Made by a program: the position numbers and the translations under genes
Shown here: piece after piece, positions 1 to 64,000 of the stretch
Layout: each line of letters opens with the position of its first letter
Position numbering within the stretch: the stretch's first letter is position 1
NCBI GenBank assembly: GCA_965223665.1
Contig: OZ245011.1
Span: forward strand, 96,001-160,000
Direction of reading: 5' to 3'
Source of the DNA: Nitrospinaceae bacterium
GTDB lineage: Bacteria > Nitrospinota > Nitrospinia > Nitrospinales > Nitrospinaceae
Length of the DNA: 64,000 nucleotides
Notes under the pieces: model-generated
Seen by the model: only the letters and a program-made list of their open reading frames with translations
What the model was told of the DNA's origin: nothing
Database searches by the model: none

Positions 1-390
1 TTGGGAATTTGCTTAGGTTTGCAACTATTGTTCGAGCAAAGTAATGAGTTTGGGAATGTCCCTGGGTTAGGTATATTCCCTGGACAAGTAGAACGGTTTC
101 ACTTTAAAGAAAATTCAGAATTAAAAATTCCACACATGGGTTGGAATACGGTCAATATTCAAAAGAAAGCGCCTCTTTTTAATGGGATTGATTCTTCATC
201 TTATTTTTATTTTGTCCATTCCTATTTTGTAAAACCGGAGGATCCAGACATTGTGGCCACCACAACCTGTTATGGCGAAGAATTTGTTTCCGGCATTCAA
301 TTTGAGAATATTTATGCCTTCCAATTTCACCCTGAAAAAAGCCAAAGTTTGGGTTTAAATATTCTGAAAAACTTTTCCCAACTAAATTAA
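1..390 (+). CDS. hisH: Imidazole glycerol phosphate synthase glutamine amidotransferase subunit (5' truncated by window edge)
   Basis: GICLGLQLL nucleophile elbow, KIPHMGWN, FYFVHSY and QFHPEKS motifs. Confidence 0.96.
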   Translation: MGICLGLQLLFEQSNEFGNVPGLGIFPGQVERFHFKENSELKIPHMGWNTVNIQKKAPLFNGIDSSSYFYFVHSYFVKPEDPDIVATTTCYGEEFVSGIQFENIYAFQFHPEKSQSLGLNILKNFSQLN

Positions 391-400
391 AATTTAAAAA

Positions 401-1294
401 ATGTTTTCGACCGCTTATTTGCGCGGTGTAATGCTGGCTTTGACCACTGCTTTCCTTTGGAGTCTTTTACCCATATTAACCAAAGTGGCGGTAAAAGAGT
501 TTAGTGGAGCCACTATTGTTTGGTTTCGTTTTACCTTTTCATTTTTCCTTCTTTTCGGGTTACTGCACCTTCGAAATAGGAACCCATTAAAAATATTAAT
601 GAAACCACCCTTGTTAGCAGTGGTGGGTGGACTATTTTTGGGAACTAATTATTTCCTTTTTCTAAAAGGAGTAGAGACTAGTAGCCCCACCAACGCAGGC
701 GTTCTTGTGCAATTGGCTCCTTTAATGGTTGTAATAATTGGGGTAACTCTTTTTGGAGAGAAATTTAATAATAAACAATGGATGGGTTTAGGTTTTGCCG
801 TAATCGGTTTTGTGGTTTTTTTTAGAGACCAAATTAATAACTCTTCAAATGTACCAATCTATGCAACTGCTTCTCTATATATTTTGGGAGCGGCTTTAAC
901 CTGGGCAATATACATCACCTTACAAAAAATTTTGTCCCCTAACTATGAAGCGCAACATTTAAATTTACTGGTTTATGGAACTGCCTCCCTATTGTTGGTA
1001 TATTTTGTTGAATGGAGGGAATTTTTTAACCAAAGCTTGGAAAATTGGTTGTTAATGATTATTTTAGGAATAAATACCCTATTAGCCTATGGCTGTTTAG
1101 CTGAAGCGGTTAAATATATTCCTTTGTCGTTGATTAGCGTTATCATTACACTCCATCCGTTTATTACCATGACCTTGATGCATTTTTTGCCGAAAATCTA
1201 CCCAAGCCTATTGCCTGAAAAAATTGGTGTTTTAGGATATTTCGGAGCCGGAGCAGCTATTTTAGGGGTTATTTTTGTGATTCGAAAAAATTGA
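401..1294 (+). CDS. EamA/DMT family transporter
   Basis: 297 aa, about 10 hydrophobic segments in two repeats; EamA-like W-S...K...RF and LFGEK motifs. Confidence 0.88.
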   Translation: MFSTAYLRGVMLALTTAFLWSLLPILTKVAVKEFSGATIVWFRFTFSFFLLFGLLHLRNRNPLKILMKPPLLAVVGGLFLGTNYFLFLKGVETSSPTNAGVLVQLAPLMVVIIGVTLFGEKFNNKQWMGLGFAVIGFVVFFRDQINNSSNVPIYATASLYILGAALTWAIYITLQKILSPNYEAQHLNLLVYGTASLLLVYFVEWREFFNQSLENWLLMIILGINTLLAYGCLAEAVKYIPLSLISVIITLHPFITMTLMHFLPKIYPSLLPEKIGVLGYFGAGAAILGVIFVIRKN

Positions 1295-1302
1295 ATTTAA
1301 AA

Positions 1303-2292
1303 TTAAGGCTTTATTCCTGTAATGACTCCAGTTGGTATCGCTTCGATGCGAAAATGCTGAATTTCCTGGATTCCAAATTCTTTTAACCAATTAATTTTTT
1401 CGGCTACGGGGTGGGCTCTTCCACCAGGAGTTAATAATCCAATATTCAAGCTGAATAAAACATCATTTAGTGGGCTCGTATCGTCTTCATCAGTGCAAAA
1501 ACCATGAACAATAATTCTTCCCTTCGGTGGTAAAATTTTGATGGCTTTTTGCAGGAGGAACTTTGCCTGATCCTCGTCATACATGTGAAGAACATTTGCA
1601 ATGAGAATTACATCATACCCTGAACCAAAGTCATCTCTTTTAAAGTCTCCACCAATGGTATTGACCCTGTCCTCCAAACCATACTGTTTGATATAGCTTT
1701 TTGCCACTTCAATTACTGGTGGGATATCAAATACTGTTGCCTTCAAATGATGGTGCAATTTGGCCCATTCTAAGGCATATGTTCCCGGTCCACCGCCAAT
1801 ATCGAGAAGGTGTTTATAGTCCCCTAATGGAATTTCCCTTGCCATTAACCAGGTGGCTTTTAGACCCTTATCATGCATAGCGTCAATGAACGCCCGTGTT
1901 TCATGGGGATCATTTCCAAGGACCTCCATGATGCTTTTTATAAAATTTCCTGTTTTAACAAATTGTGGGAGCTCTAACCAGACAGGAACTAAACTATACA
2001 TCAAGCGAATCCATTGGTGCATGCAACGATCACCCTCCTTGGAAAGAAATGGTCTGCATGATTCCATTAATTGGTACCGGTTATCTTTTTTTGAAGAAAT
2101 TTCCAGAGCAACTAAGGCATTTAATAATCTTAAAGTACCCTTTTCGGAAAGTTTGAGTTTTTGTGCCACGTCCTCGACTGATACGGGATCTCCAGCTAGT
2201 TCATCAAAAATTTTCAAATGGTTAGCTGTCATTAAAACCAGGGCAGGTTCAAATCCATTTAATATTTCTCCAATCTTTTTATCCATTTCCAT
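1303..2292 (-). CDS. SAM-dependent O-methyltransferase (methyltransf_2 family, N-terminal dimerisation domain)
   Basis: LLDIGGGPG motif I, VFDIPPV, GGDF, ANVLH catalytic His; N-terminal LKIFDEL...RLLNALVAL winged helix. Confidence 0.88.
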   Translation of the reverse strand: MEMDKKIGEILNGFEPALVLMTANHLKIFDELAGDPVSVEDVAQKLKLSEKGTLRLLNALVALEISSKKDNRYQLMESCRPFLSKEGDRCMHQWIRLMYSLVPVWLELPQFVKTGNFIKSIMEVLGNDPHETRAFIDAMHDKGLKATWLMAREIPLGDYKHLLDIGGGPGTYALEWAKLHHHLKATVFDIPPVIEVAKSYIKQYGLEDRVNTIGGDFKRDDFGSGYDVILIANVLHMYDEDQAKFLLQKAIKILPPKGRIIVHGFCTDEDDTSPLNDVLFSLNIGLLTPGGRAHPVAEKINWLKEFGIQEIQHFRIEAIPTGVITGIKP

Positions 2293-2316
2293 TGAACAAT
2301 TCCTTGTTTGAAAATA

Positions 2317-2772
2317 TTAATTTTTGGTTTTCATGGCTATTCGAATTTCTCTTTCCGCATCTCGCTTTTTAATACTTTCGCGCTTGTCGTGAAGTTTTTT
2401 GCCTTTAGCAATAGCAAGTTCTAATTTAACTCTGCCATTTTTAAAATACATTTTTAATGGAATTAGACTATAGCCTTTTTCTCGGCTTATCCCAATCAAT
2501 CGATCAATTTCTTTTTTGTGAAGCAATAACTTTCTTTTTCGAGTTGGGGAGTGGTTAAATTGATGAGCGGGGGTGTAGGGGCTGATGTGTGCGTGATACA
2601 AAAATATTTCACCCCTTTCGAACTCTGCATAACTATCAACCAGGTTTGCTCTTCCATCACGACAAGATTTAACTTCTGTTCCTAATAGAGCCATACCCGC
2701 TTCTAAAGTGTCCTCTATGGAATAATTATGTCTTGCCTTTTTATTCTGACAAATTATTTTAATTCCGCTCAT
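2317..2772 (-). CDS. smpB: SsrA-binding protein SmpB
   Basis: [41 protein letters not shown]. Confidence 0.98.
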
Positions 2773-2811
2773 ATTGTTTGATTTAGTGATTTGGAAAAAT
2801 AAGTTATTTAG

Positions 2812-3591
2812 TTAATAAACCTTTACTGTTTTTCCGAGTGGTTTTTTGAAATATTTTGATGCATTTCTCTTGTAGCAAAAAATTTCAATGCATCCCCAAC
2901 TATTTATCAAAGCCCCTAATTCTCCGATTTTTTTATCACTGTATGTTTTTGACAGGTTCTTTATTTTATGGCGACCACACTCTAAAAACCAATCACCTTT
3001 TTTTCTTAAATGGGGTTCTATGTTTGCAAGTTTTAGGTTAGTCATCATATTACCAAATCGATCAATGTAGGTTACTTCCCCAAAAAGATTTTTTCCCTTA
3101 TAAAACGGTTGAGGCAATTTAATCATTATTGGGTTTGACAGCTTATCTCCAATAGTACTTATTGGGGTTCCTTTTGCTAAATGGGCGGCGATGGGAGCAA
3201 AAATATCTCTGCCATGGAAAGTTGATGATACAGGGTTTAAAAAATATTTAGCCTTTGAAATTTCGAATACTTTTGACTTGGAACACAAAATTGGGGATAA
3301 AACTCCATTATCTGGCCCAATAAAAATATGTTGTTTATGTTTGACTGCAATAGGTTTTCGTTTACCTCCCACCTCGGGGTCGACTACGACTAAATGAATA
3401 GATTTTGTGGGAAAGTAATTCCAGAAACTATCCAAAACTCTAGCAGCTTGTTCAATATCTTGTGATTCGATTTGATGGGTTATATCAATTAATTGAGCTA
3501 CGGGAGCAATTTTTAATATTACTCCTTTCATGATTCCAACAAAAGGATCATTTAAACCAAAATCAGTGGTAAGCGTGATTAGGGAAGGCAT
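2812..3591 (-). CDS. SAM hydroxide adenosyltransferase (DUF62 / SAM hydrolase family)
   Basis: ITLTTDFG, VVVDP, FIGPDNG, STFHGRDIFAP, YIDRFGN; the His in TFHGRD fits the hydrolase subgroup. Confidence 0.9.
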   Translation of the reverse strand: MPSLITLTTDFGLNDPFVGIMKGVILKIAPVAQLIDITHQIESQDIEQAARVLDSFWNYFPTKSIHLVVVDPEVGGKRKPIAVKHKQHIFIGPDNGVLSPILCSKSKVFEISKAKYFLNPVSSTFHGRDIFAPIAAHLAKGTPISTIGDKLSNPIMIKLPQPFYKGKNLFGEVTYIDRFGNMMTNLKLANIEPHLRKKGDWFLECGRHKIKNLSKTYSDKKIGELGALINSWGCIEIFCYKRNASKYFKKPLGKTVKVY

Positions 3592-4904
3592 CCGGTAACT
3601 TGACGATTTGTTACATGCTGAACGTTGACTGAAATAATATTATTCATTAAATCATTTTCTCCACTCAGAAAAATTGGGATATAGTTTTCACTATGCCCTT
3701 TCAATAGGTTAGTTTCAGGATCTCTGCTACTTTCTACGAGAAGAGAAACTGTTTTATTTAAAAAGCTTTTTCTAAAGTCTAAAGATTTTTTTTGACCTAA
3801 TTGGGATAAAATTTTATTTCGTTCTTTTTTAGTCTTATTTTGGACATCATTTTTTAGTGAATAGGCAGTTGTTCCTCGCCTAGGCGAATAACTAAAAACA
3901 TGTAAATAAGAAAAAGGAATATCTTCAATTAACTGATAAGTATTTTTAAACATATTTTCTGATTCACCCGGAAATCCGACAATTATGTCTGCTCCTAATC
4001 CTGGATTGGGTATCTTATTTAATATCCGGTCAATCGTTTTTCTGTATTCCTTGGAATTGTAATTTCTTTTCATCTGTTTCAATATATAGTCATCTCCACT
4101 TTGAAGTGGGATATGAAAATAAGGACATAATTTTTCAGACTTTGCCATAAGTTCAATTAAATCTTCATCAATCTCCATGGGATTAATTGAACTAAGCCTT
4201 ACTCTAAAGTTTCCATCCAATTCAACGATTTCTCTAACCAAAGAAGAAAAATTCTCGGGTGGACTCAAATCTCTCCCGTAGGTTCCCAAGTTTATGCCAG
4301 TAAGAGTGATTTCTTTATAACCAGAAGAAATTGCATGTTTCACATTATTAATTATATTTTTTCTGGAATCACTAATGGATCTTCCTCTGGCATGGACCAC
4401 GGTACAAAACGAGCATGCTTCGTCGCAGCCAGTTTGAACTTTTATAAAGGCTTTAGTTTTTCCATGGAAATCAGAAACAGGAATGGGTTGAAAATCCCAT
4501 TTTTCCTTTATATCCTCCATATAAACTAAGGGACTTTGTAAAGAGTTTTTCTTTGAATCTTCTTTAGATAATCGTCTTTGAATTATTTTGGCAATATCTA
4601 GTTTATTCGCATTTCCAAGCAGTATGTCTAAGCCATCTAACTTTGAAACTTCTTCTGGATGGGTTTGCCCGTAGCATCCAGTAAAAACCACCAAAGCGTC
4701 TTCATTAATAGCCAAAGATTTTTTAACCGCGGCTCTTGAACTTTGATCACTTTTAGAGGTAACCGTGCAAGAGTTCACCACATAAATATCTGCTGTCTCC
4801 TGGGAATTGACAATAGTAAAACCTTCCTGTTTTAACAACGTTTGCATTTCGGCTGTATCGTTTTGATTGGTGCGACATCCCAGAGTTGTAAAGGCAACTT
4901 TCAT
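3579..4904 (-). CDS. mtaB: tRNA (N6-L-threonylcarbamoyladenosine(37)-C2)-methylthiotransferase
   Basis: TLGCRTN, NSCTVT, radical SAM CDEACSFC, HIPLQSG, DIIVGFPGE, HVFSYSPR, C-terminal TRAM-like domain. Confidence 0.93.
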   Translation of the reverse strand: MKVAFTTLGCRTNQNDTAEMQTLLKQEGFTIVNSQETADIYVVNSCTVTSKSDQSSRAAVKKSLAINEDALVVFTGCYGQTHPEEVSKLDGLDILLGNANKLDIAKIIQRRLSKEDSKKNSLQSPLVYMEDIKEKWDFQPIPVSDFHGKTKAFIKVQTGCDEACSFCTVVHARGRSISDSRKNIINNVKHAISSGYKEITLTGINLGTYGRDLSPPENFSSLVREIVELDGNFRVRLSSINPMEIDEDLIELMAKSEKLCPYFHIPLQSGDDYILKQMKRNYNSKEYRKTIDRILNKIPNPGLGADIIVGFPGESENMFKNTYQLIEDIPFSYLHVFSYSPRRGTTAYSLKNDVQNKTKKERNKILSQLGQKKSLDFRKSFLNKTVSLLVESSRDPETNLLKGHSENYIPIFLSGENDLMNNIISVNVQHVTNRQVTGCLP

Positions 4905-5004
4905 GGTAAATTCAATTAAAAAAAATTAATAATTTCTCATAGTATGATAATGCCCTAATGGTATCAATGATTTCTTAGAATAAAATAAAAAAATTAGGAG
5001 GAAC

Positions 5005-5033
5005 TTGACCCGGTAGGGAGAGTTTGTTACATT
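5005..5033 (+). promoter_or_regulatory. Putative sigma70 promoter for the fis-glmU-glmU'-glmS operon
   Basis: TTGACC (5005-5010), 17-nt spacer, TACATT (5028-5033) with extended -10 TG at 5025-5026. Confidence 0.55.
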
Positions 5034-5078
5034 AATGGCCTCATTCCGATAGACCGTTTGCCCCACCAAAGAAGGCTT

Positions 5079-5345
5079 ATGAATAAAGTCCAAAAAGATG
5101 TGCGTACGTTTCTTGAAAAATGGTTGGACAAAACTGTTCGCCAATATATTTCCAAAATGGATGGTAAAGAAAATGGCCATTTGCACGATTTAATTATTGG
5201 TGGGGTAGAGAGGCCCTTATTAGAAATTGTACTTCAGGAAACCCAGTATAATCAGACCAAAGCTTCCAATATTTTAGGTATTAACCGAAATACCCTAAGA
5301 AAAAAAATTCAAGAACATAAAATCAAATGCAAAAAGACCACTTAG
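5079..5345 (+). CDS. fis: Fis-family DNA-binding protein
   Basis: VERPLLEIVL...NQTKASNILGINRNTLRKKI HTH; ATG at 5079 after GAAGG preferred over the track start 5058. Confidence 0.88.
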   Translation: MNKVQKDVRTFLEKWLDKTVRQYISKMDGKENGHLHDLIIGGVERPLLEIVLQETQYNQTKASNILGINRNTLRKKIQEHKIKCKKTT

Positions 5346-6076
5346 CGGTCGTTATTTTAGCCGCGGGAAAAGGGAAACGGATGAAGTCAGACCTTCCTAA
5401 GGTATTGCACGAATTAGGATCAAAGACTTTATTGTCTCATGTTTTAGAAACTGTGAAATCGTTAGCTCCTGAAAGGACGGTCATAGTTGTTGGGCACCAA
5501 GCTAAAAAAGTGGAGTCTCAATTTTCGGATCATAATAATGAGTTTGTAGTGCAAAAAGAACAATTGGGAACCGGTCATGCCGTGCAGCAAGCTCAGGAGG
5601 TTTTGGAAAATTTTGAAGGTAATGTACTTATACTTTGTGGAGATATGCCCTTATTAAAAGAGTCGACTTTGAAGAATTTAATAAAATCCCATGAAAACTC
5701 GAGTGTTGAGTGTACTTTGTTAAGTTTAAAGACGAAAGAGCCAAAGGATTTTGGTCGTATTGTCAGGGATGTTGAAGGGAATGTCAGTCGTATTGTAGAA
5801 TTTAAAGATGCAACGGAGATGGAAAAAGCTATTGACGAATACAACTCTGGAGTTTATTGTTTTAATAAGAGTATTCTTTTCAAGATATTACAGTCAATCG
5901 ACAACAAAAACTCCCAAAGTGAATTCTATTTGACCGATGCAATTCGGTTATTGACCGAGGGAGGGAATTTTGTGCAGTGTGTTCAAACCAATGACGATGC
6001 TGAAATTCTTGGAATAAACTCTAAAGCCGATTTAAAAAAGGCGGAAGAAATTTTTTATTCGCGTAAAAATGTTTAA
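5327..6076 (+). CDS. glmU: GlmU N-terminal domain only (GlcNAc-1-P uridyltransferase), no LbH acetyltransferase domain
   Basis: LAAGKGKRMKSDLPKVLH, EQLGTGHAV, GDMPL, EYNSGVY, EFYLTD, GINS; stops at 249 aa where the linker helix begins. Confidence 0.88.
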   Translation: MQKDHLAVVILAAGKGKRMKSDLPKVLHELGSKTLLSHVLETVKSLAPERTVIVVGHQAKKVESQFSDHNNEFVVQKEQLGTGHAVQQAQEVLENFEGNVLILCGDMPLLKESTLKNLIKSHENSSVECTLLSLKTKEPKDFGRIVRDVEGNVSRIVEFKDATEMEKAIDEYNSGVYCFNKSILFKILQSIDNKNSQSEFYLTDAIRLLTEGGNFVQCVQTNDDAEILGINSKADLKKAEEIFYSRKNV

Positions 6077-6118
6077 GCCTTTAATAGTTTTTATAAATAA
6101 TTCTATAATTACTCAAAT

Positions 6119-7324
6119 ATGAAAGCTGTCATATTAGCAGCCGGTCAATCGAATAAGCTAACACCCTTTTCAGATACGCGACCCAACCCAATGATTTCCG
6201 TGGCTGGAGGTTATCTTTTTGGCCATAGTTTATCTTTGCTTAAAAGCGCAGGGATCAATGACATCTTTGTTGTTGTGGGACATAAAAAAGAGAAACTGAT
6301 TGAGCATGTTGGCGAATTATCAAATAATGGATTAAATCTCCAATTAGTGGAACAAAAAAAACCATTGGGTATTGGAGATGCAGTTCTTCAGATTCGAAAG
6401 AAAATATCTCCGGGTGAATACTTCCTGTTGATTTATGGAGATATTATTACGGCATCCAATATATATTCTAAAACGCTTCAATCGTTTCATGCGTTCAAAA
6501 GCCCGGTCGCATCGATTTGTTTGCCTCCTTCAAATGAAATGTTTGGTAATGTTTTCTTAAATGCCAATATGTCTATTACCAACATTATTGAAAAACCTAA
6601 AGGAAATGATCTAGGTAACTATGTATTGTCCGGCGTTTATATTCTTCCCGAATCATTTTTCTCGATTTTAGAAAAAAGTAAGAAATCAATGGAAAAAGCT
6701 ATTCAAAAACTTGTGAAACAAGAAGGGCTGCGTGCTTCAATGTGGGAAGATGAATGGCTAGACATTGTTTATCCTTGGGAAATTCTAACGGCTAATCGGT
6801 TGATTATGGATTCGTGGGAAAGTTCTTCCATTTCCAAGTCTGCAACTTTAGAGTCCAATGTAACTATACAGGGTACAGTTCATATTGAAGATAATGTAGT
6901 CATTAAGGCGGGAGCTGTTTTAGAGGGACCCTGCTATATTGGAGAAGGCGTTTATATTGGAAATAATACTTTAATTCGAAGTTACACATCCATGGGATCC
7001 AAATGTTCAGTAGGATATGGAGTGGAACTAAAAAATTGTGTTGTGCAAAGCCGTTCTCACATAGGTAGATTGTCGTTTATTGGAGACAGTGTTCTAGGGG
7101 AAAATGTAGATATTGGTGCGGGAACCATGACAGTGAATCGACATCTGGATTGGGAAACGGTTAAATGGAAACAGGGTAAAAAGCCCATTGATACTAAGAG
7201 AACCAAACTAGGATCTTTTATTGGTGATAATGCCATTGTGGGAGCTGGTAATACTATTCAACCTGGTACGGTTATTCCACCAGGAAAAGTATTGCCTCCT
7301 AGGTTTTCGGTTATGAATAAATAA
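6119..7324 (+). CDS. Archaeal-type GlmU-like sugar-phosphate nucleotidyltransferase/LbH protein with degenerate active-site motifs
   Basis: MKAVILAAG, IIEKP, WLDIVYPWEIL, hexapeptide repeats, GDSVLGENVDIGAGT, KLGSFIGD. Confidence 0.85.
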   Translation: MKAVILAAGQSNKLTPFSDTRPNPMISVAGGYLFGHSLSLLKSAGINDIFVVVGHKKEKLIEHVGELSNNGLNLQLVEQKKPLGIGDAVLQIRKKISPGEYFLLIYGDIITASNIYSKTLQSFHAFKSPVASICLPPSNEMFGNVFLNANMSITNIIEKPKGNDLGNYVLSGVYILPESFFSILEKSKKSMEKAIQKLVKQEGLRASMWEDEWLDIVYPWEILTANRLIMDSWESSSISKSATLESNVTIQGTVHIEDNVVIKAGAVLEGPCYIGEGVYIGNNTLIRSYTSMGSKCSVGYGVELKNCVVQSRSHIGRLSFIGDSVLGENVDIGAGTMTVNRHLDWETVKWKQGKKPIDTKRTKLGSFIGDNAIVGAGNTIQPGTVIPPGKVLPPRFSVMNK

Positions 7325-7343
7325 TTTACTTTCTTAAGACTAT

Positions 7344-9164
7344 ATGTGTGGAATCAGCGGGGCCGTCGGCCTTAATGACATTTCAAATTTATTATTCGAA
7401 AGCATCAGAAACTTGGAATATCGTGGATACGATTCCTGTGGTGTTGCTTTGATGAATAATAAATCGATTATTGTTAAAAAGAATACGGGAGAAGTGAAAG
7501 CAGTTTATGATAAAGAAAGTATTTTAAGGCATACCTCTAAAATGGGAATAGCTCATACCCGATGGGCCACTCATGGGAAGGTTACCAAAGAAAATACTCA
7601 TCCTTTCTTGTCGGGTGATAAAAAATTTGCAGTTGTGCATAACGGTATTATTTCTAACTATGATGCCCTAAGGTCAACTTTAATTAAGGAAGGTCATAAG
7701 TTTTGCTCCGAAACTGATACGGAGGTGATCCCTCATTTGCTTGAAAAATTTTACAAGCAAGTCAAGGATGTTGAAACAGCGCTGGTGAAGACTTTAAACG
7801 TATTGGAAGGAACCTTTGCTATTGCCATGATTTCCTATTACAAACCAGAGCATATTTATTGTGCCAAAAGAGAGTCTCCTTTATTACTGGGAATCGGAGA
7901 TGAAGTTAAATTTGTGGGTTCCGATTTTAATTCGTTCATCGATTATACAAAAAACGCAGTTATTATTGATGATGATGAGTATGCCATTATTACCAAGGAT
8001 AGTTTTGTTGTAAAAAACTCTATTACCCGCGAGGAAATTAACAAACCCATAACCAAAATCGAATGGGATAGTGAAACATCTAAAAAAGGTGGCTATCCTC
8101 ACTATATGTTGAAGGAAATTCATGAGCAGCCCCAAACTGTGATTAATGCCTTAAAAATTCCGGAAAGCACTATTGATCAAATGGTGGATTTGATTCATGA
8201 AAGTTCAACTTGCCATTTAATCGGAGTAGGGACTACTTTTTACGTGGCAATGTATGCCAATTACGTATTTTCAATTTATGCCGGAAAATTTATTCCGGCT
8301 ATTAGTTCGGACGAATTTGCCTCATTATCTCCTGTTGAAGAAAATAGTTTTGTTCTGGCAGTTTCTCAATCAGGAGAAACCTATGATACGCTTTCTGCGC
8401 TCAAGTATGCACAATCTAAAGGTGCAAAGACAGGTGCTATTGTGAATGTAATGGGCTCATCTTTAGCGCGTTTAGTGGATTGCACTATTCTTCAAGGTTC
8501 AGGACCAGAAATATGTGTTATTAGTACTAAGGCGGCATTTACGCAAATGGTATTGTTAACGAAAATTGCTTTAAAATTGGGGCTGAAGCGAAAGTTTATT
8601 TCGAAAAAACAATATAATGAAAACCTAAATGCATTGAAGGAAATGCCCGAAATCATCCACGGGATTTTAAATGAACGTTCTGGGTTTATCCATCGAATTG
8701 CTCATCAGCATGCTCAAGTAAAGCATTGGTTATATTTAGGAAGAGGAATCTATTATCCCGTTGCCTTAGAGTCAGCTTTAAAAATGAAAGAAGTTGCTTA
8801 TGTGCACGCAGAAGGTATGCCATGTGGTTTTTTGAAGCATGGAACTTTGGCGATGATAGATTCAAATATAAATTCAATTGTTTTTATTCCACCAAAGAAT
8901 GATAAAGAATTGTATGAAGCTACATTGGCCAGTGTTGCCGAAATTCGTGCTCGATCCGGTTATGTTTTAGGAATCCATTTTGATGAGCGTGGAAAAAATA
9001 AAGACCTTTTTAGTGAAGAGCTAATTCTACCGCCGGTGCCTCAAATCACGGCACCTCTTATTCAATTAATAATTGCTCAAATGTTGGCTTATTTTACTGC
9101 AACCTCCCTCAAAAGAAACGTGGATAAGCCGCGTTCTCTTGCCAAATCTGTAACAGTAGGTTAG
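7344..9164 (+). CDS. glmS: Glutamine--fructose-6-phosphate transaminase (isomerizing)
   Basis: N-terminal MCGI, LEYRGYDSCG, HTRWATHG, HNGII, SQSGET, ALKMKE, KPRSLAKSVTV. Confidence 0.96.
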   Translation: MCGISGAVGLNDISNLLFESIRNLEYRGYDSCGVALMNNKSIIVKKNTGEVKAVYDKESILRHTSKMGIAHTRWATHGKVTKENTHPFLSGDKKFAVVHNGIISNYDALRSTLIKEGHKFCSETDTEVIPHLLEKFYKQVKDVETALVKTLNVLEGTFAIAMISYYKPEHIYCAKRESPLLLGIGDEVKFVGSDFNSFIDYTKNAVIIDDDEYAIITKDSFVVKNSITREEINKPITKIEWDSETSKKGGYPHYMLKEIHEQPQTVINALKIPESTIDQMVDLIHESSTCHLIGVGTTFYVAMYANYVFSIYAGKFIPAISSDEFASLSPVEENSFVLAVSQSGETYDTLSALKYAQSKGAKTGAIVNVMGSSLARLVDCTILQGSGPEICVISTKAAFTQMVLLTKIALKLGLKRKFISKKQYNENLNALKEMPEIIHGILNERSGFIHRIAHQHAQVKHWLYLGRGIYYPVALESALKMKEVAYVHAEGMPCGFLKHGTLAMIDSNINSIVFIPPKNDKELYEATLASVAEIRARSGYVLGIHFDERGKNKDLFSEELILPPVPQITAPLIQLIIAQMLAYFTATSLKRNVDKPRSLAKSVTVG

Positions 9165-9243
9165 TCTATCCAATAATTTTTTACCTTACGCCATAAGTGT
9201 GCAGGTTATCTGTGCCTATTTTTTAATTTAAAAGTTAATTTAT

Positions 9244-10632
9244 ATGAGAAGAGTTAATACGGTCTTGACTGTCGCTGGGTCTGATTCTAGTGGAGGTGCT
9301 GGCATTCAAGCTGATATAAAAACCATTGGAGCCCATGGTTTGCTTGGGACTTCTGTGATTACTTCTATAACTTCACAAAATTCTTATGGAGTTCAAGCGA
9401 CCCATCACTTGGATCCAAAGCACATTGAATCCCAATTAAAGTCTATTTTTGAAGATTCAAAGCCTTCAGCTGTAAAAACAGGAATGTTGGGAGAAGGAGA
9501 AATCGTAAAAGTAGTTTCCAAATATTTGAAAAAATATAAAGTGAAAAACTTGGTGGTAGATCCCATCCTATTGTCAACCAATGGATATCCTTTGCTTTCG
9601 AAGGAAGGGATCCGGGTAATGGAAAACTTATTATTTCCACTTGCTAAATTGGTAACACCGAACTTGTCAGAAGCAGAAAAATTATCCGGAGTCCGCATTA
9701 AAAAAGCATCGGATCGAATAAAGGCAGCACGTTCAATATTAAAAAAAGGGGTTCAGGGAGTTTTGATTAAAGGGGGGCATGCAATTGATAATGCTGACGA
9801 TTTTTACTTTGATGGGAAAAATAAGGTTATTTTTCCCGGAAAGCGTTTTCCCATGGAAAATCTGCATGGAACTGGATGTGTACTTTCTTCGGCGATTGCT
9901 TCATGTTTGGCTAAAGGTGAATCCATTATTGAGGCCATTCAAAATGCAAAAAATTTCATAAATGTAGCAATTAGCCAGGGAATATTCCCAGGTAATGGAG
10001 CGGGTTGCGTTGATCCTCTAGGCAAATTTTATGAGAAGCAATTAAGAGAGGATCTTATCCAGCAAGTGACCCAAATGGTAGAAAACTTAAAATCTTATCC
10101 ATTAGGATACTTAATTCCAGAGGTTCAATCTAATATCGGAGTGGGTCTGTCTGGAGCCTTTTCGCCTGATGATGTGGTAGCTATTCCAGGAAGAATAGTT
10201 AAAAAAGGTAAAGGAATTTATACTATTGCATCCCCTGAATTTGGAGCCTCACGGCATGTTGCAAAAATTGTTTTGACCGTAATGCGTGCCGATGAGTCAA
10301 GGCGTGCAGTGATGAATATTAAGTTTACGGACTCCTTGCTAAAAATATGCAATAAATTGGGATTTAAAATTAGTTCTTTTAGTCGTTATAAGGAGCCCAA
10401 AAATATTAAGCAATTGGAAGGGTCCTCATTAGAATGGGGAACTTACCAGGCTATTTCAGACCTTGGAGAAGTACCTGATATAATTTTTGATGTAGGTGGG
10501 CAGGGTAAGGAAGAAATGATCCGAGTTATTGCAAAAGACTCTGCAGATTTGCAGAAGAAAATATTAAAAATTCACCGTCTTGCTTTAAAAGAACTCCCAG
10601 ATAAAGAGATAGATCGATGGAGAAAGAAATAG
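9244..10632 (+). CDS. thiDN: Bifunctional HMP/HMP-P kinase ThiD fused to ThiN thiamine-phosphate synthase domain
   Basis: AGSDSSGGAGIQADIK, TPNLSEA, KGGH, HGTGC; C-terminal LIPEVQSNI, PGRI, FGASRHVA, EGSSLEWG, GGQGKEEMI. Confidence 0.9.
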   Translation: MRRVNTVLTVAGSDSSGGAGIQADIKTIGAHGLLGTSVITSITSQNSYGVQATHHLDPKHIESQLKSIFEDSKPSAVKTGMLGEGEIVKVVSKYLKKYKVKNLVVDPILLSTNGYPLLSKEGIRVMENLLFPLAKLVTPNLSEAEKLSGVRIKKASDRIKAARSILKKGVQGVLIKGGHAIDNADDFYFDGKNKVIFPGKRFPMENLHGTGCVLSSAIASCLAKGESIIEAIQNAKNFINVAISQGIFPGNGAGCVDPLGKFYEKQLREDLIQQVTQMVENLKSYPLGYLIPEVQSNIGVGLSGAFSPDDVVAIPGRIVKKGKGIYTIASPEFGASRHVAKIVLTVMRADESRRAVMNIKFTDSLLKICNKLGFKISSFSRYKEPKNIKQLEGSSLEWGTYQAISDLGEVPDIIFDVGGQGKEEMIRVIAKDSADLQKKILKIHRLALKELPDKEIDRWRKK

Positions 10633-10732
10633 TCAATTATGATCACCTAAAAAACAGGAATTTTCCTCAAAAGCAACATGAATTTAATCAACCATTACCA
10701 AAACGAAAATAAAATATATTTATCAACTTGAA

Positions 10733-12652
10733 TTAAGACAACCCTTTTGGGATATCAAACCATTCCATTTCATCCACTTTTTTCCCAAAATACTTTGCGC
10801 CCTCTAAAGTGTAATGGTGATGATCAGAATATATTTTTTCGAAATTTTCTGTGACAATACTGCATTTACTTTTTCTGACGGAACATTGATAATCAATCTT
10901 TTTCAGAAATAATATTCCATATTTTGACGCAATTGATTTTAGTTTTTTATTTATAGCGCTCGTTTTCTTTTTCCTTTTATTGAATAAATCTTGCTCAGCT
11001 TGGTCTTTTTTAAATAAAGCGAAGTCGCCATTTATATTGCTAACTATATCATCTAAGAGCGTATTATTTTGAGGTTTAATTGGCCACTCTTCTGATTTAG
11101 ATAAAAGAATCACTTTCTTTTCATTTGCTAAGAGAAATTTAATAAAATTTTCAATATAGCTCAATTCATTTCCATTAAATGAATCACTAATTACAACAAT
11201 TCTAGCTTTTTGGAATTCTTGGCTTTCAATACACTCCTTAGTTCTTTCTATACCTCCTTTTTCTATTTCATCAATATATTCTTGATCATTCTTATCATTT
11301 GAAAAAAAGACCAATCGGAGATCACATAGTTCAAAATTATAAAACTTCACGTATTTGGTGCTGTGTATCAATTGAAAAAAATCGAAACCATGACTATCTC
11401 CCCAAACTAGTACATCTATTAAACCTGGTTTTTTGAATTTATCAAAATAATTCCAACCCCTATCAAAATTACTTTTTCGCAAGCTTAAAAGATAATTGTT
11501 ATCATAAACATATCCTTGGAACCTGTTTTTTGAATGTTTTGAATTCCATCCTATGGATATTAAGGCAACCGATAAAATAAATATCATCTGAAAAAAAACT
11601 TTTCTTTTTACTAATTGATTATTTCTAAAAATCTTTTCAACAAAAAAATAACTTATAAATGAACATAAAAAGGTCAAAATAATTAAATAAAGCTTTTGAT
11701 AATTTAAAATACTCCCTAACTGGATCCTAGCGAAAGCAAATATAGGAAAGTGCCAAAGATAAAGTGAATAAGAAATCTTTCCAACAAAATTTATTATTTT
11801 TGAAGACAATAATTTAGAGGCAATATCTATTTGATTTGAAAACCAGATGATTAAGCAACTGCCCAATACAGGAATTGAGGTCCAAATAGAAGGGTGTCTA
11901 GTTTGTTCATCAAAATATAAAAATGATATTATAAGAGTGGTCAAACCAATAGGAGGCATTGTTTTTTGCCAAATCTCCTTAAGTTTTCTCCCTCTACCCA
12001 GAATTTCAAAATAGCTTAATAATACACCTGTGCCTAATTCCCATAACCTTGTATGAATATAATAAAATGTTTTTGATGGCTGGTTTAGGGAACCCCATTC
12101 CGCTAAAAATAAGCTTAAAATTTCAAGTCCAATTAGAAGCGGTAAAAAGTATTTTGGAGATTTTTTTAAAAAGTAAAAACATGTGATCGGAAGTATAATG
12201 TAAAATTGCTCTTCAACTGAAAGAGACCAGGTGTGTAAAAATGGCCTCAATAATCCATCGGTAGCTCCATATTCAATCCCAGAATAATAAAAAAATATAT
12301 TTGATAAAAAAAATATTGATGAAAAAATTGAGTTAATAAAATTAGAAAAATTGGTGGGTAATAGAACAAAGTAAGCAATTGGAATGCTGGTAAATATGAC
12401 AAGATATAATGCGGGTAAAATTCGTCTGGCTCTTCTTTCATAAAAATTTAAAAAACTAAAACCGTTGCTTATTTTTATTTCATAAATAATAATTCTTCCT
12501 ATCAAATAACCGCTGATTACAAAAAATATATCTACCCCGATATATCCTCCTTCAATCCAAAATTGTTCAAAAAGGACAATTTCAGCGTGATACATTATAA
12601 TGCCCAGAACTGCAATAGCTCTGAGCCCATCAATGTCAGTTCTGTATTTCAC
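10733..12652 (-). CDS. Acyltransferase-3 / SGNH fusion O-acetyltransferase (OafA/OatA-like)
   Basis: YRTDIDGLRAIAV, GVDIFFVISG, RRILP, HTWSLSVEEQFY, SYSLYLWHFP; SGNH VWGDSH and DHHH; GTG start. Confidence 0.92.
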   Translation of the reverse strand: MKYRTDIDGLRAIAVLGIIMYHAEIVLFEQFWIEGGYIGVDIFFVISGYLIGRIIIYEIKISNGFSFLNFYERRARRILPALYLVIFTSIPIAYFVLLPTNFSNFINSIFSSIFFLSNIFFYYSGIEYGATDGLLRPFLHTWSLSVEEQFYIILPITCFYFLKKSPKYFLPLLIGLEILSLFLAEWGSLNQPSKTFYYIHTRLWELGTGVLLSYFEILGRGRKLKEIWQKTMPPIGLTTLIISFLYFDEQTRHPSIWTSIPVLGSCLIIWFSNQIDIASKLLSSKIINFVGKISYSLYLWHFPIFAFARIQLGSILNYQKLYLIILTFLCSFISYFFVEKIFRNNQLVKRKVFFQMIFILSVALISIGWNSKHSKNRFQGYVYDNNYLLSLRKSNFDRGWNYFDKFKKPGLIDVLVWGDSHGFDFFQLIHSTKYVKFYNFELCDLRLVFFSNDKNDQEYIDEIEKGGIERTKECIESQEFQKARIVVISDSFNGNELSYIENFIKFLLANEKKVILLSKSEEWPIKPQNNTLLDDIVSNINGDFALFKKDQAEQDLFNKRKKKTSAINKKLKSIASKYGILFLKKIDYQCSVRKSKCSIVTENFEKIYSDHHHYTLEGAKYFGKKVDEMEWFDIPKGLS

Positions 12653-13492
12653 GATTTAAACTCACTGGTAAAATCAATTAAAGTGCCCTTTGGATAAATT
12701 ATCGGGATTTGTGGAAGTTCGCAGTGGAGGGGGGGTAGAGGTGCCCATAATATAAGCATTGAAATTTTTGAGTTATAGTAATCTGGAAGTGGTTTGTGTT
12801 TGATGATGACTATATTTTATGCAGTATGGTTTTTGATAGATAATGAAAAAAATAAAAACGACCTTAATGGTTAGGTTTTCTTAATTGGTGATTTTTAGGT
12901 AGTGTTGTCAGAAATGATACCATTTGATGGCTGTTTTCGTAGGAATTGCGATAAACTTGATGCAAAATAATATATTTTATCGAAAATATAAACTATGGAG
13001 TCTATATTACAATTATTAAATTCGAAATTTTAAATGTCAAGCATTATATGTGAAAATAATTATTGGTCTAATTTGAGTTTTGGCTCAAGAGTATTTTTTG
13101 GGAGGAAATGATTGGAGGTTTTGTCTTTGTTTGAAAAATTTCAATGAGCATGCTTCCGCTTGTTTCAAAAAATAATTTGAAGCTATTAAATGCTATGATT
13201 CATAGTAGATTTCTGGTGTAGATAAATCGAAATAATAAAAATGTTAATTGAGATTTCTGGTGGCAATTTTAAATTGAAATCAAAAAATGATTTGGGAGGG
13301 AATCTAAAACTACATAGGCTTCCTATGATGTTGGTGTCATAGAAAGTTTAGCAGCATTTGAATTCTTCGAAAATATTAATAGGACTTATAGTTTTGGAAG
13401 TAGGAAATTTCCTTAGCATATCTTTTAAAAAAATTTAAAACATTAGTGAGCTCAAAATTTTGGGAGCAATGCTTATAGTTTAAATTTCCATT

Positions 13493-15433
13493 TTAAAGTA
13501 GAGTTTTATCGATCAAAATTTCAGATTGTTCTTTAGCATTGTCCAACCATTCCTTAAATATTAAATTCCCTTTTTCTTTTTTCAATACAGAATAGGTTTC
13601 CAGCTTTTGCTCATTGGTCGGCTCTCCAGCCTCTTCTCTTTCCACAATTTGGATCAAATAATGAGAATGTTTTGAAGAACCTCTTGTTGTTTCACCCGGT
13701 TTTAAATTAAATACCGCATCCTTGATCTCTTTGATATTGCCGATCCCGGGAATAGTATCCGCCATGCTGAAAAAAGGAGTTTCATCAATCTCTAATTTAT
13801 TTTCGCTGGCAATTTTATCTAAACTTTTTTCAGCCTTTAAACGCTTTGAGAGAGATTTCATTTTTTCTTTGGTATTTGATTCGCTTATTTGGTCATCATA
13901 TTCTTTGGATACTTCTTCAAGCACCGTATCCATTTCTGGAATGTGAGGAGGTTTGCGCTCTACAACTTTTGCTAGAAAGGATGCGTCAGGGGTGTTCACA
14001 GGTTCGCTGATTTGGTTGTCTTTCAAGATAAAAGCCGCATTAAAAAACTCCGGAACAATTCCAATATCAGGGACATTGTGATTTGTAGTTGAAATGAAGT
14101 CCGTAGATTTCACTTCGGAATTAAATTTTTTAGCCGCTTTTTCTAAATCATTGTCAGTTGAAGCCATTTGATAGATCTTTTTTATTTTCCTGCGAATTCT
14201 TTGTTGGATTTTTCGGGATTCAAGTTTCTTTGTGATTTCTTCTTTAACTTCGCTAACCGGTTTTTTTCGTTCTTCTTTCAATTCATCTAACTTAATAATG
14301 TGGTAACCAAAAACAGTTTTAATGGGACCGGCTAATTCTCCAGCTTTCATGTTATCCAAAGCTTTTTCAAATTCTGGAACCATAGTTCCTTTTGTGAATT
14401 CACCTAAGTCTCCTCCTCTTGGTCCTGAACCAGGATCTTCAGAATGTTCCTTTGCCAATTCAGCAAAATCCTTTCCATCCTTTATTTTTTGGAGAATGTC
14501 TTCCGCATTTTTCTTGGCTTTTTGTTCAGCTTCATCCAAGGCCTTTTTCTTAGCTTCCTCGGTGGCGTCTCCTTCCGGCAAAACTGGTAGAGCCTTAATT
14601 AGAATGTGTCGTGCGCGATATCGCTTTTTAAGAATGTAGTCTGCTTCATGGGCATCATAGTAATCTTGAATATCTTCCTCATGAATTTTAATTTCGTCTT
14701 TAAGAGTTTCCTTAGTAAGTTTAATGTATTTAACCTTAATCTGTTCAGGAACTTCAAATTGGGTTTTATTCTTTTCGAAATATTTTTTTAATTCTTCATC
14801 CGAGGGAGGGTTTTCCGGTTTGAAATATTTTTTGGGAAACTGAATATATTTAAATTTTATTTTTTCATTTTCCTTTTTAAAAGCTTCCAGCATCTCAGAT
14901 TCTGAAATTTTGGTATTTGATTTAATTACCTGCTCAATTTTTTGAAGCAACATTATTTCCCGTTGACTGTCTTCAAATTCTTTTGCTGAAATGCGGTTAA
15001 AATTGAGAAAATTTTTGTAAAGGCTGGGGTCAAATGAATCAGCCTTTTGAAAAGAAGGGTTCTCTTTTATTTTACTGGTAAGCTCCTGATCGCTAACTTG
15101 AATATTGTATTTTTTTGCTTCCGCTAACAGGATTTTCTTTTGTATTAAACCATCTAAAGCTGTATTCTTAAGGTCCAATTTTTCAATGAGATCTTGGGAA
15201 AATTGCCCCTTAAATTGAGACCGGTAATAATTTATTAAGTTATTAAAAGATTGATCGTATTCATTGAGTAAAATCTTTTCCCCATTAACGGTTGCAATGA
15301 CGCCACTACGCCCTCCACTACGTCCTCCCATTCCCCAGGAATAAAAAATAGTGCCAACAAAGGCGAAAACAATTAGCCATAAAATGGATTTAATCATCCA
15401 AGAATCAGCATGTTTGCGAATCAGGTTTAACAT
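13493..15433 (-). CDS. ppiD: PpiD/SurA-type membrane-anchored periplasmic peptidyl-prolyl isomerase/chaperone
   Basis: N-terminal TM, IATVNGEKI SurA_N, parvulin ARHILI...FAELAKEHSED...GGDLG...FGYHII; start placed at ATG 15433 (MLNLIRK). Confidence 0.88.
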   Translation of the reverse strand: MLNLIRKHADSWMIKSILWLIVFAFVGTIFYSWGMGGRSGGRSGVIATVNGEKILLNEYDQSFNNLINYYRSQFKGQFSQDLIEKLDLKNTALDGLIQKKILLAEAKKYNIQVSDQELTSKIKENPSFQKADSFDPSLYKNFLNFNRISAKEFEDSQREIMLLQKIEQVIKSNTKISESEMLEAFKKENEKIKFKYIQFPKKYFKPENPPSDEELKKYFEKNKTQFEVPEQIKVKYIKLTKETLKDEIKIHEEDIQDYYDAHEADYILKKRYRARHILIKALPVLPEGDATEEAKKKALDEAEQKAKKNAEDILQKIKDGKDFAELAKEHSEDPGSGPRGGDLGEFTKGTMVPEFEKALDNMKAGELAGPIKTVFGYHIIKLDELKEERKKPVSEVKEEITKKLESRKIQQRIRRKIKKIYQMASTDNDLEKAAKKFNSEVKSTDFISTTNHNVPDIGIVPEFFNAAFILKDNQISEPVNTPDASFLAKVVERKPPHIPEMDTVLEEVSKEYDDQISESNTKEKMKSLSKRLKAEKSLDKIASENKLEIDETPFFSMADTIPGIGNIKEIKDAVFNLKPGETTRGSSKHSHYLIQIVEREEAGEPTNEQKLETYSVLKKEKGNLIFKEWLDNAKEQSEILIDKTLL

Positions 15434-15671
15434 GAAAAACACTCCCAAGGTTAAGAAAAAGATGTTACAATTCAATGGTTGACATACTATAAAACAAGGT
15501 CTTGATTGGCAACCATTTATTCCGGCCTTTTTTGAGCAAAAGTTACATTTGAATCCTTGTTGTAAATTCTAGTATCAATCCTGTTGTTATCAGTTCTATT
15601 AAATTATGGTTAATTGGATCCAACCTCTAACTTATTAACAAAAACAATAGTTTACGTCATTTATCAGGTAA

Positions 15672-16715
<1,044 letters not shown>

Positions 16716-16721
16716 TAAAAA

Positions 16722-17537
16722 GTGTGGATAAGAGGACTCAAAAATAGAAAACGGGTTTTCATTTTTGTTTCCATTCTCTTGGTTTCTTTTGTCTTAATGA
16801 CCGTTAATATTAAACGGTCCAGCCATCCCACTCCCGTTGAGAAATTTTTTCTTTGGGTGGTTTCACCGCTTCAAAGCTTTTTCACTCTCACCGTAGATTC
16901 TGTGGCCGATGTCATCGATGGCTATTTTTATTTTGTTAATACTACCCAAGAAAATGAAGGCCTGAAAGAAAAAGTTGATCAACTTTCTAAAGAGAATAAC
17001 TATCTTAAGGAAGAAGTGAGACGATTGGCTCGTATTGCACAATTAGCCGATTACCAAAATGATCGAAAATTAAATTCAATCACTGCAACGGTAATTGGAA
17101 AGGATGCAACTCAATGGGTCAAAATGGTGTTTGTTAATAAAGGAACCCAGGATGGAGTTAGGGAAAACCAACCTGTTGTAACTGAAACAGGAATAGTGGG
17201 TCATATTCTTCAAGCAGGAACAACTACCTCCAAAGTATTATTAATAGTTGATAGTCGAAGTGCGGTGGATGCGTTATTTCAGGAGTCTCGGGTTTCTGGA
17301 GTGGTAAGTGGGAACGGAACTGAAGAATGTAATATGAAGTATGTACCTATAGGGGCTCCTGTGGAAATTGGGGATCTTGTTTTGTCATCTGGATTGGGAG
17401 GGGTTTTTCCCAAAGGTCTTTTGGTGGGTAGAGTGAAGCAGGTAACTCAAATGGAACATGGGTTGTTTAAGGATATTATTGTTACACCCACAGCAGATTT
17501 GTCACGTTTAGAAGAAGTATTAATTTTATTGTCATAA
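16722..17537 (+). CDS. mreC: Rod shape-determining protein MreC
   Basis: TM plus coiled coil, VNKGTQDGV, SSGLGGVFPKGLLVG; follows mreB. Confidence 0.95.
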   Translation: MWIRGLKNRKRVFIFVSILLVSFVLMTVNIKRSSHPTPVEKFFLWVVSPLQSFFTLTVDSVADVIDGYFYFVNTTQENEGLKEKVDQLSKENNYLKEEVRRLARIAQLADYQNDRKLNSITATVIGKDATQWVKMVFVNKGTQDGVRENQPVVTETGIVGHILQAGTTTSKVLLIVDSRSAVDALFQESRVSGVVSGNGTEECNMKYVPIGAPVEIGDLVLSSGLGGVFPKGLLVGRVKQVTQMEHGLFKDIIVTPTADLSRLEEVLILLS

Positions 17538-17552
17538 TAATCAGGTTGCCCT

Positions 17553-18071
17553 ATGTGGCTGCTTTTCATTTTTATAATTTATTTTTTGGTTTTCTTTTCC
17601 ATTCAAACGAGTTTGTTGGATTTGATTGCTATTGCCGGGGTGACACCTGATTTAGCATTAATTCTAACGCTCTATGGAACGGTTATCCTGAAAAATGAAA
17701 GGAGTATTGCCGTAGGTTGCTTCATTGGTTTTATACAAGATTGTTTCTCTGCAGGAATTTTAGGGGTAAATACTCTTTCAAAAGGTTTAATTAGTTTTAT
17801 TTTCTCAGGATTAAGAAAAAATATTATTGTCGAAGGATTTATTCCAATTGCAATATTCTCATTTGTCTCATCTCTTTTTGATGGTTTAGTTTTTTATTTT
17901 TCTTCTTTGCTTTTATTTAAGGCAGGAGCGTCGCTCACCTTTCTTTACTCTAAGTTAATTGTATACTCATTATATAATGCAGCTATAGCCCCTATTATTT
18001 TTTACCTTCTTAATTCTAATAAAAACTGGTTGATTAAAAAGTTTCCAGGTTTTGAGGGAGCCGTGCAATGA
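17553..18071 (+). CDS. mreD: Rod shape-determining protein MreD
   Basis: Hydrophobic 172 aa, GVTPDL, GFIQD; lies between mreC and mrdA. Confidence 0.9.
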   Translation: MWLLFIFIIYFLVFFSIQTSLLDLIAIAGVTPDLALILTLYGTVILKNERSIAVGCFIGFIQDCFSAGILGVNTLSKGLISFIFSGLRKNIIVEGFIPIAIFSFVSSLFDGLVFYFSSLLLFKAGASLTFLYSKLIVYSLYNAAIAPIIFYLLNSNKNWLIKKFPGFEGAVQ

Positions 18072-19981
18072 GCACTCATCTTTATTCACGGGATGTGTCT
18101 GAAGGTATTCGAAGAAAACTTAAAATGTTTGCGGTTATTGTTGTAGTTGCATTCGTTTTTTTATGGGTCAGAATTTGGTACCTACAAATTCTGAAGGGGG
18201 AAGACTTTAAAGGATTGTCAGAGAATAATCGTGTTCGATTGGTTTCCCTTCCTGGAATTCGTGGGTTAATAACGGACCGCAATGGGGAAACATTGGTTTC
18301 TATTAGACCCTCCTTTAATTTATACATTACTCCGGAAGATGCCAAAGATCTGGATGTGACATTGGATATTTTGGAGGAGAAAATCGATTTTGATGAGGAA
18401 AAGTTAAGAACGAATATGAAGAAAGCTCAACCATTTGCGAATGTGTTGATAAAGGCAGATGTGAGTAGGGAAATGGTCGCTTTTGTGGAAGAGAACAATC
18501 GTATTCTGCCGGGGGTGCACTTAATTGTAGAACCCTTAAGAAACTATGTTTATAAAGATTTAGCAGCCCATGTTTTAGGTTATTTAGGAGAGATTTCGAA
18601 AGAAAAGTTAGAGGAAATGAAAGAAAATGACTATCACATGGGAGACTTAATGGGTAAAGAGGGTATGGAGTTCCTTTATGAGAATGAATTAAAAGGAACA
18701 AAAGGCTATAAGCAAATTGAAGTAGATGTGGCAGGAAGAGAACTTCAAATTCTTAGAAAATTGCCTCCTGAAAGTGGAAACCAACTGGTGTTGACATTGG
18801 ATTTGAGGTTACAAAAAGTTTTAGAGCAGTTGATGGTAGGTACAGAAGAAGAACCGAAGAATGGAGCTGTGGTTGTCCTTAAGGTTTCCACAGGTGAAGT
18901 ATTGGCAATGGCAAGTAAACCCTCATTCGATCCCAATTTGTTTGCTGCAGGAATTTCAATTAAAAATTGGCGCAAGTTAATTTTTGACAAACGTCATCCT
19001 CTTCAAAATAAATCAATAGATGGGCAATATCCTCCTGGATCTACCTATAAGATTGTCACTGCCTTAGCAGGACTCGAAGAAAAAATCATTACTCCAGAAA
19101 CTTCCATTTATTGTCCCGGCCATTTTAAATTAGGACGAGGTAGGTATCGTTGTTGGAAAAGGGGTGGTCATGGTGCTGTCGATTTACACAAAGCGTTGGT
19201 TCAATCCTGTGATGTTTATTTCTATACCGTTGGTCACCGACTTGGAATAGATAATCTGGCAAAATATGCCAAATCACTGGGCCTTGGAAACTTTACAGGA
19301 GTCAATTTAATTGGAGAAAAAACAGGGTTAGTTCCAAGTACGGATTGGAAGTTGAACGCAAAAAAGGAACCCTGGTTGTTAGGAGAAACTATTTCAGCTT
19401 CAATTGGGCAAGGATATAATTTGGTGACTCCTATTCAACAGGCCAATATGCTGTCAACAGTTATCAATGGGGGATTATTATTCAAACCATTTTTAGTTAA
19501 AGGGATTAAAGATAAACATGGAGCAATGATTAAGGAAGTTTATCCAAAAGTACTTACTAAGCTAAATGTTAACCCAGAAAACTTAGAATTAATAAAAAAT
19601 GCTCTATTAGGTGTGGTCAATGAAAAAAGAGGAACCGGTTGGCGTGCAAGATTAAAGAATATTAAAGTAGCAGGAAAAACCGGAACCGCCCAAGTGGTCC
19701 GCCTTAGGGCGGTTGGGTCCAATAATGAGGAAGATATTCCTTATGAATTTAGAGACCATGCATGGTTTGTTGCGTTTGCCCCTTACGAAAACCCGGAAAT
19801 TGCTGTTGCGGTTATTGTCGAGCATGGAGGGCATGGAGGTTCTGCTGCAGCCCCTATTGCCCGAAAAATCATTGAGACCTACTTTAGGTTTTATCCTTTG
19901 GAATCTCCAGATAATTCTGAAGAGAATAAAAATGCATTGGCTTCCCCTAGCCAGGTTTCTACCCCAGTTGACAACGGTTAG
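18068..19981 (+). CDS. mrdA: Penicillin-binding protein 2
   Basis: RGLITDRNG, PPGSTYK (SxxK), SCDVYFY (SxD), KTGTAQ, DHAWF. Confidence 0.96.
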   Translation: MSTHLYSRDVSEGIRRKLKMFAVIVVVAFVFLWVRIWYLQILKGEDFKGLSENNRVRLVSLPGIRGLITDRNGETLVSIRPSFNLYITPEDAKDLDVTLDILEEKIDFDEEKLRTNMKKAQPFANVLIKADVSREMVAFVEENNRILPGVHLIVEPLRNYVYKDLAAHVLGYLGEISKEKLEEMKENDYHMGDLMGKEGMEFLYENELKGTKGYKQIEVDVAGRELQILRKLPPESGNQLVLTLDLRLQKVLEQLMVGTEEEPKNGAVVVLKVSTGEVLAMASKPSFDPNLFAAGISIKNWRKLIFDKRHPLQNKSIDGQYPPGSTYKIVTALAGLEEKIITPETSIYCPGHFKLGRGRYRCWKRGGHGAVDLHKALVQSCDVYFYTVGHRLGIDNLAKYAKSLGLGNFTGVNLIGEKTGLVPSTDWKLNAKKEPWLLGETISASIGQGYNLVTPIQQANMLSTVINGGLLFKPFLVKGIKDKHGAMIKEVYPKVLTKLNVNPENLELIKNALLGVVNEKRGTGWRARLKNIKVAGKTGTAQVVRLRAVGSNNEEDIPYEFRDHAWFVAFAPYENPEIAVAVIVEHGGHGGSAAAPIARKIIETYFRFYPLESPDNSEENKNALASPSQVSTPVDNG

Positions 19982-20045
19982 TCTAAACCCTAGAATCAAA
20001 TCTAGGAATATATTAGTTCCTTGGATCCAACATTAATCAAATAAA

Positions 20046-20705
20046 ATGAAAACAAAAGAATCCCTCCCTCTAAGTTTAGGTAATAAGGTATTGGCTAATA
20101 TTTTAGATGAAAGATATCAGGTTACTGTCCGCGGCTGGAAGGAAGATGAATATATTCTTTTAGACTTGCCTGTGTTTCAAGGAAGTATTTTAAAAGCTGC
20201 ACCTCAGGCCGGATGCTCAATTAGTTATACCCTTGATGGAACTTTTATTAATTTTAAAACCACCATTTCACATATTTTAACCCAGCCTATTCGACTTCTT
20301 TTGCTGGAATATCCCAAATCTTTTTCCACTCATAATCTTAGAAAGAATTTTCGTCAAAGGGTTAATTTTTCTTTTTTTTATTCCAGAGAATCCAATCCCA
20401 ATGAGTTCACTTTTACTGGAACTATTCGAGATTTAAGCTTATCAGGTGCTTTAATAACACATGAAAAACCTCTAGAAAAAAATGAGACGATTGCATTAAC
20501 GGTTAATCTTCCTCAGGGAAAAATTGCGAATCTTCCGGGAAGAGTGAAAAATATTAGAAATCGCCCAAACACTGAAAGAGAACCCTTTGTTACCGGATTA
20601 GAATTTAATGGACTTTCTCCCGAGCAGGACAGTGTTATCAGGAAGTTTGTTGAAAGTAGAATTTCAGAACGTCGAGGAACTGACCGCGTCAACGGTCTGC
20701 AATAA
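20046..20705 (+). CDS. PilZ-domain c-di-GMP effector (YcgR/flagellar-brake-like)
   Basis: N-terminal YcgR-like barrel, RKNFR (RxxxR) and DLSLSG (DxSxxG) motifs, GLEF. Confidence 0.85.
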
Positions 20706-22686
20706 CCCCTAAGTCCTTTTCTCTTAAAAACTTTATTTTATCCCTCAATTCAGCGGCTTTTTCAAACTCCAAATTGCGAGCCGCATTATACATTTGCTTT
20801 TCTAATTTTGCTGCCAGTTCAATTACGTTTCCGCCTGGTAAATATTCTTCGGATTCTTCCATTGCTAAAGGGGTCTCGGAAAGCTGCTCAAGATTAATCA
20901 AAGATTCTTGTACAGATTTTTTTATGGTAGCGGGTGTGATGTTGTGTGTTTTATTAAATTCAATTTGAATTGTCCGTCTTCGTTCCGTTTCGTCTATGGC
21001 ATTTTGCATAGCTGAAGTAATTTTGTCAGCATACATTATGACATGTCCTTCCAAATTTCTGGCAGCACGTCCGGAGGTTTGAATTAATGAAGTGGCCGAC
21101 CTTAAAAAACCTTCCTTGTCAGCATCAAGAATCCCTATTAGAGAAACTTCGGGAAGATCTAGTCCTTCGCGGAGTAAATTTATTCCAATCAGGGCATCAA
21201 ATTCTCCCAATCTCAATTCACGGAGAATTTGTACACGATCAATAGTGGTGATGTCCGAGTGGAGATATTTTACTCTCAAACCCATTTCTGAAAAATGCTC
21301 TGTCAGGTCTTCAGCAAAACGTTTTGTGAGAGTAGTTACCAGAGTTCTTTCATTTCGTTTGGCTCGCTCCTTAATTTCATGAAACAAATCATCTACTTGC
21401 CCAGAAACAGGGCGAATTTCTATTTTAGGATCTATCAATCCCGTCGGCCGTACAATCAATTCTGCTATTTTATTATTTGATTTTTCTATTTCATATTCTG
21501 ATGGAGTGGCAGAAACATAAATTGCGTTTTCAACTTTTGTTGAAAACTCTTCAAATCTTAAAGGACGGTTATCAAATGCAGAGGGAAGACGAAATCCATA
21601 ACGTACCAAAGTTTCTTTTCGGGCGCGATCCCCATTATACATTCCGTGAAGTTGAGGAACTGTGGCATGGCTTTCATCTATCACAAATAAGGCATCTTCG
21701 GGGAAATAATCAAGTAAAGTGGGCGGAGGGCTTCCTGCTTCTCTTCCCATTAAATGACGCGAATAATTTTCGATTCCCTGGCAATATCCGATTTCACGAA
21801 TCATTTCTAAGTCGAACATTGTACGTTGCTCAATACGTTGGGCTTCTATTAGTTGATTTTGACTTTTGAAAAATTTAATCCTTTCGACCATTTCTTTATA
21901 GATATTTTCCATTGCTTCTTCTAATTGTTCTTTTGGAGTGGTGTAATGGCTGGCGGGATATATAGCAATTCGATCTAAATCTCTTACTTTATTTAAAGTC
22001 AGTGGGTCTACAACAGAAAGATTTTCAATTTCATCACCAAAAAATTCCATTCGAATAGCTTCATTTCTTTCGTATACTGGCAAAACTTCGACTACATCTC
22101 CCCGAACGCGGAAGGTTCCTCTTTGGAAATCCACATCATTTCTTTTATATTGAATTTCAACTAACTTCCGCAATACTTTTTCCCGATCTAATGTCATTCC
22201 TTTTTCAAGAAATAACAACATTCCATGATAAGCCTCGGGAGAACCTAATCCATAAATACAGGAAACGCTAGCAACGATTAATACGTCTCGTCTTTCAAAA
22301 AGAGCATGAGTAGCTGCGTGCCGCATTTTATCGATTTCATCATTAATCGAAGCATCTTTTTCAATAAAAGTATCTGTAGTGGGTAAATAGGCTTCGGGTT
22401 GGTAGTAATCATAATAGCTGACAAAGTATCCCACTGCATTATCAGGAAAAAATGTTTTGAATTCATTGTATAACTGTGCGGCGAGGGTTTTGTTATGAGC
22501 CATGACTAGAGTAGGTCGTTGCAATTGTTCGACCACATTGGCTATGGTAAATGTTTTTCCCGAACCTGTAACTCCTAATAGAGTTTGGTGTGCAGGTCCT
22601 TTTTTCAATTCTTTTGCCAAAATTTCAATAGCTTGTGGCTGATGCCCCGCAGGTTTGAAGTCAGAAACCAGGTTAAATTCTTTCAT
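20689..22686 (-). CDS. uvrB: Excinuclease ABC subunit B
   Basis: [23 protein letters not shown]-terminal UVR coil [11 protein letters not shown]. Confidence 0.98.
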
Positions 22687-22901
22687 AATTCCAGTAATTG
22701 AGTGCTTGTGGAAAATTCCCGTGATATGTTAAATTACCATCAAAAGGAATATTGTACAATTTTCCCCACCCAGTCCTCACATTCTATTTTTCAACAATTT
22801 GAATGTAACAAAGGGTTTAGCAGTTTTGAAGAACTCAAGGGAGAATTTTTTTAAATTTTCAACATTAATTAGAGTCCCTCTATTTTTTAAAAAGGGTTTT
22901 T

Positions 22902-24098
22902 GTGAAATCCAATTCCCAAGAAGATATTGTTAAAACCATCCAATATAAAGATTCGACGATAACACTTATAGGGACCGCCCATGTTTCTCATAAAAGTGTC
23001 GAGTTAGTAGAAGAAAAGATTGCAGAAGGTAATTATGATTGTATTTGTGTGGAATTGTGTCCTCCTCGTTATCAAAATTTAAAAAATAGGTCTTGGTGGA
23101 AAAATCTGGATATCTTTCAAATTTTTAAACAAAAAAAGGGAAATTTATTACTCATTAATTTAGCATTATCTGCATATCAAAAACGTTTAGCAGAAAAAGT
23201 GGGAATTGAGCCGGGTCGAGAAATGTCCCGGTCGATTGAATTAGCTCAAGAGCATAATTTGCGTTTGGAAGTTATCGATCGAGATATTTCCACAACATTA
23301 CAGAGAATGTACCGTGAGGTTTCTTTTTGGCAGAAAATAAAACTTTTTGGCGGATTGGTCGCAAGCATATTTGTGGGAGAAGAAGTTACGGAAGACCAAA
23401 TTGAAGGCCTAAAAGAAGGTGATATGCTTCATTCTCTAGTTGATGAATTTGGGGAATCATTACCATCTGTAAAAAAAGTTCTAATTGACGAACGAGATCA
23501 ATATATGGCTGGAAAGCTTGCACAATTGGTAGACCAGGCCGACGGTCCCAAAAATATATTAGCAATGGTTGGTGCAGGTCATTTAATTGGAATGATGCCT
23601 GCACTGGAGTCTCCGCCCGATAGGCAAGCTCTTGAAAAGCTGGAAACAAAACCTCCTCCTAGTCGTTCAGGATATTATTTTGGATGGGGAATTTGTATTG
23701 TTATTTTGAGTATGTTTTTCATTGGTTACTACAAATCCCCCGAGTTAGGGTGGCAAATAATAATTACCTGGGTTGTCTTGAATGGAGGGTTGAGTGCTTT
23801 AGGCGCCGCTTTAGCTTTGGCTCACCCCGTTTCAGTCCTGACGGCTTTTTTAGCTGCACCATTGACCTCCCTAAATCCTACAATAGGCGCAGGAATGGTG
23901 GTTGGAATGGTGGAATCCTTTCTTAGAAAGCCTAAGGTGAGTGACTTTGAGTCTATGCGAGATGACGTGGCTCATGTGAAAATGTGGTGGAAAAATGGAG
24001 TTGTACGTGTTTTTTTGGTTTTCTTCTTTGCAAATTTAGGCTCCGCGGTAGGAACGTTTGCCGCAGGGACTTCCATATTTAAGCAAATCATTGGGTAG
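22902..24098 (+). CDS. TraB/GumN (pheromone shutdown-like) family protein
   Basis: IGTAHVS, CVELC, PGREM, IDRDI, LIDERD, VGAGH, C-terminal TM helices with APLTSLNP. Confidence 0.9.
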   Translation: MKSNSQEDIVKTIQYKDSTITLIGTAHVSHKSVELVEEKIAEGNYDCICVELCPPRYQNLKNRSWWKNLDIFQIFKQKKGNLLLINLALSAYQKRLAEKVGIEPGREMSRSIELAQEHNLRLEVIDRDISTTLQRMYREVSFWQKIKLFGGLVASIFVGEEVTEDQIEGLKEGDMLHSLVDEFGESLPSVKKVLIDERDQYMAGKLAQLVDQADGPKNILAMVGAGHLIGMMPALESPPDRQALEKLETKPPPSRSGYYFGWGICIVILSMFFIGYYKSPELGWQIIITWVVLNGGLSALGAALALAHPVSVLTAFLAAPLTSLNPTIGAGMVVGMVESFLRKPKVSDFESMRDDVAHVKMWWKNGVVRVFLVFFFANLGSAVGTFAAGTSIFKQIIG

Positions 24099-24104
24099 TT
24101 TTCC

Positions 24105-25040
24105 ATGGCTTTTATTGAACCACTTATAGTGGTGACCCCTCCTCCAATTTTTAAGTCCTCTTCTTTACGATTAGAATTATCGAAGAAATTTATTAATTTG
24201 GTATTTAATCAAGAGAATCGGTATTTAAAAGAGAATGAACTAATTGAATTGTGTCAGGGGGCACAAGGCTTACTTGTTGGCCGTGACCTGATTACGGAAA
24301 AAGTTCTTTCTTCTCTCCCAAATTTAAAAATTATTTCTAAATATGGAGTTGGCTTGGACAATTTGGATCAGGATCTACTTAAACTTTACAAAGTTAAATT
24401 GGGGTGGACACCAGGTGTAAACAAACGCTCTGTAGCTGAACTCACTCTCGGCTTTATGCTAGGTTTAATTCATAATATTTTTAAGGCAGGGTATTCTTTA
24501 AAACATTCTCGATGGAAAAAGGATGGAGGAAATGTATTGCAGGGAAAGAATGTTGGCATTATAGGATGCGGAAATATCGGAAAAGAGGTTATCAATTTAC
24601 TTCATCCTTTTGGATGCAATGTATTGGTTCATGATATTCTTAAAATGACAGAATATTGTCAAAAAGTTGGTGCGTCTGAGGTGGGATTGGACAGATTATT
24701 AGGTGAGTCAGATATTATTTCACTACATGTTCCTTTGACACCAGAAACCAAGAATATGATAAACAAAGAGACATTCGAAAAAATGAAAATTTCTGCTTTT
24801 TTAATCAATACAAGTCGAGGAGATGTTGTAAATGAATCGGACCTAAAGTTTGCCTTGCTTAAAAATAAAATAGCCGGCGCAGCTTTAGATGTTTTTTCCA
24901 TTGAACCACCGGAAGACAGAGAATTATTGGCTTGTCCGTCATTGATGGTGACTCCTCATATCGGAGGAAATTCATTAGAAGCCGTAGAATTAATGGGGCA
25001 ATCTGCTATAAATCATTTAGTCGATTATTTTGGGAAATAA
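24105..25040 (+). CDS. D-isomer-specific 2-hydroxyacid dehydrogenase (SerA-like, no ACT domain)
   Basis: YGVGLDN, GIIGCGNIG, LHVPLT, NTSRG, DVFSIEP, TPHIG. Confidence 0.88.
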   Translation: MAFIEPLIVVTPPPIFKSSSLRLELSKKFINLVFNQENRYLKENELIELCQGAQGLLVGRDLITEKVLSSLPNLKIISKYGVGLDNLDQDLLKLYKVKLGWTPGVNKRSVAELTLGFMLGLIHNIFKAGYSLKHSRWKKDGGNVLQGKNVGIIGCGNIGKEVINLLHPFGCNVLVHDILKMTEYCQKVGASEVGLDRLLGESDIISLHVPLTPETKNMINKETFEKMKISAFLINTSRGDVVNESDLKFALLKNKIAGAALDVFSIEPPEDRELLACPSLMVTPHIGGNSLEAVELMGQSAINHLVDYFGK

Positions 25041-25043
25041 ATT

Positions 25044-25856
25044 ATGAGATGGAATCGTTTTTTTCTTGCATTACTAGGAATTAATTTAATTGTTTTTCCG
25101 ACTATACAGGTTTGGGGAAATGACATTGATCCAAATGAAGTGTTACGTCTTCTTAAAAAAAAGAAGGAAAATGAAGAGATTCAATTGAGAGAATTTTCAA
25201 AGATGGTGTTGATTCCGGAAGGCAAATTCTTCATGGGTCGCAAGGGAATAAATAAAAATGAAATGCCTGCGCACCAGTTATCTTTAGATTCCTTTTATAT
25301 AGATAAGTATGAAGTAACACAACTTCAATATCTTAACGTAATGCAACGCAATCCCAGTTATTTTAAGAATTGTCCACTTTGTCCTGTGGAAAAAGTTAGT
25401 TATTATCATGCAGAGGAATACTGCAAGAAGCTTGGAAAGCGACTTCCCACGGAAGCGGAGTGGGAAAAAGCTGCCAAAGGTGGAATGCCAGGGGAATTCT
25501 ATTGGGAACATGAAAAAGCAGAATTATTTGCCTGGTATGGAAATAACTCCGGAAACAAAACTCAACCGGTGGGAGAGAGGCAACCCAATTTATTTGGGAT
25601 TCATGATATGGCGGGTAATGTATGGGAATGGGTTTCGGATTGGTATGAGGAGGAATTTTATAAAACCAGTCCAAGCGTAAATCCCAAAGGACCAAAAAAG
25701 GGTAAAGAAAAGGTGGTCCGAGGTGGGTCTTGGGGAGATCCTCCGGAAAGATTGGCTCATGCGTATCGAAATTTTAAAGAACCGGATACAAGCTATATTA
25801 ATGTTGGATTTCGATGTGCCTCCAATAATATTGTAAAGCAAAATAATCATGGATGA
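25044..25856 (+). CDS. Exported FGE-sulfatase (SUMF1/EgtB/PvdO fold) domain protein
   Basis: Signal peptide, IDKYEVT, RLPTEAEWEKAA, DMAGNVWEW, RGGSW, GFRC. Confidence 0.9.
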   Translation: MRWNRFFLALLGINLIVFPTIQVWGNDIDPNEVLRLLKKKKENEEIQLREFSKMVLIPEGKFFMGRKGINKNEMPAHQLSLDSFYIDKYEVTQLQYLNVMQRNPSYFKNCPLCPVEKVSYYHAEEYCKKLGKRLPTEAEWEKAAKGGMPGEFYWEHEKAELFAWYGNNSGNKTQPVGERQPNLFGIHDMAGNVWEWVSDWYEEEFYKTSPSVNPKGPKKGKEKVVRGGSWGDPPERLAHAYRNFKEPDTSYINVGFRCASNNIVKQNNHG

Positions 25857-26448
25857 CCCTGGATATTCAAAAGAACATTGGCAAAGTCATTATGAATCTG
25901 GTGAATTGCCTTGGGATTTGGGAAAAGTTTCTCCTGCATTCGTTCATTTATTGGAGCAAAATATTCTTCTACCTGGAAAACTAATTGTCCCAGGCTGTGG
26001 ACAAGGGCATGAGGTAATATTTTTTGTTGGTAACGGTTTCGAGGTTACCGCAGTAGATATTGCTCCCGGTGCGGTAGATTTACTTAAGAATGCATTGCGC
26101 AAGCAAGGATTAAATGCAGAGGTAATAAACCAAGATTTTTTCAAGCTAAAAGAAAACTATAATGAAACTTTCGATTATATGTTAGAGCAAACATTTTTTT
26201 GTGCGATTCATCCTTTGCAACGTTCTCTTTATGTGGAAACTTCACATCGCATTTTAAAGCCAGGGGGAAAAATTTTTGGTCTTTTTTACGAAACGGGTGA
26301 GGCGGGTGGCCCCCCTTTTAATACGACTGAATTAGATGTCCGTGAGTTTTTTGCTCCTCGTTTTAAAATTCTCTCATTGAAAAAAAATAATAACTCCGTT
26401 GATCGTCGAAAAGAAAAGGAATGGTTGGCAATACTTGAGAAAAGATAA
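25849..26448 (+). CDS. TPMT-like / thiol-halide methyltransferase family SAM-dependent methyltransferase
   Basis: PWDLG, VPGCGQGHE, EQTFFCAI, GGPPF. Confidence 0.85.
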   Translation: MDDPGYSKEHWQSHYESGELPWDLGKVSPAFVHLLEQNILLPGKLIVPGCGQGHEVIFFVGNGFEVTAVDIAPGAVDLLKNALRKQGLNAEVINQDFFKLKENYNETFDYMLEQTFFCAIHPLQRSLYVETSHRILKPGGKIFGLFYETGEAGGPPFNTTELDVREFFAPRFKILSLKKNNNSVDRRKEKEWLAILEKR

Positions 26449-26475
26449 ATTTATCAAAAAACATTTGTTGATAAT

Positions 26476-27138
26476 TTATCCTTTTAAAGGAAGTAAGCAT
26501 TCCATGGAATCATTTTTTGGGGAATTGATTAAGTTGGAAATTGGAAAAAATTCCAATTCATCAGTATATGGCTTTAGGAGCTCTTTTAAGGTTTCACTGG
26601 AAGTTGTGGGGGTGAGCCAATTTGAATATTCCTCAGGAGGTATTATTACCGGCATCCTATGATGAATGCTTTTTAGGGCTGTATTTGCTTCTGTAGTAAT
26701 TATTGTAAATGTTTTAAGTTTTGTAGAGCCTTGGTTCCATTCAGACCATAATCCAGCAAATGCAAATAAATCATGAGACGCCATTTGTATATATTGAGGA
26801 ACTTTTTTATCCCCATTTGATTTCCATTCAATAAAGCCATCAGTTGGCACTAAACAACGCTTTGATTTGAAGGATGATTTAAAACTTGGTTTTTCTTCGA
26901 CGGTTTCAGCGCGAGCATTAATCATTCTATTTCCTATTTTTTCCTCTTTTGCCCAACTGGGAATTAAACCCCAACGCATTAGGGTTAGTTGCCTATTTTC
27001 TTGAGTAGAAACTACTATTGGAATATTTTGGGTTGGAGCAATGTTGAATCGCGATTTGAACTCTAACGATATTTTTTCAATTTTGAAATGTTCTTGAATA
27101 GTTTTAATGGGTTTGGTTAGACTGAATCTTCCACACAT
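26476..27138 (-). CDS. SOS response-associated peptidase (SRAP/YedK/HMCES abasic-site crosslinker)
   Basis: MCGRF (Cys2), NIAPT, WGLIP, INARAET, GFIEW, IHHRMPV. Confidence 0.95.
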   Translation of the reverse strand: MCGRFSLTKPIKTIQEHFKIEKISLEFKSRFNIAPTQNIPIVVSTQENRQLTLMRWGLIPSWAKEEKIGNRMINARAETVEEKPSFKSSFKSKRCLVPTDGFIEWKSNGDKKVPQYIQMASHDLFAFAGLWSEWNQGSTKLKTFTIITTEANTALKSIHHRMPVIIPPEEYSNWLTPTTSSETLKELLKPYTDELEFFPISNLINSPKNDSMECLLPLKG

Positions 27139-27237
27139 AAATTGAAAAATGTTAAGGATTTGTGAAAATTATATATTATATTAAGAGTTTCAAAAATATA
27201 AGAAATTTATCATGATATTAATAAAGAAAAGATAAAA

Positions 27238-28650
27238 ATGATGGAAATTAAAAACGGTAAAAAAATTTATTCAGGGATTTTTCGCGATGGAGGTGCTGGA
27301 AAATTTGCAAAACGTCGTTATCGTTTGCGCCGTTCAAAGTTGATGCAAAAAGAGGATAAGCTTATCGTCTTAACAGGTGTTCCTTATGGGCCTGGGGCGG
27401 AAACAACATGGACTTACGCACATGCTCCCACTTATCAGGAACCTTCTTTAATGTATCTCACAGGGATTAATCAAAATGAAGTTTTACTGATGCTTGATCC
27501 GGGTTCTAAAGAATCCGAAGAGATACTTTTCGTAAAAGCTAAAGACCCCTCTAAAGAATTTTGGGATGGAGTTAGGTTCGGTGTAGGTGACCCCAAATCC
27601 GAAAAAGAAGTAAAGCAAATTACTGGTATCAATGATGTGAGAAATATTGATGATTTTGAAAAAGTTTTTCATGAGAGATTAAGCAAGAGAAGGAAAAAAA
27701 GAGTCGGTACTTTTTGGTTAGAAGGGAAATCCGGAAAAAAAACAAAAAAAATAAAAACAGATCATAATTGGAAATTTAAAAAAAGAATTGAGGGTTTGCT
27801 TCAAAAATGGAAAAAAAGAAATATCATATTATCCAATATAATGAGCTCTCATTTTGAATTGCGCTTACCTTTAGACAAGTATGATGTGGCAAATACCCTA
27901 AAAGCTCAAAAGATTACTGGAGATGCCTTTAAAAATACTTTGCGACAATTTTATAGATTTAATAATGAGTGTCAGGTGCAAGGTTTTCTTGAAGGGCATA
28001 TGTTGATGGAATCTCCTTATGGATTAAGTTTTCCTGGAATAATTGCGTCTGGATCGAATGCGACCGTGCTGCATTATATGAAAAATGATGATTCATTCAC
28101 AAAAAAGGAATTAGTGCTCCTCGATTTTGGAGTGCGATGGATGACTATGCATGCTGATATTTCCAGGACCGTGCCCGCTTCAGGAAAATTTAATCCGATG
28201 CAAAAAATTTTATATGAAATTGTATTGTCCGCTCAGTTAGCGGTTGAGAAAGTAGCTAAAGCAGGAATAACCATTGTTGAGTTAAATGAGATTTGTTGGA
28301 AAACTTTAGAGGAAGAGCTTGAAAAGAAATTTAAAGCAAAAGGTGGGGTTTGTGAACTTCAATATGATTTCAATCCTCATGGAGTCAGCCACTTAATCGG
28401 CGAACAAGAACATGACGGTGACCCATTCCGAGCATATGGACGGGAACCTATGAAAGCGGGATGGCTGATAAGTAACGAACCTGGAATTTACGGGAAATTT
28501 AAAATCAAACTTAATGGAAAAAATTATAACGAAGAGTTGGGAATTCGATTGGAAGATAATTTGTTAATTACCAAGATGGGTTGTAAAAACCTTTCGGAGG
28601 GAATTCCCAAGCGTGTTTGGGAAATCGAAAAATTAATGGAAAAAAAATAA
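27238..28650 (+). CDS. pepP: Xaa-Pro aminopeptidase (M24B)
   Basis: YLTG, ATVLHY; metal ligands LLDFG, HADISRT, HGVSHLIG, NEPGIY, IRLED. Confidence 0.88.
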   Translation: MMEIKNGKKIYSGIFRDGGAGKFAKRRYRLRRSKLMQKEDKLIVLTGVPYGPGAETTWTYAHAPTYQEPSLMYLTGINQNEVLLMLDPGSKESEEILFVKAKDPSKEFWDGVRFGVGDPKSEKEVKQITGINDVRNIDDFEKVFHERLSKRRKKRVGTFWLEGKSGKKTKKIKTDHNWKFKKRIEGLLQKWKKRNIILSNIMSSHFELRLPLDKYDVANTLKAQKITGDAFKNTLRQFYRFNNECQVQGFLEGHMLMESPYGLSFPGIIASGSNATVLHYMKNDDSFTKKELVLLDFGVRWMTMHADISRTVPASGKFNPMQKILYEIVLSAQLAVEKVAKAGITIVELNEICWKTLEEELEKKFKAKGGVCELQYDFNPHGVSHLIGEQEHDGDPFRAYGREPMKAGWLISNEPGIYGKFKIKLNGKNYNEELGIRLEDNLLITKMGCKNLSEGIPKRVWEIEKLMEKK

Positions 28651-28652
28651 AA

Positions 28653-29117
28653 CTATATTTCTTTTAATGCCTCCATTACTTCTTCAACGTGGCCCTTAAC
28701 TTTTACTTTAGGAAAAACTTTCCGAATTATTCCAGACTTATCAATGATGAATGTGCTTCTTACAATTCCCATAAATGTTTTTCCATATAACTTTTTTTCC
28801 TGCCAAACTCCGTATTTGTTAACAACCTTTTGGTCTACATCTGCCAGTAAACTAAATGGCAAATCGTATTTTTCAATAAATTTTTGATGGCGCTCGGCGG
28901 AGTCTATGCTCACACCCAAAATCTCAGTGTGTTTAAATTTTTTGAAGTTATCTCTAAAGTCACAAGCTTCTGTAGTGCAACCAGGAGTCATGTCCTTGGG
29001 ATAAAAGTATAAGACAACATTTTTCTTGCCTTTGAAGGAGCTAAGCTTAATTTTCTTATTATTTTGATCAACTACAGTGAAATCTGGCGCTTTTTTTCCC
29101 TCTTGGAGCATAGACAT
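28653..29117 (-). CDS. bcp: Peroxiredoxin Q / BCP
   Basis: LYFYPKDMTPGCTTEACDFRD, RSTFIID. Confidence 0.95.
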   Translation of the reverse strand: MSMLQEGKKAPDFTVVDQNNKKIKLSSFKGKKNVVLYFYPKDMTPGCTTEACDFRDNFKKFKHTEILGVSIDSAERHQKFIEKYDLPFSLLADVDQKVVNKYGVWQEKKLYGKTFMGIVRSTFIIDKSGIIRKVFPKVKVKGHVEEVMEALKEI

Positions 29118-29125
29118 TGTTCCTA

Positions 29126-29593
29126 TTAAAATTTTAGTTTATCTAGAGTTTGATCCAAATTTTTATTTAAGGAATTAATCATTTCCATTATTTTTTTTGG
29201 CGAAGTTCTCCCTGGAGTTTTGTTGGTTATCATTCTTGCCTCACCTAATCTTGCATCAATGAGATCATAGGTTTCTTTTGTGGGAGATTTACCATCATTG
29301 CAGAAACTTTCAAAACCCACTACTAAACGTTGCAACTTCCCATCAATTTGAAAGCCCAAAGTCGAATCTTTTTTTAAGGCAGAGGACTTTTCCATATAAC
29401 CCCATAATCCTCCTATCATCCCTTGAGAGCGCTCAAAAGATCCTCGTAATTGTTTCGTGGCTTCTTTACAAGTATCTGCATTTGCAACTTTAGAAACTGT
29501 GCTAAGTAAAAATACTGATACAAGGAAGAACCCCAAAGATTTAAAAACTAAAGTAGGCCTAATCGATTTATAAATAAACATTCCCATCTCCAT
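29126..29593 (-). CDS. Hypothetical exported helical protein
   Basis: Signal-peptide-like N-terminus ending ANA, two Cys in the mature part, 8-nt gap to bcp; start uncertain. Confidence 0.7.
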   Translation of the reverse strand: MEMGMFIYKSIRPTLVFKSLGFFLVSVFLLSTVSKVANADTCKEATKQLRGSFERSQGMIGGLWGYMEKSSALKKDSTLGFQIDGKLQRLVVGFESFCNDGKSPTKETYDLIDARLGEARMITNKTPGRTSPKKIMEMINSLNKNLDQTLDKLKF

Positions 29594-29758
29594 GTATTGG
29601 GTAAGTAATTGACCAGAATAAAGTAAAAGGCAGGTTATAGACTGATCTCTTGGTCTTTAGGGCATCTAATCAAGAATGACAATCGATGTCAAATTAAATT
29701 CCGTTAATTTATTGATAATAAAATAAATATGAAGGTAAGTCTTTGTAAAGTAGGTCGC

Positions 29759-31354
29759 TTAATTGAAAACTTTGTGATTTTTTAAAAGGGAAAAAGTGGG
29801 ATCCTTAGAAAGAGTTTTTAATATTTCAGGGTTTATTCTTTTAATAATTGATAAATATTTTAAGGTTCCTTTCTTGTCTTCTTTTTTTGAGTAACATTTT
29901 GCTAAGAGAATATGTAGCGGTATCAGGTTATCTTGTTCAGGATGTGAAATTAAAGTTCGTTCCAAAAGAGAAATTGCCCGGGTGTATTGTTTGGTTTGGT
30001 AATAAACATGAGATGTATTTAATTTGCTATCCAGGTTCGACGGGTCGATTTGAAGAACTGCAGAATAAATTGCCAGAGCTCTTTTAAACATACCGTAATT
30101 AGCGAATACTTTTCCTTTTTGATTTAAAGCTGCGACAGGATGGAAAAATAATTCTTCGGGATCTTGAATGGGTTTGCCTACCCGTGGTTTGGTAGGAATT
30201 TCCTCCAAACTCAATTGAGCCAATTGATCTGGGTCCCCTAAGGATTTGGACAACTCATAATACTCTTTAGCTTTTTTTAAATTACCGCGCATTATAGAAA
30301 TATCACCAAGTTCTTGGTATCCCTTCGCCTGCAGATCGCGATTATTTTTTGAATTATTAATCAAGTTTTTAACCGAATTTTCTGAAAGCTCTAAACGTAA
30401 AAATAAACTAGACATCCCTATTAAAATTTCGCGAATGATAGGGTCATCCTTCTTCAAGTTTGCGGCAGTTTGAATCTCAAAAAGGGATAATCCGTATTTC
30501 CCATTTTTGTAGAAACTTTTAGAGCGACCTAAATGATATTGGGAAGGAATAATTTTTTTAGGAATTTGATTTAATCTGTCTTGCTCAATGAGTTCAATAA
30601 GAGATCGGGCTGCTTCTGCTTTAGGGTGATTCCTGTAATTTTGCCAAATATTATCCAGGGTCAATTTTGCTAAATCCAGTTTGTTTTCTACCGCATAAAG
30701 ATATCCTAACTGGTATGCAGATTCTTGATCTTCTTGATTTAATTTTAAAGCCTTTTTAAAAGCCTTTTCTGCCGAGCCCAAATCATTTAAATAAAGAAAA
30801 TTCATTCCTCTCTCATAAAAGAATTCTGAATTATCTGGATCTAAGTTTGCTGCTAGGGTGAGCTCTTTATTGGCCTTTTTCATTTCCCCATTTGCCGCTA
30901 ATGTAATTGCATATTCATAATGTGCCTGTGCGCTACTTTTATGGTTTTGAATTGAATTCTTGCAGGATTGTAAGGCCAATTTTGCTTTTCCGAAATTTCG
31001 GTAGAATACGCAATAAGCATAATGTAACGCCGAGTGATTCTGGTTAAGTTTTTTCGCTTGATTTAAAGTATTTAACCCATTTTTATATTTGCCTAACTCA
31101 TTTAATAAAAATGCTTTTATAAAAAAAGCGGTATCTAGTTTAGGTTTTTTTTCTAAATATAAATTGATAGTTTTTAAAGCTTCAGCAAAGTTATTTTCTT
31201 TTACTAATTGTTGAACCTTTAAAAATGTTGAGTTAGTTTTATCTGAGGAAGAGTTTGCAACTATATCCATTTTGGGAAAGGCTGCCCAGGAAATACCTAA
31301 AATCGAAAAATGGAGAAATGAAAGTAAAATAAGTATCTTTAACCAATTTGCCAT
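29759..31354 (-). CDS. Exported tetratricopeptide repeat protein
   Basis: Signal peptide, repeated TPR patterns (A..L.P.N..., AYQLGYLY). Confidence 0.85.
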   Translation of the reverse strand: MANWLKILILLSFLHFSILGISWAAFPKMDIVANSSSDKTNSTFLKVQQLVKENNFAEALKTINLYLEKKPKLDTAFFIKAFLLNELGKYKNGLNTLNQAKKLNQNHSALHYAYCVFYRNFGKAKLALQSCKNSIQNHKSSAQAHYEYAITLAANGEMKKANKELTLAANLDPDNSEFFYERGMNFLYLNDLGSAEKAFKKALKLNQEDQESAYQLGYLYAVENKLDLAKLTLDNIWQNYRNHPKAEAARSLIELIEQDRLNQIPKKIIPSQYHLGRSKSFYKNGKYGLSLFEIQTAANLKKDDPIIREILIGMSSLFLRLELSENSVKNLINNSKNNRDLQAKGYQELGDISIMRGNLKKAKEYYELSKSLGDPDQLAQLSLEEIPTKPRVGKPIQDPEELFFHPVAALNQKGKVFANYGMFKRALAIYSAVLQIDPSNLDSKLNTSHVYYQTKQYTRAISLLERTLISHPEQDNLIPLHILLAKCYSKKEDKKGTLKYLSIIKRINPEILKTLSKDPTFSLLKNHKVFN

Positions 31355-31368
31355 AGGTAGGTAATTTT

Positions 31369-31956
31369 TTAGGGATTTGCAATTCTCATAGCGCGCACTG
31401 CTTTTCGACCTCTTGCAGTCTTAGGTGCTGAAAATCGAACTCCATTATTAAAGATAAATCCAAATGCATTAAACTTCCCATTTTCTTCTGAAGACCAATG
31501 AGCTCCAGCCCCTTTTTTTGCAAATATTGGGTCAAAATGAATTTTCATTTCTCGGCCTACTTGGGAACTATTTAATTTATCCGGCTCATATAAAGTGCGG
31601 AGATCTGCTAGAGTAGGCATTTGCCAATCAAAATAATTAGCAAAACCCTTTGAATTAAGATTCTTAATATAATCGAAGGATTCTTTCCAATTCATCCAAT
31701 GGCCGGTATGCTGAAATGAATCCATCTGTAACCACATAATTCCAGTTTTAGTGTCAGTAATGGTATTGTCTCCATTGTCAATAAACCTTTTGTCTTCTGA
31801 TTTAGTTGGGTTTGGTGATGTGGTTGATTCATTACAAAACCCCTTACCTATGTCCGTGAGTTGAATGACTGAAATTAAAATCATTATTTGAAAAATATGG
31901 AAAACTTTTATCCTGAAGAAACTTGAATACGAATGAGAAATTATTAGTGGATTCAT
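31369..31956 (-). CDS. DUF1566 (Lcl C-terminal) domain protein
   Basis: RFIDNGDNTITDTKTGIMW, FANYFDWQMPT, WSS, AVRAMR. Confidence 0.85.
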   Translation of the reverse strand: MNPLIISHSYSSFFRIKVFHIFQIMILISVIQLTDIGKGFCNESTTSPNPTKSEDKRFIDNGDNTITDTKTGIMWLQMDSFQHTGHWMNWKESFDYIKNLNSKGFANYFDWQMPTLADLRTLYEPDKLNSSQVGREMKIHFDPIFAKKGAGAHWSSEENGKFNAFGFIFNNGVRFSAPKTARGRKAVRAMRIANP

Positions 31957-33401
31957 TACTGTTTTAATTTTGTGTTTAAAATTTTGTTTACTATTCCAGG
32001 GTTTGCCTGACCTTTGCTTTCTTTCATAACTTTTCCAACGAAAAAGCCTATTAACTTTTCCTTCCCGTTTTGAAATTCTTTTACTTGAGAAGGGTTGCTG
32101 GCAAGGACTTCATCCACAATTTTTTCAATTGAGGACTCATCGGAGATTTGCTCTATGCCCTTTTCTTTTATAATTAATTCTGGAGATTTTCCTGATTTGT
32201 AAGCTTCTTCAAATACAGATTTAGCCATTTTGCCACTGAGAGAACCCTTGTCTATTAACTTTAAAATATCCGTTAAAGCTTTTGGAGTTAACGGACAATC
32301 CTGAATAGTTTTATCATCGTTTTTTAGTTCACGTAATAATTCTCCCATTATCCAATTACTAACAATTTTAGGTTTGGGGAATAGCGAAACACATTCTTCA
32401 AAATAATTTGATAGTGGCCGGGAGGTGGTAAGGACACCAGCATCATAAGCAGGGATTTGATAGTCTTTAACAAATCGGTTTCTCTTTTCTTCGGGTAATT
32501 CTGGGATTGTTTTTTCAATTTTTTGTATCCAGCCTGGATCGCAAACAATTGGAACTAAATCTGGCTCAGGAAAATACCTATAGTCATGCGCCTCTTCTTT
32601 GGATCGCATTGAATAAGTAACACCTTTGTTAGAGTCAAATAATCGAGTTTCCTGGGTCACCGAATCCCCTTGGTCTAGTAATTGAGTTTGTCGTTTGATC
32701 TCATATTCTATAGCTTTTTGAACAAATTTAAATGAGTTGATATTTTTTAATTCAGTTTTCGTTCCTAATTCTTTTTGGCCTATAGGTCTAAGAGATACAT
32801 TCGCATCGCACCTAAAACTACCTTCTTCCATATTACAGTCGCTAATATCTATATATTCTAGAATTGATTTTAACTCTGTTAAATATTCTCTAGCCTCTTC
32901 CGGAGAACTTAAATCGGGTTCGCTTACAATTTCAATGAGAGGAATTCCAGTTCTGTTAAAATCTACGTAGCTACTTCCGGGTTGACCCAGATTACTCCCA
33001 TGGATTGACTTTCCGGCATCCTCTTCCATATGAATTCTGTTTAACCGTATCTTTTTGGTTTTCCCCTTTGATTGGATATTAATATGTCCTTTGCAACCAA
33101 TAGGAAGATCAAACTGAGAAATCTGATACCCTTTAGGAAGATCAGGATAAAAGTAATTTTTTCGAGCAAATTGATTCATTGGCTGAATTTCGCAATGAGT
33201 TGCAAGGCAGGCTCGCATTGCAAATTCCACTGCTTTTTTGTTTAAAACGGGTAATACTCCAGGCATTCCCAAACAAACAGGACAAGTGTTTTCATTGGCG
33301 GCGTTACCAAACTGGGTGGAGCAGGAACAGAATATTTTTGTTTCAGTTTTCAACTGGGCATGGACTTCTAATCCAATAACAGTTTCATAAGTTTGTTGCA
33401 T
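31956..33401 (-). CDS. gatB: Asp/Glu-tRNA(Asn/Gln) amidotransferase subunit B
   Basis: [44 protein letters not shown]. Confidence 0.98.
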
Positions 33402-33425
33402 TTAATTGATTTTTTTAAAGAAATA

Positions 33426-33445
33426 CAGCCCCACCATAGGGGCTG
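33426..33445 (-). terminator. Hairpin, probable intrinsic terminator of the SDR gene
   Basis: CAGCCCC-accata-GGGGCTG perfect 7-bp stem; on the minus strand followed by TATTTCTTT. Confidence 0.5.
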
Positions 33446-33512
33446 AATTGAATATTTATTAAGTTTAATTAGAATTCTATAATTTGCAGGGAAGCCCGTC
33501 AAGCCAATGAAA

Positions 33513-34253
33513 TTATAAGGAGGTATATCCTCCATCAATGGGAATTACTGTACCCGTAATAAACGAGGACTCATCACTTGCTAAAAAAAGGCAAAGGTTG
33601 GCAACCTCCTCTGGTTTTCCAAATCTTCCTAAAGGGTAACCCTTTATCCATTGATCCATGAGCTCTTTGTTTTGCCGCAATTCTTCAGTCATTTCTGTTT
33701 CAATCATTCCAGGACAGATGGAGTTTGATCTTATACCTAATGGACCGTATTCCACTGCAATGGATCGACTGAATTGGTTCAATGCTGCTTTAGAAGTATT
33801 GTAAGCTGAAGCCATAGGAGTACCAACTAAGCCAAGTATAGAGCTGATATTTATTATAGAACCGGATTTTTGGTAAACCATTTGGGACAAAACTTCACGA
33901 GTCAATTGAAACACACCTCTTAAATTTATATTTATTACATTATCCCAGGTTGCATCATCCATTTCATGAAGGGAAGCCATGGAGAAAGTACCAGCATTGT
34001 TCACTAAAATGTCGATTCGGCCACCCTGGTTGAGGGTTTGATTTACCAAAGACTTAGTATCTGAAGATTGAGTAATATCACCCTGGATTATTTTGATATT
34101 TGGACCCAAATTTAATTGAGCTTGGTCCAATCGATCTTGTCTGCGCCCAAAAATAAAAACTTGAGCTCCTTCTTTGATAAAAGCTTGTGCACACGCGAAT
34201 CCTATTCCTGTGGCGCCTCCTGTAATAATTGCAGTTTTTCCATCTAATCTCAT
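33513..34253 (-). CDS. Short-chain dehydrogenase/reductase
   Basis: TGGATGIG, NNAG, YNTSK, PGMIET, IDGG; start placed at MRLDGK (34253). Confidence 0.92.
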   Translation of the reverse strand: MRLDGKTAIITGGATGIGFACAQAFIKEGAQVFIFGRRQDRLDQAQLNLGPNIKIIQGDITQSSDTKSLVNQTLNQGGRIDILVNNAGTFSMASLHEMDDATWDNVININLRGVFQLTREVLSQMVYQKSGSIINISSILGLVGTPMASAYNTSKAALNQFSRSIAVEYGPLGIRSNSICPGMIETEMTEELRQNKELMDQWIKGYPLGRFGKPEEVANLCLFLASDESSFITGTVIPIDGGYTSL

Positions 34254-34362
34254 TTTGGTCACTTTAAATGCATATCTTAATGGACTTCTATATAATAAGA
34301 CCAAGATTATACACCTATATGATGAATTTGGAATTGCTTATAGATAAAGTAATGAGGTATGT

Positions 34363-34620
34363 ATGAAGTGGTTGTATTATGGATTTGGTGGATTCATTGG
34401 ATTTGTGTGCGCCTTGGTTATTAGTATGATTTTTATTGCCCTAGAAAATTCAGAGCAATTATTAACCAATTTTGGTCGGGATTATGGGGTGTTTGGGCAA
34501 TATTTACTCAAGCTGTTTAATGCGTTGCCTTTTTTTGGTATTGTTATTGGATTACTTTTGGTTCGACTTATGTTTTCCAAAGAATTTGATAAAAATGAGT
34601 CTGATCAAAATATAGAATGA
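34363..34620 (+). CDS. Small two-TM hypothetical membrane protein
   Basis: GAGG RBS, two hydrophobic segments. Confidence 0.7.
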   Translation: MKWLYYGFGGFIGFVCALVISMIFIALENSEQLLTNFGRDYGVFGQYLLKLFNALPFFGIVIGLLLVRLMFSKEFDKNESDQNIE

Positions 34621-34696
34621 TACGGATTGTATTAGGGTTAAATGATTTTAAATCAATGTTAGAATGAATGTGAATAAATTAGATTTCTAAAAAACA

Positions 34697-34906
34697 ATGG
34701 ATAAAAAATTCAACGAAAATATACTTAAAGCGTTAGAAACCACTCATGAGGCATTAAAAATTTGTAAGCAAGCCATGATTGATGCCAATGATGAAACTTG
34801 TCGTGCCATGTATTCATCCATTATTAAAGATTGTGAAAAGCATGTGAAAATGTTGAAAGGGGAAATTGAATTACATAAGGTGCAAAAAAAATGGGATGGT
34901 AATTAA
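34697..34906 (+). CDS. Small ferritin/rubrerythrin-like helical hairpin protein
   Basis: ILKALE...A.D.TCRAMYSSIIKDCEKHVKML resembles half a ferritin-like fold; TAATG overlap with the next gene. Confidence 0.65.
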   Translation: MDKKFNENILKALETTHEALKICKQAMIDANDETCRAMYSSIIKDCEKHVKMLKGEIELHKVQKKWDGN

Positions 34907-35574
34907 TGCGCATTTTGATTGTTGAAGATGAAAAAAAAGTTGCAGGTTTTATTAGAAAAGGTTTGGAAGAAGAGACTTATGCTGTTGATGTAGCCTTTGA
35001 TGGTGATGAAGGGCTTGGATTGGCTGAAATGAATCAGTATGATTTAATCATACTTGATTTGATGTTACCAAAACTGAATGGATTGGAAGTTCTTTCTCGC
35101 CTTCGAAAGAAAAACATAAATACCCCCATTTTGCTTCTTACTGCTAAAGATTCTGTTGAGGATAAGGTGGAAGGTTTGAATCAAGGGGCTGATGATTATT
35201 TAACTAAACCTTTTGCTTTTTCAGAATTGCTGGCCAGAGTGAGGTCATTATTGCGACGAGGTCAAATTGAGACCAAAACTGTGCTTCAGGTTGGTGACTT
35301 AACTTTAGATCTGGTAAGCCACAAGGTTATTCGAAATGACGAAGAAATCGAATTGACGGGAAAAGAATACAGTCTGTTAGAATACTTTATGAGAAATAAG
35401 GATAAAGTCCTTACACGAACCATGATAGCAGAACATGTTTGGGATTATAATTTTGACACCTTTACAAATGTGATTGATGTTTATGTAAATCATCTTAGAA
35501 AAAAAATTGATAAAAAGTTTCCCTCCAAATTGATCCATACTTTAAGAGGTGTCGGATATGTTATGAAGGAATAG
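34906..35574 (+). CDS. OmpR-family response regulator (CusR/CzcR-like)
   Basis: ILIVEDE, ILDLMLP, GADDYLTKPFAFSEL, VWDYNFDTFTNVIDVYV, LRGVGY. Confidence 0.94.
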   Translation: MRILIVEDEKKVAGFIRKGLEEETYAVDVAFDGDEGLGLAEMNQYDLIILDLMLPKLNGLEVLSRLRKKNINTPILLLTAKDSVEDKVEGLNQGADDYLTKPFAFSELLARVRSLLRRGQIETKTVLQVGDLTLDLVSHKVIRNDEEIELTGKEYSLLEYFMRNKDKVLTRTMIAEHVWDYNFDTFTNVIDVYVNHLRKKIDKKFPSKLIHTLRGVGYVMKE

Positions 35575-35577
35575 AAA

Positions 35578-37008
35578 ATGTTTTTTAATTCTATCCGTTC
35601 AAGATTGACGGCGTGGCATGTGACTTTACTAGGCACTGTGCTTGTATTGTTTAGTATCCTTCTTTATGGTTTTTTATCCAACCGGTTGCACGAAAGTGTA
35701 GATAACTCATTAAAAATTTCGGCAACAGTTGTTCGTAAGACAGCCTTATTGCAATATTCCCGGACTCCTTTGCCGGGATTAGAACATTTTTTCGAGCAAT
35801 TTTTGGGTTATAGCAACTTAAATAAGTTTTATAGAATTTATGACGGTTCGGGTAATGTGGGTTCAAGGTCGAAAGGTGTGGATGCTTCCAAGTTTCCTTT
35901 AACTCAGGAAGCATATGCCCGTGCATTGAATGGGGAAGAAACTTATGAGACTTTCATTGTAGAAAGTGAACACCCAATTCGTGTGATTACTATGCCGGTG
36001 ATTAGAGATCAATCTTTAGTGAATTTGGTTCAGGTTGGGACTAGTTTATCTTCGGTTCAAGAAACATTGAAAAACTTAAGAATTTTTCTGTTTACGGCAG
36101 TTCCGGGAATTCTCATTTTAAGTGGTTTCGTAGGTAGATTAATTGCTCGTAGATCTTTGAAGCCTGTAACTAATATTACCCAGACTGCTAAAGAGATTGC
36201 TGATGGAGCGGATTTAAAGCAAAGGATTCCTGTAGCGGAGGCGCAGGATGAAATTGGAGTTTTAGCAAAAACTTTTAACAAAATGATGGATCGCCTGGAA
36301 AACTCTTTCAGTCAGATCAGACAATTTAGTAGCGATGCTTCTCATGAGTTGAGAACGCCACTTACTGTCCTAAAAGGACAAAGTGAGCTTGGATTGAGTA
36401 AGTTAAGGACACCTACAGAGTATCAAGAGGTTTTGTCAAGTAATTTAGAAGAAATAAATTTTATGTCTCGGATCTTAGATGATTTATTTATTCTTTCTAA
36501 ATCTGATGAAAATCAAATTCCTATGCATTGGAGCGAAGTAGACTTTAAAGCTGTATTAGAAGAAATTTGCAAAAATGCTGAAATCCTGGCGGATGAAAAA
36601 GGGGTGAAAATAAAAATAGCATATTTAGATTCAGTAAATTTAGTTGGGGACCCCCATATGTTGAGGCAAATGGTTTGGACTCTTTTGCACAATGGAATTA
36701 AATACTCTCAGCCAGGTGGTGAAATACGAGTGACTCTGCAAAACTTGAAAGACTCCGCTTATTTCACCATTCAAGATACAGGGATTGGTATTCCTGAAAA
36801 TGATCTCCCAAAAATTTTTGACCGATTTTATAGGGTCGATAAAGCGCGATCGCGTGTTGAGGGAGGGAGTGGGCTGGGTTTAAGTATTTGTAAGCATATT
36901 GTAGAACGTCATAATGGAACGATTGATGTTGAAAGTAAGTTTGGTGTAGGAACAAAATTTAAAATTCACCTTCCTAAAGAAAAAAACCCACATGATAAAG
37001 CCATTTAA
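35578..37008 (+). CDS. Sensor histidine kinase with HAMP domain (CusS-like)
   Basis: Two TMs, HAMP DEIG.LA..FN.M, ASHELRTPL, NGIKY, DTGIGI, GSGLGL. Confidence 0.94.
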   Translation: MFFNSIRSRLTAWHVTLLGTVLVLFSILLYGFLSNRLHESVDNSLKISATVVRKTALLQYSRTPLPGLEHFFEQFLGYSNLNKFYRIYDGSGNVGSRSKGVDASKFPLTQEAYARALNGEETYETFIVESEHPIRVITMPVIRDQSLVNLVQVGTSLSSVQETLKNLRIFLFTAVPGILILSGFVGRLIARRSLKPVTNITQTAKEIADGADLKQRIPVAEAQDEIGVLAKTFNKMMDRLENSFSQIRQFSSDASHELRTPLTVLKGQSELGLSKLRTPTEYQEVLSSNLEEINFMSRILDDLFILSKSDENQIPMHWSEVDFKAVLEEICKNAEILADEKGVKIKIAYLDSVNLVGDPHMLRQMVWTLLHNGIKYSQPGGEIRVTLQNLKDSAYFTIQDTGIGIPENDLPKIFDRFYRVDKARSRVEGGSGLGLSICKHIVERHNGTIDVESKFGVGTKFKIHLPKEKNPHDKAI

Positions 37009-37110
37009 GGTTTCTCGTTATTATTTTGTGAATCATTTATTTTTATGAGTTTTGATCTTATTTGATTTTGCTTTAGAATAAATAGATAAACATATTTTTT
37101 AGAGGATTAA

Positions 37111-38025
37111 ATGCGGCATTATTGGCCTTTAGGTCCCGTACTTGTTTTTGGAGAAGTATTGTTTGATGCATTTCCTGAAAAAACATGTTTGGGGGGAGCC
37201 CCATTTAATTTTGCGTTTCATCTGGTCAAATTAGGGTTGCCCGTCCACTTTATTAGCTCCATAGGGGATGATTCGCAGGGTGAAGAAATTATTGATTTTG
37301 GAATTCGAAACGGATTTCCGCTTTCTGGGATTCAAAAGGATCCAGACCATCCCACAGGAATGGTGCAAGTAACCTTGGATGGTAAGAAAAGCCCAAGTTT
37401 TGAAATTCTACCAAATAGAGCGTTTGACTATATTAGGTTCAATGAGTTTTTAAATAACCTTCTGAAAGATGAGATTCCCCTTATTTATTTTGGAAGTTTG
37501 GCGCAAAGAAACGAAACTTCAAAAAAAACCTTAGAGTCTATTTTAAAAAGATGTTCCTTCCGATCAAAAGTTTTTGTAGATTTAAATTTAAGAGCACCTT
37601 TTTATAACAAAGAATTGGTGGAAAAAATTTTAGGGTGTTGCGATTTCTTGAAAATAAGCATGGAGGAATTACAGGAGATCAAAAATATTTTTAATCTCAC
37701 TGGATCAATAAGCCAAATAGGAGTCCAGTTGTTGACCCATTTTAAGATTGGCTCCCTGTGTGTTACCCAAGGAAGCAATAGTAACCTTCTTTTTGACACC
37801 GGGAAGAGAGAGCCTTTGATTTGCCCGGTGCAATCCAATGAGGAAATTGTTGATACTGTTGGGGCGGGTGATGCTTTCTCCGCAATGCTCGCATTAGGTT
37901 TTTTGGCGGGATTTCCTCGGAAAACAATTTTAGATCGGGCAACAGAATTTGCTACTAGATTATGTAGTGTTAAGGGGGCGTTGCCTTTAGATGAGTCGTT
38001 TTATAAACCCTATCGATTTGAATAA
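37111..38025 (+). CDS. PfkB-family fructokinase
   Basis: FGEVLFD, GGAPFN, DLNLR, DTVGAGDAF; directly upstream of sps and sus. Confidence 0.88.
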   Translation: MRHYWPLGPVLVFGEVLFDAFPEKTCLGGAPFNFAFHLVKLGLPVHFISSIGDDSQGEEIIDFGIRNGFPLSGIQKDPDHPTGMVQVTLDGKKSPSFEILPNRAFDYIRFNEFLNNLLKDEIPLIYFGSLAQRNETSKKTLESILKRCSFRSKVFVDLNLRAPFYNKELVEKILGCCDFLKISMEELQEIKNIFNLTGSISQIGVQLLTHFKIGSLCVTQGSNSNLLFDTGKREPLICPVQSNEEIVDTVGAGDAFSAMLALGFLAGFPRKTILDRATEFATRLCSVKGALPLDESFYKPYRFE

Positions 38026-40196
38026 TGTCTGAAAACACTAAAGGGATTTATCTTCTGTTATTCAGTATTCACGGGCTTGTTCGTTCGCATGATTTAGAAA
38101 TGGGACGAGATGCTGATACGGGTGGACAGGTAAAGTATGTTTTAGAACTTGCAGAACAATTGTCCCGTCGACCTGAAGTAGAGAGGGTGGATTTGTTTAC
38201 TCGCCAAATAAGAGACCGAAAAGTATCCTCCGATTATTCAGTTCCCATTGAAGAAATTTCACCCAAAGCAAGGATTGTTCGTATTCCCTGTGGAGGGGGA
38301 AAATATATTCGCAAAGAATTATTGTGGAATCATTTGGATGAATACGTCGATAAAACTTTAAAATTTATTAAGAAAGAAGAATTGAATCCACATCTGGTTC
38401 ACGGTCATTATGCAGATGGTGGTTACGTTGCAATGACATTGGCAAATTTTTTGGGAGTACCATTTATTTTTACAGGACATTCTTTGGGGAAAAGTAAAAA
38501 TGAAAAGTTGTTGGAAGATGGTTGGACTTCTGAAGATATAAATAAAAAATATCACATGGAACATAGGATTGAAATTGAAGAAAAAATTATGGGTTGTGCT
38601 GATTTGGTGTTTACCAGTACCCAACAAGAGATTGATAAACAATATGGCCTTTATGGTAACCGTTCTATTCCAGAGTTTATTGTTAATCCCCCTGGATTAG
38701 ATTTAAAGAGGTTTTATCCCTTTTATGATGAAGAGCATTTGGATGAATCTGGTAAACAAGCGAGGATGGCAATTCAAAATGAATTGAACCGTTTTTTTCT
38801 GGCACCTGAAAAACCATTGATTCTGGCATTATCTCGTCCGGATAAACGAAAAAACATTTCATCTTTAATTCAGACATTTGGAGAAAGTAAGGATTTGCAA
38901 GCCATCGCAAATTTGGCTGTGTTTTGTGGGATTAGAAAAAATATTTTAGATATGGAAGAGAATGAGCAATCGGTACTGACTGAAACACTTTTGCAAATGG
39001 ATAGGTATGATTTATATGGAAAAATGGCTATCCCTAAAAAGCATGACTTTACATTAGAAGTTCCTGAATTATATCGAATTGCTGCAATGAGGAGAGGAGT
39101 ATTTGTAAACCCTGCACTTACAGAGCCATTTGGTTTAACTTTACTGGAGTCGGCGGCTTGTGGATTGCCAATTGTTGCTACAAACGATGGTGGACCCGTT
39201 GATATTATTAAAAATTGTAATAATGGTGTTTTAGTGGATGTTTCTGATATTGAGAAAATCGGGGAGGCCGTTAAAGAAATTCTAGTCGATGAAGAAAAAT
39301 GGAAACAATTTTCCATCAATGGAATCAATAATGTGCGATCCTATTATTCTTGGGATGCTCATGTGGATAGATATTTAGAGCGTATTCATTCTATGAAAAG
39401 TTTGAGCCTGGAAAGAAAGTTTAATATTTCAAATGGTGCACCCATTGGAAGAAAAATGATCCAAATCAATCGGATGGTTATAACAGATATTGATAATACA
39501 TTGACCGGGGATGATGAGTCACTGGAGCAATTTTTAGAAACAATCAATTCGCATAAAAATAATGTGGGGTTCGGGGTGGCAACAGGAAGAAGTATTAATT
39601 CTGCTTTAGAATTTTTACAAGAAAATAAAGTTCCAATACCTGATGTTCTTATCACTTCGGTTGGTAGTGAGATTTATTATAGTGGCAAAAATTATTTGGA
39701 TAATGGATGGTCTGTTCACATTCAGCAAAAATGGGAAAAAGAAAAAATCAAAAAACTTCTGGCAACATTACCTTTCTTAAATCCGCAAGAACCAGAAACT
39801 GAGAGACTTTATAAAGTTAGTTATTTTATGGAACCCAAAGAAGGTTATTTAGAGCAAATTCATGATCTACTCACTAAAAATAGATGTAGATATAATTTGA
39901 TTTACTCGCATCAGCAATTTTTAGATGTATTACCTCAAAGGGCTTCTAAGGGAAAAGCCATTAGGTATTTGAGTTATAAATGGGAAATTCCATTAGAAAA
40001 TATTTTGGTTGCAGGTGACTCTGGAAATGATGAAGAGATGCTCCGGGGAGATCCCTGGGGAGTAATTGTCGGCAATTATAGTGAAGAAATGGAAAGGCTT
40101 AAGGGAAAGCGTAGAATTTATTTTTCAAAGAAAAATTTTGCGGCAGGCGTAATGGATGGTATTAGGCATTATCGATTTTTAGGAGGTTCAGATTGA
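38025..40196 (+). CDS. sps: Sucrose-phosphate synthase with C-terminal HAD sucrose-phosphatase domain
   Basis: SIHGLVR...GRDADTGGQVKYV, HGHYADG, TGHSLG, RPDKRKN, NPALTEPFGLTL; HAD motif TDIDNT, GDSGND. Confidence 0.94.
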   Translation: MSENTKGIYLLLFSIHGLVRSHDLEMGRDADTGGQVKYVLELAEQLSRRPEVERVDLFTRQIRDRKVSSDYSVPIEEISPKARIVRIPCGGGKYIRKELLWNHLDEYVDKTLKFIKKEELNPHLVHGHYADGGYVAMTLANFLGVPFIFTGHSLGKSKNEKLLEDGWTSEDINKKYHMEHRIEIEEKIMGCADLVFTSTQQEIDKQYGLYGNRSIPEFIVNPPGLDLKRFYPFYDEEHLDESGKQARMAIQNELNRFFLAPEKPLILALSRPDKRKNISSLIQTFGESKDLQAIANLAVFCGIRKNILDMEENEQSVLTETLLQMDRYDLYGKMAIPKKHDFTLEVPELYRIAAMRRGVFVNPALTEPFGLTLLESAACGLPIVATNDGGPVDIIKNCNNGVLVDVSDIEKIGEAVKEILVDEEKWKQFSINGINNVRSYYSWDAHVDRYLERIHSMKSLSLERKFNISNGAPIGRKMIQINRMVITDIDNTLTGDDESLEQFLETINSHKNNVGFGVATGRSINSALEFLQENKVPIPDVLITSVGSEIYYSGKNYLDNGWSVHIQQKWEKEKIKKLLATLPFLNPQEPETERLYKVSYFMEPKEGYLEQIHDLLTKNRCRYNLIYSHQQFLDVLPQRASKGKAIRYLSYKWEIPLENILVAGDSGNDEEMLRGDPWGVIVGNYSEEMERLKGKRRIYFSKKNFAAGVMDGIRHYRFLGGSD

Positions 40197-42610
40197 AAAT
40201 AATTAATAATTTATCGAATCTTCTTTCTGTTAAAGAGATTCGGTGTTTCCGTGAATTTATTTATGAACTAAACCACTCTTCCTCAAAACATCTTTTAAGA
40301 AATGAAATTTTATTGAAGTTTAATGATTTCATATCTCAAAAAAATGGAAATGCACAGGTTGATCAATTAAAAAGTTTTTTATCTAAAACACAAGAAATGC
40401 TTTTAATGGATGAATTTGTTGTTTTGCTTTATCGAACTCGCGTGGCTAATTACGAATTTTATCGTATTCATGAGGGAGAAGATCAGATAGATTCACTGAC
40501 TTCGGAAGAATTTTTGGATTACCGGGAGACTCTTGCAGGTCAGTCCTATCTTCCTGCCGAGAAGAAATTACGTCTTGATTTTAAACCTTTTTATAGCTTT
40601 GGACCTGTTATCAGAGACCATCGCAAGATAGGTTCCGGACAAAGGTTTTTAAATAGTTTTATGGCTGGAAAACTACAAAATGAACCGGAAAAGTGGCACC
40701 ATTATTTATGCGAGTTTTTGAAAATTCACTCCATTAATGATGAACAAATTTTAATTGATGGAGAAGTAATTCAGGGACCTACCCACCTATTTGAAGCAGT
40801 TCAAAAAGCCATATCGCAATTAGAAGAATTAAATGCTGAATTGCCTACGCAGGAAATCAAAGGATTATTAAATGCTTTAGGAATCCGTGACGGTTTTGGA
40901 AATACTGTTGGCAAGACCTTAAGTAATCTCCAATTACTTGCGAATCTTTTTGAAGAACCCAACTCAGATTATTTAGAAGATTTCATCTCTACAATACCTA
41001 TGATTTCTCGAGTAGCTATCATTTCTCCTCATGGATGGTTTGGGCAGGATAATGTTTTAGGACGTCCAGATACGGGAGGGCAGGTTGTTTATATTCTTGA
41101 TCAAGTAAAGGCATTAGAAAAATTTTTAATGGAGTCGATGCAATCCGCTGGCTTGAAAGTTGAACCGAAAATAATAATATTAACAAGATTGATTCCTGAA
41201 AATGAGGGAACCACAAGTAACCAAAGGTTGGAGAAGGTTCATGGAACTAAAAATTGCTGGATACTGCGAGTGCCTTTTAGAGATGAGAACCAAAATATTA
41301 TTCCGCAATGGATTTCCCGATTTCATATTTGGCCCTTTTTGGAGCAATTTGCTTTAGATGCAAAAACAGAATTGCAAACCGAGTTAGGAGGTAAGCCGGA
41401 TTTAATTGTTGGGAATTATTCGGATGGAAATTTGGTGGCTTCCTTATTGTCTTCTTGGTTGGGGGTCATCCAATGTAATATTGCTCATGCCTTAGAAAAA
41501 TCCAAATATCTTTTTTCAGCGCTATATTGGAAGGAAAATGAGGAGGATTACAATTTCTCTCTTCAATTTACTTCTGATCTTCTTGCTATGAATCGTGCAG
41601 ATATTATTATTTCCAGTACAGCTCAGGAGATTGCAGGTACGGATACGGTAATGGGTCAATATGAATCGTATTGTCTATTCTCGATGCCGGATTTATATAA
41701 AGTTGTAAATGGAGTAAATTTATATCATCCAAAATTTAACGTGGTTTCTCCCGGTGTAGATGATGCTCTTTATTTTCCCTATGACCAGCATGAAAGGAGA
41801 ATGCAAAATCAAACTAAAGAACTTACCGAAAGATTATTTTATCAAAAGGGAAACGATATTTTTGGAGAATTAGAAGATCCGGAAAAAGTAACTATTTTTA
41901 CCATGGCTCGGTTAGATAAAATTAAAAACCTAACAGGATTGGTTGAGAGTTTTGGTGAAAATAAAAAACTTAGAGAAAAAGCAAATTTGATTTTGGTGAC
42001 ACGTGCAATTCGGGAAGAAGGAATTGTAGATGAAGAAGAGTTACATGAACTTAAAAAGATGTATCGGCTCATTGATGAATTCAATTTGTGGGGTAGTCTT
42101 CGGTGGATAGAAAACTCTTCACGTCAAAATGGTGCTGAAATGTATCGAATTGTTGGTGATCGGAAAGGGATATTTGTTCAGCCTGCATTATTCGAAGCAT
42201 TTGGATTGACGGTTTTAGAGTCCATGGCCACTGGTTTGCCCACTTTTGCCACACAATTTGGAGGTCCTTTAGAGATTATTCAGGATGGACAAAATGGTTT
42301 TTTGATCAATCCCACTCAAGCTTCCCTTCTTACCCAACCCATTTTAAAATTTTTGGAAAGATGCGAAGAGGATCCTACTTATTGGGAAAAAATTTCTAAA
42401 GCTGGCATTTCACGAGTTCAGGAAGCTTATACTTGGAAACTGTATTCTGAAAAACTAATCAAGTTTGCCAAGTTATATGGGTTTTGGAATTATTCAGAAT
42501 TTGGAGATGAGAAAAATGAAATAGATCAATATTGTTCATTGCTATTTCATTTAATCTATAAAGTTAGGGCAGAAAAACTATTAGGAATGAAAGAGGAAAT
42601 TAAAATTTAA
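40193..42610 (+). CDS. sus: Sucrose synthase
   Basis: ISPHGWFGQDNVLGRPDTGGQVVYILDQV, GNYSDGNLVA, AHALEK, MARLDKIKN, QPALFEAFGLTV; TTG start overlaps the sps stop. Confidence 0.95.
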   Translation: MKIINNLSNLLSVKEIRCFREFIYELNHSSSKHLLRNEILLKFNDFISQKNGNAQVDQLKSFLSKTQEMLLMDEFVVLLYRTRVANYEFYRIHEGEDQIDSLTSEEFLDYRETLAGQSYLPAEKKLRLDFKPFYSFGPVIRDHRKIGSGQRFLNSFMAGKLQNEPEKWHHYLCEFLKIHSINDEQILIDGEVIQGPTHLFEAVQKAISQLEELNAELPTQEIKGLLNALGIRDGFGNTVGKTLSNLQLLANLFEEPNSDYLEDFISTIPMISRVAIISPHGWFGQDNVLGRPDTGGQVVYILDQVKALEKFLMESMQSAGLKVEPKIIILTRLIPENEGTTSNQRLEKVHGTKNCWILRVPFRDENQNIIPQWISRFHIWPFLEQFALDAKTELQTELGGKPDLIVGNYSDGNLVASLLSSWLGVIQCNIAHALEKSKYLFSALYWKENEEDYNFSLQFTSDLLAMNRADIIISSTAQEIAGTDTVMGQYESYCLFSMPDLYKVVNGVNLYHPKFNVVSPGVDDALYFPYDQHERRMQNQTKELTERLFYQKGNDIFGELEDPEKVTIFTMARLDKIKNLTGLVESFGENKKLREKANLILVTRAIREEGIVDEEELHELKKMYRLIDEFNLWGSLRWIENSSRQNGAEMYRIVGDRKGIFVQPALFEAFGLTVLESMATGLPTFATQFGGPLEIIQDGQNGFLINPTQASLLTQPILKFLERCEEDPTYWEKISKAGISRVQEAYTWKLYSEKLIKFAKLYGFWNYSEFGDEKNEIDQYCSLLFHLIYKVRAEKLLGMKEEIKI

Positions 42611-42613
42611 GAA

Positions 42614-43075
42614 TCAACGAATCCAAACTAGAGGCCTATAAACCCATGCTTTGTCTCCTACCGCATCAACTACACGGACCCAATTATTTTTGACTCGAAG
42701 TACCTTCATTGAAAAGTATTTATCTACAGGACTCCATCGGACCGCGGGGAACTTTGTTCCAGGCCCGGTACGTAAGTTCGTTTTATTTTGTTTGATGACA
42801 GCGCATTTGATTTTTTTAGTAGTCAATCGTTGGTGAACCCAATAGATATCCCCATCCAAATCTTTAATTCGAAGCCAATTCTTTTTCTTTGCAAGTTGTT
42901 TGAAAGGCATGTATTTATAAACTTCCCAAACTTTCTCATATTTAAGACCAGGACCTTTCCTTAAATTTGCTCTTTTTTCTTTAATACATAAAGCTTCGCT
43001 ACTGTTTGAAAAAAGAACTGTTAAAAGGGACAAAAAAAGGAAAATGTTAATGGATTTTTGCAATAAACGGTACAT
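42614..43075 (-). CDS. Exported tandem bacterial SH3 domain protein
   Basis: Two repeats ANLRKGPG / TNLRTGPG...W.RV.D..G...WV; signal peptide; start 43075 or 43081 rather than 43234. Confidence 0.85.
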   Translation of the reverse strand: MYRLLQKSINIFLFLSLLTVLFSNSSEALCIKEKRANLRKGPGLKYEKVWEVYKYMPFKQLAKKKNWLRIKDLDGDIYWVHQRLTTKKIKCAVIKQNKTNLRTGPGTKFPAVRWSPVDKYFSMKVLRVKNNWVRVVDAVGDKAWVYRPLVWIR

Positions 43076-43358
43076 TGTCATAGATAAAAAAATGGAAATA
43101 TAAAGGATATGAAATGGATTCGTTAAGAATTGGATTAAAAAAAATGGAACTCCAGTTTTCAGCAAATGGGCTAAAACTATTGGTTTCCGTCTCCCATTGA
43201 AACTTAGCTTAACATGCTTAAGTTCAAGATTCAATTTTCTAATATTTTCTCCATCGGTTATAAAAAATATTGTATTTATTTAACCTTGGTTGACGCGTTG
43301 ATAGCCCTGATTTACTATCAAGGAGAAACTAAATTTGGAATAAAAAATTACCCCCAAA

Positions 43359-44498
43359 ATGATTTTTTTAAACTTTTTGCAATTTTTCTTGATATTGGGA
43401 GTTGTGACTTACCTCGCTACAAACCTTGTCCATTTAGTAAGAGTTCAGGTCGCCAAGGGAGGCTTATCGTTTATGCCTTTAGTATCAGTTTGCGTTCCTG
43501 CTCGAAATGAGGAACGCGATATTGAGAATTGCTTACGTTCATTGCTTTCACAGGATTATCCGAATTTTGAAATAATAGTTGTCGATGATGGGTCTACTGA
43601 TAATACTTCCCTAATTTTAGAAAAATTAAAAACAGAATTTCCTGAATTAATCGTTATTTCCAGCGGTCCTTTGCCTACCGATTGGTATGGAAAACCCTAT
43701 GCTTTGCACCAAGCGAGTCAAATTGCTAAGGGAGAGATTTTATTATTTACTGATGCGGATCCTGTTTTCGAAAAAGAGGCTTTGATATCGGCCGTTTACA
43801 TGATGAACAGCAATCAATTAGGTTTGTTATCTTTAATGCCTCGTGCAGAATTTAAATCATTTTGGGAAAAAGCAGTTCAACCCTTAATCTTTGCATTTAT
43901 TGCAGGATTAACGCGTTTTAAAAATGTGAATAATTCTAATCACCCCTCTGCAATGGGAGTGGGAGCCTTTTTAATGATTCGGAAAGGAGTTTATCAAAAT
44001 ATTGGAGGCCATGAGATTTTAAAGCAGGCGATATTGGAAGATATTGGTTTAGCAAAATTGGCTAAGCAATATGGAGCGAAAACTATGATTGCGGACGCCA
44101 AGAACATCTATTCTATTCGAATGTATCATTCGTTAGGGGAGATTTGGGAAGGTTGGCGGAAGAATATTTTTTTGGCTTTAAAAAAATCTGTCTTAAAAAC
44201 TTTATATTATGTATTTTTGATATTAGGGTTTTTGGTGACACCTTGGATTCTTCTATTTTATAACATAGTTGTAGGTGCAAGTCTTTGGCTTATATTTTTA
44301 AGCGGTATAGGAGTATTTTTATTAATAATGGCCGAATTGTCATTGTGTCACGAGCTGGGTTTAGAGAAGCATAACTTATTGTGGTTTCCATTAGGGGCCA
44401 TTGTAATGTGTGGAATATTTATGAATTCTATGTTTTATATCTTGATCAGGAGAGAGTCCCAGTGGAGAGGAAGAATTTATAGAAATCCTATAAAGTAG
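43359..44498 (+). CDS. GT2 glycosyltransferase (HpnB/CruC-like, lipid acceptor)
   Basis: VPARNEE, VDDGSTD, W.GKPYAL, FTDAD, ILED, RMY..L..IWEGW.KN, QWRGR. Confidence 0.85.
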   Translation: MIFLNFLQFFLILGVVTYLATNLVHLVRVQVAKGGLSFMPLVSVCVPARNEERDIENCLRSLLSQDYPNFEIIVVDDGSTDNTSLILEKLKTEFPELIVISSGPLPTDWYGKPYALHQASQIAKGEILLFTDADPVFEKEALISAVYMMNSNQLGLLSLMPRAEFKSFWEKAVQPLIFAFIAGLTRFKNVNNSNHPSAMGVGAFLMIRKGVYQNIGGHEILKQAILEDIGLAKLAKQYGAKTMIADAKNIYSIRMYHSLGEIWEGWRKNIFLALKKSVLKTLYYVFLILGFLVTPWILLFYNIVVGASLWLIFLSGIGVFLLIMAELSLCHELGLEKHNLLWFPLGAIVMCGIFMNSMFYILIRRESQWRGRIYRNPIK

Positions 44499-44564
44499 AC
44501 TTATTAGTAAATAAAATTTGTTTTTGAATTATTAAGATAAGCATGTAATCAAGGAATTTAAAGT

Positions 44565-45500
44565 ATGGACATTTACGCAAAATGGTTTACCAAAGCTGGA
44601 CTTATTTATTTAATTATTGGTGTTTTTCTAGGTATAGGAATAGGAGTTTCTCCTGAATGGGGTCAAAGGTTGCGTTTTGTTCACATACATTTCAATTTAT
44701 TGGGATTTATGACCATGATGATTGCCGGTGTGGCTTATCACGTTTTGCCACGATTTAATGCAAACCCTGTTCCCTGGCCGGATGGGGTTAAATATCATTT
44801 TTATTTACAGAACATTGGATTGTTGGGAATGTGTGGAGTGCATTTGGCTGGAGGAATTTGGAGTGGAGGAGGCCTTCAAGTATTATTTGTGGTCTTTGCT
44901 CTTATAGCTGGTGGAGGAGTATCCATTATGTTTTATAATTTGTATATGGTTTTACAACCGGGAAAAAGTTCTGAAACCAATGCAATCAATCCCCAAATGA
45001 AAGTCGGAGACATTTTAGATAAGTTTCCACATACTCTCCAATTATTTATTGCTAATGGATTTAATTCATTAAATAACCCGGTAGCTCGAAAAACTTTTGC
45101 TCAAATGGTGAGTCTCGAAAATGCTTGTAAAAAACATGGTGTGAATTTAAGCGAGTTTATGCAGAAATTAAATAGTGTTGTGCAATCCTCCTCGGGAACT
45201 AGGCCGAGAGATTCTGAAAAGAAGACTGAATCTTCTTCGATAAAAAGTGGAGAGGTTCCGGTAGGTAAAACAATTAATAGAGGGGAATTTTGTACTTTGG
45301 ATGTAATGGTTGGAAGTTTAATCAAGGTTTATCCTCAAACGAAGGGCATATTTGAAAAACACTATGGAGAGGATTGCTTTTCCTGTCCAGGTCAGGTCTT
45401 TGAAACTATTGAGCAAACGGCAAATATGCATAATCTGAGCCCTGATCAAATATTAAAGGAAATCAATGAAGAGATTTCTATTTCCTTAAAGGATTCATAA
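44565..45500 (+). CDS. Membrane protein (heme-copper-oxidase-subunit-I-like 4-TM fragment) fused to two DUF1858/ScdA_N-like domains
   Basis: VHIHFNLLGF...GVAYHVLPRF TM block; MKVGDILDKFP...SLENACKKHG; VGSLIKVYP...CFSCPG...ETIEQ.A.MH. Confidence 0.72.
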   Translation: MDIYAKWFTKAGLIYLIIGVFLGIGIGVSPEWGQRLRFVHIHFNLLGFMTMMIAGVAYHVLPRFNANPVPWPDGVKYHFYLQNIGLLGMCGVHLAGGIWSGGGLQVLFVVFALIAGGGVSIMFYNLYMVLQPGKSSETNAINPQMKVGDILDKFPHTLQLFIANGFNSLNNPVARKTFAQMVSLENACKKHGVNLSEFMQKLNSVVQSSSGTRPRDSEKKTESSSIKSGEVPVGKTINRGEFCTLDVMVGSLIKVYPQTKGIFEKHYGEDCFSCPGQVFETIEQTANMHNLSPDQILKEINEEISISLKDS

Positions 45501-45502
45501 TC

Positions 45503-45829
45503 GTGGGAGAAAATACATTTAAAGATTTTGTGCTAGATCAATTAGAGGAGTTAGAGGGCCTTAGATCCCAAGCTATGTTTGGTGGCTATGGTTTATACAG
45601 TTATGATGTGTTTTTTGGCATCATTTCCAAGGGGCGATTATATTTCAAAACCAATTCAATTTCGCGATCTAGATATGAAAAAGAGGGCATGAGATCTTTC
45701 CAACCCAACTCCAAGCAAACTCTGAAAAATTATTTTGAAGTACCACCAACACAAATTGAAATGAAAGATGAGTTAAGGGAATGGGCTAGAGAGTCTATTG
45801 GTTTAAAGGCCATGGGTGATAAAACTTGA
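45503..45829 (+). CDS. TfoX/Sxy N-terminal domain protein
   Basis: AMFGGYGLY, FFGII...LYFK, YFEVP, L.EWA. Confidence 0.88.
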   Translation: MGENTFKDFVLDQLEELEGLRSQAMFGGYGLYSYDVFFGIISKGRLYFKTNSISRSRYEKEGMRSFQPNSKQTLKNYFEVPPTQIEMKDELREWARESIGLKAMGDKT

Positions 45830-46238
45830 GAAATATTTTTTAGTCTTTACACTCAAATAAAATTAGTGAATTGAAAAAACAAGTGATCTCCTAATTTGAA
45901 AGAAGTATTTTGTTTAAAGTATTGCTTTAACTTTTACATTTATTTTTTTCTTGAATGATATAAATAAAACCTTTGAAATCAACTAATTAGTAATCGATGT
46001 TTTTGGGTTTTTAAAAAAAAGAGGGTTAAGCGATATTTAATTAGTGAATGGAGGAAACTTGTGTTAAAAGGTTATTAGAGGAGGAAAGGTTTCTAGGACT
46101 GGGGATGAAATTCTTCCCGATTTTCAAGGTTTTTTTATTAGTGTTTCCCCTGTTTGGCCGACCTCATTTATAAATTGGGAACGCGGTTGTTTAGGTTTCG
46201 TGGTATTCCCCCAACTTGGTTTAAGGAGCAAAAGTGTT

Positions 46239-46439
46239 ATGGCTGTGGGTAAGGTAAAATGGTTTAACGAAAGTAAAGGTTTTGGTTTTATTGAATCACA
46301 AGATGGAGAAGACATCTTCGTTCATTTCTCAGAAATTCAGGCGAAAGGATTTAAGACTTTGAAAGAAGGTCAAGAAGTTGAGTTTGAAAAAACTATGGGG
46401 AAAAAGGGCCCCCAAGCCTCCAACGTTATTCCCAAATAA
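46239..46439 (+). CDS. csp: Cold-shock protein
   Basis: [38 protein letters not shown] before ATG 46239. Confidence 0.96.
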
Positions 46440-46454
46440 AACCGTTTAATCTAG

Positions 46455-46497
46455 AAAAATCCCCAGCAGGAAGAACCCCCTGCTGGGGATTTTTTTT
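46455..46497. terminator. Bidirectional intrinsic terminator between csp and the desaturase gene
   Basis: AAAAATCCCCAGCAGG / CCTGCTGGGGATTTTT inverted repeat, with a T-tract on + and an A-tract before the stem. Confidence 0.92.
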
Positions 46498-46520
46498 GAA
46501 GTATTTTAGTGAATAAAAAG

Positions 46521-47645
46521 TTATCCAGAAAATAGTTTCCTTATTTTTATAAAGGGATATATCATTTGAGACCAAAAATGATTGTCCAGCTTCTCACCAA
46601 ATAATCCATAGGACTTTGGTTCATTTTTGTCTTTAGGTAAGTAAAATGTGCCAAAAACCCAGTCGATTCCTGAAAAGAAAGTTGCATAATTTTTGTTGTA
46701 AACCTCGGTGTCCGAATGGTGCCACCTATGGAAAAGTGGGGTGGCAAATACGAAGTTAAGAAAACCGTAAGATATCTTTACATTAGAGTGAATGTACATT
46801 CCATAAGCACGCCGAAACGGCATGCAAAGAGAATACACAAAGGGATCTTCAAAAAATAATATTAAAGTGGTCAGACTAAATAAATAGGAAATATGATTAT
46901 TAATGGGATGGAATCTTTCATTGGTGAGCCAATCCAATTCCTTAGGTGCGTGATGAATTGTATGAAAAGGCCAAAGAAATTTAGAATGCATCCAGCGATG
47001 TCTCCAGTATCCTACAAAATCCACCAAGAAAGTTGCCAGTAATAATTGAAAAAATATTGGCCAATTGACAATGGATTTTCTTAACTGGAAAAACCAACCA
47101 CTCCATCCTTCAGTGGCTTTTCCAGAAAATTGCTCGTTCACTAAATGTAATTTAACGATCGACTTTTGGGTTGCGGAATTGGATATTGAATTTGGAGAAG
47201 GTTGAGCTAAAGCTTGGGTAATGAAGGTTTTGGTTATAATCAAACCAGGGTGTTTTTCCAGGATGATAAAATGATCATTCCCCTTGAAATTTTTCTCAGG
47301 AACATATGAAAAACTCCCTATAGAATCAAATTTTATTTTTCCAAATTTCGGGTGTTCTTTTAAAGAATATTCAGTCTTATTGACTTCGTTTACTTTTCCT
47401 TGAGAAGGTGTTATTCCCCAAAAATTATTTATTAGTACCATTTGAAGTAAAAAACTTGCAGGATAAATGAGGATAGGTAGGACATAAGAATAAATCAAAT
47501 CCAGATAAGTATCTTTCCTCAATAACTTTTGTTTTTGATGCGCAGGGATCAGAATTTCAAGAAGAATAAAGAAAGCTCCTGCCCATAAAAGTATGCGGGT
47601 ATGCGGCCAAAAATATGACTCAATGTAATTAATGAAATCTATCAA
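46521..47645 (-). CDS. Sterol desaturase / fatty acid hydroxylase family protein with an inserted soluble segment
   Basis: His boxes HRWMH, HTIHH, RFHP, HSN, HRWHH; NYA...DWVFGT. Confidence 0.88.
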   Translation of the reverse strand: MIDFINYIESYFWPHTRILLWAGAFFILLEILIPAHQKQKLLRKDTYLDLIYSYVLPILIYPASFLLQMVLINNFWGITPSQGKVNEVNKTEYSLKEHPKFGKIKFDSIGSFSYVPEKNFKGNDHFIILEKHPGLIITKTFITQALAQPSPNSISNSATQKSIVKLHLVNEQFSGKATEGWSGWFFQLRKSIVNWPIFFQLLLATFLVDFVGYWRHRWMHSKFLWPFHTIHHAPKELDWLTNERFHPINNHISYLFSLTTLILFFEDPFVYSLCMPFRRAYGMYIHSNVKISYGFLNFVFATPLFHRWHHSDTEVYNKNYATFFSGIDWVFGTFYLPKDKNEPKSYGLFGEKLDNHFWSQMIYPFIKIRKLFSG

Positions 47646-47794
47646 TATAGCCCTTAATACCTAATGTGATTTCTAAAGTATTTTTTTTAGGTTAAGGGGT
47701 ATTTAAAAATTGAGCAAGTTGATTGAAATGTTGAAGGGGGAATCATGATTGATTTTTTGGGAAATACCTTTTAAGACTAGGAAAAATTAATCCC

Positions 47795-48586
47795 CTATTC
47801 ATTGATTTTTTTCGCTTCTTGCCAATATTCTTCCATTTGTCCAAGGGGGGTTTCTGTTAAGGTTTTACCTGAGCTTTTAACCTTTTGCTCAATATATTTA
47901 AAACGTTGGATGAACTTTTTGTTTGTTAAGCGCAAGGCTTCTTCAGCATCTATTTTTTTGAAACGTCCAATATTTACCAATACAAATAATAAGTCCCCAA
48001 ACTCTTCAGTAATCTCTTTATTGTTATCCCTCTTTAATGCTTCTTTAAATTCATTTATTTCTTCATTTAATTTTTCAAGAACATCATCAATTCGATCCCA
48101 ATCGAATCCCTGCTTAGCAGCTTTCTTTTGTAACTTTTGAGCCCGGGCCAAGGAGGGTAAATTTTTGGGGACATTGTCTAGAATGGATGGATTATCTTTA
48201 TTGGTTTTTTCCTTTTTTTTGATGTCTTCCCATTGTTCAATTACTTCATCAGGAGTTTCTAGTTTTTCTTTAGCAAATACATGAGGGTGCCGTCGAACCA
48301 TTTTTTCACTCAGATTTTCTATAACCTCACTAATACCAAATTCGTTTAGATTCTCAGAAATTTTTGAATGAAATAAAATTTGATACAATAAATCTCCAAG
48401 CTCGTCTTTTATTTTCTCTGGGTTATTGCTGTCTAAGGCATCAAGAGTTTCGTAGCTTTCTTCCACAAGGTAGGGTTTTAGAGATTCACGGGTCTGGACC
48501 CGATCCCAAGGACATCCATTTTCTCCCATAAGTGTATCGACAATGCGCATTAGCTTGCTAAAGGCTTCTCCAGGGTTATTATCCAT
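47795..48586 (-). CDS. mazG: Nucleoside triphosphate pyrophosphohydrolase MazG
   Basis: GCPWD, EESYE, DELGDLL, RRHPHVF, GFDW, EFGDLLF. Confidence 0.96.
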   Translation of the reverse strand: MDNNPGEAFSKLMRIVDTLMGENGCPWDRVQTRESLKPYLVEESYETLDALDSNNPEKIKDELGDLLYQILFHSKISENLNEFGISEVIENLSEKMVRRHPHVFAKEKLETPDEVIEQWEDIKKKEKTNKDNPSILDNVPKNLPSLARAQKLQKKAAKQGFDWDRIDDVLEKLNEEINEFKEALKRDNNKEITEEFGDLLFVLVNIGRFKKIDAEEALRLTNKKFIQRFKYIEQKVKSSGKTLTETPLGQMEEYWQEAKKINE

Positions 48587-48613
48587 TTAATAAAGATTCC
48601 TTAAGGTAAAAGA

Positions 48614-49753
48614 TTAGGAAATAAACTCAAGGATTACAGTGTCTGCCAAAAGCAATCCTTTATCAGTTAGAGTTAAATAGTTTTCTTCAAAACTTATTAA
48701 ATTGTTCTTCAAAAGTTTCTCAATGACATCCGAGTATACGGATTGAATAGAAACTTTAAACTTTTGTTCGAATTGATTTAGGTTGACCCCAGACCGCATT
48801 CGAAGACCCAACATTAGGGTTTCCCCCATGGATTGTTTTTTATTTAGCTTTTCTTCACTTTGAGCTGCGGTTCCATGGTTTTGGACTTCCTTAATATAGT
48901 GTGCAGGTAGATTATAATTTTTATGTCTCACTCCATTTAAATATGAGGTTGCTCCAGCCCCGAGACCCAGGTATTCTCCATTTTCCCAATAAAGAATATT
49001 ATGCCGGCACTCCCTTCCTGATTTGGAGTAGTTAGAAATTTCATAATGGTTATAACCCGCATTTAAAAGAATTCGAATAGTGGTTTGGAATTGTGATAAT
49101 TGAGAATCTTCTGAAGGCATTACCAAATCTCCACAATCTTGATATTTATAAAAGCGAGTGCCAGGTTCAATCGTTAAATTATAAGCAGAAATATGCTCTG
49201 GGTTCAGAGCTATAGCTAACTTTAAATTTTTTTCCCAGGTTGACAGGGTCTGATTCGGTAGAGAAAACATAAGGTCTAAAGATAAATTATCAAAATCAGC
49301 TTCCCTGGCTTTTTCCACAGTTGAATAAATTTCATCCACATTATGTGTTCGTTCTAAATATATTAACTCTTCCGGAGAGAAAGATTGAACTCCAATACTT
49401 ATACGATTAAATCCAGCTTCTTTTAATATCTTTAATTCTTTTCCATCAATGGTAGCGGGATTTGCTTCAGTGGTGATTTCCGCATTTGGTACTACATCGA
49501 ATTCATTAAAGCAGGATTTTAAAATGTGACTTAAGGTATGAAAGGGGAGGGTAGTAGGTGTCCCACCACCAAAAAAAATACTGGAAATTTTTGTATTTTG
49601 AGATAAATTCTTAGAGTAATACATTAACTCGGCCAAAAGAGCATCTGTATAAGAATCCATTTCTTGTAGATTGATATCATGGGAGTTAAAATCGCAATAC
49701 CCACATTTGTGGATACAATAAGGTATATGAATGTAGATTCCTAATGGTCTCAT
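48614..49753 (-). CDS. hemW: Radical SAM heme chaperone HemW
   Basis: YIHIPYCIHKCGYCDF, GGGTP, EANP, YEISN, HNILYW (HNxxYW); start at MRPLG 49753. Confidence 0.92.
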   Translation of the reverse strand: MRPLGIYIHIPYCIHKCGYCDFNSHDINLQEMDSYTDALLAELMYYSKNLSQNTKISSIFFGGGTPTTLPFHTLSHILKSCFNEFDVVPNAEITTEANPATIDGKELKILKEAGFNRISIGVQSFSPEELIYLERTHNVDEIYSTVEKAREADFDNLSLDLMFSLPNQTLSTWEKNLKLAIALNPEHISAYNLTIEPGTRFYKYQDCGDLVMPSEDSQLSQFQTTIRILLNAGYNHYEISNYSKSGRECRHNILYWENGEYLGLGAGATSYLNGVRHKNYNLPAHYIKEVQNHGTAAQSEEKLNKKQSMGETLMLGLRMRSGVNLNQFEQKFKVSIQSVYSDVIEKLLKNNLISFEENYLTLTDKGLLLADTVILEFIS

Positions 49754-49826
49754 GATAGGTTCTTGGTTTATGTTATTACCTATAATACAATGCAATTCGC
49801 CAGCAGGTTTGAATTGATTTTTATAA

Positions 49827-50756
49827 ATGAAGGAGAATGAAATTTTAACGCCCGAAAATATAGAGTTTAAATCTGGTTATGTTAGCCTGATTGGTAAACC
49901 CAATGTTGGAAAGTCTACTTTATTAAATCATTTGGTTTCAGAAAAAATTGCTGCAATATCCCGTCGTCCTCAAACCACTCGAAATAAAATTACAGGTGTG
50001 TGTCATTTATCGAGGGGGCAAATAATTATACTCGATACCCCAGGAATACATAAGGCCTCCACCAAACTTAATCAAGTAATGGTGCAAACTTCCTTAAATA
50101 CCTTTGGTGATGTAGATATTATTTTATTTATGATAGATGCTCGGCAGAAATTTGGTTCTGAAGATGAGTATGTTTTGGAATCTTTAAAAAAGACTTCATT
50201 ACCCAAATTTTTAGTAATAAATAAAATTGATTTGGTTAGTAAACCTGATCTTCTGAAACTTATTGATGATATGTCGGAAAAGGAAAAATTTTTAGAAATA
50301 ATTCCAATTTCTGCCTTGCAAAAAGATGGGTTGGATCTATTGAAGAACGTTCTTTTAAAATATTTGCCAGAAGGTCCTCCCTATTTTCCAAAAGATATGA
50401 TAACAAATTGTCCTGAACAATTCTTAGCGGAAGAAATTATCCGCGAAAAAATAATTCGACAAACTCATTTTGAGATTCCTTATGCTGTAGCGGTGGTGGT
50501 CGAGAGCATGGTGAATGGAAAAAATGATGTGATTATCATCGATGCAAATATTTTTGTAGAAAGAGCCAGCCAAAAGAAAATTATTATTGGTGAAAAGGGA
50601 AGCCTGCTTAAAAAGATTGGTAGTTCCGCACGCTTAGAAATTGAGAAACGTTTTGGTAATAAAGTGTATCTAAATTTGTTCGTAAAGGTAAAAGAGAAGT
50701 GGCGGGAAAATTTAAGAGATATTCGTGAATTTGGTTATAGTCATGGTCACAATTAA
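49827..50756 (+). CDS. era: GTPase Era
   Basis: GKPNVGKST, PQTTR, DTPG, NKID, KH domain with IIIGEKG. Confidence 0.97.
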   Translation: MKENEILTPENIEFKSGYVSLIGKPNVGKSTLLNHLVSEKIAAISRRPQTTRNKITGVCHLSRGQIIILDTPGIHKASTKLNQVMVQTSLNTFGDVDIILFMIDARQKFGSEDEYVLESLKKTSLPKFLVINKIDLVSKPDLLKLIDDMSEKEKFLEIIPISALQKDGLDLLKNVLLKYLPEGPPYFPKDMITNCPEQFLAEEIIREKIIRQTHFEIPYAVAVVVESMVNGKNDVIIIDANIFVERASQKKIIIGEKGSLLKKIGSSARLEIEKRFGNKVYLNLFVKVKEKWRENLRDIREFGYSHGHN

Positions 50757-51507
50757 AACAGATCAAGAAATTGAAGTTATGCGGCGTTCTTGTCAATTAG
50801 CTGCAGAGGTTTTGCTGATGATTGAATCGTATATTAAACCTGGCATAACCACAGACGAATTAAATGATATCTGCCATGATTATATTATTAAGAAAGGTGC
50901 CATCCCCGCACCCCTAAATTATCGTGGATTTCCCAAAAGTATTTGTACCTCAGTCAATGAAGAAATTTGCCATGGAATTCCCTCTTCTCGAAAACTGCGC
51001 AATGGAGATATGGTCAATATTGATGTTACCACCATTGTGGATGAATTTCATGGAGACACTAACCGAACGTTTTTTGTAGGAAAACCTCGAAAAGCAGCCC
51101 TTCATTTAGCTCAAGCAACTAAAGAAGCCTTGCAAAAAGCGATTGAAATTGTAAAGCCAGGTGCCCATTTAGGAGATATTGGGGCAACCATTCAACAATA
51201 TGTTGAAGCAAAAGGATACTCCGTTGTTAGAGAATTTTGTGGGCATGGTATTGGTCGTAAATTCCATGAAGAACCTCAAATATTGCATTTTGGAAACTTT
51301 GGCCAGGGAATGGAAATTAAAAAAGGCATGACTTTTACGATTGAGCCTATGGTTAACCTGGGAAAACCTGATTTGAAAATCTTGGACGATAACTGGACCG
51401 CTGTGACTTTGGACGGTTCTCTTTCCGCGCAATTCGAACATACTCTCCTTGTAACTTCCGACGGTGCCGAAGTGATGACCCGTATTCCCGGAGAAACCAG
51501 TTTTTAG
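50743..51507 (+). CDS. map: Methionine aminopeptidase type I
   Basis: SICTSVNEEICHGIP, HGD, GHGIG..FHE, TIEPM, AQFEHT; ATG 50743. Confidence 0.97.
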   Translation: MVTIKTDQEIEVMRRSCQLAAEVLLMIESYIKPGITTDELNDICHDYIIKKGAIPAPLNYRGFPKSICTSVNEEICHGIPSSRKLRNGDMVNIDVTTIVDEFHGDTNRTFFVGKPRKAALHLAQATKEALQKAIEIVKPGAHLGDIGATIQQYVEAKGYSVVREFCGHGIGRKFHEEPQILHFGNFGQGMEIKKGMTFTIEPMVNLGKPDLKILDDNWTAVTLDGSLSAQFEHTLLVTSDGAEVMTRIPGETSF

Positions 51508-51598
51508 TTTGCGATATTCCTTTTTTATAATATAACCTTTATATAATTAAAAATTCATGAGGTAATCCCACCACTTACCAAAGAATTTAGGAGGTTTT

Positions 51599-52069
51599 AT
51601 GCAGGGCGATGAAAAGATCATTGAAGGATTAAATGAAGTGTTGACGGCAGAATTGACAGCTATCAACATATATTATATCCATTATAAAATGCAGAAGAAT
51701 TGGGGCTTTGACAAGTTAGCTGAGCATGCACGGGAAGAATCAATGGGGGAAATGAAACATGCGGATGCAATCATTGAACGAATTTTGTATTTGGATGGAA
51801 CTCCAAACATGGCTCGCTATGACACCGTTTTGGTTGGCGACTCCTGTGAAGAGCATCTACGCAATCAATATGAAATTGAAAAAAAACATGTTGATCGTCT
51901 CAAAAAAATTATCAGTCAGTGTATTGAATGTCAGGATTTTGGTACGAAGGAGATCCTCGATAGCATTTTAGAAGATACAGAAGAAAGTTGTGATTGGATT
52001 GAAACCCAATTTCAACGAATTCAAGATGTTGGTATTCAAAACTACCTTGCCGAGCATATGCATTCATGA
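51599..52069 (+). CDS. bfr: Bacterioferritin (atypical ferroxidase centre)
   Basis: MQGD..II..LN, ELTAIN.Y, ESMGEMKHAD, ERILYLDGTPN, G.QNYL; AGGAGG RBS. Confidence 0.93.
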   Translation: MQGDEKIIEGLNEVLTAELTAINIYYIHYKMQKNWGFDKLAEHAREESMGEMKHADAIIERILYLDGTPNMARYDTVLVGDSCEEHLRNQYEIEKKHVDRLKKIISQCIECQDFGTKEILDSILEDTEESCDWIETQFQRIQDVGIQNYLAEHMHS

Positions 52070-52080
52070 TTTCATGGATA

Positions 52081-52108
52081 GTGCCCTGGTCTGTTTTTGC
52101 CAGGGCAC
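52081..52108 (+). terminator. Stem-loop after bfr (terminator or mRNA-stabilising hairpin)
   Basis: GTGCCCTGG / CCAGGGCAC 9-bp perfect stem; no clear U-tract. Confidence 0.5.
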
Positions 52109-52546
52109 ACCCTAATATGAAATTAATAGGGAATAAAATGGTTTTCTCAATTGACTCCTCCAACTGTGCTTGATTTTTTTTTGATTCGTCAAATTTGGAT
52201 TATTCTCTCCTGTTTTTAATTTTTGAAACCACTAGTTAAATTTAAAAAAATTTTATTTAATTATTTAAGGAAACTTATCATTCCGTGCCTGTTAAGGATC
52301 AAAGTGAAACAAAGCATACTTTTTGTGAAATTGGATAGGTAGAGAAAAACAGAATAATAAATTGAATCAGAGTGAATAATTCTCTTAAAACTCCTCATTA
52401 CAAAACCAGCTCTCCTTATTTAGTTTGTTACATACAAAAAAATTGAACAAATAATTGTTATTTTTTGCGCAGGATTGTAAGGAATTAATTTATAAGTCCT
52501 TATAAATTAAATATTTAGAGTTTTTATAGAATTTTTCTTTTTAATA

Positions 52547-52603
52547 TTGACAATGATTCTCAATTTCTATATAAATATTAAACATTAATGATAATGATTT
52601 TCA
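52547..52603 (+). promoter_or_regulatory. Sigma70 promoter overlapped by two Fur boxes
   Basis: TTGACA (52547-52552)-17 nt-TATAAA (52570-52575); 7-1-7 boxes TGACAAT-G-ATTCTCA (52548-52562) and TGATAAT-G-ATTTTCA (52589-52603) versus consensus TGATAAT-N-ATTATCA. Confidence 0.85.
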
Positions 52604-52626
52604 AAATCTTTTTAGGCGGCGATATT

Positions 52627-52887
52627 ATGGCTAATTCAACAGAATTCACTATAAAAGTTTGTCAAGGGCCGGGGTGTAAGGCATGGGGTGCAGAAGGGCT
52701 TTTAAAGGAGCTTGTCAACCGGACAGGTATTAAATCCTCAAAGAATGGAAAAAAAGTTTGTGGTGCTCCCTGTATGAATCGCTGTGGCGGTGGAACCTCT
52801 GTACTGGTTGGTGATGATCAATCATTTATGAAAATTCGTGAATCTTCTCTTTCGTCTATGCTCTGTACCTTGCCGGCTTCAGCCTGA
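52627..52887 (+). CDS. Thioredoxin-like [2Fe-2S] ferredoxin
   Basis: IKVCQGPGCKAWGA ... PCMNRCGGG (C-X4-C...C-X3-C); ATG 52627 after AGGCGG. Confidence 0.75.
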   Translation: MANSTEFTIKVCQGPGCKAWGAEGLLKELVNRTGIKSSKNGKKVCGAPCMNRCGGGTSVLVGDDQSFMKIRESSLSSMLCTLPASA

Positions 52888-52975
52888 GGCAATTTTATTC
52901 GGTGGGAATTACCTCCTCCAACTGAAGTCGGCAGGTACATGTTTTATGACTTTATTTTCCCCATGGGGAGGTTTT

Positions 52976-53292
52976 ATGAGCATAGTGATTGTTGGTGGGT
53001 TGGATTGCTGGAAGCGCATATATGAAATACAGGGGAAAAGATTAGGTATTTAGTTTAAGGTTTTGGAGGGAAAGTTCCTGCTTTAGTGAAAAGAATTTCC
53101 AGGGTGGAGGGTATTGCTGTATTTACAAGTATGGTTTCTCACCCTTTTTTGGATGAGGTCAATCAATCTGCCCGTTGAAATAAAATTATGATCATCAGAA
53201 TAAATACAAGCAGTGCTTCTGGGCTTAAGCGCTGTTTAGTGGAATTTTTTAAATACCGACAAAGCCAAAATCGTTTTTTGTTTTTGGCTTAA
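52976..53292 (+). pseudogene. Disrupted DUF2325-like gene
   Basis: GGAGG RBS, MSIVIVGGLD...KRLGI*; TAG at 53051, frameshift near 53070, then KVPALVKRISRVEGIAVFTSMVSH...AR*(53176)NKIMIIRINTSSASGLKRCL. Confidence 0.75.
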
Positions 53293-53335
53293 TTTTTTGT
53301 TGGATCGAACCATTAGTTGAGGAGGTAATTAAGTA

Positions 53336-54658
53336 ATGAAACAGTTAAGTAGGATGGCTGGAGTTTTGGCTTTTGCTTTCTGGGTTATGATGACCCTGGG
53401 AGGTTTGCCTAATGCTCTTGCCGCAACAGGGGATGATGCGGGAGATGATGACATTATCATTATCGAAGAGGAAGGCGCGGATGATATTGGAGAGTTGTCC
53501 AACCAATTCGATCTATTAGCCGATGAAATCACAGAAATTCGTGATACGTTTGGAAGTTTTAGAAAGAATGTGAACGTCACTGGTTATGGGGAAGTGCATA
53601 TTAACGCTCCAACAGATGGCGGAAACACGGTATTTGATGCGCATCGGTTCGTAATCGGTATTAATGCTCGATTTACCGATTGGATTTTTCTTAATGTCGA
53701 AGTGGATTATGAGCATGGTGCGCAGCAACTTGAATTTGAAATGGGATATTTGGATTTTTTAATTAATCCTCTTTTTAACCTGCGGGTGGGTGTCGTTTTG
53801 ATTCCTGTTGGCTTTCTCAACGAATACCATGAACCGGTTTTCTTCTGGACTGTAGAACGCCCTCTATTACAAAGCCAAATTATTCCCACGTCTTGGCAAG
53901 GAACAGGTGGAGGTGCTTTTGGAACAGTAAATGCTTTAGGTGGAATCAACTACCGTCTATATGTCGTAAATTCACTTCAATCAGTTAGGCCTAACGGGTT
54001 TGGTTCAGGTTCCGGTGTTGGTAATGGGGGCAATTCTGGGCGTTTCCGTTCCTCAAGTGGAATTCGAAGTGGTAGGTTGCAGCCTAATAATGCAATTGGT
54101 GAAGATATTGCGGTTACTGGTCGTTTGGAATTTACCGGTCTGTTTCCTGGTTTACAAGTTGGATTGTCATTTTGGACTGGCGATACCACTCATGAAATCA
54201 TTCAAGCTAATGGACGCACCACGCTTCTAGAGGCGGATGTGAAGTTTCGAATCCAATGGTTTGAAATGAATGCAACTATTGCCAATATTCATGTGAACGA
54301 TGCCGAAGTTATAAATGCTTTTATGACTACTCAAGTCGCAGCGGGAGGAAACCAAAATGTCGCCTCGAATATGTTGGGATATAATATTCAAGTGGGTGTC
54401 CATGTTCCTCAATTGTTAAATATGGGGACAACCCAGGATTTTGTTGTTCACTTTATGTATGAGTTTGTCGATACACAGGATTCGGCTGCACCGGGTTTTG
54501 CCAATCTGGCTCAATTTGAACGTGATGTGTATACTGCCGGTTTTGCTTGGTTTGCCACTCCCAATGTGGCTTTGAAAGCTGACTTTACGCATGTAACAAC
54601 TGGCGTCGGTACTTCTACAAGTACCGCTAACTTTGGTATGGCCTATATGTTCTTTTAA
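53336..54658 (+). CDS. Outer-membrane beta-barrel porin (OprO/P-like fold), putatively iron-related
   Basis: GAGGAGG RBS, signal peptide, acidic coiled-coil N-terminus, GYGEVH, FDAHRFV, EVDYEHG, LNEYHEP, IIPTSW, alternating beta-strands, C-terminal Phe. Confidence 0.8.
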   Translation: MKQLSRMAGVLAFAFWVMMTLGGLPNALAATGDDAGDDDIIIIEEEGADDIGELSNQFDLLADEITEIRDTFGSFRKNVNVTGYGEVHINAPTDGGNTVFDAHRFVIGINARFTDWIFLNVEVDYEHGAQQLEFEMGYLDFLINPLFNLRVGVVLIPVGFLNEYHEPVFFWTVERPLLQSQIIPTSWQGTGGGAFGTVNALGGINYRLYVVNSLQSVRPNGFGSGSGVGNGGNSGRFRSSSGIRSGRLQPNNAIGEDIAVTGRLEFTGLFPGLQVGLSFWTGDTTHEIIQANGRTTLLEADVKFRIQWFEMNATIANIHVNDAEVINAFMTTQVAAGGNQNVASNMLGYNIQVGVHVPQLLNMGTTQDFVVHFMYEFVDTQDSAAPGFANLAQFERDVYTAGFAWFATPNVALKADFTHVTTGVGTSTSTANFGMAYMFF

Positions 54659-54728
54659 TGTTAGGCTTGGTTTTAAAACAAATCATACATTAATAATTTT
54701 AATAAAATTTTGATATATAGAGGAAATT

Positions 54729-55304
54729 ATGTGGACAAAAAATAATAAACCTTCTTTCCAAAATGTTTGGACATTTGGCTTGTTGTTGACATTCTTTTTG
54801 GCAAGTTGGTTCGCTAACCCGGTTTGGGCAGCGGACGCCAGTTCCAAAGAAAAAGCCATCAGAGCGGCATTTTCTGGGGCCGATAAAATCGTTAAAAAGA
54901 AAGTCTGGATTAATGATATTCAGAAACGGAAAATAAGTAATATCTGTAAGCAAGTTATAGAGGACAAAAGAGTAAACTATTTTGTTGGCTATAAAGGGGG
55001 TAAACCTCTAGGATTTGCAACTATTGAAACTGTTAAAAACAGATCTTTCCCAATAACCTATATGACAGTTCTTAATGAAGATGGTTCCGTTCAGGATGTT
55101 AAAGTCCTGGACTATCAAGGACCTCGTGGTAACTTTAGTGTTCTTAATGATTCCTGGTTGGACCAATACGATGGTAAAAATGCGGATTCTGATTTTAGTA
55201 ATCCAACCAAAGTCGTGGGTGCCAGAATTGCTATTCGGACTATCAATAACGGAGTTTATAAAGCCGTCGCGGCTTATAAGGTATTGATGTTAGATAAGAA
55301 ATGA
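54729..55304 (+). CDS. FMN-bind domain periplasmic protein (flavinylation motif degenerate)
   Basis: Signal peptide, PITYMTV...G.V.DV.VL.Y, WLDQYDGK, VVGARIAIRTI; paralog of the next gene. Confidence 0.78.
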   Translation: MWTKNNKPSFQNVWTFGLLLTFFLASWFANPVWAADASSKEKAIRAAFSGADKIVKKKVWINDIQKRKISNICKQVIEDKRVNYFVGYKGGKPLGFATIETVKNRSFPITYMTVLNEDGSVQDVKVLDYQGPRGNFSVLNDSWLDQYDGKNADSDFSNPTKVVGARIAIRTINNGVYKAVAAYKVLMLDKK

Positions 55305-55328
55305 TTTAAGGAAAGTTTAGTTTAAAAA

Positions 55329-55967
55329 TTGTTAAAGTTTTTGAAATTTAATGAAGGAAATACTTCTGCCCAATCCTGGAATGTTTTCAGGATTGGGTTG
55401 TTGTGTTTGGGATTTGTTATTCTTTTTCTTCCCTTGGATTACAGTCTTGCTCAGGATAAAGACAAGAAAGAAGAAGAGGAGGAATACGTTGAGCGGGTTT
55501 TCTTTACCAAAAAGCAGGCATTGAAGCATGCTTTTCCTGGAGTAAAAAAATTTAAAAAGAAAAAAGTATGGTTAACTCCTTCTCAACGAGAGGCAATCAG
55601 CAAAATTACTGGTGAAAAATATAATGAAAGACGCATCACTTTTTTTGAAGGCATTAAAGGTGATCAAACCCAAGGTTTTGTGACCATTGGAAACGAAATT
55701 GGACGATCTTATCCAATCACGTTTATGGTGGTTATTACACCTGAAGGAACCGTTAAGGATGTGGAGATCATGGTTTATCGGGAACCTCATGGCTGGGAGG
55801 TGCAATTTGAATACTTCATGAAACAGTTCTTTGGACGTGATGCAAGCAACCCTTTTGATAATATAAATAATATTACAGGTGCTACTCTTTCAGTACGTTC
55901 TATGACTAGGGGAGTAAAAAAGGCAGTGGCAGCTTATAAAGTATTGTTCTTAGATAAAGTAGAATAG
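55329..55967 (+). CDS. FMN-bind domain periplasmic protein with flavinylation motif
   Basis: PITFMVV...G.VKDVEIMVYREPHG.EV, FMKQFFG, NITGATLS. Confidence 0.85.
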   Translation: MLKFLKFNEGNTSAQSWNVFRIGLLCLGFVILFLPLDYSLAQDKDKKEEEEEYVERVFFTKKQALKHAFPGVKKFKKKKVWLTPSQREAISKITGEKYNERRITFFEGIKGDQTQGFVTIGNEIGRSYPITFMVVITPEGTVKDVEIMVYREPHGWEVQFEYFMKQFFGRDASNPFDNINNITGATLSVRSMTRGVKKAVAAYKVLFLDKVE

Positions 55968-55986
55968 TTCTAATTAAATCAGGTAT

Positions 55987-56976
55987 TTAATTTTCCAAAA
56001 TAGAAATAATTTTATGGGTAATTCTTTCCAATCCCTTCCCATCAATCAACCTTTTCCCCGTCTCACTCATTTGTTTTCTTTGGTTTGAGGAAAGACTTAA
56101 TTTTTTGATTAAATCGTTTTCATTCCAGTTGTTAGCTGAGCCTAAAAAATAAGTAGCACCTTTTTGTTCAATAGACTGTGCTATTTTGCTTTGTTGTTCT
56201 ACTTGCGATATGACAAGTGTAGGGCTACCCACACAAAGTGCCTCATGCAAAGTTACTCCCCCCGAGCAAATGACCAAATCATGATTAAAAAGAATTTCAG
56301 CGAGAGACGCTATAGGACCTTCCACTTTTACTTTAGAAAAATTTTGGTTCAGAGATTTTAGGGATTCTTGGTTTTTAAAACCCGGTCCTTTTAAAATTGT
56401 TAGATCTAAATTTGGATAATGAGTAAGGATACTTCTTGCAATGGGTTCGGATAAATTAAAGGGATCAGTTCCTCCCATAGTTATCAATACAGAGTTGATG
56501 TTTTTCGAAATAATTTTTTCTTTTTGATGAAAATTTTTAAATGCCGGATCAATTAGCGTGTAGGATAAGCCAAACAAGCCTAAATAATTTTCAACGTCAC
56601 TAAGGGGCTTAACTGGAGTTATATTGCAGTCAACTAAAATGTCGACATAGGATCTACCATCCCCCAAATCCTCAAAACTTACAATCTTTGCTTTGGATTT
56701 TAAATTTTGTATAAAATCTGATTTAGTATCATTAATATCTAAAATGATGAGATTGGAGTTTATTAAGTCCTTCTGTGAGGAAGTGTATAATTCTTCAACA
56801 ATTTGAAACTTTAATTGGTTTGTCTTTAATAGATTCTTGGCAGGCATGTAGTCTTTGATGAATAAAGTAACGTTTATTCCTGCTGACTTTAAGGAATTAG
56901 CTAAATGTATTTGACGGTGAAGATGTCCCAATCCTTCCTGGTGAGACCCTTTGCATAAAATGGAAATTTGAGTCAT
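55987..56976 (-). CDS. PseG/SpsG-like UDP-sugar hydrolase (GT28-like fold)
   Basis: GLGHLHR, LITMGGTDP, ICSGGVTLHEA, IDGKGLERI. Confidence 0.82.
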   Translation of the reverse strand: MTQISILCKGSHQEGLGHLHRQIHLANSLKSAGINVTLFIKDYMPAKNLLKTNQLKFQIVEELYTSSQKDLINSNLIILDINDTKSDFIQNLKSKAKIVSFEDLGDGRSYVDILVDCNITPVKPLSDVENYLGLFGLSYTLIDPAFKNFHQKEKIISKNINSVLITMGGTDPFNLSEPIARSILTHYPNLDLTILKGPGFKNQESLKSLNQNFSKVKVEGPIASLAEILFNHDLVICSGGVTLHEALCVGSPTLVISQVEQQSKIAQSIEQKGATYFLGSANNWNENDLIKKLSLSSNQRKQMSETGKRLIDGKGLERITHKIISILEN

Positions 56977-57018
56977 TGGAAAAATATAAGGATAACGCTA
57001 TCCAAATGGTTAAATGAC

Positions 57019-58029
57019 TTAGGAGGCTTTTGCTAAAGAGGTTGAAGTCTCAGAAGTATTCCAATTAGTTTCTTTAATTGATTCCGGGGTGCTGATGGTA
57101 CCTTTATTGACCCAGGAAAGAATCTCTTTATCTGAATATTTAACAGCCAATTTTTCTTTATTACGCCCTGCCAATGCTTTTGGTAGCCGGAGAAAAGCTT
57201 TAAATAAAGCTATCCAAAACCTAAATTTTAACCGGAATAAATCTTTCAATAGAAATATTGGAATATAAATTAGGAATTGCCTGGTAAGATCAGAGTCCAA
57301 TATATTTTTAAATATAAATAAATAATTATTGCGTGCTGAAATGATACTTAATTGTCGAACTTTCTCCTGTTTGGTAATGGTCCCTCTAACCTTATGGTAT
57401 GCAATAGACTGAGGTTCGTATTTTATATCCCAACCACGTTTCATGGCTCGATAAGAAAGGTCGATTTCTTCATAATATAGAGGGTGATATAGATTATCAA
57501 AACCTCCGAGTTCTAAGTATCTTTTTCGATCAACCATCATAGCCCCACCGCAAGCGAATAGGGTTTGACTTGAAGCAAAAGGCGGTTTGTCATATAAATA
57601 GAAATGGCCGTTATTAAAATAACCACCTCGATTTCCATAAAGGAAAGTTGTTTCATCAAAATCAAAAATCTGACCACTTACTGCAAAGACATTTCCTCTA
57701 TCAAAATGGCAAGACAATTGGACCAGTGAATCAGGATGCAATTTTATATCGTTATTCAGTAACATGATAATTCGAGAATCTGTCAAATTAGCGGCATAAT
57801 TATTTGCACCCTGGAAACCTAAGTTTCGCGGAGTTTTTTCGCGACGGATACTGGGGAATTCATTCTTCAAAATCTCTAAGCTATTGTCTGAACTACAATC
57901 ATCAATAACCATGATTTCATAGGAATGTTGGCTATCATTATTAACGGCTTTAATTATTGTCGGTAAGCACTCTCTTAACAAATCTTGGCCATTCCAATTT
58001 GTGATTATAAGAGTGATATCTGGTTTCAT
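57019..58029 (-). CDS. GT2 glycosyltransferase
   Basis: IITNWNG, IDDCSSD, NLGF, LLNND, GGFD, YYEEIDLSYRA; start at MKPDIT 58029 after AGGAG. Confidence 0.9.
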   Translation of the reverse strand: MKPDITLIITNWNGQDLLRECLPTIIKAVNNDSQHSYEIMVIDDCSSDNSLEILKNEFPSIRREKTPRNLGFQGANNYAANLTDSRIIMLLNNDIKLHPDSLVQLSCHFDRGNVFAVSGQIFDFDETTFLYGNRGGYFNNGHFYLYDKPPFASSQTLFACGGAMMVDRKRYLELGGFDNLYHPLYYEEIDLSYRAMKRGWDIKYEPQSIAYHKVRGTITKQEKVRQLSIISARNNYLFIFKNILDSDLTRQFLIYIPIFLLKDLFRLKFRFWIALFKAFLRLPKALAGRNKEKLAVKYSDKEILSWVNKGTISTPESIKETNWNTSETSTSLAKAS

Positions 58030-58066
58030 TGAGGGAGGTCTCCTATAAATGGTTCCAGTAGAAAAT

Positions 58067-59143
58067 TTATTGATCAATAAATTGGCGAATAATGGGAAGA
58101 ACTTCGGAGTCGCCATTTAAGCGTACTTTATCTTTAACGGTAATTTGGAGCACTTTCTTGATAAATTCTTCCCAATGTCCGGGAAAGAATTTTTCTGGAG
58201 GAATAATCAATCCAACTTCCTTTTCCAAAAGGAAGTTTTCCATAGCTTGGTATTCTGCAAAATTCTCTCTAGAACAGGTTAGCACTGGTTTTCCGTGCGT
58301 AAAAGCTGTGGCGAAAGTAGAATAGCCTGCCTTGGTGAGGACAATATCGGAACTGGCAATCAAGTCTGGAAAAAGATAATCCTCATTTACTATTAGCAAG
58401 TTTTTTATTTGGTCTGCTTCTTGGATAGGATCCCGGGAGATAAAAATGGCATCCGATATTTTTTCCAGTTGAGACCAATCAATCAGAGAAGAATCCAGTA
58501 ACCCCAGATAAATAAATACCAAAATTTTATTTTCAAAATCTATGGAAAAATCAGTTTCTAACTGATTCCGAATATTCTGACCCTTTAAGCTAATAAAACC
58601 CACCTCTTGTTTATTTTCTATATAGTCATTTTCAATATGACATTGAGGTAAAATTTGCATGGTTGTTGCGTTGTATTCTTTTTTGAGATTTTGAAGAAGT
58701 GATGAAAAATTTTTGGCATTTGGAAACTTCGAATAAATATCATACCAGGTAAAATTACTCAGTAGGAGAGCTGGAATTCCTAATTCTTTTCCCAGTTTAA
58801 TGGGAAAACTGGGCACATCACAAATAATTAATCGAATATTATTTTTTTCCAACCATTGTCTTTCGTTTTGATATTTTTGTTGGGAATTTGTATAAAAAGC
58901 CAAAGAATTCTCTAAAGTAGTTTTTTCATCTACTTGGATAAAATTGTGTTGGGCGCAGCCAGCATCTACTGCAAGAGAAGAGTATTTATGTTTTATATTT
59001 TGTAGTAAAAATACCTTTTCTGGAATTTCCGTCCTTATATGAACGAAAAATTCCTGGGAAAGTTTTTTTAAAACAGCGGCAGATCGAACAGCATGTCCAT
59101 ATCCGTGACCACTAATATAATAGGCGAGGTGGGGAGATCCCAA
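58067..59143 (-). CDS. GT-B fold glycosyltransferase-like protein (resembles the L-arabinokinase N-terminal domain)
   Basis: YYISGHGYGHAVR, NFTWYDIY, PDLIASSDIVLTKAGYST, RENFAE. Confidence 0.75.
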   Translation of the reverse strand: MGSPHLAYYISGHGYGHAVRSAAVLKKLSQEFFVHIRTEIPEKVFLLQNIKHKYSSLAVDAGCAQHNFIQVDEKTTLENSLAFYTNSQQKYQNERQWLEKNNIRLIICDVPSFPIKLGKELGIPALLLSNFTWYDIYSKFPNAKNFSSLLQNLKKEYNATTMQILPQCHIENDYIENKQEVGFISLKGQNIRNQLETDFSIDFENKILVFIYLGLLDSSLIDWSQLEKISDAIFISRDPIQEADQIKNLLIVNEDYLFPDLIASSDIVLTKAGYSTFATAFTHGKPVLTCSRENFAEYQAMENFLLEKEVGLIIPPEKFFPGHWEEFIKKVLQITVKDKVRLNGDSEVLPIIRQFIDQ

Positions 59144-59200
59144 TTTTTAGGATGGTTTAGTTTTTATTAGAATGCAATTAATAATAGAAATCTGTAAATA

Positions 59201-59818
59201 TTAGCTTTTAGGAGTATAGCGAAATTGGCAAAATGACCCAAGCTTAGCGAATGTATTAGACAGTTTTAAATTTACATAATCTTTTCTAGCTTCTGATGGT
59301 ATTTTATCAAACATACAAGCAGTTTCAATCCAATCTGTTCGACCTAACCTGATAAAAAACTGAGAAAACCAGCATTGTTTCATTTTGTAATTCCATTCTT
59401 TCTCATCAGCTTTTTTGGTTTCTAACATGAAATGTCGCCAAGTATAAACATCGTCAACTTTAGGAACATTATTTTCTACAAAAGTTTTGAACGGGTTGTC
59501 TGAGGCTTTTTCTTTTTCAACCAAGGCATCTATTTCGGGTTGCAGCCACTTAGTAAATGCTTCGGTAATAAACCCTCGGGCCTTTACCTGGTTAATGTTT
59601 ATATCATCTAGTGTGGCATGAGCGGTATAAATAAATATTCCTATCGTGGACAAAAATTGTTCTTCGGGAGATAGAGAGTCTGCATCCTCAAATTGCCAAA
59701 GCTGGATAAAATGCTCTCTTATTTTTTCTTTGTCAAGATCTTCTATATCTAAATGAACTAAAATAGGGTCGATCCGTTTTCCCGGTTCTGATGAATTCTC
59801 TTGATTACCTTCAGACAT
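59201..59818 (-). CDS. L-2-amino-thiazoline-4-carboxylic acid hydrolase-like (V4R-like) protein
   Basis: C-terminal CWFSQFF..LG....ACMFD...TFAKLGSFCQFRY three-Cys pattern. Confidence 0.65.
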   Translation of the reverse strand: MSEGNQENSSEPGKRIDPILVHLDIEDLDKEKIREHFIQLWQFEDADSLSPEEQFLSTIGIFIYTAHATLDDININQVKARGFITEAFTKWLQPEIDALVEKEKASDNPFKTFVENNVPKVDDVYTWRHFMLETKKADEKEWNYKMKQCWFSQFFIRLGRTDWIETACMFDKIPSEARKDYVNLKLSNTFAKLGSFCQFRYTPKS

Positions 59819-60031
59819 GTCTTTGCCTCAAATATGAATAACTCGAATAATCTACATATTAGCTTATCGAATATTCTGATTGATTGATTTCTAGGGTAGT
59901 AAAAATACCACATTAAAAAGTAGAATATCAAGGCCTGTACATTAAAGAACTTACAGATAGTGTAGGATTGTTCCATTTTTTTGTGGGATAGTGCAAATCT
60001 GATATAAAATAGCCTTTTTCCGAGTGTATTT

Positions 60032-61144
60032 ATGAATTTAAAAAACATAGATGTTGTCATTATCGGTGCAGGAGTGATTGGTCTTAGCATTGGATTAAGG
60101 CTAAAGCAAAATGCGCCTCAATTAAGAGTAGCTGTTATTGGAGACCCGATGAATTCAATTATGGCCTCTCGCGCGGCTGCAGGAATGCTGGCAGCATATG
60201 GTGAATGTGATACCGCAGACCCTTTTTTTGAATTTTGCCGTATTTCTTTAGACAAATATCCATCCTATATACAGGAGTTGGTTAAGATTAGCGGGAAACA
60301 TGTTTATTTATCCATGGCCGGTTCTATAATGCCGGTTAACTTTCTTGAAAATCGTGTGGATGAACGCATAAGATTTTTTCAAGATCATCAAATTCCGTAT
60401 GAATTGTGGAGTATTTCTCAGGTTCGTGAAAGATTACCCTATCTTTCAAAAAATTGTGGTGAGGTTATTTGGGTTGGTCAAGGTCAGGTAAATAACCGTC
60501 AAATGCATGATGCTCTTGCAGTGGCTTTAGAAAAAGTTGGAGTGGAATTGATTGCTGAAAATGCGACTGGTTTTCATCGCATTGGAAATTCCATTCGATC
60601 CGTTGTAACAGACACCGGGGAAATAGAGGGCAATCAATTCATTTTAGCGTCGGGTAGCTGGTCTCAACAATTAGCAAAAATTTTGGATGTTTCTTTGCCA
60701 CTAAAACCAATAAAAGGCCAGATGTGTCGAGTTTTTGTCGATGATCATAAATTGGAATATACCATACATGGAATTCTAACTTATATAGCTCCCTGGAGAG
60801 AAGGGCAGGGGTTTGTTTTAGGATCCACCATGGAGGATAGAGGATTTAATCCTTTAATTGAAAAAGATGTGATACAAGGTTTGATTGATCGTGCGTCTGC
60901 AATTGTCCCTTCCATAAAATCTGCGCCACTTGTGGAGTCATGGACCGGTTTACGACCCGCCGCGGAGGATTTAATGCCGATCATGGGTGCAAGTCAGCGA
61001 TATCAAAATTTATTTTATTCCACCGGACACTATCGAAATGGGATTTTACAAACTCCTCATCAAGCAGATTATGTGGCCTCTGCTGTATTAGGGACTTTAA
61101 AGCAACCCATTAGTGAATTCGATCCTGCTCGTTATGATTTGTAG
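60032..61144 (+). CDS. thiO: Glycine oxidase ThiO
   Basis: IIGAGVIG, ASRAAAGML, PIKGQ, GSTME, WTGLRP, GHYRNGIL. Confidence 0.88.
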   Translation: MNLKNIDVVIIGAGVIGLSIGLRLKQNAPQLRVAVIGDPMNSIMASRAAAGMLAAYGECDTADPFFEFCRISLDKYPSYIQELVKISGKHVYLSMAGSIMPVNFLENRVDERIRFFQDHQIPYELWSISQVRERLPYLSKNCGEVIWVGQGQVNNRQMHDALAVALEKVGVELIAENATGFHRIGNSIRSVVTDTGEIEGNQFILASGSWSQQLAKILDVSLPLKPIKGQMCRVFVDDHKLEYTIHGILTYIAPWREGQGFVLGSTMEDRGFNPLIEKDVIQGLIDRASAIVPSIKSAPLVESWTGLRPAAEDLMPIMGASQRYQNLFYSTGHYRNGILQTPHQADYVASAVLGTLKQPISEFDPARYDL

Positions 61145-61153
61145 GGAGTTCCT

Positions 61154-62530
61154 TTGAAGCATTTTTCAAAAGAAAGTTCAAATATCGACCCGGAATTACT
61201 AAAGGACCAAGAATTTATTTGGCATCCTTGTACTCAAATGAAAGATCATGAGAGTGATCCTCCTTTGTTAGTTGATAATGCTCAAGGGGTATACTTATAT
61301 GATCGCGAGGGTAATAGTTACATTGACTGCATTTCCTCATGGTGGGTTAACCTGTTTGGCCATAATCATCCACAAATCAATCAAGCTATAAAAAACCAGT
61401 TAGAGAAAATGGCGCATGTTATGTTTGCGGGTGTTACACATCAGCCTGCTATTGATCTTGCCGGCAAATTGGTTCAATTATCTTCTCCAAATCTTCAAAA
61501 AGTTTTTTTTTCTGACAATGGATCCACCTCAGTTGAGATTGCTCTTAAACTTAGTTTGCAATATTGGCGTCAAACGGGAAGGCCTCAAAAAACCAAATTT
61601 GTTTATTTGAAAGATGCCTATCACGGTGAAACGCTAGGGGCTTTATCCATATGTGGAATGGATTTATTTCGCGATAAATTTGAAAAAGTGTTATTGGCTA
61701 ATGTTCAAGTAGATGGACCGGACTGTTTTAGATGCCCCTATGATTTAACACGAGAAACCTGTAAAGCAGAATGTTTTGATTCTATGGAAGCAGTTTTAGA
61801 AAAGGAAAATGAAACTATTGCAGGGATTGTAATTGAGCCGCTGGTGCAAGGAGCCGCAGGAATGAAAATGTATCCCCCTGTTTATCTAAAAAAGTTGGAA
61901 ACAATATGCCAACAATTAAATGTTCATACTATTTATGATGAAGTTGCTGTAGGATTTGGCAGAACAGGTTCACTCTTCGTTTCAGAAAAACATGGTTTAA
62001 ATCCAACATTTCTTTGTTTGTCTAAAGGGATTACTTCAGGATATCTTCCTCTTGCGGCCACTTTGACGGAAGATAAAATATATGATGCTTTTTATGATGA
62101 CTTTTCTACCTTCAAACTATTTATTCATAGTCATTCTTACTCAGCAAATCCTTTAGCTTGTTCGGCGGCAAATGTTTCATTAGATTTGTTAGATGAAGAA
62201 AGTTTTTGGGAAGGTTTGGAAAAAAAAGTTAGACAATTGGGAAGATACTCCGACCAGTTTTCGTCTTTAAAATGGTGTGGTGAATTTAGACAAACGGGAA
62301 TGATAGTTGCAGTAGAGTTGTTAAAAAATATAGAAAGTAAGACTCCTTTCCCAGTCCAGGATCGCATTGGTTACCAAATTTATTTGGAAGGCTTAAAACG
62401 TGGTATATTTTTAAGGCCATTAGGAAATGTTATTTATTTTCTTCCTCCTTTAATCATTAATGAGGAGGAAATTCAATTTATGATGGAAACGGCTTTTGAG
62501 TGCATAAAGTTTGTTTTAAATGGTAAATGA
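61154..62530 (+). CDS. bioA: Adenosylmethionine--8-amino-7-oxononanoate transaminase
   Basis: IWHPCTQM, SSWWVN, DNGSTSVE, YHGET, DEVAVGFGRTG, SKGITSGY, LRPLG. Confidence 0.95.
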   Translation: MKHFSKESSNIDPELLKDQEFIWHPCTQMKDHESDPPLLVDNAQGVYLYDREGNSYIDCISSWWVNLFGHNHPQINQAIKNQLEKMAHVMFAGVTHQPAIDLAGKLVQLSSPNLQKVFFSDNGSTSVEIALKLSLQYWRQTGRPQKTKFVYLKDAYHGETLGALSICGMDLFRDKFEKVLLANVQVDGPDCFRCPYDLTRETCKAECFDSMEAVLEKENETIAGIVIEPLVQGAAGMKMYPPVYLKKLETICQQLNVHTIYDEVAVGFGRTGSLFVSEKHGLNPTFLCLSKGITSGYLPLAATLTEDKIYDAFYDDFSTFKLFIHSHSYSANPLACSAANVSLDLLDEESFWEGLEKKVRQLGRYSDQFSSLKWCGEFRQTGMIVAVELLKNIESKTPFPVQDRIGYQIYLEGLKRGIFLRPLGNVIYFLPPLIINEEEIQFMMETAFECIKFVLNGK

Positions 62531-62900
62531 AATGTATGAAGTTATTGTACAGACTGAATTTTCAGCGGCACATCGATTGCGTCTTTACGACGGCAAATTT
62601 GAAAATTTACATGGCCACAATTGGACGGTAAGGGTGACGGCACTATCAAAGGACCTTGACAAAATTGGCGTTGGCGTAGATTTTGTTTTGTTAAAAGACC
62701 GTACGGAGAAAATCTTGTCTGCTTTAGATTATAAAAACATAAATGAAGTACCCCCCTTTGATGAAAAGAATCCCTCTGCAGAGAATATTGCTCGTTGGGT
62801 TTTTGATAAATTAAAGGAAGAATTTGATGACGATCGAGTAAAAATTCAGAGGGTTCAGGTCAACGAAATGCCCGGATGCGGGGCAGCCTATTTTGAATAA
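62520..62900 (+). CDS. queD: 6-carboxy-5,6,7,8-tetrahydropterin synthase
   Basis: FSAAHRL, LHGHNW, PSAENIA; the Cys usually found before LHGH is Phe here (GKFENLHGH). Confidence 0.88.
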   Translation: MVNEMYEVIVQTEFSAAHRLRLYDGKFENLHGHNWTVRVTALSKDLDKIGVGVDFVLLKDRTEKILSALDYKNINEVPPFDEKNPSAENIARWVFDKLKEEFDDDRVKIQRVQVNEMPGCGAAYFE

Positions 62901-62907
62901 AATTTCC

Positions 62908-64000
62908 CTATTTCACACCCAGGGTCTTACCCTCGATTACATCAATGTTTTCGGCTTGTGGTTGTTTTGGTAAGCCGGGCATTCGTAATATGTCGCCGGT
63001 AATGGGAATTAAAAATCCCGCTCCGGCAGCAATCAATATCTCTTTTACCGTTACGGTAAAACCGGTGGGTCGGCCCAGGGCTTTGGGATCATCACTAAGG
63101 GATTGTTGAGTTTTAGCAATGCAAACTGGAAGGTTGTTATAGCCGAGATTATTTATAGATTTTAAGTCCCTCTTAGCCTTCTTGGTATAAGTAATTTTTT
63201 CTGCGCCATACATTTTGTTTGCTACTTTCCAAATTTTAGTTTTTACGTCTTCTTCCCAAGAGTAAAGAGGGCAAAAAGGTTCTGATTCTTTTTCAGCATA
63301 TTTCATTACGGTTTCTGCTAATTCAATAGCACCTTCCCCTCCTTTTTCAAAATGATTTGCAACAGCGAAAGGAACTTTTAGTGATTCCTCGCAATGTTTA
63401 CGAACAATATCAATTTCCTCGAGGGTGTCATTGCTGAATTTATTTAAGCAAACGACAGGGGGTTCGCAAAATTGTTTAATGTTTTCTACATGTTTGTCCA
63501 AATTTGCCAATCCTTTTTGAATGGCTTGAGGGTTGACTTGACTAAGTTCGTTCTTAGTAATCCCTCCGTGCATTTTTAACGCTCTGCAAGTCGCTACTAA
63601 AACTACGGCAGCTGTATCTAATTTGGCACTTTGGCATTTAATGTCAAAAAACTTTTCTGCTCCTAAATCAAACCCAAACCCTGCTTCTGTAATAGCCCAA
63701 TTTGCGAGACTCATAGCCATTCTGGTGGCTATTACGGAATTACATCCATGGGCAATATTTGCAAATGGTCCTCCATGGACAAAAGTGGGTACTCCTTCTG
63801 AGGTTTGGACTAAGTTTGGTAACAAGGCATCCTTTAATAATGCTGTCATGGCACCTGTTGCTTTTAAATTTGATGCTTTAACAGGTTCACCTTCATATGT
63901 GAATCCAACTAAAATCCGATCGATCCTTTTTTTTAAATCTTCAAAGCTTTCTGCAAGACAAAGGATAGCCATGATTTCAGACGCAGCTGTTATATCAAAA
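62908..64000 (-). CDS. fhs: Formate--tetrahydrofolate ligase (5' part beyond window edge)
   Basis: PNLVQT, HGGPFANIAHGCNS, TEAGFG.DLGAEKF, AKTQ.SLSD, MPGLP; frame stays open to the edge (FDITAASEIMA). Confidence 0.97.
   Translation of the reverse strand, partial: FDITAASEIMAILCLAESFEDLKKRIDRILVGFTYEGEPVKASNLKATGAMTALLKDALLPNLVQTSEGVPTFVHGGPFANIAHGCNSVIATRMAMSLANWAITEAGFGFDLGAEKFFDIKCQSAKLDTAAVVLVATCRALKMHGGITKNELSQVNPQAIQKGLANLDKHVENIKQFCEPPVVCLNKFSNDTLEEIDIVRKHCEESLKVPFAVANHFEKGGEGAIELAETVMKYAEKESEPFCPLYSWEEDVKTKIWKVANKMYGAEKITYTKKAKRDLKSINNLGYNNLPVCIAKTQQSLSDDPKALGRPTGFTVTVKEILIAAGAGFLIPITGDILRMPGLPKQPQAENIDVIEGKTLGVK

Follow-up and report, generated by a model that had tools for sequence, protein, structure and literature searches.

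A split UDP-GlcNAc pathway in Nitrospinota and a GlmU-derived probable pseudoenzyme predicted to bind GlmS

In the genome of a Nitrospinaceae bacterium of the nitrite-oxidiser type, UDP-GlcNAc appears from gene content to be made by four separate enzymes, namely GlmS, a GlmM-like mutase, a stand-alone acetyltransferase (P0273) and a uridyltransferase encoded by gene 1. Directly before glmS lies gene 2, an archaeal-type GlmU paralogue, and we lean towards the explanation that, alongside the split pathway, it is a GlmS-binding pseudoenzyme, most likely a product-reading brake on GlmS. The split pathway, the motif loss, the strong selection and the glmS linkage are established by sequence comparison. 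The window analyzed here is a stretch of 64,000 nucleotides; the relevant features, including one pair of genes outside it, are as follows.

5058..5345, + strand: Fis-family transcriptional regulator, its last 19 bp shared with the start of gene 1
5327..6076, + strand: gene 1, 249 aa, a stand-alone uridyltransferase for GlcNAc-1-P that corresponds to the N-terminal half of bacterial GlmU, motif residues intact
6119..7324, + strand: gene 2, 401 aa, a full-length paralogue of archaeal-type GlmU from the Arg-type (His-less) clade; probable pseudoenzyme and predicted GlmS partner
6119..6811, + strand: nucleotidyltransferase-fold domain of gene 2 (about residues 1-231), with the predicted interface to GlmS at residues 97-168 and 202-210
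6824..7288, + strand: left-handed beta-helix of gene 2 (about residues 236-390), His base replaced
7067..7069, + strand: AGA codon for Arg317, which replaces the catalytic His (His308 in ST0452, position 363 in E. coli) according to sequence and alignment
7344..9164, + strand: glmS, 19 bp after gene 2, sole copy in the genome
G000:C1:3128324-3131209, outside the window: adjacent genes for an oversized GlmM-like mutase and P0273

Gene 1 and the separate acetyltransferase

Of the 452 positions in the bacterial GlmU model TIGR01173, gene 1 covers 2-240 only, and it scores 289.7 bits, below the curated cut-off of 366.85, which does not identify it as a bifunctional GlmU with both domains; a domain search for a hexapeptide match in this protein found none. 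The G-x-G-x-R plus Lys motif is retained, with Arg18 and Lys25 present in 29/30 aligned rows (the remaining row is incomplete) and Asp106, Glu158 and Asn231 in all 30. Model coverage, motif and hexapeptide search thus bear out an earlier note on this DNA, which had described gene 1 as an intact uridyltransferase without the left-handed beta-helix domain. Truncation by a frameshift or assembly break was ruled out, the stop being conserved in 30/30 loci. The Fis-family regulator gene, found upstream of gene 1 in 26/30 relatives' loci, is likely the first gene of the operon; a scan for promoters and terminators revealed no excess over shuffled sequences (17 vs 15.3 and 4 vs 2.9, respectively).

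No full GlmU was detected in the source genome (98.6% complete) or in any of the 120 phylum genomes searched, 108 of which contain the uridyltransferase half enzyme. The genome search for other glmU-type genes, which had been proposed in the earlier note, instead yielded P0273, a stand-alone beta-helix acetyltransferase with every catalytic residue. This protein is present in 106/120 phylum genomes (56/57 of the high-quality ones), and the mutase adjoins it in 29/30 loci. Its eight site residues (Arg, Glu, Lys, His, Tyr, Asn, Asn and Lys), assigned by alignment to ST0452 of Sulfolobus tokodaii and bacterial GlmU, are found in 30/30 rows, and it clears no NCBIfam cut-off. A GNAT acetyltransferase route, our starting guess for this genome, was set aside on finding P0273. 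Gene 2 is very probably not the main acetyltransferase of this organism, and since the genome keeps a separate one, the source bacterium is predicted not to be a GlcNAc auxotroph.

Replaced catalytic residues in both domains of gene 2

Gene 2 scored 305.4 bits against the archaeal GlmU model TIGR03992 (cut-off 292.1), which places it in this family, and only 89.3 bits against the Bacteroidetes-type alternative GlmU, TIGR03991 (cut-off 225.3). It also matches PF25084 above cut-off, and its two-domain fold was recovered in a match to 5z0a (TM 0.86, 31% identity). A connection with the origin of eIF2B gamma/epsilon by way of Asgard members was considered in view of the PF25084 match; eIF2B epsilon ranks far below ST0452. 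Alignment to ST0452 (2ggo) revealed that in the nucleotidyltransferase domain Arg13 is replaced by Lys, Lys23 by Asn and Gly11 by Ser, with Asp108 and Glu158-Lys159-Pro160 retained. In the acetyltransferase domain, His308 is replaced by Arg317 and Tyr311 by Phe320; the beta-helix retains Arg287, Glu303, Lys305, Asn340 and Lys363. Both the TIGR03992 score and this alignment agree with the previous description of gene 2 as a full-length archaeal-type GlmU with an eroded nucleotidyltransferase signature. The reported changes of H363 to Arg, Y366 to Phe and K360 to His were reproduced with E. coli GlmU (1hv9), where residues 293-342 of gene 2 align at equal length with 339-388 and Arg317, Phe320 and His314 correspond to 363, 366 and 360. 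At E. coli position 377, where the GlmU chains compared carry Asn, gene 2 has Asp331, a change that had been missed. According to passages of a review (PMC4909775), the acetyltransferase of ST0452 requires His308, and its Tyr311 matters only for galactosamine activity.

Conservation, phylogeny and selection

Arg317 and Phe320 were found in 121/121 aligned gene 2 homologues, and these substitutions are therefore not due to chance. Asp108, Glu158, Arg287, Glu303, Lys305, Asn340 and Lys363 are also invariant in all 121; Arg13 is present in 6 and Lys23 in at most 1 of them. In a FastTree tree, gene 2 falls in a separate His-less (Arg-type) clade, in which some members carry Ser or Gly in place of the His. 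His314 was ruled out as a swapped catalytic base, being variable (only 43/121 homologues), and Asp331 was rejected as a new base: it is near-invariant in the closest 121 homologues, yet present in 29/63 of the wider rows. Both Arg13 and Lys23 are kept in 89/93 His-type vs 4/30 Arg-type representatives; judging from these residues, the nucleotidyltransferase and acetyltransferase sites fail together in the Arg-type clade. Within the gene 2 family, Arg13 occurs in 0/26 rows whose locus includes the half enzyme and in 14/16 rows whose genomes lack both half enzymes, with few independent lineages represented.

Motif loss, taken alone, would suit a relic in decay, with a canonical glmU at another place in the genome, and the earlier note had named such strain-specific decay as the case that would refute its reading. 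However, gene 2 is present in 104/120 genomes of the phylum (55/57 of the high-quality ones), and its dN/dS between genomes G000 and G001 is 0.015, compared with 0.012 for GlmS, 0.104 for gene 1 and 0.073 for P0273. Because of this retention and constraint, and because the 120 phylum genomes contain no full GlmU, the motif loss is, on sequence grounds, not decay; the probability of a relic is negligible, and the strain-specific case is excluded.

Linkage to glmS and predicted contact with GlmS

In all 80 loci, glmS follows the gene 2 homologue, and gene 1 accompanies it in 30/80. In a set fetched by patterns blind to His/Arg, glmS lies directly after 26/31 Arg-type vs 0/31 His-type copies, and 13 of the His-type copies follow glmM. 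Several archaea-like members have no glmS directly downstream (5/31 Arg-type and 3/3 Gly-type copies), which counts against the GlmS-binding explanation. No paralogue was found directly before glmS in haloarchaeal plasmid loci.

A complex model of gene 2 with GlmS, built with one chain per protein, scored 0.73 vs 0.00 for the best of three controls, which included no His-type GlmU, in a scoring where close cousins of a true partner can pass. The mark for this score is reached by 116/157 solved vs 2/215 mismatched pairs and is rough here, with our own alignments. The runs share at least 85% of contacts, and the partner pLDDT is at least 86. GlmS and GlmU-type families are both oligomers (a beta-helix trimer for the archaeal-type GlmU family), and the modelled contact on GlmS Cys2, Trp74 and Gly101 could fill the place of the missing subunit. 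Among the predicted interface residues, Tyr168 is found in 26/30 Arg-type vs 7/93 His-type representatives, and Trp209 is found in 25/30 Arg-type ones and is outside the three commonest residues in the His-type; mean conservation of the interface is 0.598, no higher than that of the rest of the domain (0.596). The GlmS of the window retains its catalytic Cys and ends in Gly. In 67/67 complete pairs, the last residue of the partner GlmS is Gly or Ala; two archaeal GlmS end in Glu, and every catalytic motif checked in the partners is intact. Judging from the glmS linkage and from the model, which supports the contact rather than showing it, gene 2 probably binds GlmS.

These results divide the two interpretations offered in the earlier note. 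A pseudoenzyme acting on the adjacent GlmS, with acetylation carried out elsewhere, is supported by the intact P0273, the glmS linkage and the complex model. A two-protein chimeric GlmU with a His/basic-residue swap is disfavored by the variability of His314 and by gene 2 tracking glmS rather than gene 1.

SAR324-type genomes and alternative explanations

In 17/17 SAR324-type genomes, no GlmU-type beta-helix other than the Arg-type protein was found, and neither a stand-alone acetyltransferase, nor a bacterial GlmU or half of it, nor a TIGR03991 protein was detected in them. These genomes carry LpxA-like genes, and LpxA-bearing genomes should need UDP-GlcNAc. Their copies keep Arg13 (14/16) and Lys23 (16/16) and are mostly without both motif glycines. 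Because no other GlmU-type enzyme was found in the 17 genomes, the SAR324 copy may be active, which counts against the pseudoenzyme explanation; gene 2 itself may likewise keep some residual acetyltransferase activity. The other SAR324 beta-helix proteins inspected were LpxA-, LpxD-, CysE-, DapD- or gamma-carbonic anhydrase-like by length and sequence, and the other nucleotidyltransferases scanned had their best scores to GalU or MurU, below cut-off. PF01704 gave no match in five SAR324 genomes, but none was obtained with the positive control either; PF01933 (CofD or GlmR) matched in 2/5.

It is rather improbable that gene 2 is a His-less acetyltransferase, acting as the whole GlmU in SAR324 and as a backup or for channelling in Nitrospinota, a reading that also covers the chimeric GlmU. 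Here, Arg would lower the amine pKa or position the substrate. The SAR324 copies, as the only GlmU-type candidates and with Arg13/Lys23 kept, speak for such an enzyme, as do the retained substrate-site residues of gene 2, the need for Tyr311 of ST0452 only in galactosamine activity (a passage of PMC4909775) and the beta-helix N-acetyltransferase ApmA, whose H135A variant works without His (a section of PMC7885111). However, a canonical acetyltransferase co-occurs in 106/120 phylum genomes and 7/7 other tested genomes, no substitute base is conserved (His314 43/121; Asp331 29/63), Ser or Gly takes the His position in some clade members, and most SAR324 copies lack both motif glycines.

An unlikely alternative is that gene 2, rather than being a ligand-gated brake, serves a deviant GlmS constitutively, as a structural or activating subunit, or gathers the split pathway as a scaffold. 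The glmS linkage and the complex model fit it equally well, the Gly/Ala ends of partner GlmS (67/67 pairs, compared with Glu in two archaeal GlmS) and the evolution of gene 2 as slow as that of GlmS favor it, and retention in 55/57 high-quality genomes suits an essential subunit; yet 121/121 homologues share the pocket residues of the two domains without variation, which suggests ligand binding, and the checked GlmS catalytic motifs are all intact. The invariant pockets would also accommodate an enzyme using another amino-sugar phosphate or acyl donor in a side pathway from GlcN-6-P, as would the broad annotation of TIGR03992 (sugar-1-phosphate nucleotidylyltransferase/acetyltransferase). This is highly improbable, as Arg13/Lys23 are replaced by many different residues, a mark of relaxed catalysis rather than new specificity, and no recurrent side-pathway gene was observed among the listed neighbours of 14 loci.

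Proposed role of gene 2

In the pseudoenzyme explanation that we prefer, gene 2 would be dispensable for both GlmU steps and retained for its binding to GlmS. The nucleotidyltransferase-fold domain would dock on the interdomain linker and glutaminase face of GlmS, and gene 2 would keep two pockets, one for nucleotide sugars and a very basic one for phosphosugars in the beta-helix, which most likely read UDP-GlcNAc or GlcN(Ac)-phosphate. When product is plentiful, gene 2 would turn GlmS down. We infer the catalytic inactivity, the ligands and the direction of feedback, and regard ligand gating itself as an evenly balanced question. The GlmR and RapZ families were searched for in the genome and not found (positive controls were detected), and there were no Rfam matches in 3500-11000 of the window.

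More tentatively, the His-less GlmU clade may represent a two-pocket GlmS sensor of uridyltransferase origin, wedged between the glutaminase and isomerase domains; in Nitrospinota and SAR324 it would gate the entry of carbon and nitrogen into amino sugars. The clade ancestor would have combined uridyltransferase activity with GlmS binding, as SAR324 copies may still do, and would have become a pure regulator once the bacterial half-GlmU took over catalysis. SAR324 would either acetylate with Arg replacing the His base or use another acetyltransferase. Asgard archaea and Thermoprotei have relatives of the clade.

GlmS is the committed step to UDP-GlcNAc, and its known bacterial controls are a ribozyme, RapZ with small RNAs, and GlmR. 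If our explanation is true, a pseudoenzyme derived from GlmU would add a further solution, used by autotrophs that are abundant in the sea and in groundwater, and extend GMPPA-type logic to a cross-enzyme target. Moreover, the 'bifunctional GlmU' annotation in phylum genomes sits on a protein without both sites, the likely real acetyltransferase escapes NCBIfam cut-offs, and SAR324 presents a concrete and testable gap in an essential pathway. Our literature search found no paper on a His-less GlmU paralogue paired with GlmS; as a protein-based GlmS control, the clade is possibly undescribed.

Comparison with known systems

Gene 2 shares with ST0452 (2ggo, 5z09, 5z0a; TIGR03992) the two-domain fold, the Asn331 equivalent and basic site residues, but is without equivalents of Arg13, Lys23, His308 and Tyr311 and directly precedes glmS. 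For gene 1, a section of PMC4358021 describes a monofunctional GlcNAc-1-P uridyltransferase in Capnocytophaga canimorsus, with such orthologues in 30/45 Bacteroidetes genera. This enzyme and the autonomous E. coli GlmU halves are precedents for a uridyltransferase without the acetyltransferase domain; unlike the former, gene 1 is the plain N-terminal half of a canonical bacterial GlmU.

GlmR (YvcK) of Bacillus and Listeria binds and stimulates GlmS and binds UDP-GlcNAc as feedback, as described in part of PMC13046274, and is an active uridyltransferase according to an excerpt of PMC10128056. A likeness to gene 2 would lie in GlmS binding, which for gene 2 is a model prediction; the families are unrelated, PF01933 having matched neither gene 2 nor the genome.

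The superfamily has other members without catalysis, such as GalF ('GalU regulator'), GlgD and eIF2B gamma/epsilon. With GMPPA, gene 2 shares the nucleotidyltransferase plus beta-helix fold (7d72 was a fold match). GMPPA is a non-catalytic paralogue of the GDP-mannose pyrophosphorylase GMPPB and a product-binding feedback inhibitor (part of PMC11228364). Its hallmark, a lost catalytic motif with fold and pocket kept under selection, is found in gene 2, which by analogy most likely works like GMPPA. The difference is that GMPPA regulates its own catalytic paralogue, whereas gene 2 derives from GlmU and its predicted target is the unrelated upstream enzyme GlmS.

Organization of the operon and residues of gene 2

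The operon was located on the plus strand of the window:

5058-5345, plus strand, fis
5327-6076, plus strand, gene 1 (profile and domain matches)
6119-7324, plus strand, gene 2 (profile and domain matches)
7344-9164, plus strand, glmS (profile match)

Gene 1 and gene 2 are separated by 42 bp, and gene 2 and glmS by 19 bp. As the earlier note had described, gene 1 is a half GlmU: its profile, domain and motif matches are confined to the N-terminal half of bacterial GlmU, and it is stop-terminated and 5' of gene 2 in 30/30 loci (the best 30 matches among 61 genomes). The fis gene, which overlaps gene 1, lies ahead of it in 26 of these 30 loci; the operon may thus be tied to growth phase. A ThiD-ThiN fusion (9244-10632; best match NF006346, 400 vs 528 bits), a fusion typical of archaea and Thermotoga, is a second archaeal-type gene adjoining the operon.

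In the profile search gene 2 scores above the cut-off for archaeal GlmU, and its model (pLDDT 92) has a fold like that of ST0452 (TM 0.86), the Sulfolobus tokodaii GlmU whose His308 is essential for acetyltransferase activity (PMC4909775). Aligned to ST0452, it has no equivalents of Arg13, Lys23, His308 and Tyr311, in agreement with the earlier description of an archaeal-type GlmU altered at both sites. Homologues with names are Nitrospina and Nitrospinaceae proteins, so that the DNA most likely comes from a member of Nitrospinota. Gene 2 was also aligned with the 120 best out of 1329 homologues, a set that leans to close kin because candidates were picked by shared words. Arg317 (at the His308 position) and Phe320 are present in 121/121 sequences, His314 in 43/121 and Arg at position 13 in only 6/121, while position 23 is mainly Ile or Asn. 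Also invariant (121/121) are Asp108 and Glu158-Lys159-Pro160 in the nucleotide-sugar pocket and Arg287, Glu303, Lys305, Asn340 and Lys363 in the beta-helix, where Arg317 is an addition.

Retention in Nitrospinota and a separate acetyltransferase candidate

Among 120 genomes of the phylum, none reaches the cut-off for full GlmU; half GlmU of the gene 1 type is found in 108 and gene 2 in 104 (55 of the 57 high-quality ones). In one genome pair (this genome and G001), gene 2 has a dN/dS of 0.015, with 0.016 and 0.013 when its two domains are taken singly; GlmS (490 codons compared) has 0.012, P0273, a protein encoded outside the window, 0.073, and gene 1 0.104. The gene 2 system is real and phylum-wide. 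Wide retention, the low dN/dS and the lack of full GlmU in the phylum rule out a decaying copy, including strain-specific decay beside a canonical glmU, a case raised in the earlier note.

A genome search for other glmU-type genes, suggested there together with the option that acetylation is done elsewhere, detected P0273 as an intact-site candidate:

G000:C1:3128324-3129103, P0273, beta-helix protein, 259 aa (weak tblastn match)
G000:C1:3129128-3131209 (= L061:8129-10210), minus strand, phosphohexomutase, 693 aa (best family GlmM, far under the cut-off)

P0273 can be aligned to the acetyltransferase region of both ST0452 and bacterial GlmU, keeps all site residues (Arg, Glu, Lys, His, Tyr, two Asn and Lys) in 30/30 rows, and occurs in 106/120 genomes of the phylum. 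It sits directly behind the phosphohexomutase, a neighbour in 29/30 loci. Gene 1 and P0273 thus provide intact candidates for both GlmU steps without gene 2, their activities being judged from motifs and context. The mutase far exceeds the 442-position GlmM model in length, and relatives of 627-720 aa come after glmS in 23/80 loci.

In four loci (L117, L121, L122 and L123), half-GlmU, a second GlmS-like gene, gene 2, glmS, mutase and acetyltransferase form one cluster. In some lineages the place between half-GlmU and gene 2 is taken by this second GlmS-like gene, a full-length GlmS paralogue with its catalytic N-terminal Cys replaced by Ser:

L117:4161-5972, L121:4158-5984, L122:4173-5990 and L123:4171-5985, Ser-type GlmS paralogue (also in loci L415-L420, L368 and L374)

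It is 31-37% identical to other GlmS, occurs in 6/120 genomes of the phylum, and is likely a pseudo-GlmS; two pseudoenzymes may therefore share these operons.

A clade without the acetyltransferase His linked to glmS

A representative search gave 151 rows, 140 of them full length (93 His-type, 30 Arg-type and 17 other, by the residue at the His308 position). In a tree built without this column, 40 rows split off with support 0.999, including all 30 Arg-type and no His-type rows. Arg13 and Lys23 are both kept in 89/93 His-type vs 4/30 Arg-type rows. Most rows are nameless; where clade members or others in their clusters have names, these include Nitrospinota, Heimdallarchaeia, Hodarchaeota, Desulfurococcales and Ignisphaera. 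Asgard archaea and Thermoprotei are represented by P0139, P0302, P0304, P0243 and P0319; the closest metagenome relatives of P0139 have no glmS after them.

When genomes were scanned with a pattern that selects for Arg, 352 stretches were confirmed, of which the best 80 were analyzed; these 80 are titled SAR324, Lambdaproteobacteria, Deltaproteobacteria or Nitrospinota, or are without name. The Arg-type gene is followed by glmS in all 80, with a spacing of -1 to 153 bp across 67 complete pairs, and half-GlmU is present in 30. Because His-type GlmU also sits near glm genes, a control with patterns blind to the His/Arg position was used, comprising 80 metagenome loci, the best among 536, together with two plasmid loci; only copies with 700 bp or more of downstream sequence were counted. 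Here, glmS comes next after 26/31 Arg-type, 0/31 His-type, 0/3 Gly-type and 1/1 Thr-type copies, counts that represent a few lineages rather than 62 events, since kin are not independent. On the Methanohalobium evestigatum plasmid NC_014254.1 (L412:518-6188), the order is glmU - glmS - glmM - glmU; of the two glmU copies, only the one behind glmM carries the His motif. As the copy before glmS is without the Tyr168 and Trp209 marks of the clade, it may represent a distinct instance of this arrangement.

Predicted binding to GlmS and possible roles of gene 2

The complex of GlmS (residues 2-606) and gene 2 (residues 1-394), one chain per protein and a 63-row alignment each, was modelled with a score of 0.73 (runs 0.72, 0.74 and 0.73) vs 0.00 for the best of three controls. 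The score mark, rough with our own alignments, is reached by 116/157 solved vs 2/215 mismatched pairs. Contact agreement between runs is at least 85% and partner pLDDT at least 86. The nucleotidyltransferase-fold domain of gene 2 is predicted to contact GlmS at 237-264 in the linker region, at 439-451, and at residues 2, 25-29, 74 and 101 of the glutaminase face. Interface residues Tyr168 and Trp209 mark the clade (26/30 and 25/30 Arg-type rows; Tyr168 in 7/93 His-type rows). Against binding, the 49 gene 2 interface positions average 0.598 conservation vs 0.596 elsewhere, and the absence of other subunits from the model was counted likewise; on the GlmS side, interface conservation is higher (0.78 vs 0.64), though some of these residues are catalytic and would be conserved in any case. 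The model supports, as a prediction, binding of gene 2 to GlmS.

The most likely role of gene 2 is that of a GlmS-binding pseudoenzyme that senses products of the pathway: the kept pocket residues and added Arg317 would suit phosphorylated-sugar binding without chemistry. Through its contact with the glutaminase face, and given the roles of Cys1, Arg26 and Trp74, it would impede GlmS closure, and the predicted contact therefore suggests inhibition. An activating subunit is also possible, as the partner GlmS ends in Gly or Ala in 67/67 complete pairs (Gly in the window copy). A C-terminal Glu was observed in two archaeal GlmS and seven Ser-type paralogues. In this genome glmS is single-copy, GlmR and RapZ have no family match anywhere, and Rfam has none around the operon (3500-11000).

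Alternatively, the Arg-type protein may acetylate with Arg in place of His. ApmA, a beta-helix N-acetyltransferase able to work without its His (PMC7885111), is a precedent. Outside the phylum, bacterial GlmU or its half was found in 0/24 genomes (E 1e-25) and a P0273-type acetyltransferase in 7/24; the latter is absent from all 17 SAR324-type genomes (G120-G136; loci L063-L096 and L106), where neither P0273 nor TIGR03991 has any match besides the Arg-type protein. Although no completeness figures are given for these genomes, the lack of any other GlmU-type candidate in 17/17 is hard to attribute to gaps. Neither bacterial GlmU nor a GlcN-1-P acetyltransferase could be recognised in them to account for their UDP-GlcNAc synthesis. 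SAR324-type rows keep Arg13 in 14/16 and Lys23 in 16/16 cases, and rows with half-GlmU in the locus in 0/26 and 4/26, a comparison that omits 14/63 rows (genomes untested, or half-GlmU missing from the locus). This fits a protein that would still be a uridyltransferase where no other exists, and that lost the motif but was kept where gene 1 took over. It would not account for acetylation in SAR324, where the protein may hence be active with Arg.

Comparison with known systems

Among titles and abstract openings, with few subscription journals covered, no publication turned up on a GlmU paralogue devoid of catalysis or on a Nitrospina GlmU; PMC5814848 offers nothing of relevance. A monofunctional uridyltransferase is reported in PMC4358021. 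Archaeal-type GlmU is the ancestor of gene 2, which lacks its catalytic features. GlmR (PMC13046274 and PMC10128056) has as its target GlmS, the one predicted for gene 2, and GMPPA (PMC11228364) is the closest working likeness in fold and logic.

Follow-up and report, generated by a model that had tools for sequence, protein, structure and literature searches.

Comparative genome analysis identifies a gene cluster of a Nitrospinaceae bacterium as the Nitrospinota form of a widespread, putative iron-starvation module in which an outer-membrane porin is encoded next to an exported FMN-binding protein. Examination of the 64,000-nucleotide stretch of DNA that was analyzed (hereafter, the window) bears out the gene order proposed in a first-pass annotation, namely, a promoter followed on the same strand by genes for a ferredoxin, a DUF2325 protein, the porin, and two exported FMN proteins. 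The best reading of the module is reductive iron uptake, to which we assign a probability of about 0.6; what the analysis shows are sequence features, folds, synteny, co-occurrence, and Fur-box enrichment, from which we infer Fur control, flavinylation, iron as the substrate, the reduction of Fe(III), and the electron path. A literature search found no paper describing the pairing of a porin with a flavoprotein.

One line of evidence comes from the recurrence of this pair. The FMN_bind gene adjoins the porin gene in 31 of the 32 Nitrospinota loci, the single miss being cut by a contig end, and among the 27 most distant loci (L166–L192, gathered with an FMN_bind alignment), 24 carry a porin homolog directly upstream of FMN_bind, the remaining three being misses at contig ends. 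Most of these distant loci (22 of the 27) are labeled outside Nitrospinota, including Thermodesulfovibrionia, Desulfuromonadales (L172 and L175, each with a homolog of the window porin), Binatia, Planctomycetia, and Acidobacteriota; altogether, the pair is found in at least 10 differently labeled lineages outside Nitrospinota. The neighbors in the 22 non-Nitrospinota loci include ApbE (8 loci), Fur (6), FeoB (5), FTR1 (3), a DtxR-type repressor (1), and P19 (1), and a single locus, L190, joins FTR1, polyferredoxin, P19, DUF2325, porin, and FMN_bind. Within Nitrospinota, the cluster always adjoins a bacterioferritin gene.

The upstream region of the cluster points in the same direction. The near-consensus sigma-70-type promoter described previously was confirmed by direct reading (TTGACA at 52547–52552, a 17-nt spacer, and TATAAA at 52570–52575, forward strand); a consensus scanner does not list it, only because the rule of the scanner demands a T at the last -10 position. 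Scored against the E. coli 19-mer Fur consensus, which is AT-rich, each of the two Fur boxes reported on the -35 element and downstream of it is a pair of matches (unstranded features, 14/19 to 16/19): pair 1 (52543–52567) comprises overlapping 19-mers at 52543 (14/19) and 52549 (15/19), offset by 6 and lying over the -35 element, and pair 2 (52584–52608) comprises 19-mers at 52584 (15/19) and 52590 (16/19), 3' of the -10 element and 5' of the likely start codon at 52627. The sequence of pair 1 is unchanged in a 96% relative (L001). The 64-kb window contains nine matches of at least 14/19, four of which are these two pairs; the 4.24-Mb contig C1 contains only 57 positions scoring at least 15/19, with three belonging to the promoter boxes, and a score of 16/19 is reached at only 6 positions. 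The promoter boxes form one of eight strong clusters genome-wide. Across 20 related loci, 80 matches fall within 81.8 kb of cluster spans vs 22 in 257 kb of flanks, that is, Fur-box-like sites are ~11-fold denser within the cluster. Furthermore, among 22 regions (the loci of 20 relatives, the close relative, and the window), 11 have a divergent fur gene (PF01475, E = 9.5e-35) within the cluster. The cluster has at its promoter a Fur-box array that is kept in relatives, a feature of Fur regulons, and is presumably under Fur control; box density, the embedded fur gene, and the neighboring genes together argue for the iron regulation and the iron-acquisition role postulated in the first-pass annotation.

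Upstream of the promoter lies a bacterioferritin gene (51599–52069, forward strand; TIGR00754, E = 1.9e-51, above the cut-off) that is a conserved neighbor and holds the same position in relatives. The first gene after the promoter (52627–52887, forward strand) encodes a putative cytoplasmic, thioredoxin-like [2Fe-2S] ferredoxin of 86 aa, with matches to PF01257 (E = 3.6e-4; 20.9 bits, below the cut-off of 24.8 bits) and to the NuoE family (E = 6.8e-4); the cysteines of its Cx4C...Cx3C pattern are kept in 9 of 9 orthologs, and dN/dS is 0.044. The DUF2325 gene (52976–53292, forward strand) had been described as decayed, and this copy is indeed dead: comparison with the intact 105-aa ortholog in the 96%-related genome (PF10087, 79.8 bits) defines an in-frame TAG at 53051–53053, a 1-base deletion just after it, and an in-frame TGA at 53176–53178. 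The same lesions recur, without a single difference, in Logan contigs from two runs of the same sample, and a pN/pS of 0.27, vs 0.05–0.12 for the neighboring genes, indicates relaxed constraint. An intact DUF2325 paralog with a Fur box backs up the decayed copy.

In 13 of the 19 related loci, the porin gene has its own Fur-box match within about 330 nt upstream, so that the ferredoxin and DUF2325 genes probably form a functional unit of their own, linked to the neighboring bacterioferritin. The ferredoxin always adjoins bfr or fur, and no homolog of it was detected in the 29 distant loci searched. Arguably, two unrelated units might share the promoter by an accident of gene decay: a bacterioferritin iron-release unit consisting of the ferredoxin, once together with DUF2325, and an envelope unit consisting of the porin and the FMN proteins, whose own promoter was lost in this genus. 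We give this scenario slightly less than even odds; it refines the reductive uptake reading and does not contradict it. The presence of DUF2325 beside the porin outside Nitrospinota (L166 and L190), however, suggests that DUF2325 may belong to the envelope unit. In the window, no box with more than 13 matching positions of 19 lies directly before the porin gene, so that its regulation would depend on read-through across the pseudogene. The single operon initially claimed is plausible in this genus.

The porin gene (53336–54658, forward strand) encodes a 440-aa protein with a signal peptide, an acidic N-terminal segment (11 Asp/Glu and zero Lys/Arg in 27 residues), a predicted helix at 50–73, and an outer-membrane barrel. 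The AlphaFold2 model (pLDDT 75) contains 16 strands and, after strand 5, a loop at 156–187 with short helices, that is, the predicted barrel and long loop of general 16-strand (trimeric-type) porins; the best Foldseek matches are OmpU, OmpC, OmpF, Omp32, and OprP (E of about 1e-11 to 1e-10, TM 0.57–0.68 on target). The His/Glu motifs, which along with the very acidic N-terminus had been noticed in the sequence, proved invariant among 31 porin sequences with 46–71% identity (GE.H, D.EH, and NE.HEP). The invariant Glu, Asp, and His residues map to strands 1–4 and the loop between strands 5 and 6 and, judging from strand alternation in the model, would face the lumen. Assignment to the phosphate-selective porins O/P was rejected: the window porin has no match to PF07396 at E≤0.1 (some relatives' porins carry this label in precomputed annotations), and the residues conserved in its pore are acidic residues and His, whereas the title of the OprP entry 2o4v refers to an Arg ladder. 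The family to which the porin belongs is large, with 536 representative clusters at E≤1e-30, and the porin also occurs in a cultured relative, Nitrospina gracilis.

The two downstream genes differ in an essential respect. FMN2 (55329–55967, forward strand) is an exported RnfG/NqrC-like FMN-binding protein with a poly-Glu N-terminus that matches PF04205 well above the cut-off (E = 5.3e-9; 37 bits, cut-off 22) and, in a profile search, RnfG (9eri_G, E = 1.9e-11); for its structural model (pLDDT 82.8), the listed significant fold matches (E≤0.001) are all RnfG or NqrC chains. It contains a TGAT site, conforming to the flavinylation motif [S/T]GA[S/T] as given in PMC8238504, and TGAT is present in 22 of the 24 FMN_bind proteins of the cluster. 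FMN1 (54729–55304, forward strand), an exported RnfG-like paralog, has no match in a Pfam search and can be assigned to the family only via its 40% identity to FMN2; it has VGAR in the motif column, with both Ser/Thr positions missing, and a dN/dS of 0.048, indicative of purifying selection. Thus, FMN1 is conserved, yet could not be flavinylated at the canonical site, which suggests an accessory role. Contrary to the previous description, the two exported proteins are not twins. No PF04205 match other than FMN2 was obtained in the genome, and none to RnfD/NqrB or DUF2271 was detected. The genome encodes a single ApbE (G000:C1:1228397-1229227, E = 2.4e-87), with an N-terminus that reads like a lipoprotein signal, 1.07 Mb from the cluster; ApbE is found in 57 of the 60 porin-positive Nitrospinota genomes, and FMN2 is presumably flavinylated.

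A flavoprotein of this kind might alternatively be an iron-sparing carrier that takes the place of a periplasmic cytochrome c, be it in respiration or in nitrite oxidation, when iron is low, as flavodoxin does for ferredoxin, the porin being a co-regulated general channel. The apparent Fur control is compatible with such a role, as is the retention of ApbE in a genome without RNF or NQR that would otherwise need it, and it has been suggested that flavinylated carriers may be of benefit where iron is scarce (Meheust et al. 2021, PMC8238504). Carrier substitution, however, accounts neither for the porin–FMN_bind adjacency in all 24 assessable distant loci, from many differently labeled lineages, nor for the recurrence of the pair beside FeoB, FTR1, and P19, and we regard this explanation as quite improbable.

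For reductive iron uptake, an electron donor and an inner-membrane step would be needed, and the window offers neither: a screen of the 49 other ORFs of at least 90 aa gave no match to TonB-dependent receptors, FeoB, FTR1, ABC permeases, or ApbE. The earlier statement that these components are missing is valid for the window but not for the genome, which, in addition to ApbE, encodes a cytochrome c-FTR1 permease (cFTR1; FTR1 91.7 bits, Cytochrom_C 40.1 bits) and yields nine matches to the TonB-dependent receptor barrel family; the genome search for feoB gave no FeoB-length match. The cFTR1 gene, preceded by a Fur box (15/19) located 17 nt upstream, forms a second Fur-box operon with a PepSY_TM gene (C1:655282-656850, ~0.5 Mb from the cluster) whose product has two helices and a beta-propeller insert. 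Thus, this operon supplies candidates for the two functions that the first-pass annotation had found lacking, and PepSY_TM and cFTR1 are likely to be the electron donor and the inner-membrane step, respectively.

In this genome, none of ApbE, PepSY_TM, and cFTR1 adjoins the cluster, and the window contains no PepSY-like gene (PF03929/PF16357). Such a gene inside the cluster is a feature of PepSY-like systems that does occur in relatives (G004, family f9, and loci L158, L166, and L167): in G004, the order is PepSY_TM-propeller, FMN_bind, porin, all on one strand, and in family f9, FMN_bind is followed by a short PepSY_TM. Locus L181 has the order FMN_bind, PepSY_TM, DUF2325, cFTR1, and cFTR1 is directly 5' of PepSY_TM in 12 of 12 loci. 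In Nitrospinota, the porin–FMN_bind pair and a PepSY_TM protein tend to occur together. Among 120 genomes, the porin and PepSY_TM-propeller are both present in 51 and both missing in 51, with one only in 9 and the other only in 9. A search of the genome for the His-rich 4-TM protein family (tblastn and a profile of 12 members) detected no homolog.

The composition of the genome also raises the question of the substrate. Given that there are three Fur-family paralogs and that the consensus used is that of E. coli, the regulator could be PerR- or Zur-like; the module might then respond to copper, manganese, or peroxide, with the boxes belonging to a PerR-, Mur-, or Zur-type paralog. In Campylobacter jejuni, DUF2325 is reported to be under PerR control, with strong induction upon oxidative stress (PMC9426514). 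In Bordetella, a PepSY_TM protein reportedly supports copper-dependent oxidase function (PMC13038864), which makes metals other than iron conceivable. Against this, bacterioferritin invariably adjoins the cluster in Nitrospinota, FeoB, FTR1, P19, and a DtxR-type iron repressor are the neighbors in other phyla, and the boxes fit the classical iron-Fur hexamer array; we consider a different substrate or stress improbable.

Under the reductive uptake reading, iron-loaded Fur would occupy the two box pairs flanking the promoter at 52547–52575, and iron scarcity would release transcription of the five downstream genes. Inorganic or weakly bound iron would cross the outer membrane via the porin, whose acidic and His residues lie on the first strands and in the strand 5–6 loop, the position of the constriction loop of general porins. 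FMN2, flavinylated by ApbE on the TGAT threonine, would reduce Fe(III) in the periplasm, with electrons crossing the inner membrane via the two-helix PepSY_TM protein, probably a heme-binding one; FMN1 would have an accessory role, and the cFTR1 fusion permease, the operon partner of PepSY_TM, would carry iron in. According to the general view, FTR1-type permeases import oxidized iron, and the scheme therefore requires that the reduced iron be oxidized again. The ferredoxin is probably a partner of the neighboring bacterioferritin, from which it would release stored iron in the manner of Bfd, and not a part of the envelope system. A bolder variant, which we deem unlikely, is that the porin and the flavoprotein form a physical unit, a flavin-based counterpart of porin–cytochrome conduits with a closed redox loop: iron would be retained by the acidic tails of the porin and FMN2 where a metal-selective pore opens into the periplasm, and Fe(III) would be reduced at this site and passed to cytochrome c-FTR1, which would re-oxidize it during import and return the electron via PepSY_TM.

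Porin–cytochrome conduits such as MtrAB combine an outer-membrane barrel with a periplasmic redox protein, and reductive iron uptake is known from the Fre/Fet3/Ftr1 system of yeast. The module shares with MtrAB-type conduits the pairing of the respective genes but differs in that the 16-strand barrel is too narrow for a folded protein and the predicted cofactor is flavin, not heme. In cyanobacteria, reductive uptake involves porins, ARTO, and cFTR1 (10.1101/2021.11.08.467730); as proposed for the module, iron crosses the outer membrane via a porin, is reduced before it reaches the cytoplasm, and meets a permease of the FTR1 type that is fused to cytochrome c. The reductase proposed here, however, is a flavinylated periplasmic protein fed by PepSY_TM and not a terminal oxidase. 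The cyanobacterial iron porins have been described as SLH/OprB-domain proteins, which are a different family. The PepSY-like flavinylation systems, with a proposed role in iron reduction and assimilation and, in certain species, repression by Fur (Meheust et al. 2021, PMC8238504), and including FoxB (structure 7ABW, cited in PMC11334425), likewise link an ApbE-dependent extracytosolic flavoprotein to a PepSY_TM membrane protein. Their carrier is DUF2271, the domain absent from this genome, in place of the RnfG-like FMN_bind; the dedicated porin, a constant partner here, is a word that occurs zero times in PMC8238504; and PepSY_TM here has only two helices and the beta-propeller insert and is encoded elsewhere, with cFTR1. 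The P19/FTR1 clusters with an FMN-binding gene described in the same paper, mostly from Gram-positive bacteria and lacking a porin, place FMN_bind beside P19 and FTR1 as in L190, which adds the porin. The psp gene of Geobacter metallireducens and Desulfuromonas, encoding a hypothetical, weakly PF07396-like porin behind tandem Fur boxes that was proposed to carry iron (Rodionov et al. 2004, PMC545781), resembles the window porin by description and is listed there alone, in contrast to the window porin with its FMN partner. Finally, FMN2 resembles RnfG and NqrC over the full length in sequence and fold, and it has the flavinylation motif and a hydrophobic N-terminal helix in common with them; those proteins are RNF and NQR subunits, whereas FMN2 stands alone in a genome without an RnfD/NqrB-type subunit and has the poly-Glu N-terminus, and the site is lost in FMN1.

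Nitrospinota are the main marine nitrite oxidizers and depend on an iron-rich key enzyme; the way in which these bacteria acquire iron affects the nitrogen cycle of the sea. The module is common in poorly studied bacteria, its parts are small and expressible, and a culture with the porin exists in Nitrospina gracilis. Natural variants, such as the replacement of the 4-TM partner by PepSY_TM, one flavoprotein without the acceptor site, and the decayed DUF2325, can help assign roles to the parts. The pairing of a porin with an ApbE-dependent flavoprotein in many phyla, beside FeoB and FTR1, points to a common, unstudied iron route that would need neither siderophores nor TonB; if the porin and the flavoprotein do form a physical unit, major marine nitrite oxidizers would import iron without siderophores or TonB energy.

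Downstream of a promoter at 52547-52575 lie five ORFs, all on the plus strand, that correspond to a ferredoxin (52627-52887), a DUF2325 pseudogene (52976-53292), a porin (53336-54658) and two FMN_bind proteins, FMN1 (54729-55304) and FMN2 (55329-55967). The first-pass annotation proposed that this cluster is a Fur-repressed system for reductive iron uptake; the observation as a whole was confirmed, and the core of the interpretation is supported, with details corrected. Within Nitrospinota, the porin was detected in 60 of the 120 genomes (34 of 57 among the high-quality ones), and an FMN_bind homologue follows it in 31 of 32 loci, the single miss being a contig that ends 234 nt past the porin. 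Clustering of the genes in 20 larger loci recovered a conserved order: era, map, bfr (bacterioferritin, 51599-52069 in the window), divergent fur, ferredoxin, DUF2325, often a receiver-domain protein, porin and FMN_bind. Of the 22 regions compared, 11 have the fur gene (PF01475) within the cluster; it is missing from the window and from the matching locus of the sister genome, a close relative with a 96% identical porin. No remnant of fur was found in the bfr-ferredoxin spacer (best tblastn E 0.11), and the nearest Fur in the window's genome is encoded at 529122-529538 of the same contig (C1, 4.24 Mb), on which the window occupies 96001-160000. Loci of the largest Nitrospinota family have an extra gene between DUF2325 and the porin, for either a single-domain response regulator (PF00072; loci L038, L042, L043, L045-L048) or an EAL-domain protein (L044, L050). 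This insertion, which has Fur-box matches upstream, hints at a signalling input that is absent in the window's genus. Elsewhere in the window, a sucrose-phosphate synthase/phosphatase fusion followed by sucrose synthase (38025-42610) probably serves compatible-solute metabolism, and a 311-aa ORF (44565-45500) combines two DUF1858 domains with an N-terminal membrane part weakly similar to haem-copper oxidase subunit I (PF00115, E 4e-6, below the cut-off).

The promoter described in the first-pass annotation is borne out: direct reading of 52200-56400 gives TTGACA (52547-52552), a 17-base spacer and TATAAA (52570-52575), overlain by predicted Fur boxes. These were scored against the E. coli-type 19-mer Fur consensus. 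Nine positions in the window reach at least 14/19, four of them at 52543-52608, where they form two pairs, each with a six-base offset as in a hexamer array; across C1, just 57 positions reach at least 15/19 and six reach at least 16/19, and three of the 57 are at 52543-52608. In 20 related Nitrospinota loci, 80 Fur-box-like sites fall within 81.8 kb of cluster spans, compared to 22 in 257 kb of flanks, and in 13 of 19 related loci such a site precedes the porin by no more than about 330 nt. No match above 13/19 directly precedes the window porin, and the gene is probably expressed from the ferredoxin promoter, by read-through across the DUF2325 pseudogene. A scan of 51500-56200 does not resolve the operon structure (three terminator-like hairpins vs 3.5 expected; eight promoter-like sites vs 14 expected), and among the sequencing runs that match 52400-56000, four in number and all from one sample, no RNA run is listed. 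A 15/19 box at 11491 was attributed to chance, being located inside an acyltransferase ORF. Outside the window, a 17/19 and 16/19 pair at C1:1337108 separates genes for two exported proteins of 589 aa and 186 aa, neither with a Pfam family, which may also belong to the iron regulon.

The porin is an exported protein of 440 aa without a Pfam family, and wherever a homologue carries a source name, the label is Nitrospinota, Nitrospinae or Nitrospina. Its His/Glu motifs and very acidic N-terminus, both noted earlier, held up. Across 31 aligned homologues that share 46-71% identity with the window protein, the invariant residues are G85-E86-x-H88, H103-R104, E122-x-D124-x-E126-H127, E133-x-E135, N162-E163-x-H165-E166-P167 and W171-x-x-E174-R175-P176; the acidic stretch (11 Asp/Glu in 27 residues) is present only in the closer relatives, most other homologues aligning from residue 48. 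A profile search against PDB sequences yielded a best E of 0.052. The AlphaFold2 model (pLDDT 75, pTM 0.71) has 16 strands and a 156-187 loop with short helices after strand 5, and the predicted fold is that of a classical general porin, given that the best Foldseek matches are OmpU, OmpC, OmpF, Omp32, OmpM1 and OprP (E about 1e-11 to 1e-10). In this model, the conserved acidic and His residues occupy alternating positions on strands 1-4 and the long loop after strand 5; judging from the strand alternation, they would line the lumen and favour cations or metal ions, whereas the title of the OprP entry 2o4v names an arginine ladder. Against 1.84 billion proteins, the porin profile matched 2833 representative proteins with E<=1e-3, of which 536 reach E<=1e-30. 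Among 12 over-long matches examined, 10 carry an ApbE domain at the N-terminus and one FTR1 (555-880 aa; P0149, P0157, P0172, P0197, P0220, P0224, P0227, P0244, P0246, P0146, P0165); these predicted proteins, whether true fusions or merged gene calls, indicate adjacency at the least.

FMN1 (191 aa) and FMN2 (212 aa) are both exported, and among the 32 Nitrospinota loci tandem FMN_bind copies are confined to the family of the window. FMN2 matches PF04205 (E 5.3e-9); a profile of 23 cluster FMN_bind proteins matches RnfG of Acetobacterium woodii over its full length (E 1.9e-11), and the FMN2 model (pLDDT 82.8) matches 18 solved chains at E<=0.001, each listed one an RnfG or NqrC subunit. The ApbE target motif, as given in PMC8238504, reads TGAT in 22 of 24 cluster FMN_bind proteins, the two exceptions (VGAR) being the window FMN1 and its orthologue in the sister genome. 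The first-copy paralogues in two other genera of the window's family still have TGAT. FMN1 thus retains neither Ser/Thr position of the motif, the flavin-carrying residue included, so that of the proposed twins, which are indeed two exported paralogues, only FMN2 keeps the motif. Strong purifying selection on FMN1 (dN/dS 0.048 vs 0.074 for FMN2) marks it as a working protein that, by its sequence, is without the capacity for covalent FMN at the canonical site. The reported lack of ApbE applies to the window; the genome encodes a single copy, 1.07 Mb from the cluster, with an N-terminus that reads like a lipoprotein signal. FMN2 is its obvious predicted substrate because it is the sole PF04205 match in the window's genome, where no match to RnfD/NqrB or DUF2271 was detected. 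ApbE is present in 57 of the 60 porin-positive Nitrospinota genomes, the three misses being 71, 77 and 90% complete, and is absent together with the porin from 32 genomes, some of them single-contig assemblies rated 96% complete.

Candidates for the inner-membrane step and the electron donor, both considered unknown in the first-pass annotation, are encoded elsewhere in the genome (4.35 Mb, 98.6% complete), in a gene pair at C1:655282-659045 (L068:1282-5045, minus strand), and they adjoin FMN_bind in some relatives. The first gene encodes cFTR1 (732 aa), a cytochrome c domain (CKICH) fused to an FTR1 permease that contains two REGFE motifs; its stop overlaps the start of the gene for the sole PepSY_TM protein of the genome (522 aa), in which two helices surround a BNR/sortilin-type beta-propeller and a His-rich cytoplasmic tail follows. 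A predicted Fur-box pair (15/19 and 14/19) lies 17 nt upstream of this operon, and the gene pair is kept in 12 of 12 loci. In one contig of another family (G004), the PepSY_TM-propeller, FMN_bind and porin genes follow one another in this order on a single strand; the order in family f9 is porin, FMN_bind and a short PepSY_TM protein with the same His pattern and without the propeller, and one f9 contig (L181) carries, in this order, FMN_bind, PepSY_TM, DUF2325 and cFTR1. Across 120 genomes, the porin and the PepSY_TM-propeller protein are both present in 51, occur singly in 9 and 9, and are both absent from 51, a table that is descriptive and not a test because the genomes are kin. At their cytoplasmic C-termini, cFTR1 (residues 636-710) and the PepSY_TM-propeller protein carry His/Cys-rich helical tails that show weak homology to each other (21-27% identity in 12 loci) and may constitute a shared module for cytoplasmic docking or metal handling. 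FeoB was not found in the window's genome with two families (PF02421 and the Gate domain): the frames with a PF02421 match are 202 to 473 aa long, compared to 619-762 aa for FeoB proteins at other loci, and none adjoins a Gate-domain match. The 309-aa PF02421-matching ORF at 49827-50756 reads as the GTPase Era. The absence of TonB components stands for the window but not for the genome, where the TonB-dependent receptor barrel family is matched nine times.

The ferredoxin (86 aa) is similar to thioredoxin-like [2Fe-2S] ferredoxins, with a PF01257 score of 20.9 bits that does not reach the cut-off; its four cysteines are kept in nine of nine orthologues. No homologue was found in the 29 distant loci searched (L132, L158, L166-L192), and the gene always adjoins bfr/fur. 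Bfd is the ferredoxin partner that releases bacterioferritin iron, and we read the protein, by analogy, as Bfd-like; with such a role, production of an iron-sulfur protein in starvation would make sense. The decay of DUF2325 was verified by three lesions relative to the intact 105-aa gene of the sister genome (AAG>TAG, loss of one base from a run of T, TTA>TGA), and its pN/pS against that genome is 0.27, compared to 0.05-0.12 for neighbouring genes. A polishing artefact is excluded because Logan contigs of two runs, which cover 52761-53400 and 52903-53306, show zero differences to the window, although both runs are from the same sample as the best-matching DNA runs and are hence not independent material. 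In the 52500-53400 region, that sample (runs X3 and X4) also contains contigs with many differences, beside window-identical ones, and one loose contig end matches the sister genome's sequence across the DUF2325 start; two close relatives seem to coexist there, one with an intact and the other with a dead gene. An intact 94-aa paralogue (PF10087, 82 bits) is encoded outside the window at C1:1581743-1582027 (L069:2743-3027, minus strand), preceded by 15/19 and 18/19 Fur-box matches; it may stand in for the decayed copy, and this redundancy may explain the decay.

A genome search with the FMN_bind alignment yielded 73 loci, 29 of which were examined (L132, L158, L166-L192). In 24 of the 27 most distant loci (L166-L192; 22 labelled outside Nitrospinota), a porin homologue is directly upstream of FMN_bind, the other three ending at contig ends; these porins are 25-32% identical to the window porin (tblastn E 1e-27 to 1e-60). 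Neighbours were inventoried with Pfam on 142 ORFs from 23 distant loci and with tblastn. Iron-related neighbours recur: in the 22 non-Nitrospinota loci, ApbE is present at eight (once fused to FMN_bind), Fur at six, FeoB at five, FTR1 at three and a DtxR-type repressor at one, and one locus (L190) unites FTR1, polyferredoxin, P19, DUF2325, porin and FMN_bind. In 12 of these loci (L169, L170, L173-L175, L177, L178, L184-L187, L190), FMN_bind is followed by a four-helix membrane protein of 150-190 aa with the motif LLEvTHFHLF...HL.LF, which belongs to no Pfam family, DUF4405 included (seven of seven without a match at E<=0.01; weaker, chance-level matches in two of seven). No homologue of it was found in the window's genome, where the PepSY_TM protein presumably takes over its job. 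The window cluster is a lineage-specific variant of this Fur/porin/FMN_bind/four-helix protein/ApbE cassette.

Reductive iron acquisition is the best-supported reading of the module, with a probability that we put at about 0.6 from sequence comparison. Under low iron, the cluster would be released from Fur repression; iron would enter via the metal-suited porin, be reduced by flavinylated FMN2, to which the PepSY_TM protein would supply electrons, and be imported by cFTR1. FTR1 permeases are usually coupled to oxidation, and the cytochrome c fused to FTR1 may re-oxidise Fe(II) at the permease. In yeast, Fre/Fet3/Ftr1 combine reduction with subsequent re-oxidation at the permease. The proposed cFTR1 step is comparable to that system and to a cyanobacterial iron-uptake scheme with cFTR1 outlined in a preprint (10.1101/2021.11.08.467730). 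The PepSY-like proteins FoxB and VciB are described as binding two haems and reducing ferric siderophores or iron (PMC8238504, PMC11334425).

For Geobacter metallireducens and Desulfuromonas, a porin behind Fur boxes, psp, was predicted by Rodionov et al. (2004), who suggested that it transports iron (PMC545781); their account of psp mentions no flavoprotein partner. Meheust et al. (2021) catalogued iron-linked flavinylation clusters with PepSY-like, MsrQ-like and P19 proteins (PMC8238504); the word "porin" is absent from the text of that paper, in contrast to the porin partner here, although its Supplementary file 1 may list such clusters. Our literature search found no report of a porin paired with an FMN-binding protein in iron uptake. 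The porin/FMN_bind module is, then, a variant of known flavinylation-based iron systems, the pairing itself being unpublished as far as searched, and it is widespread, ecologically relevant and directly testable.
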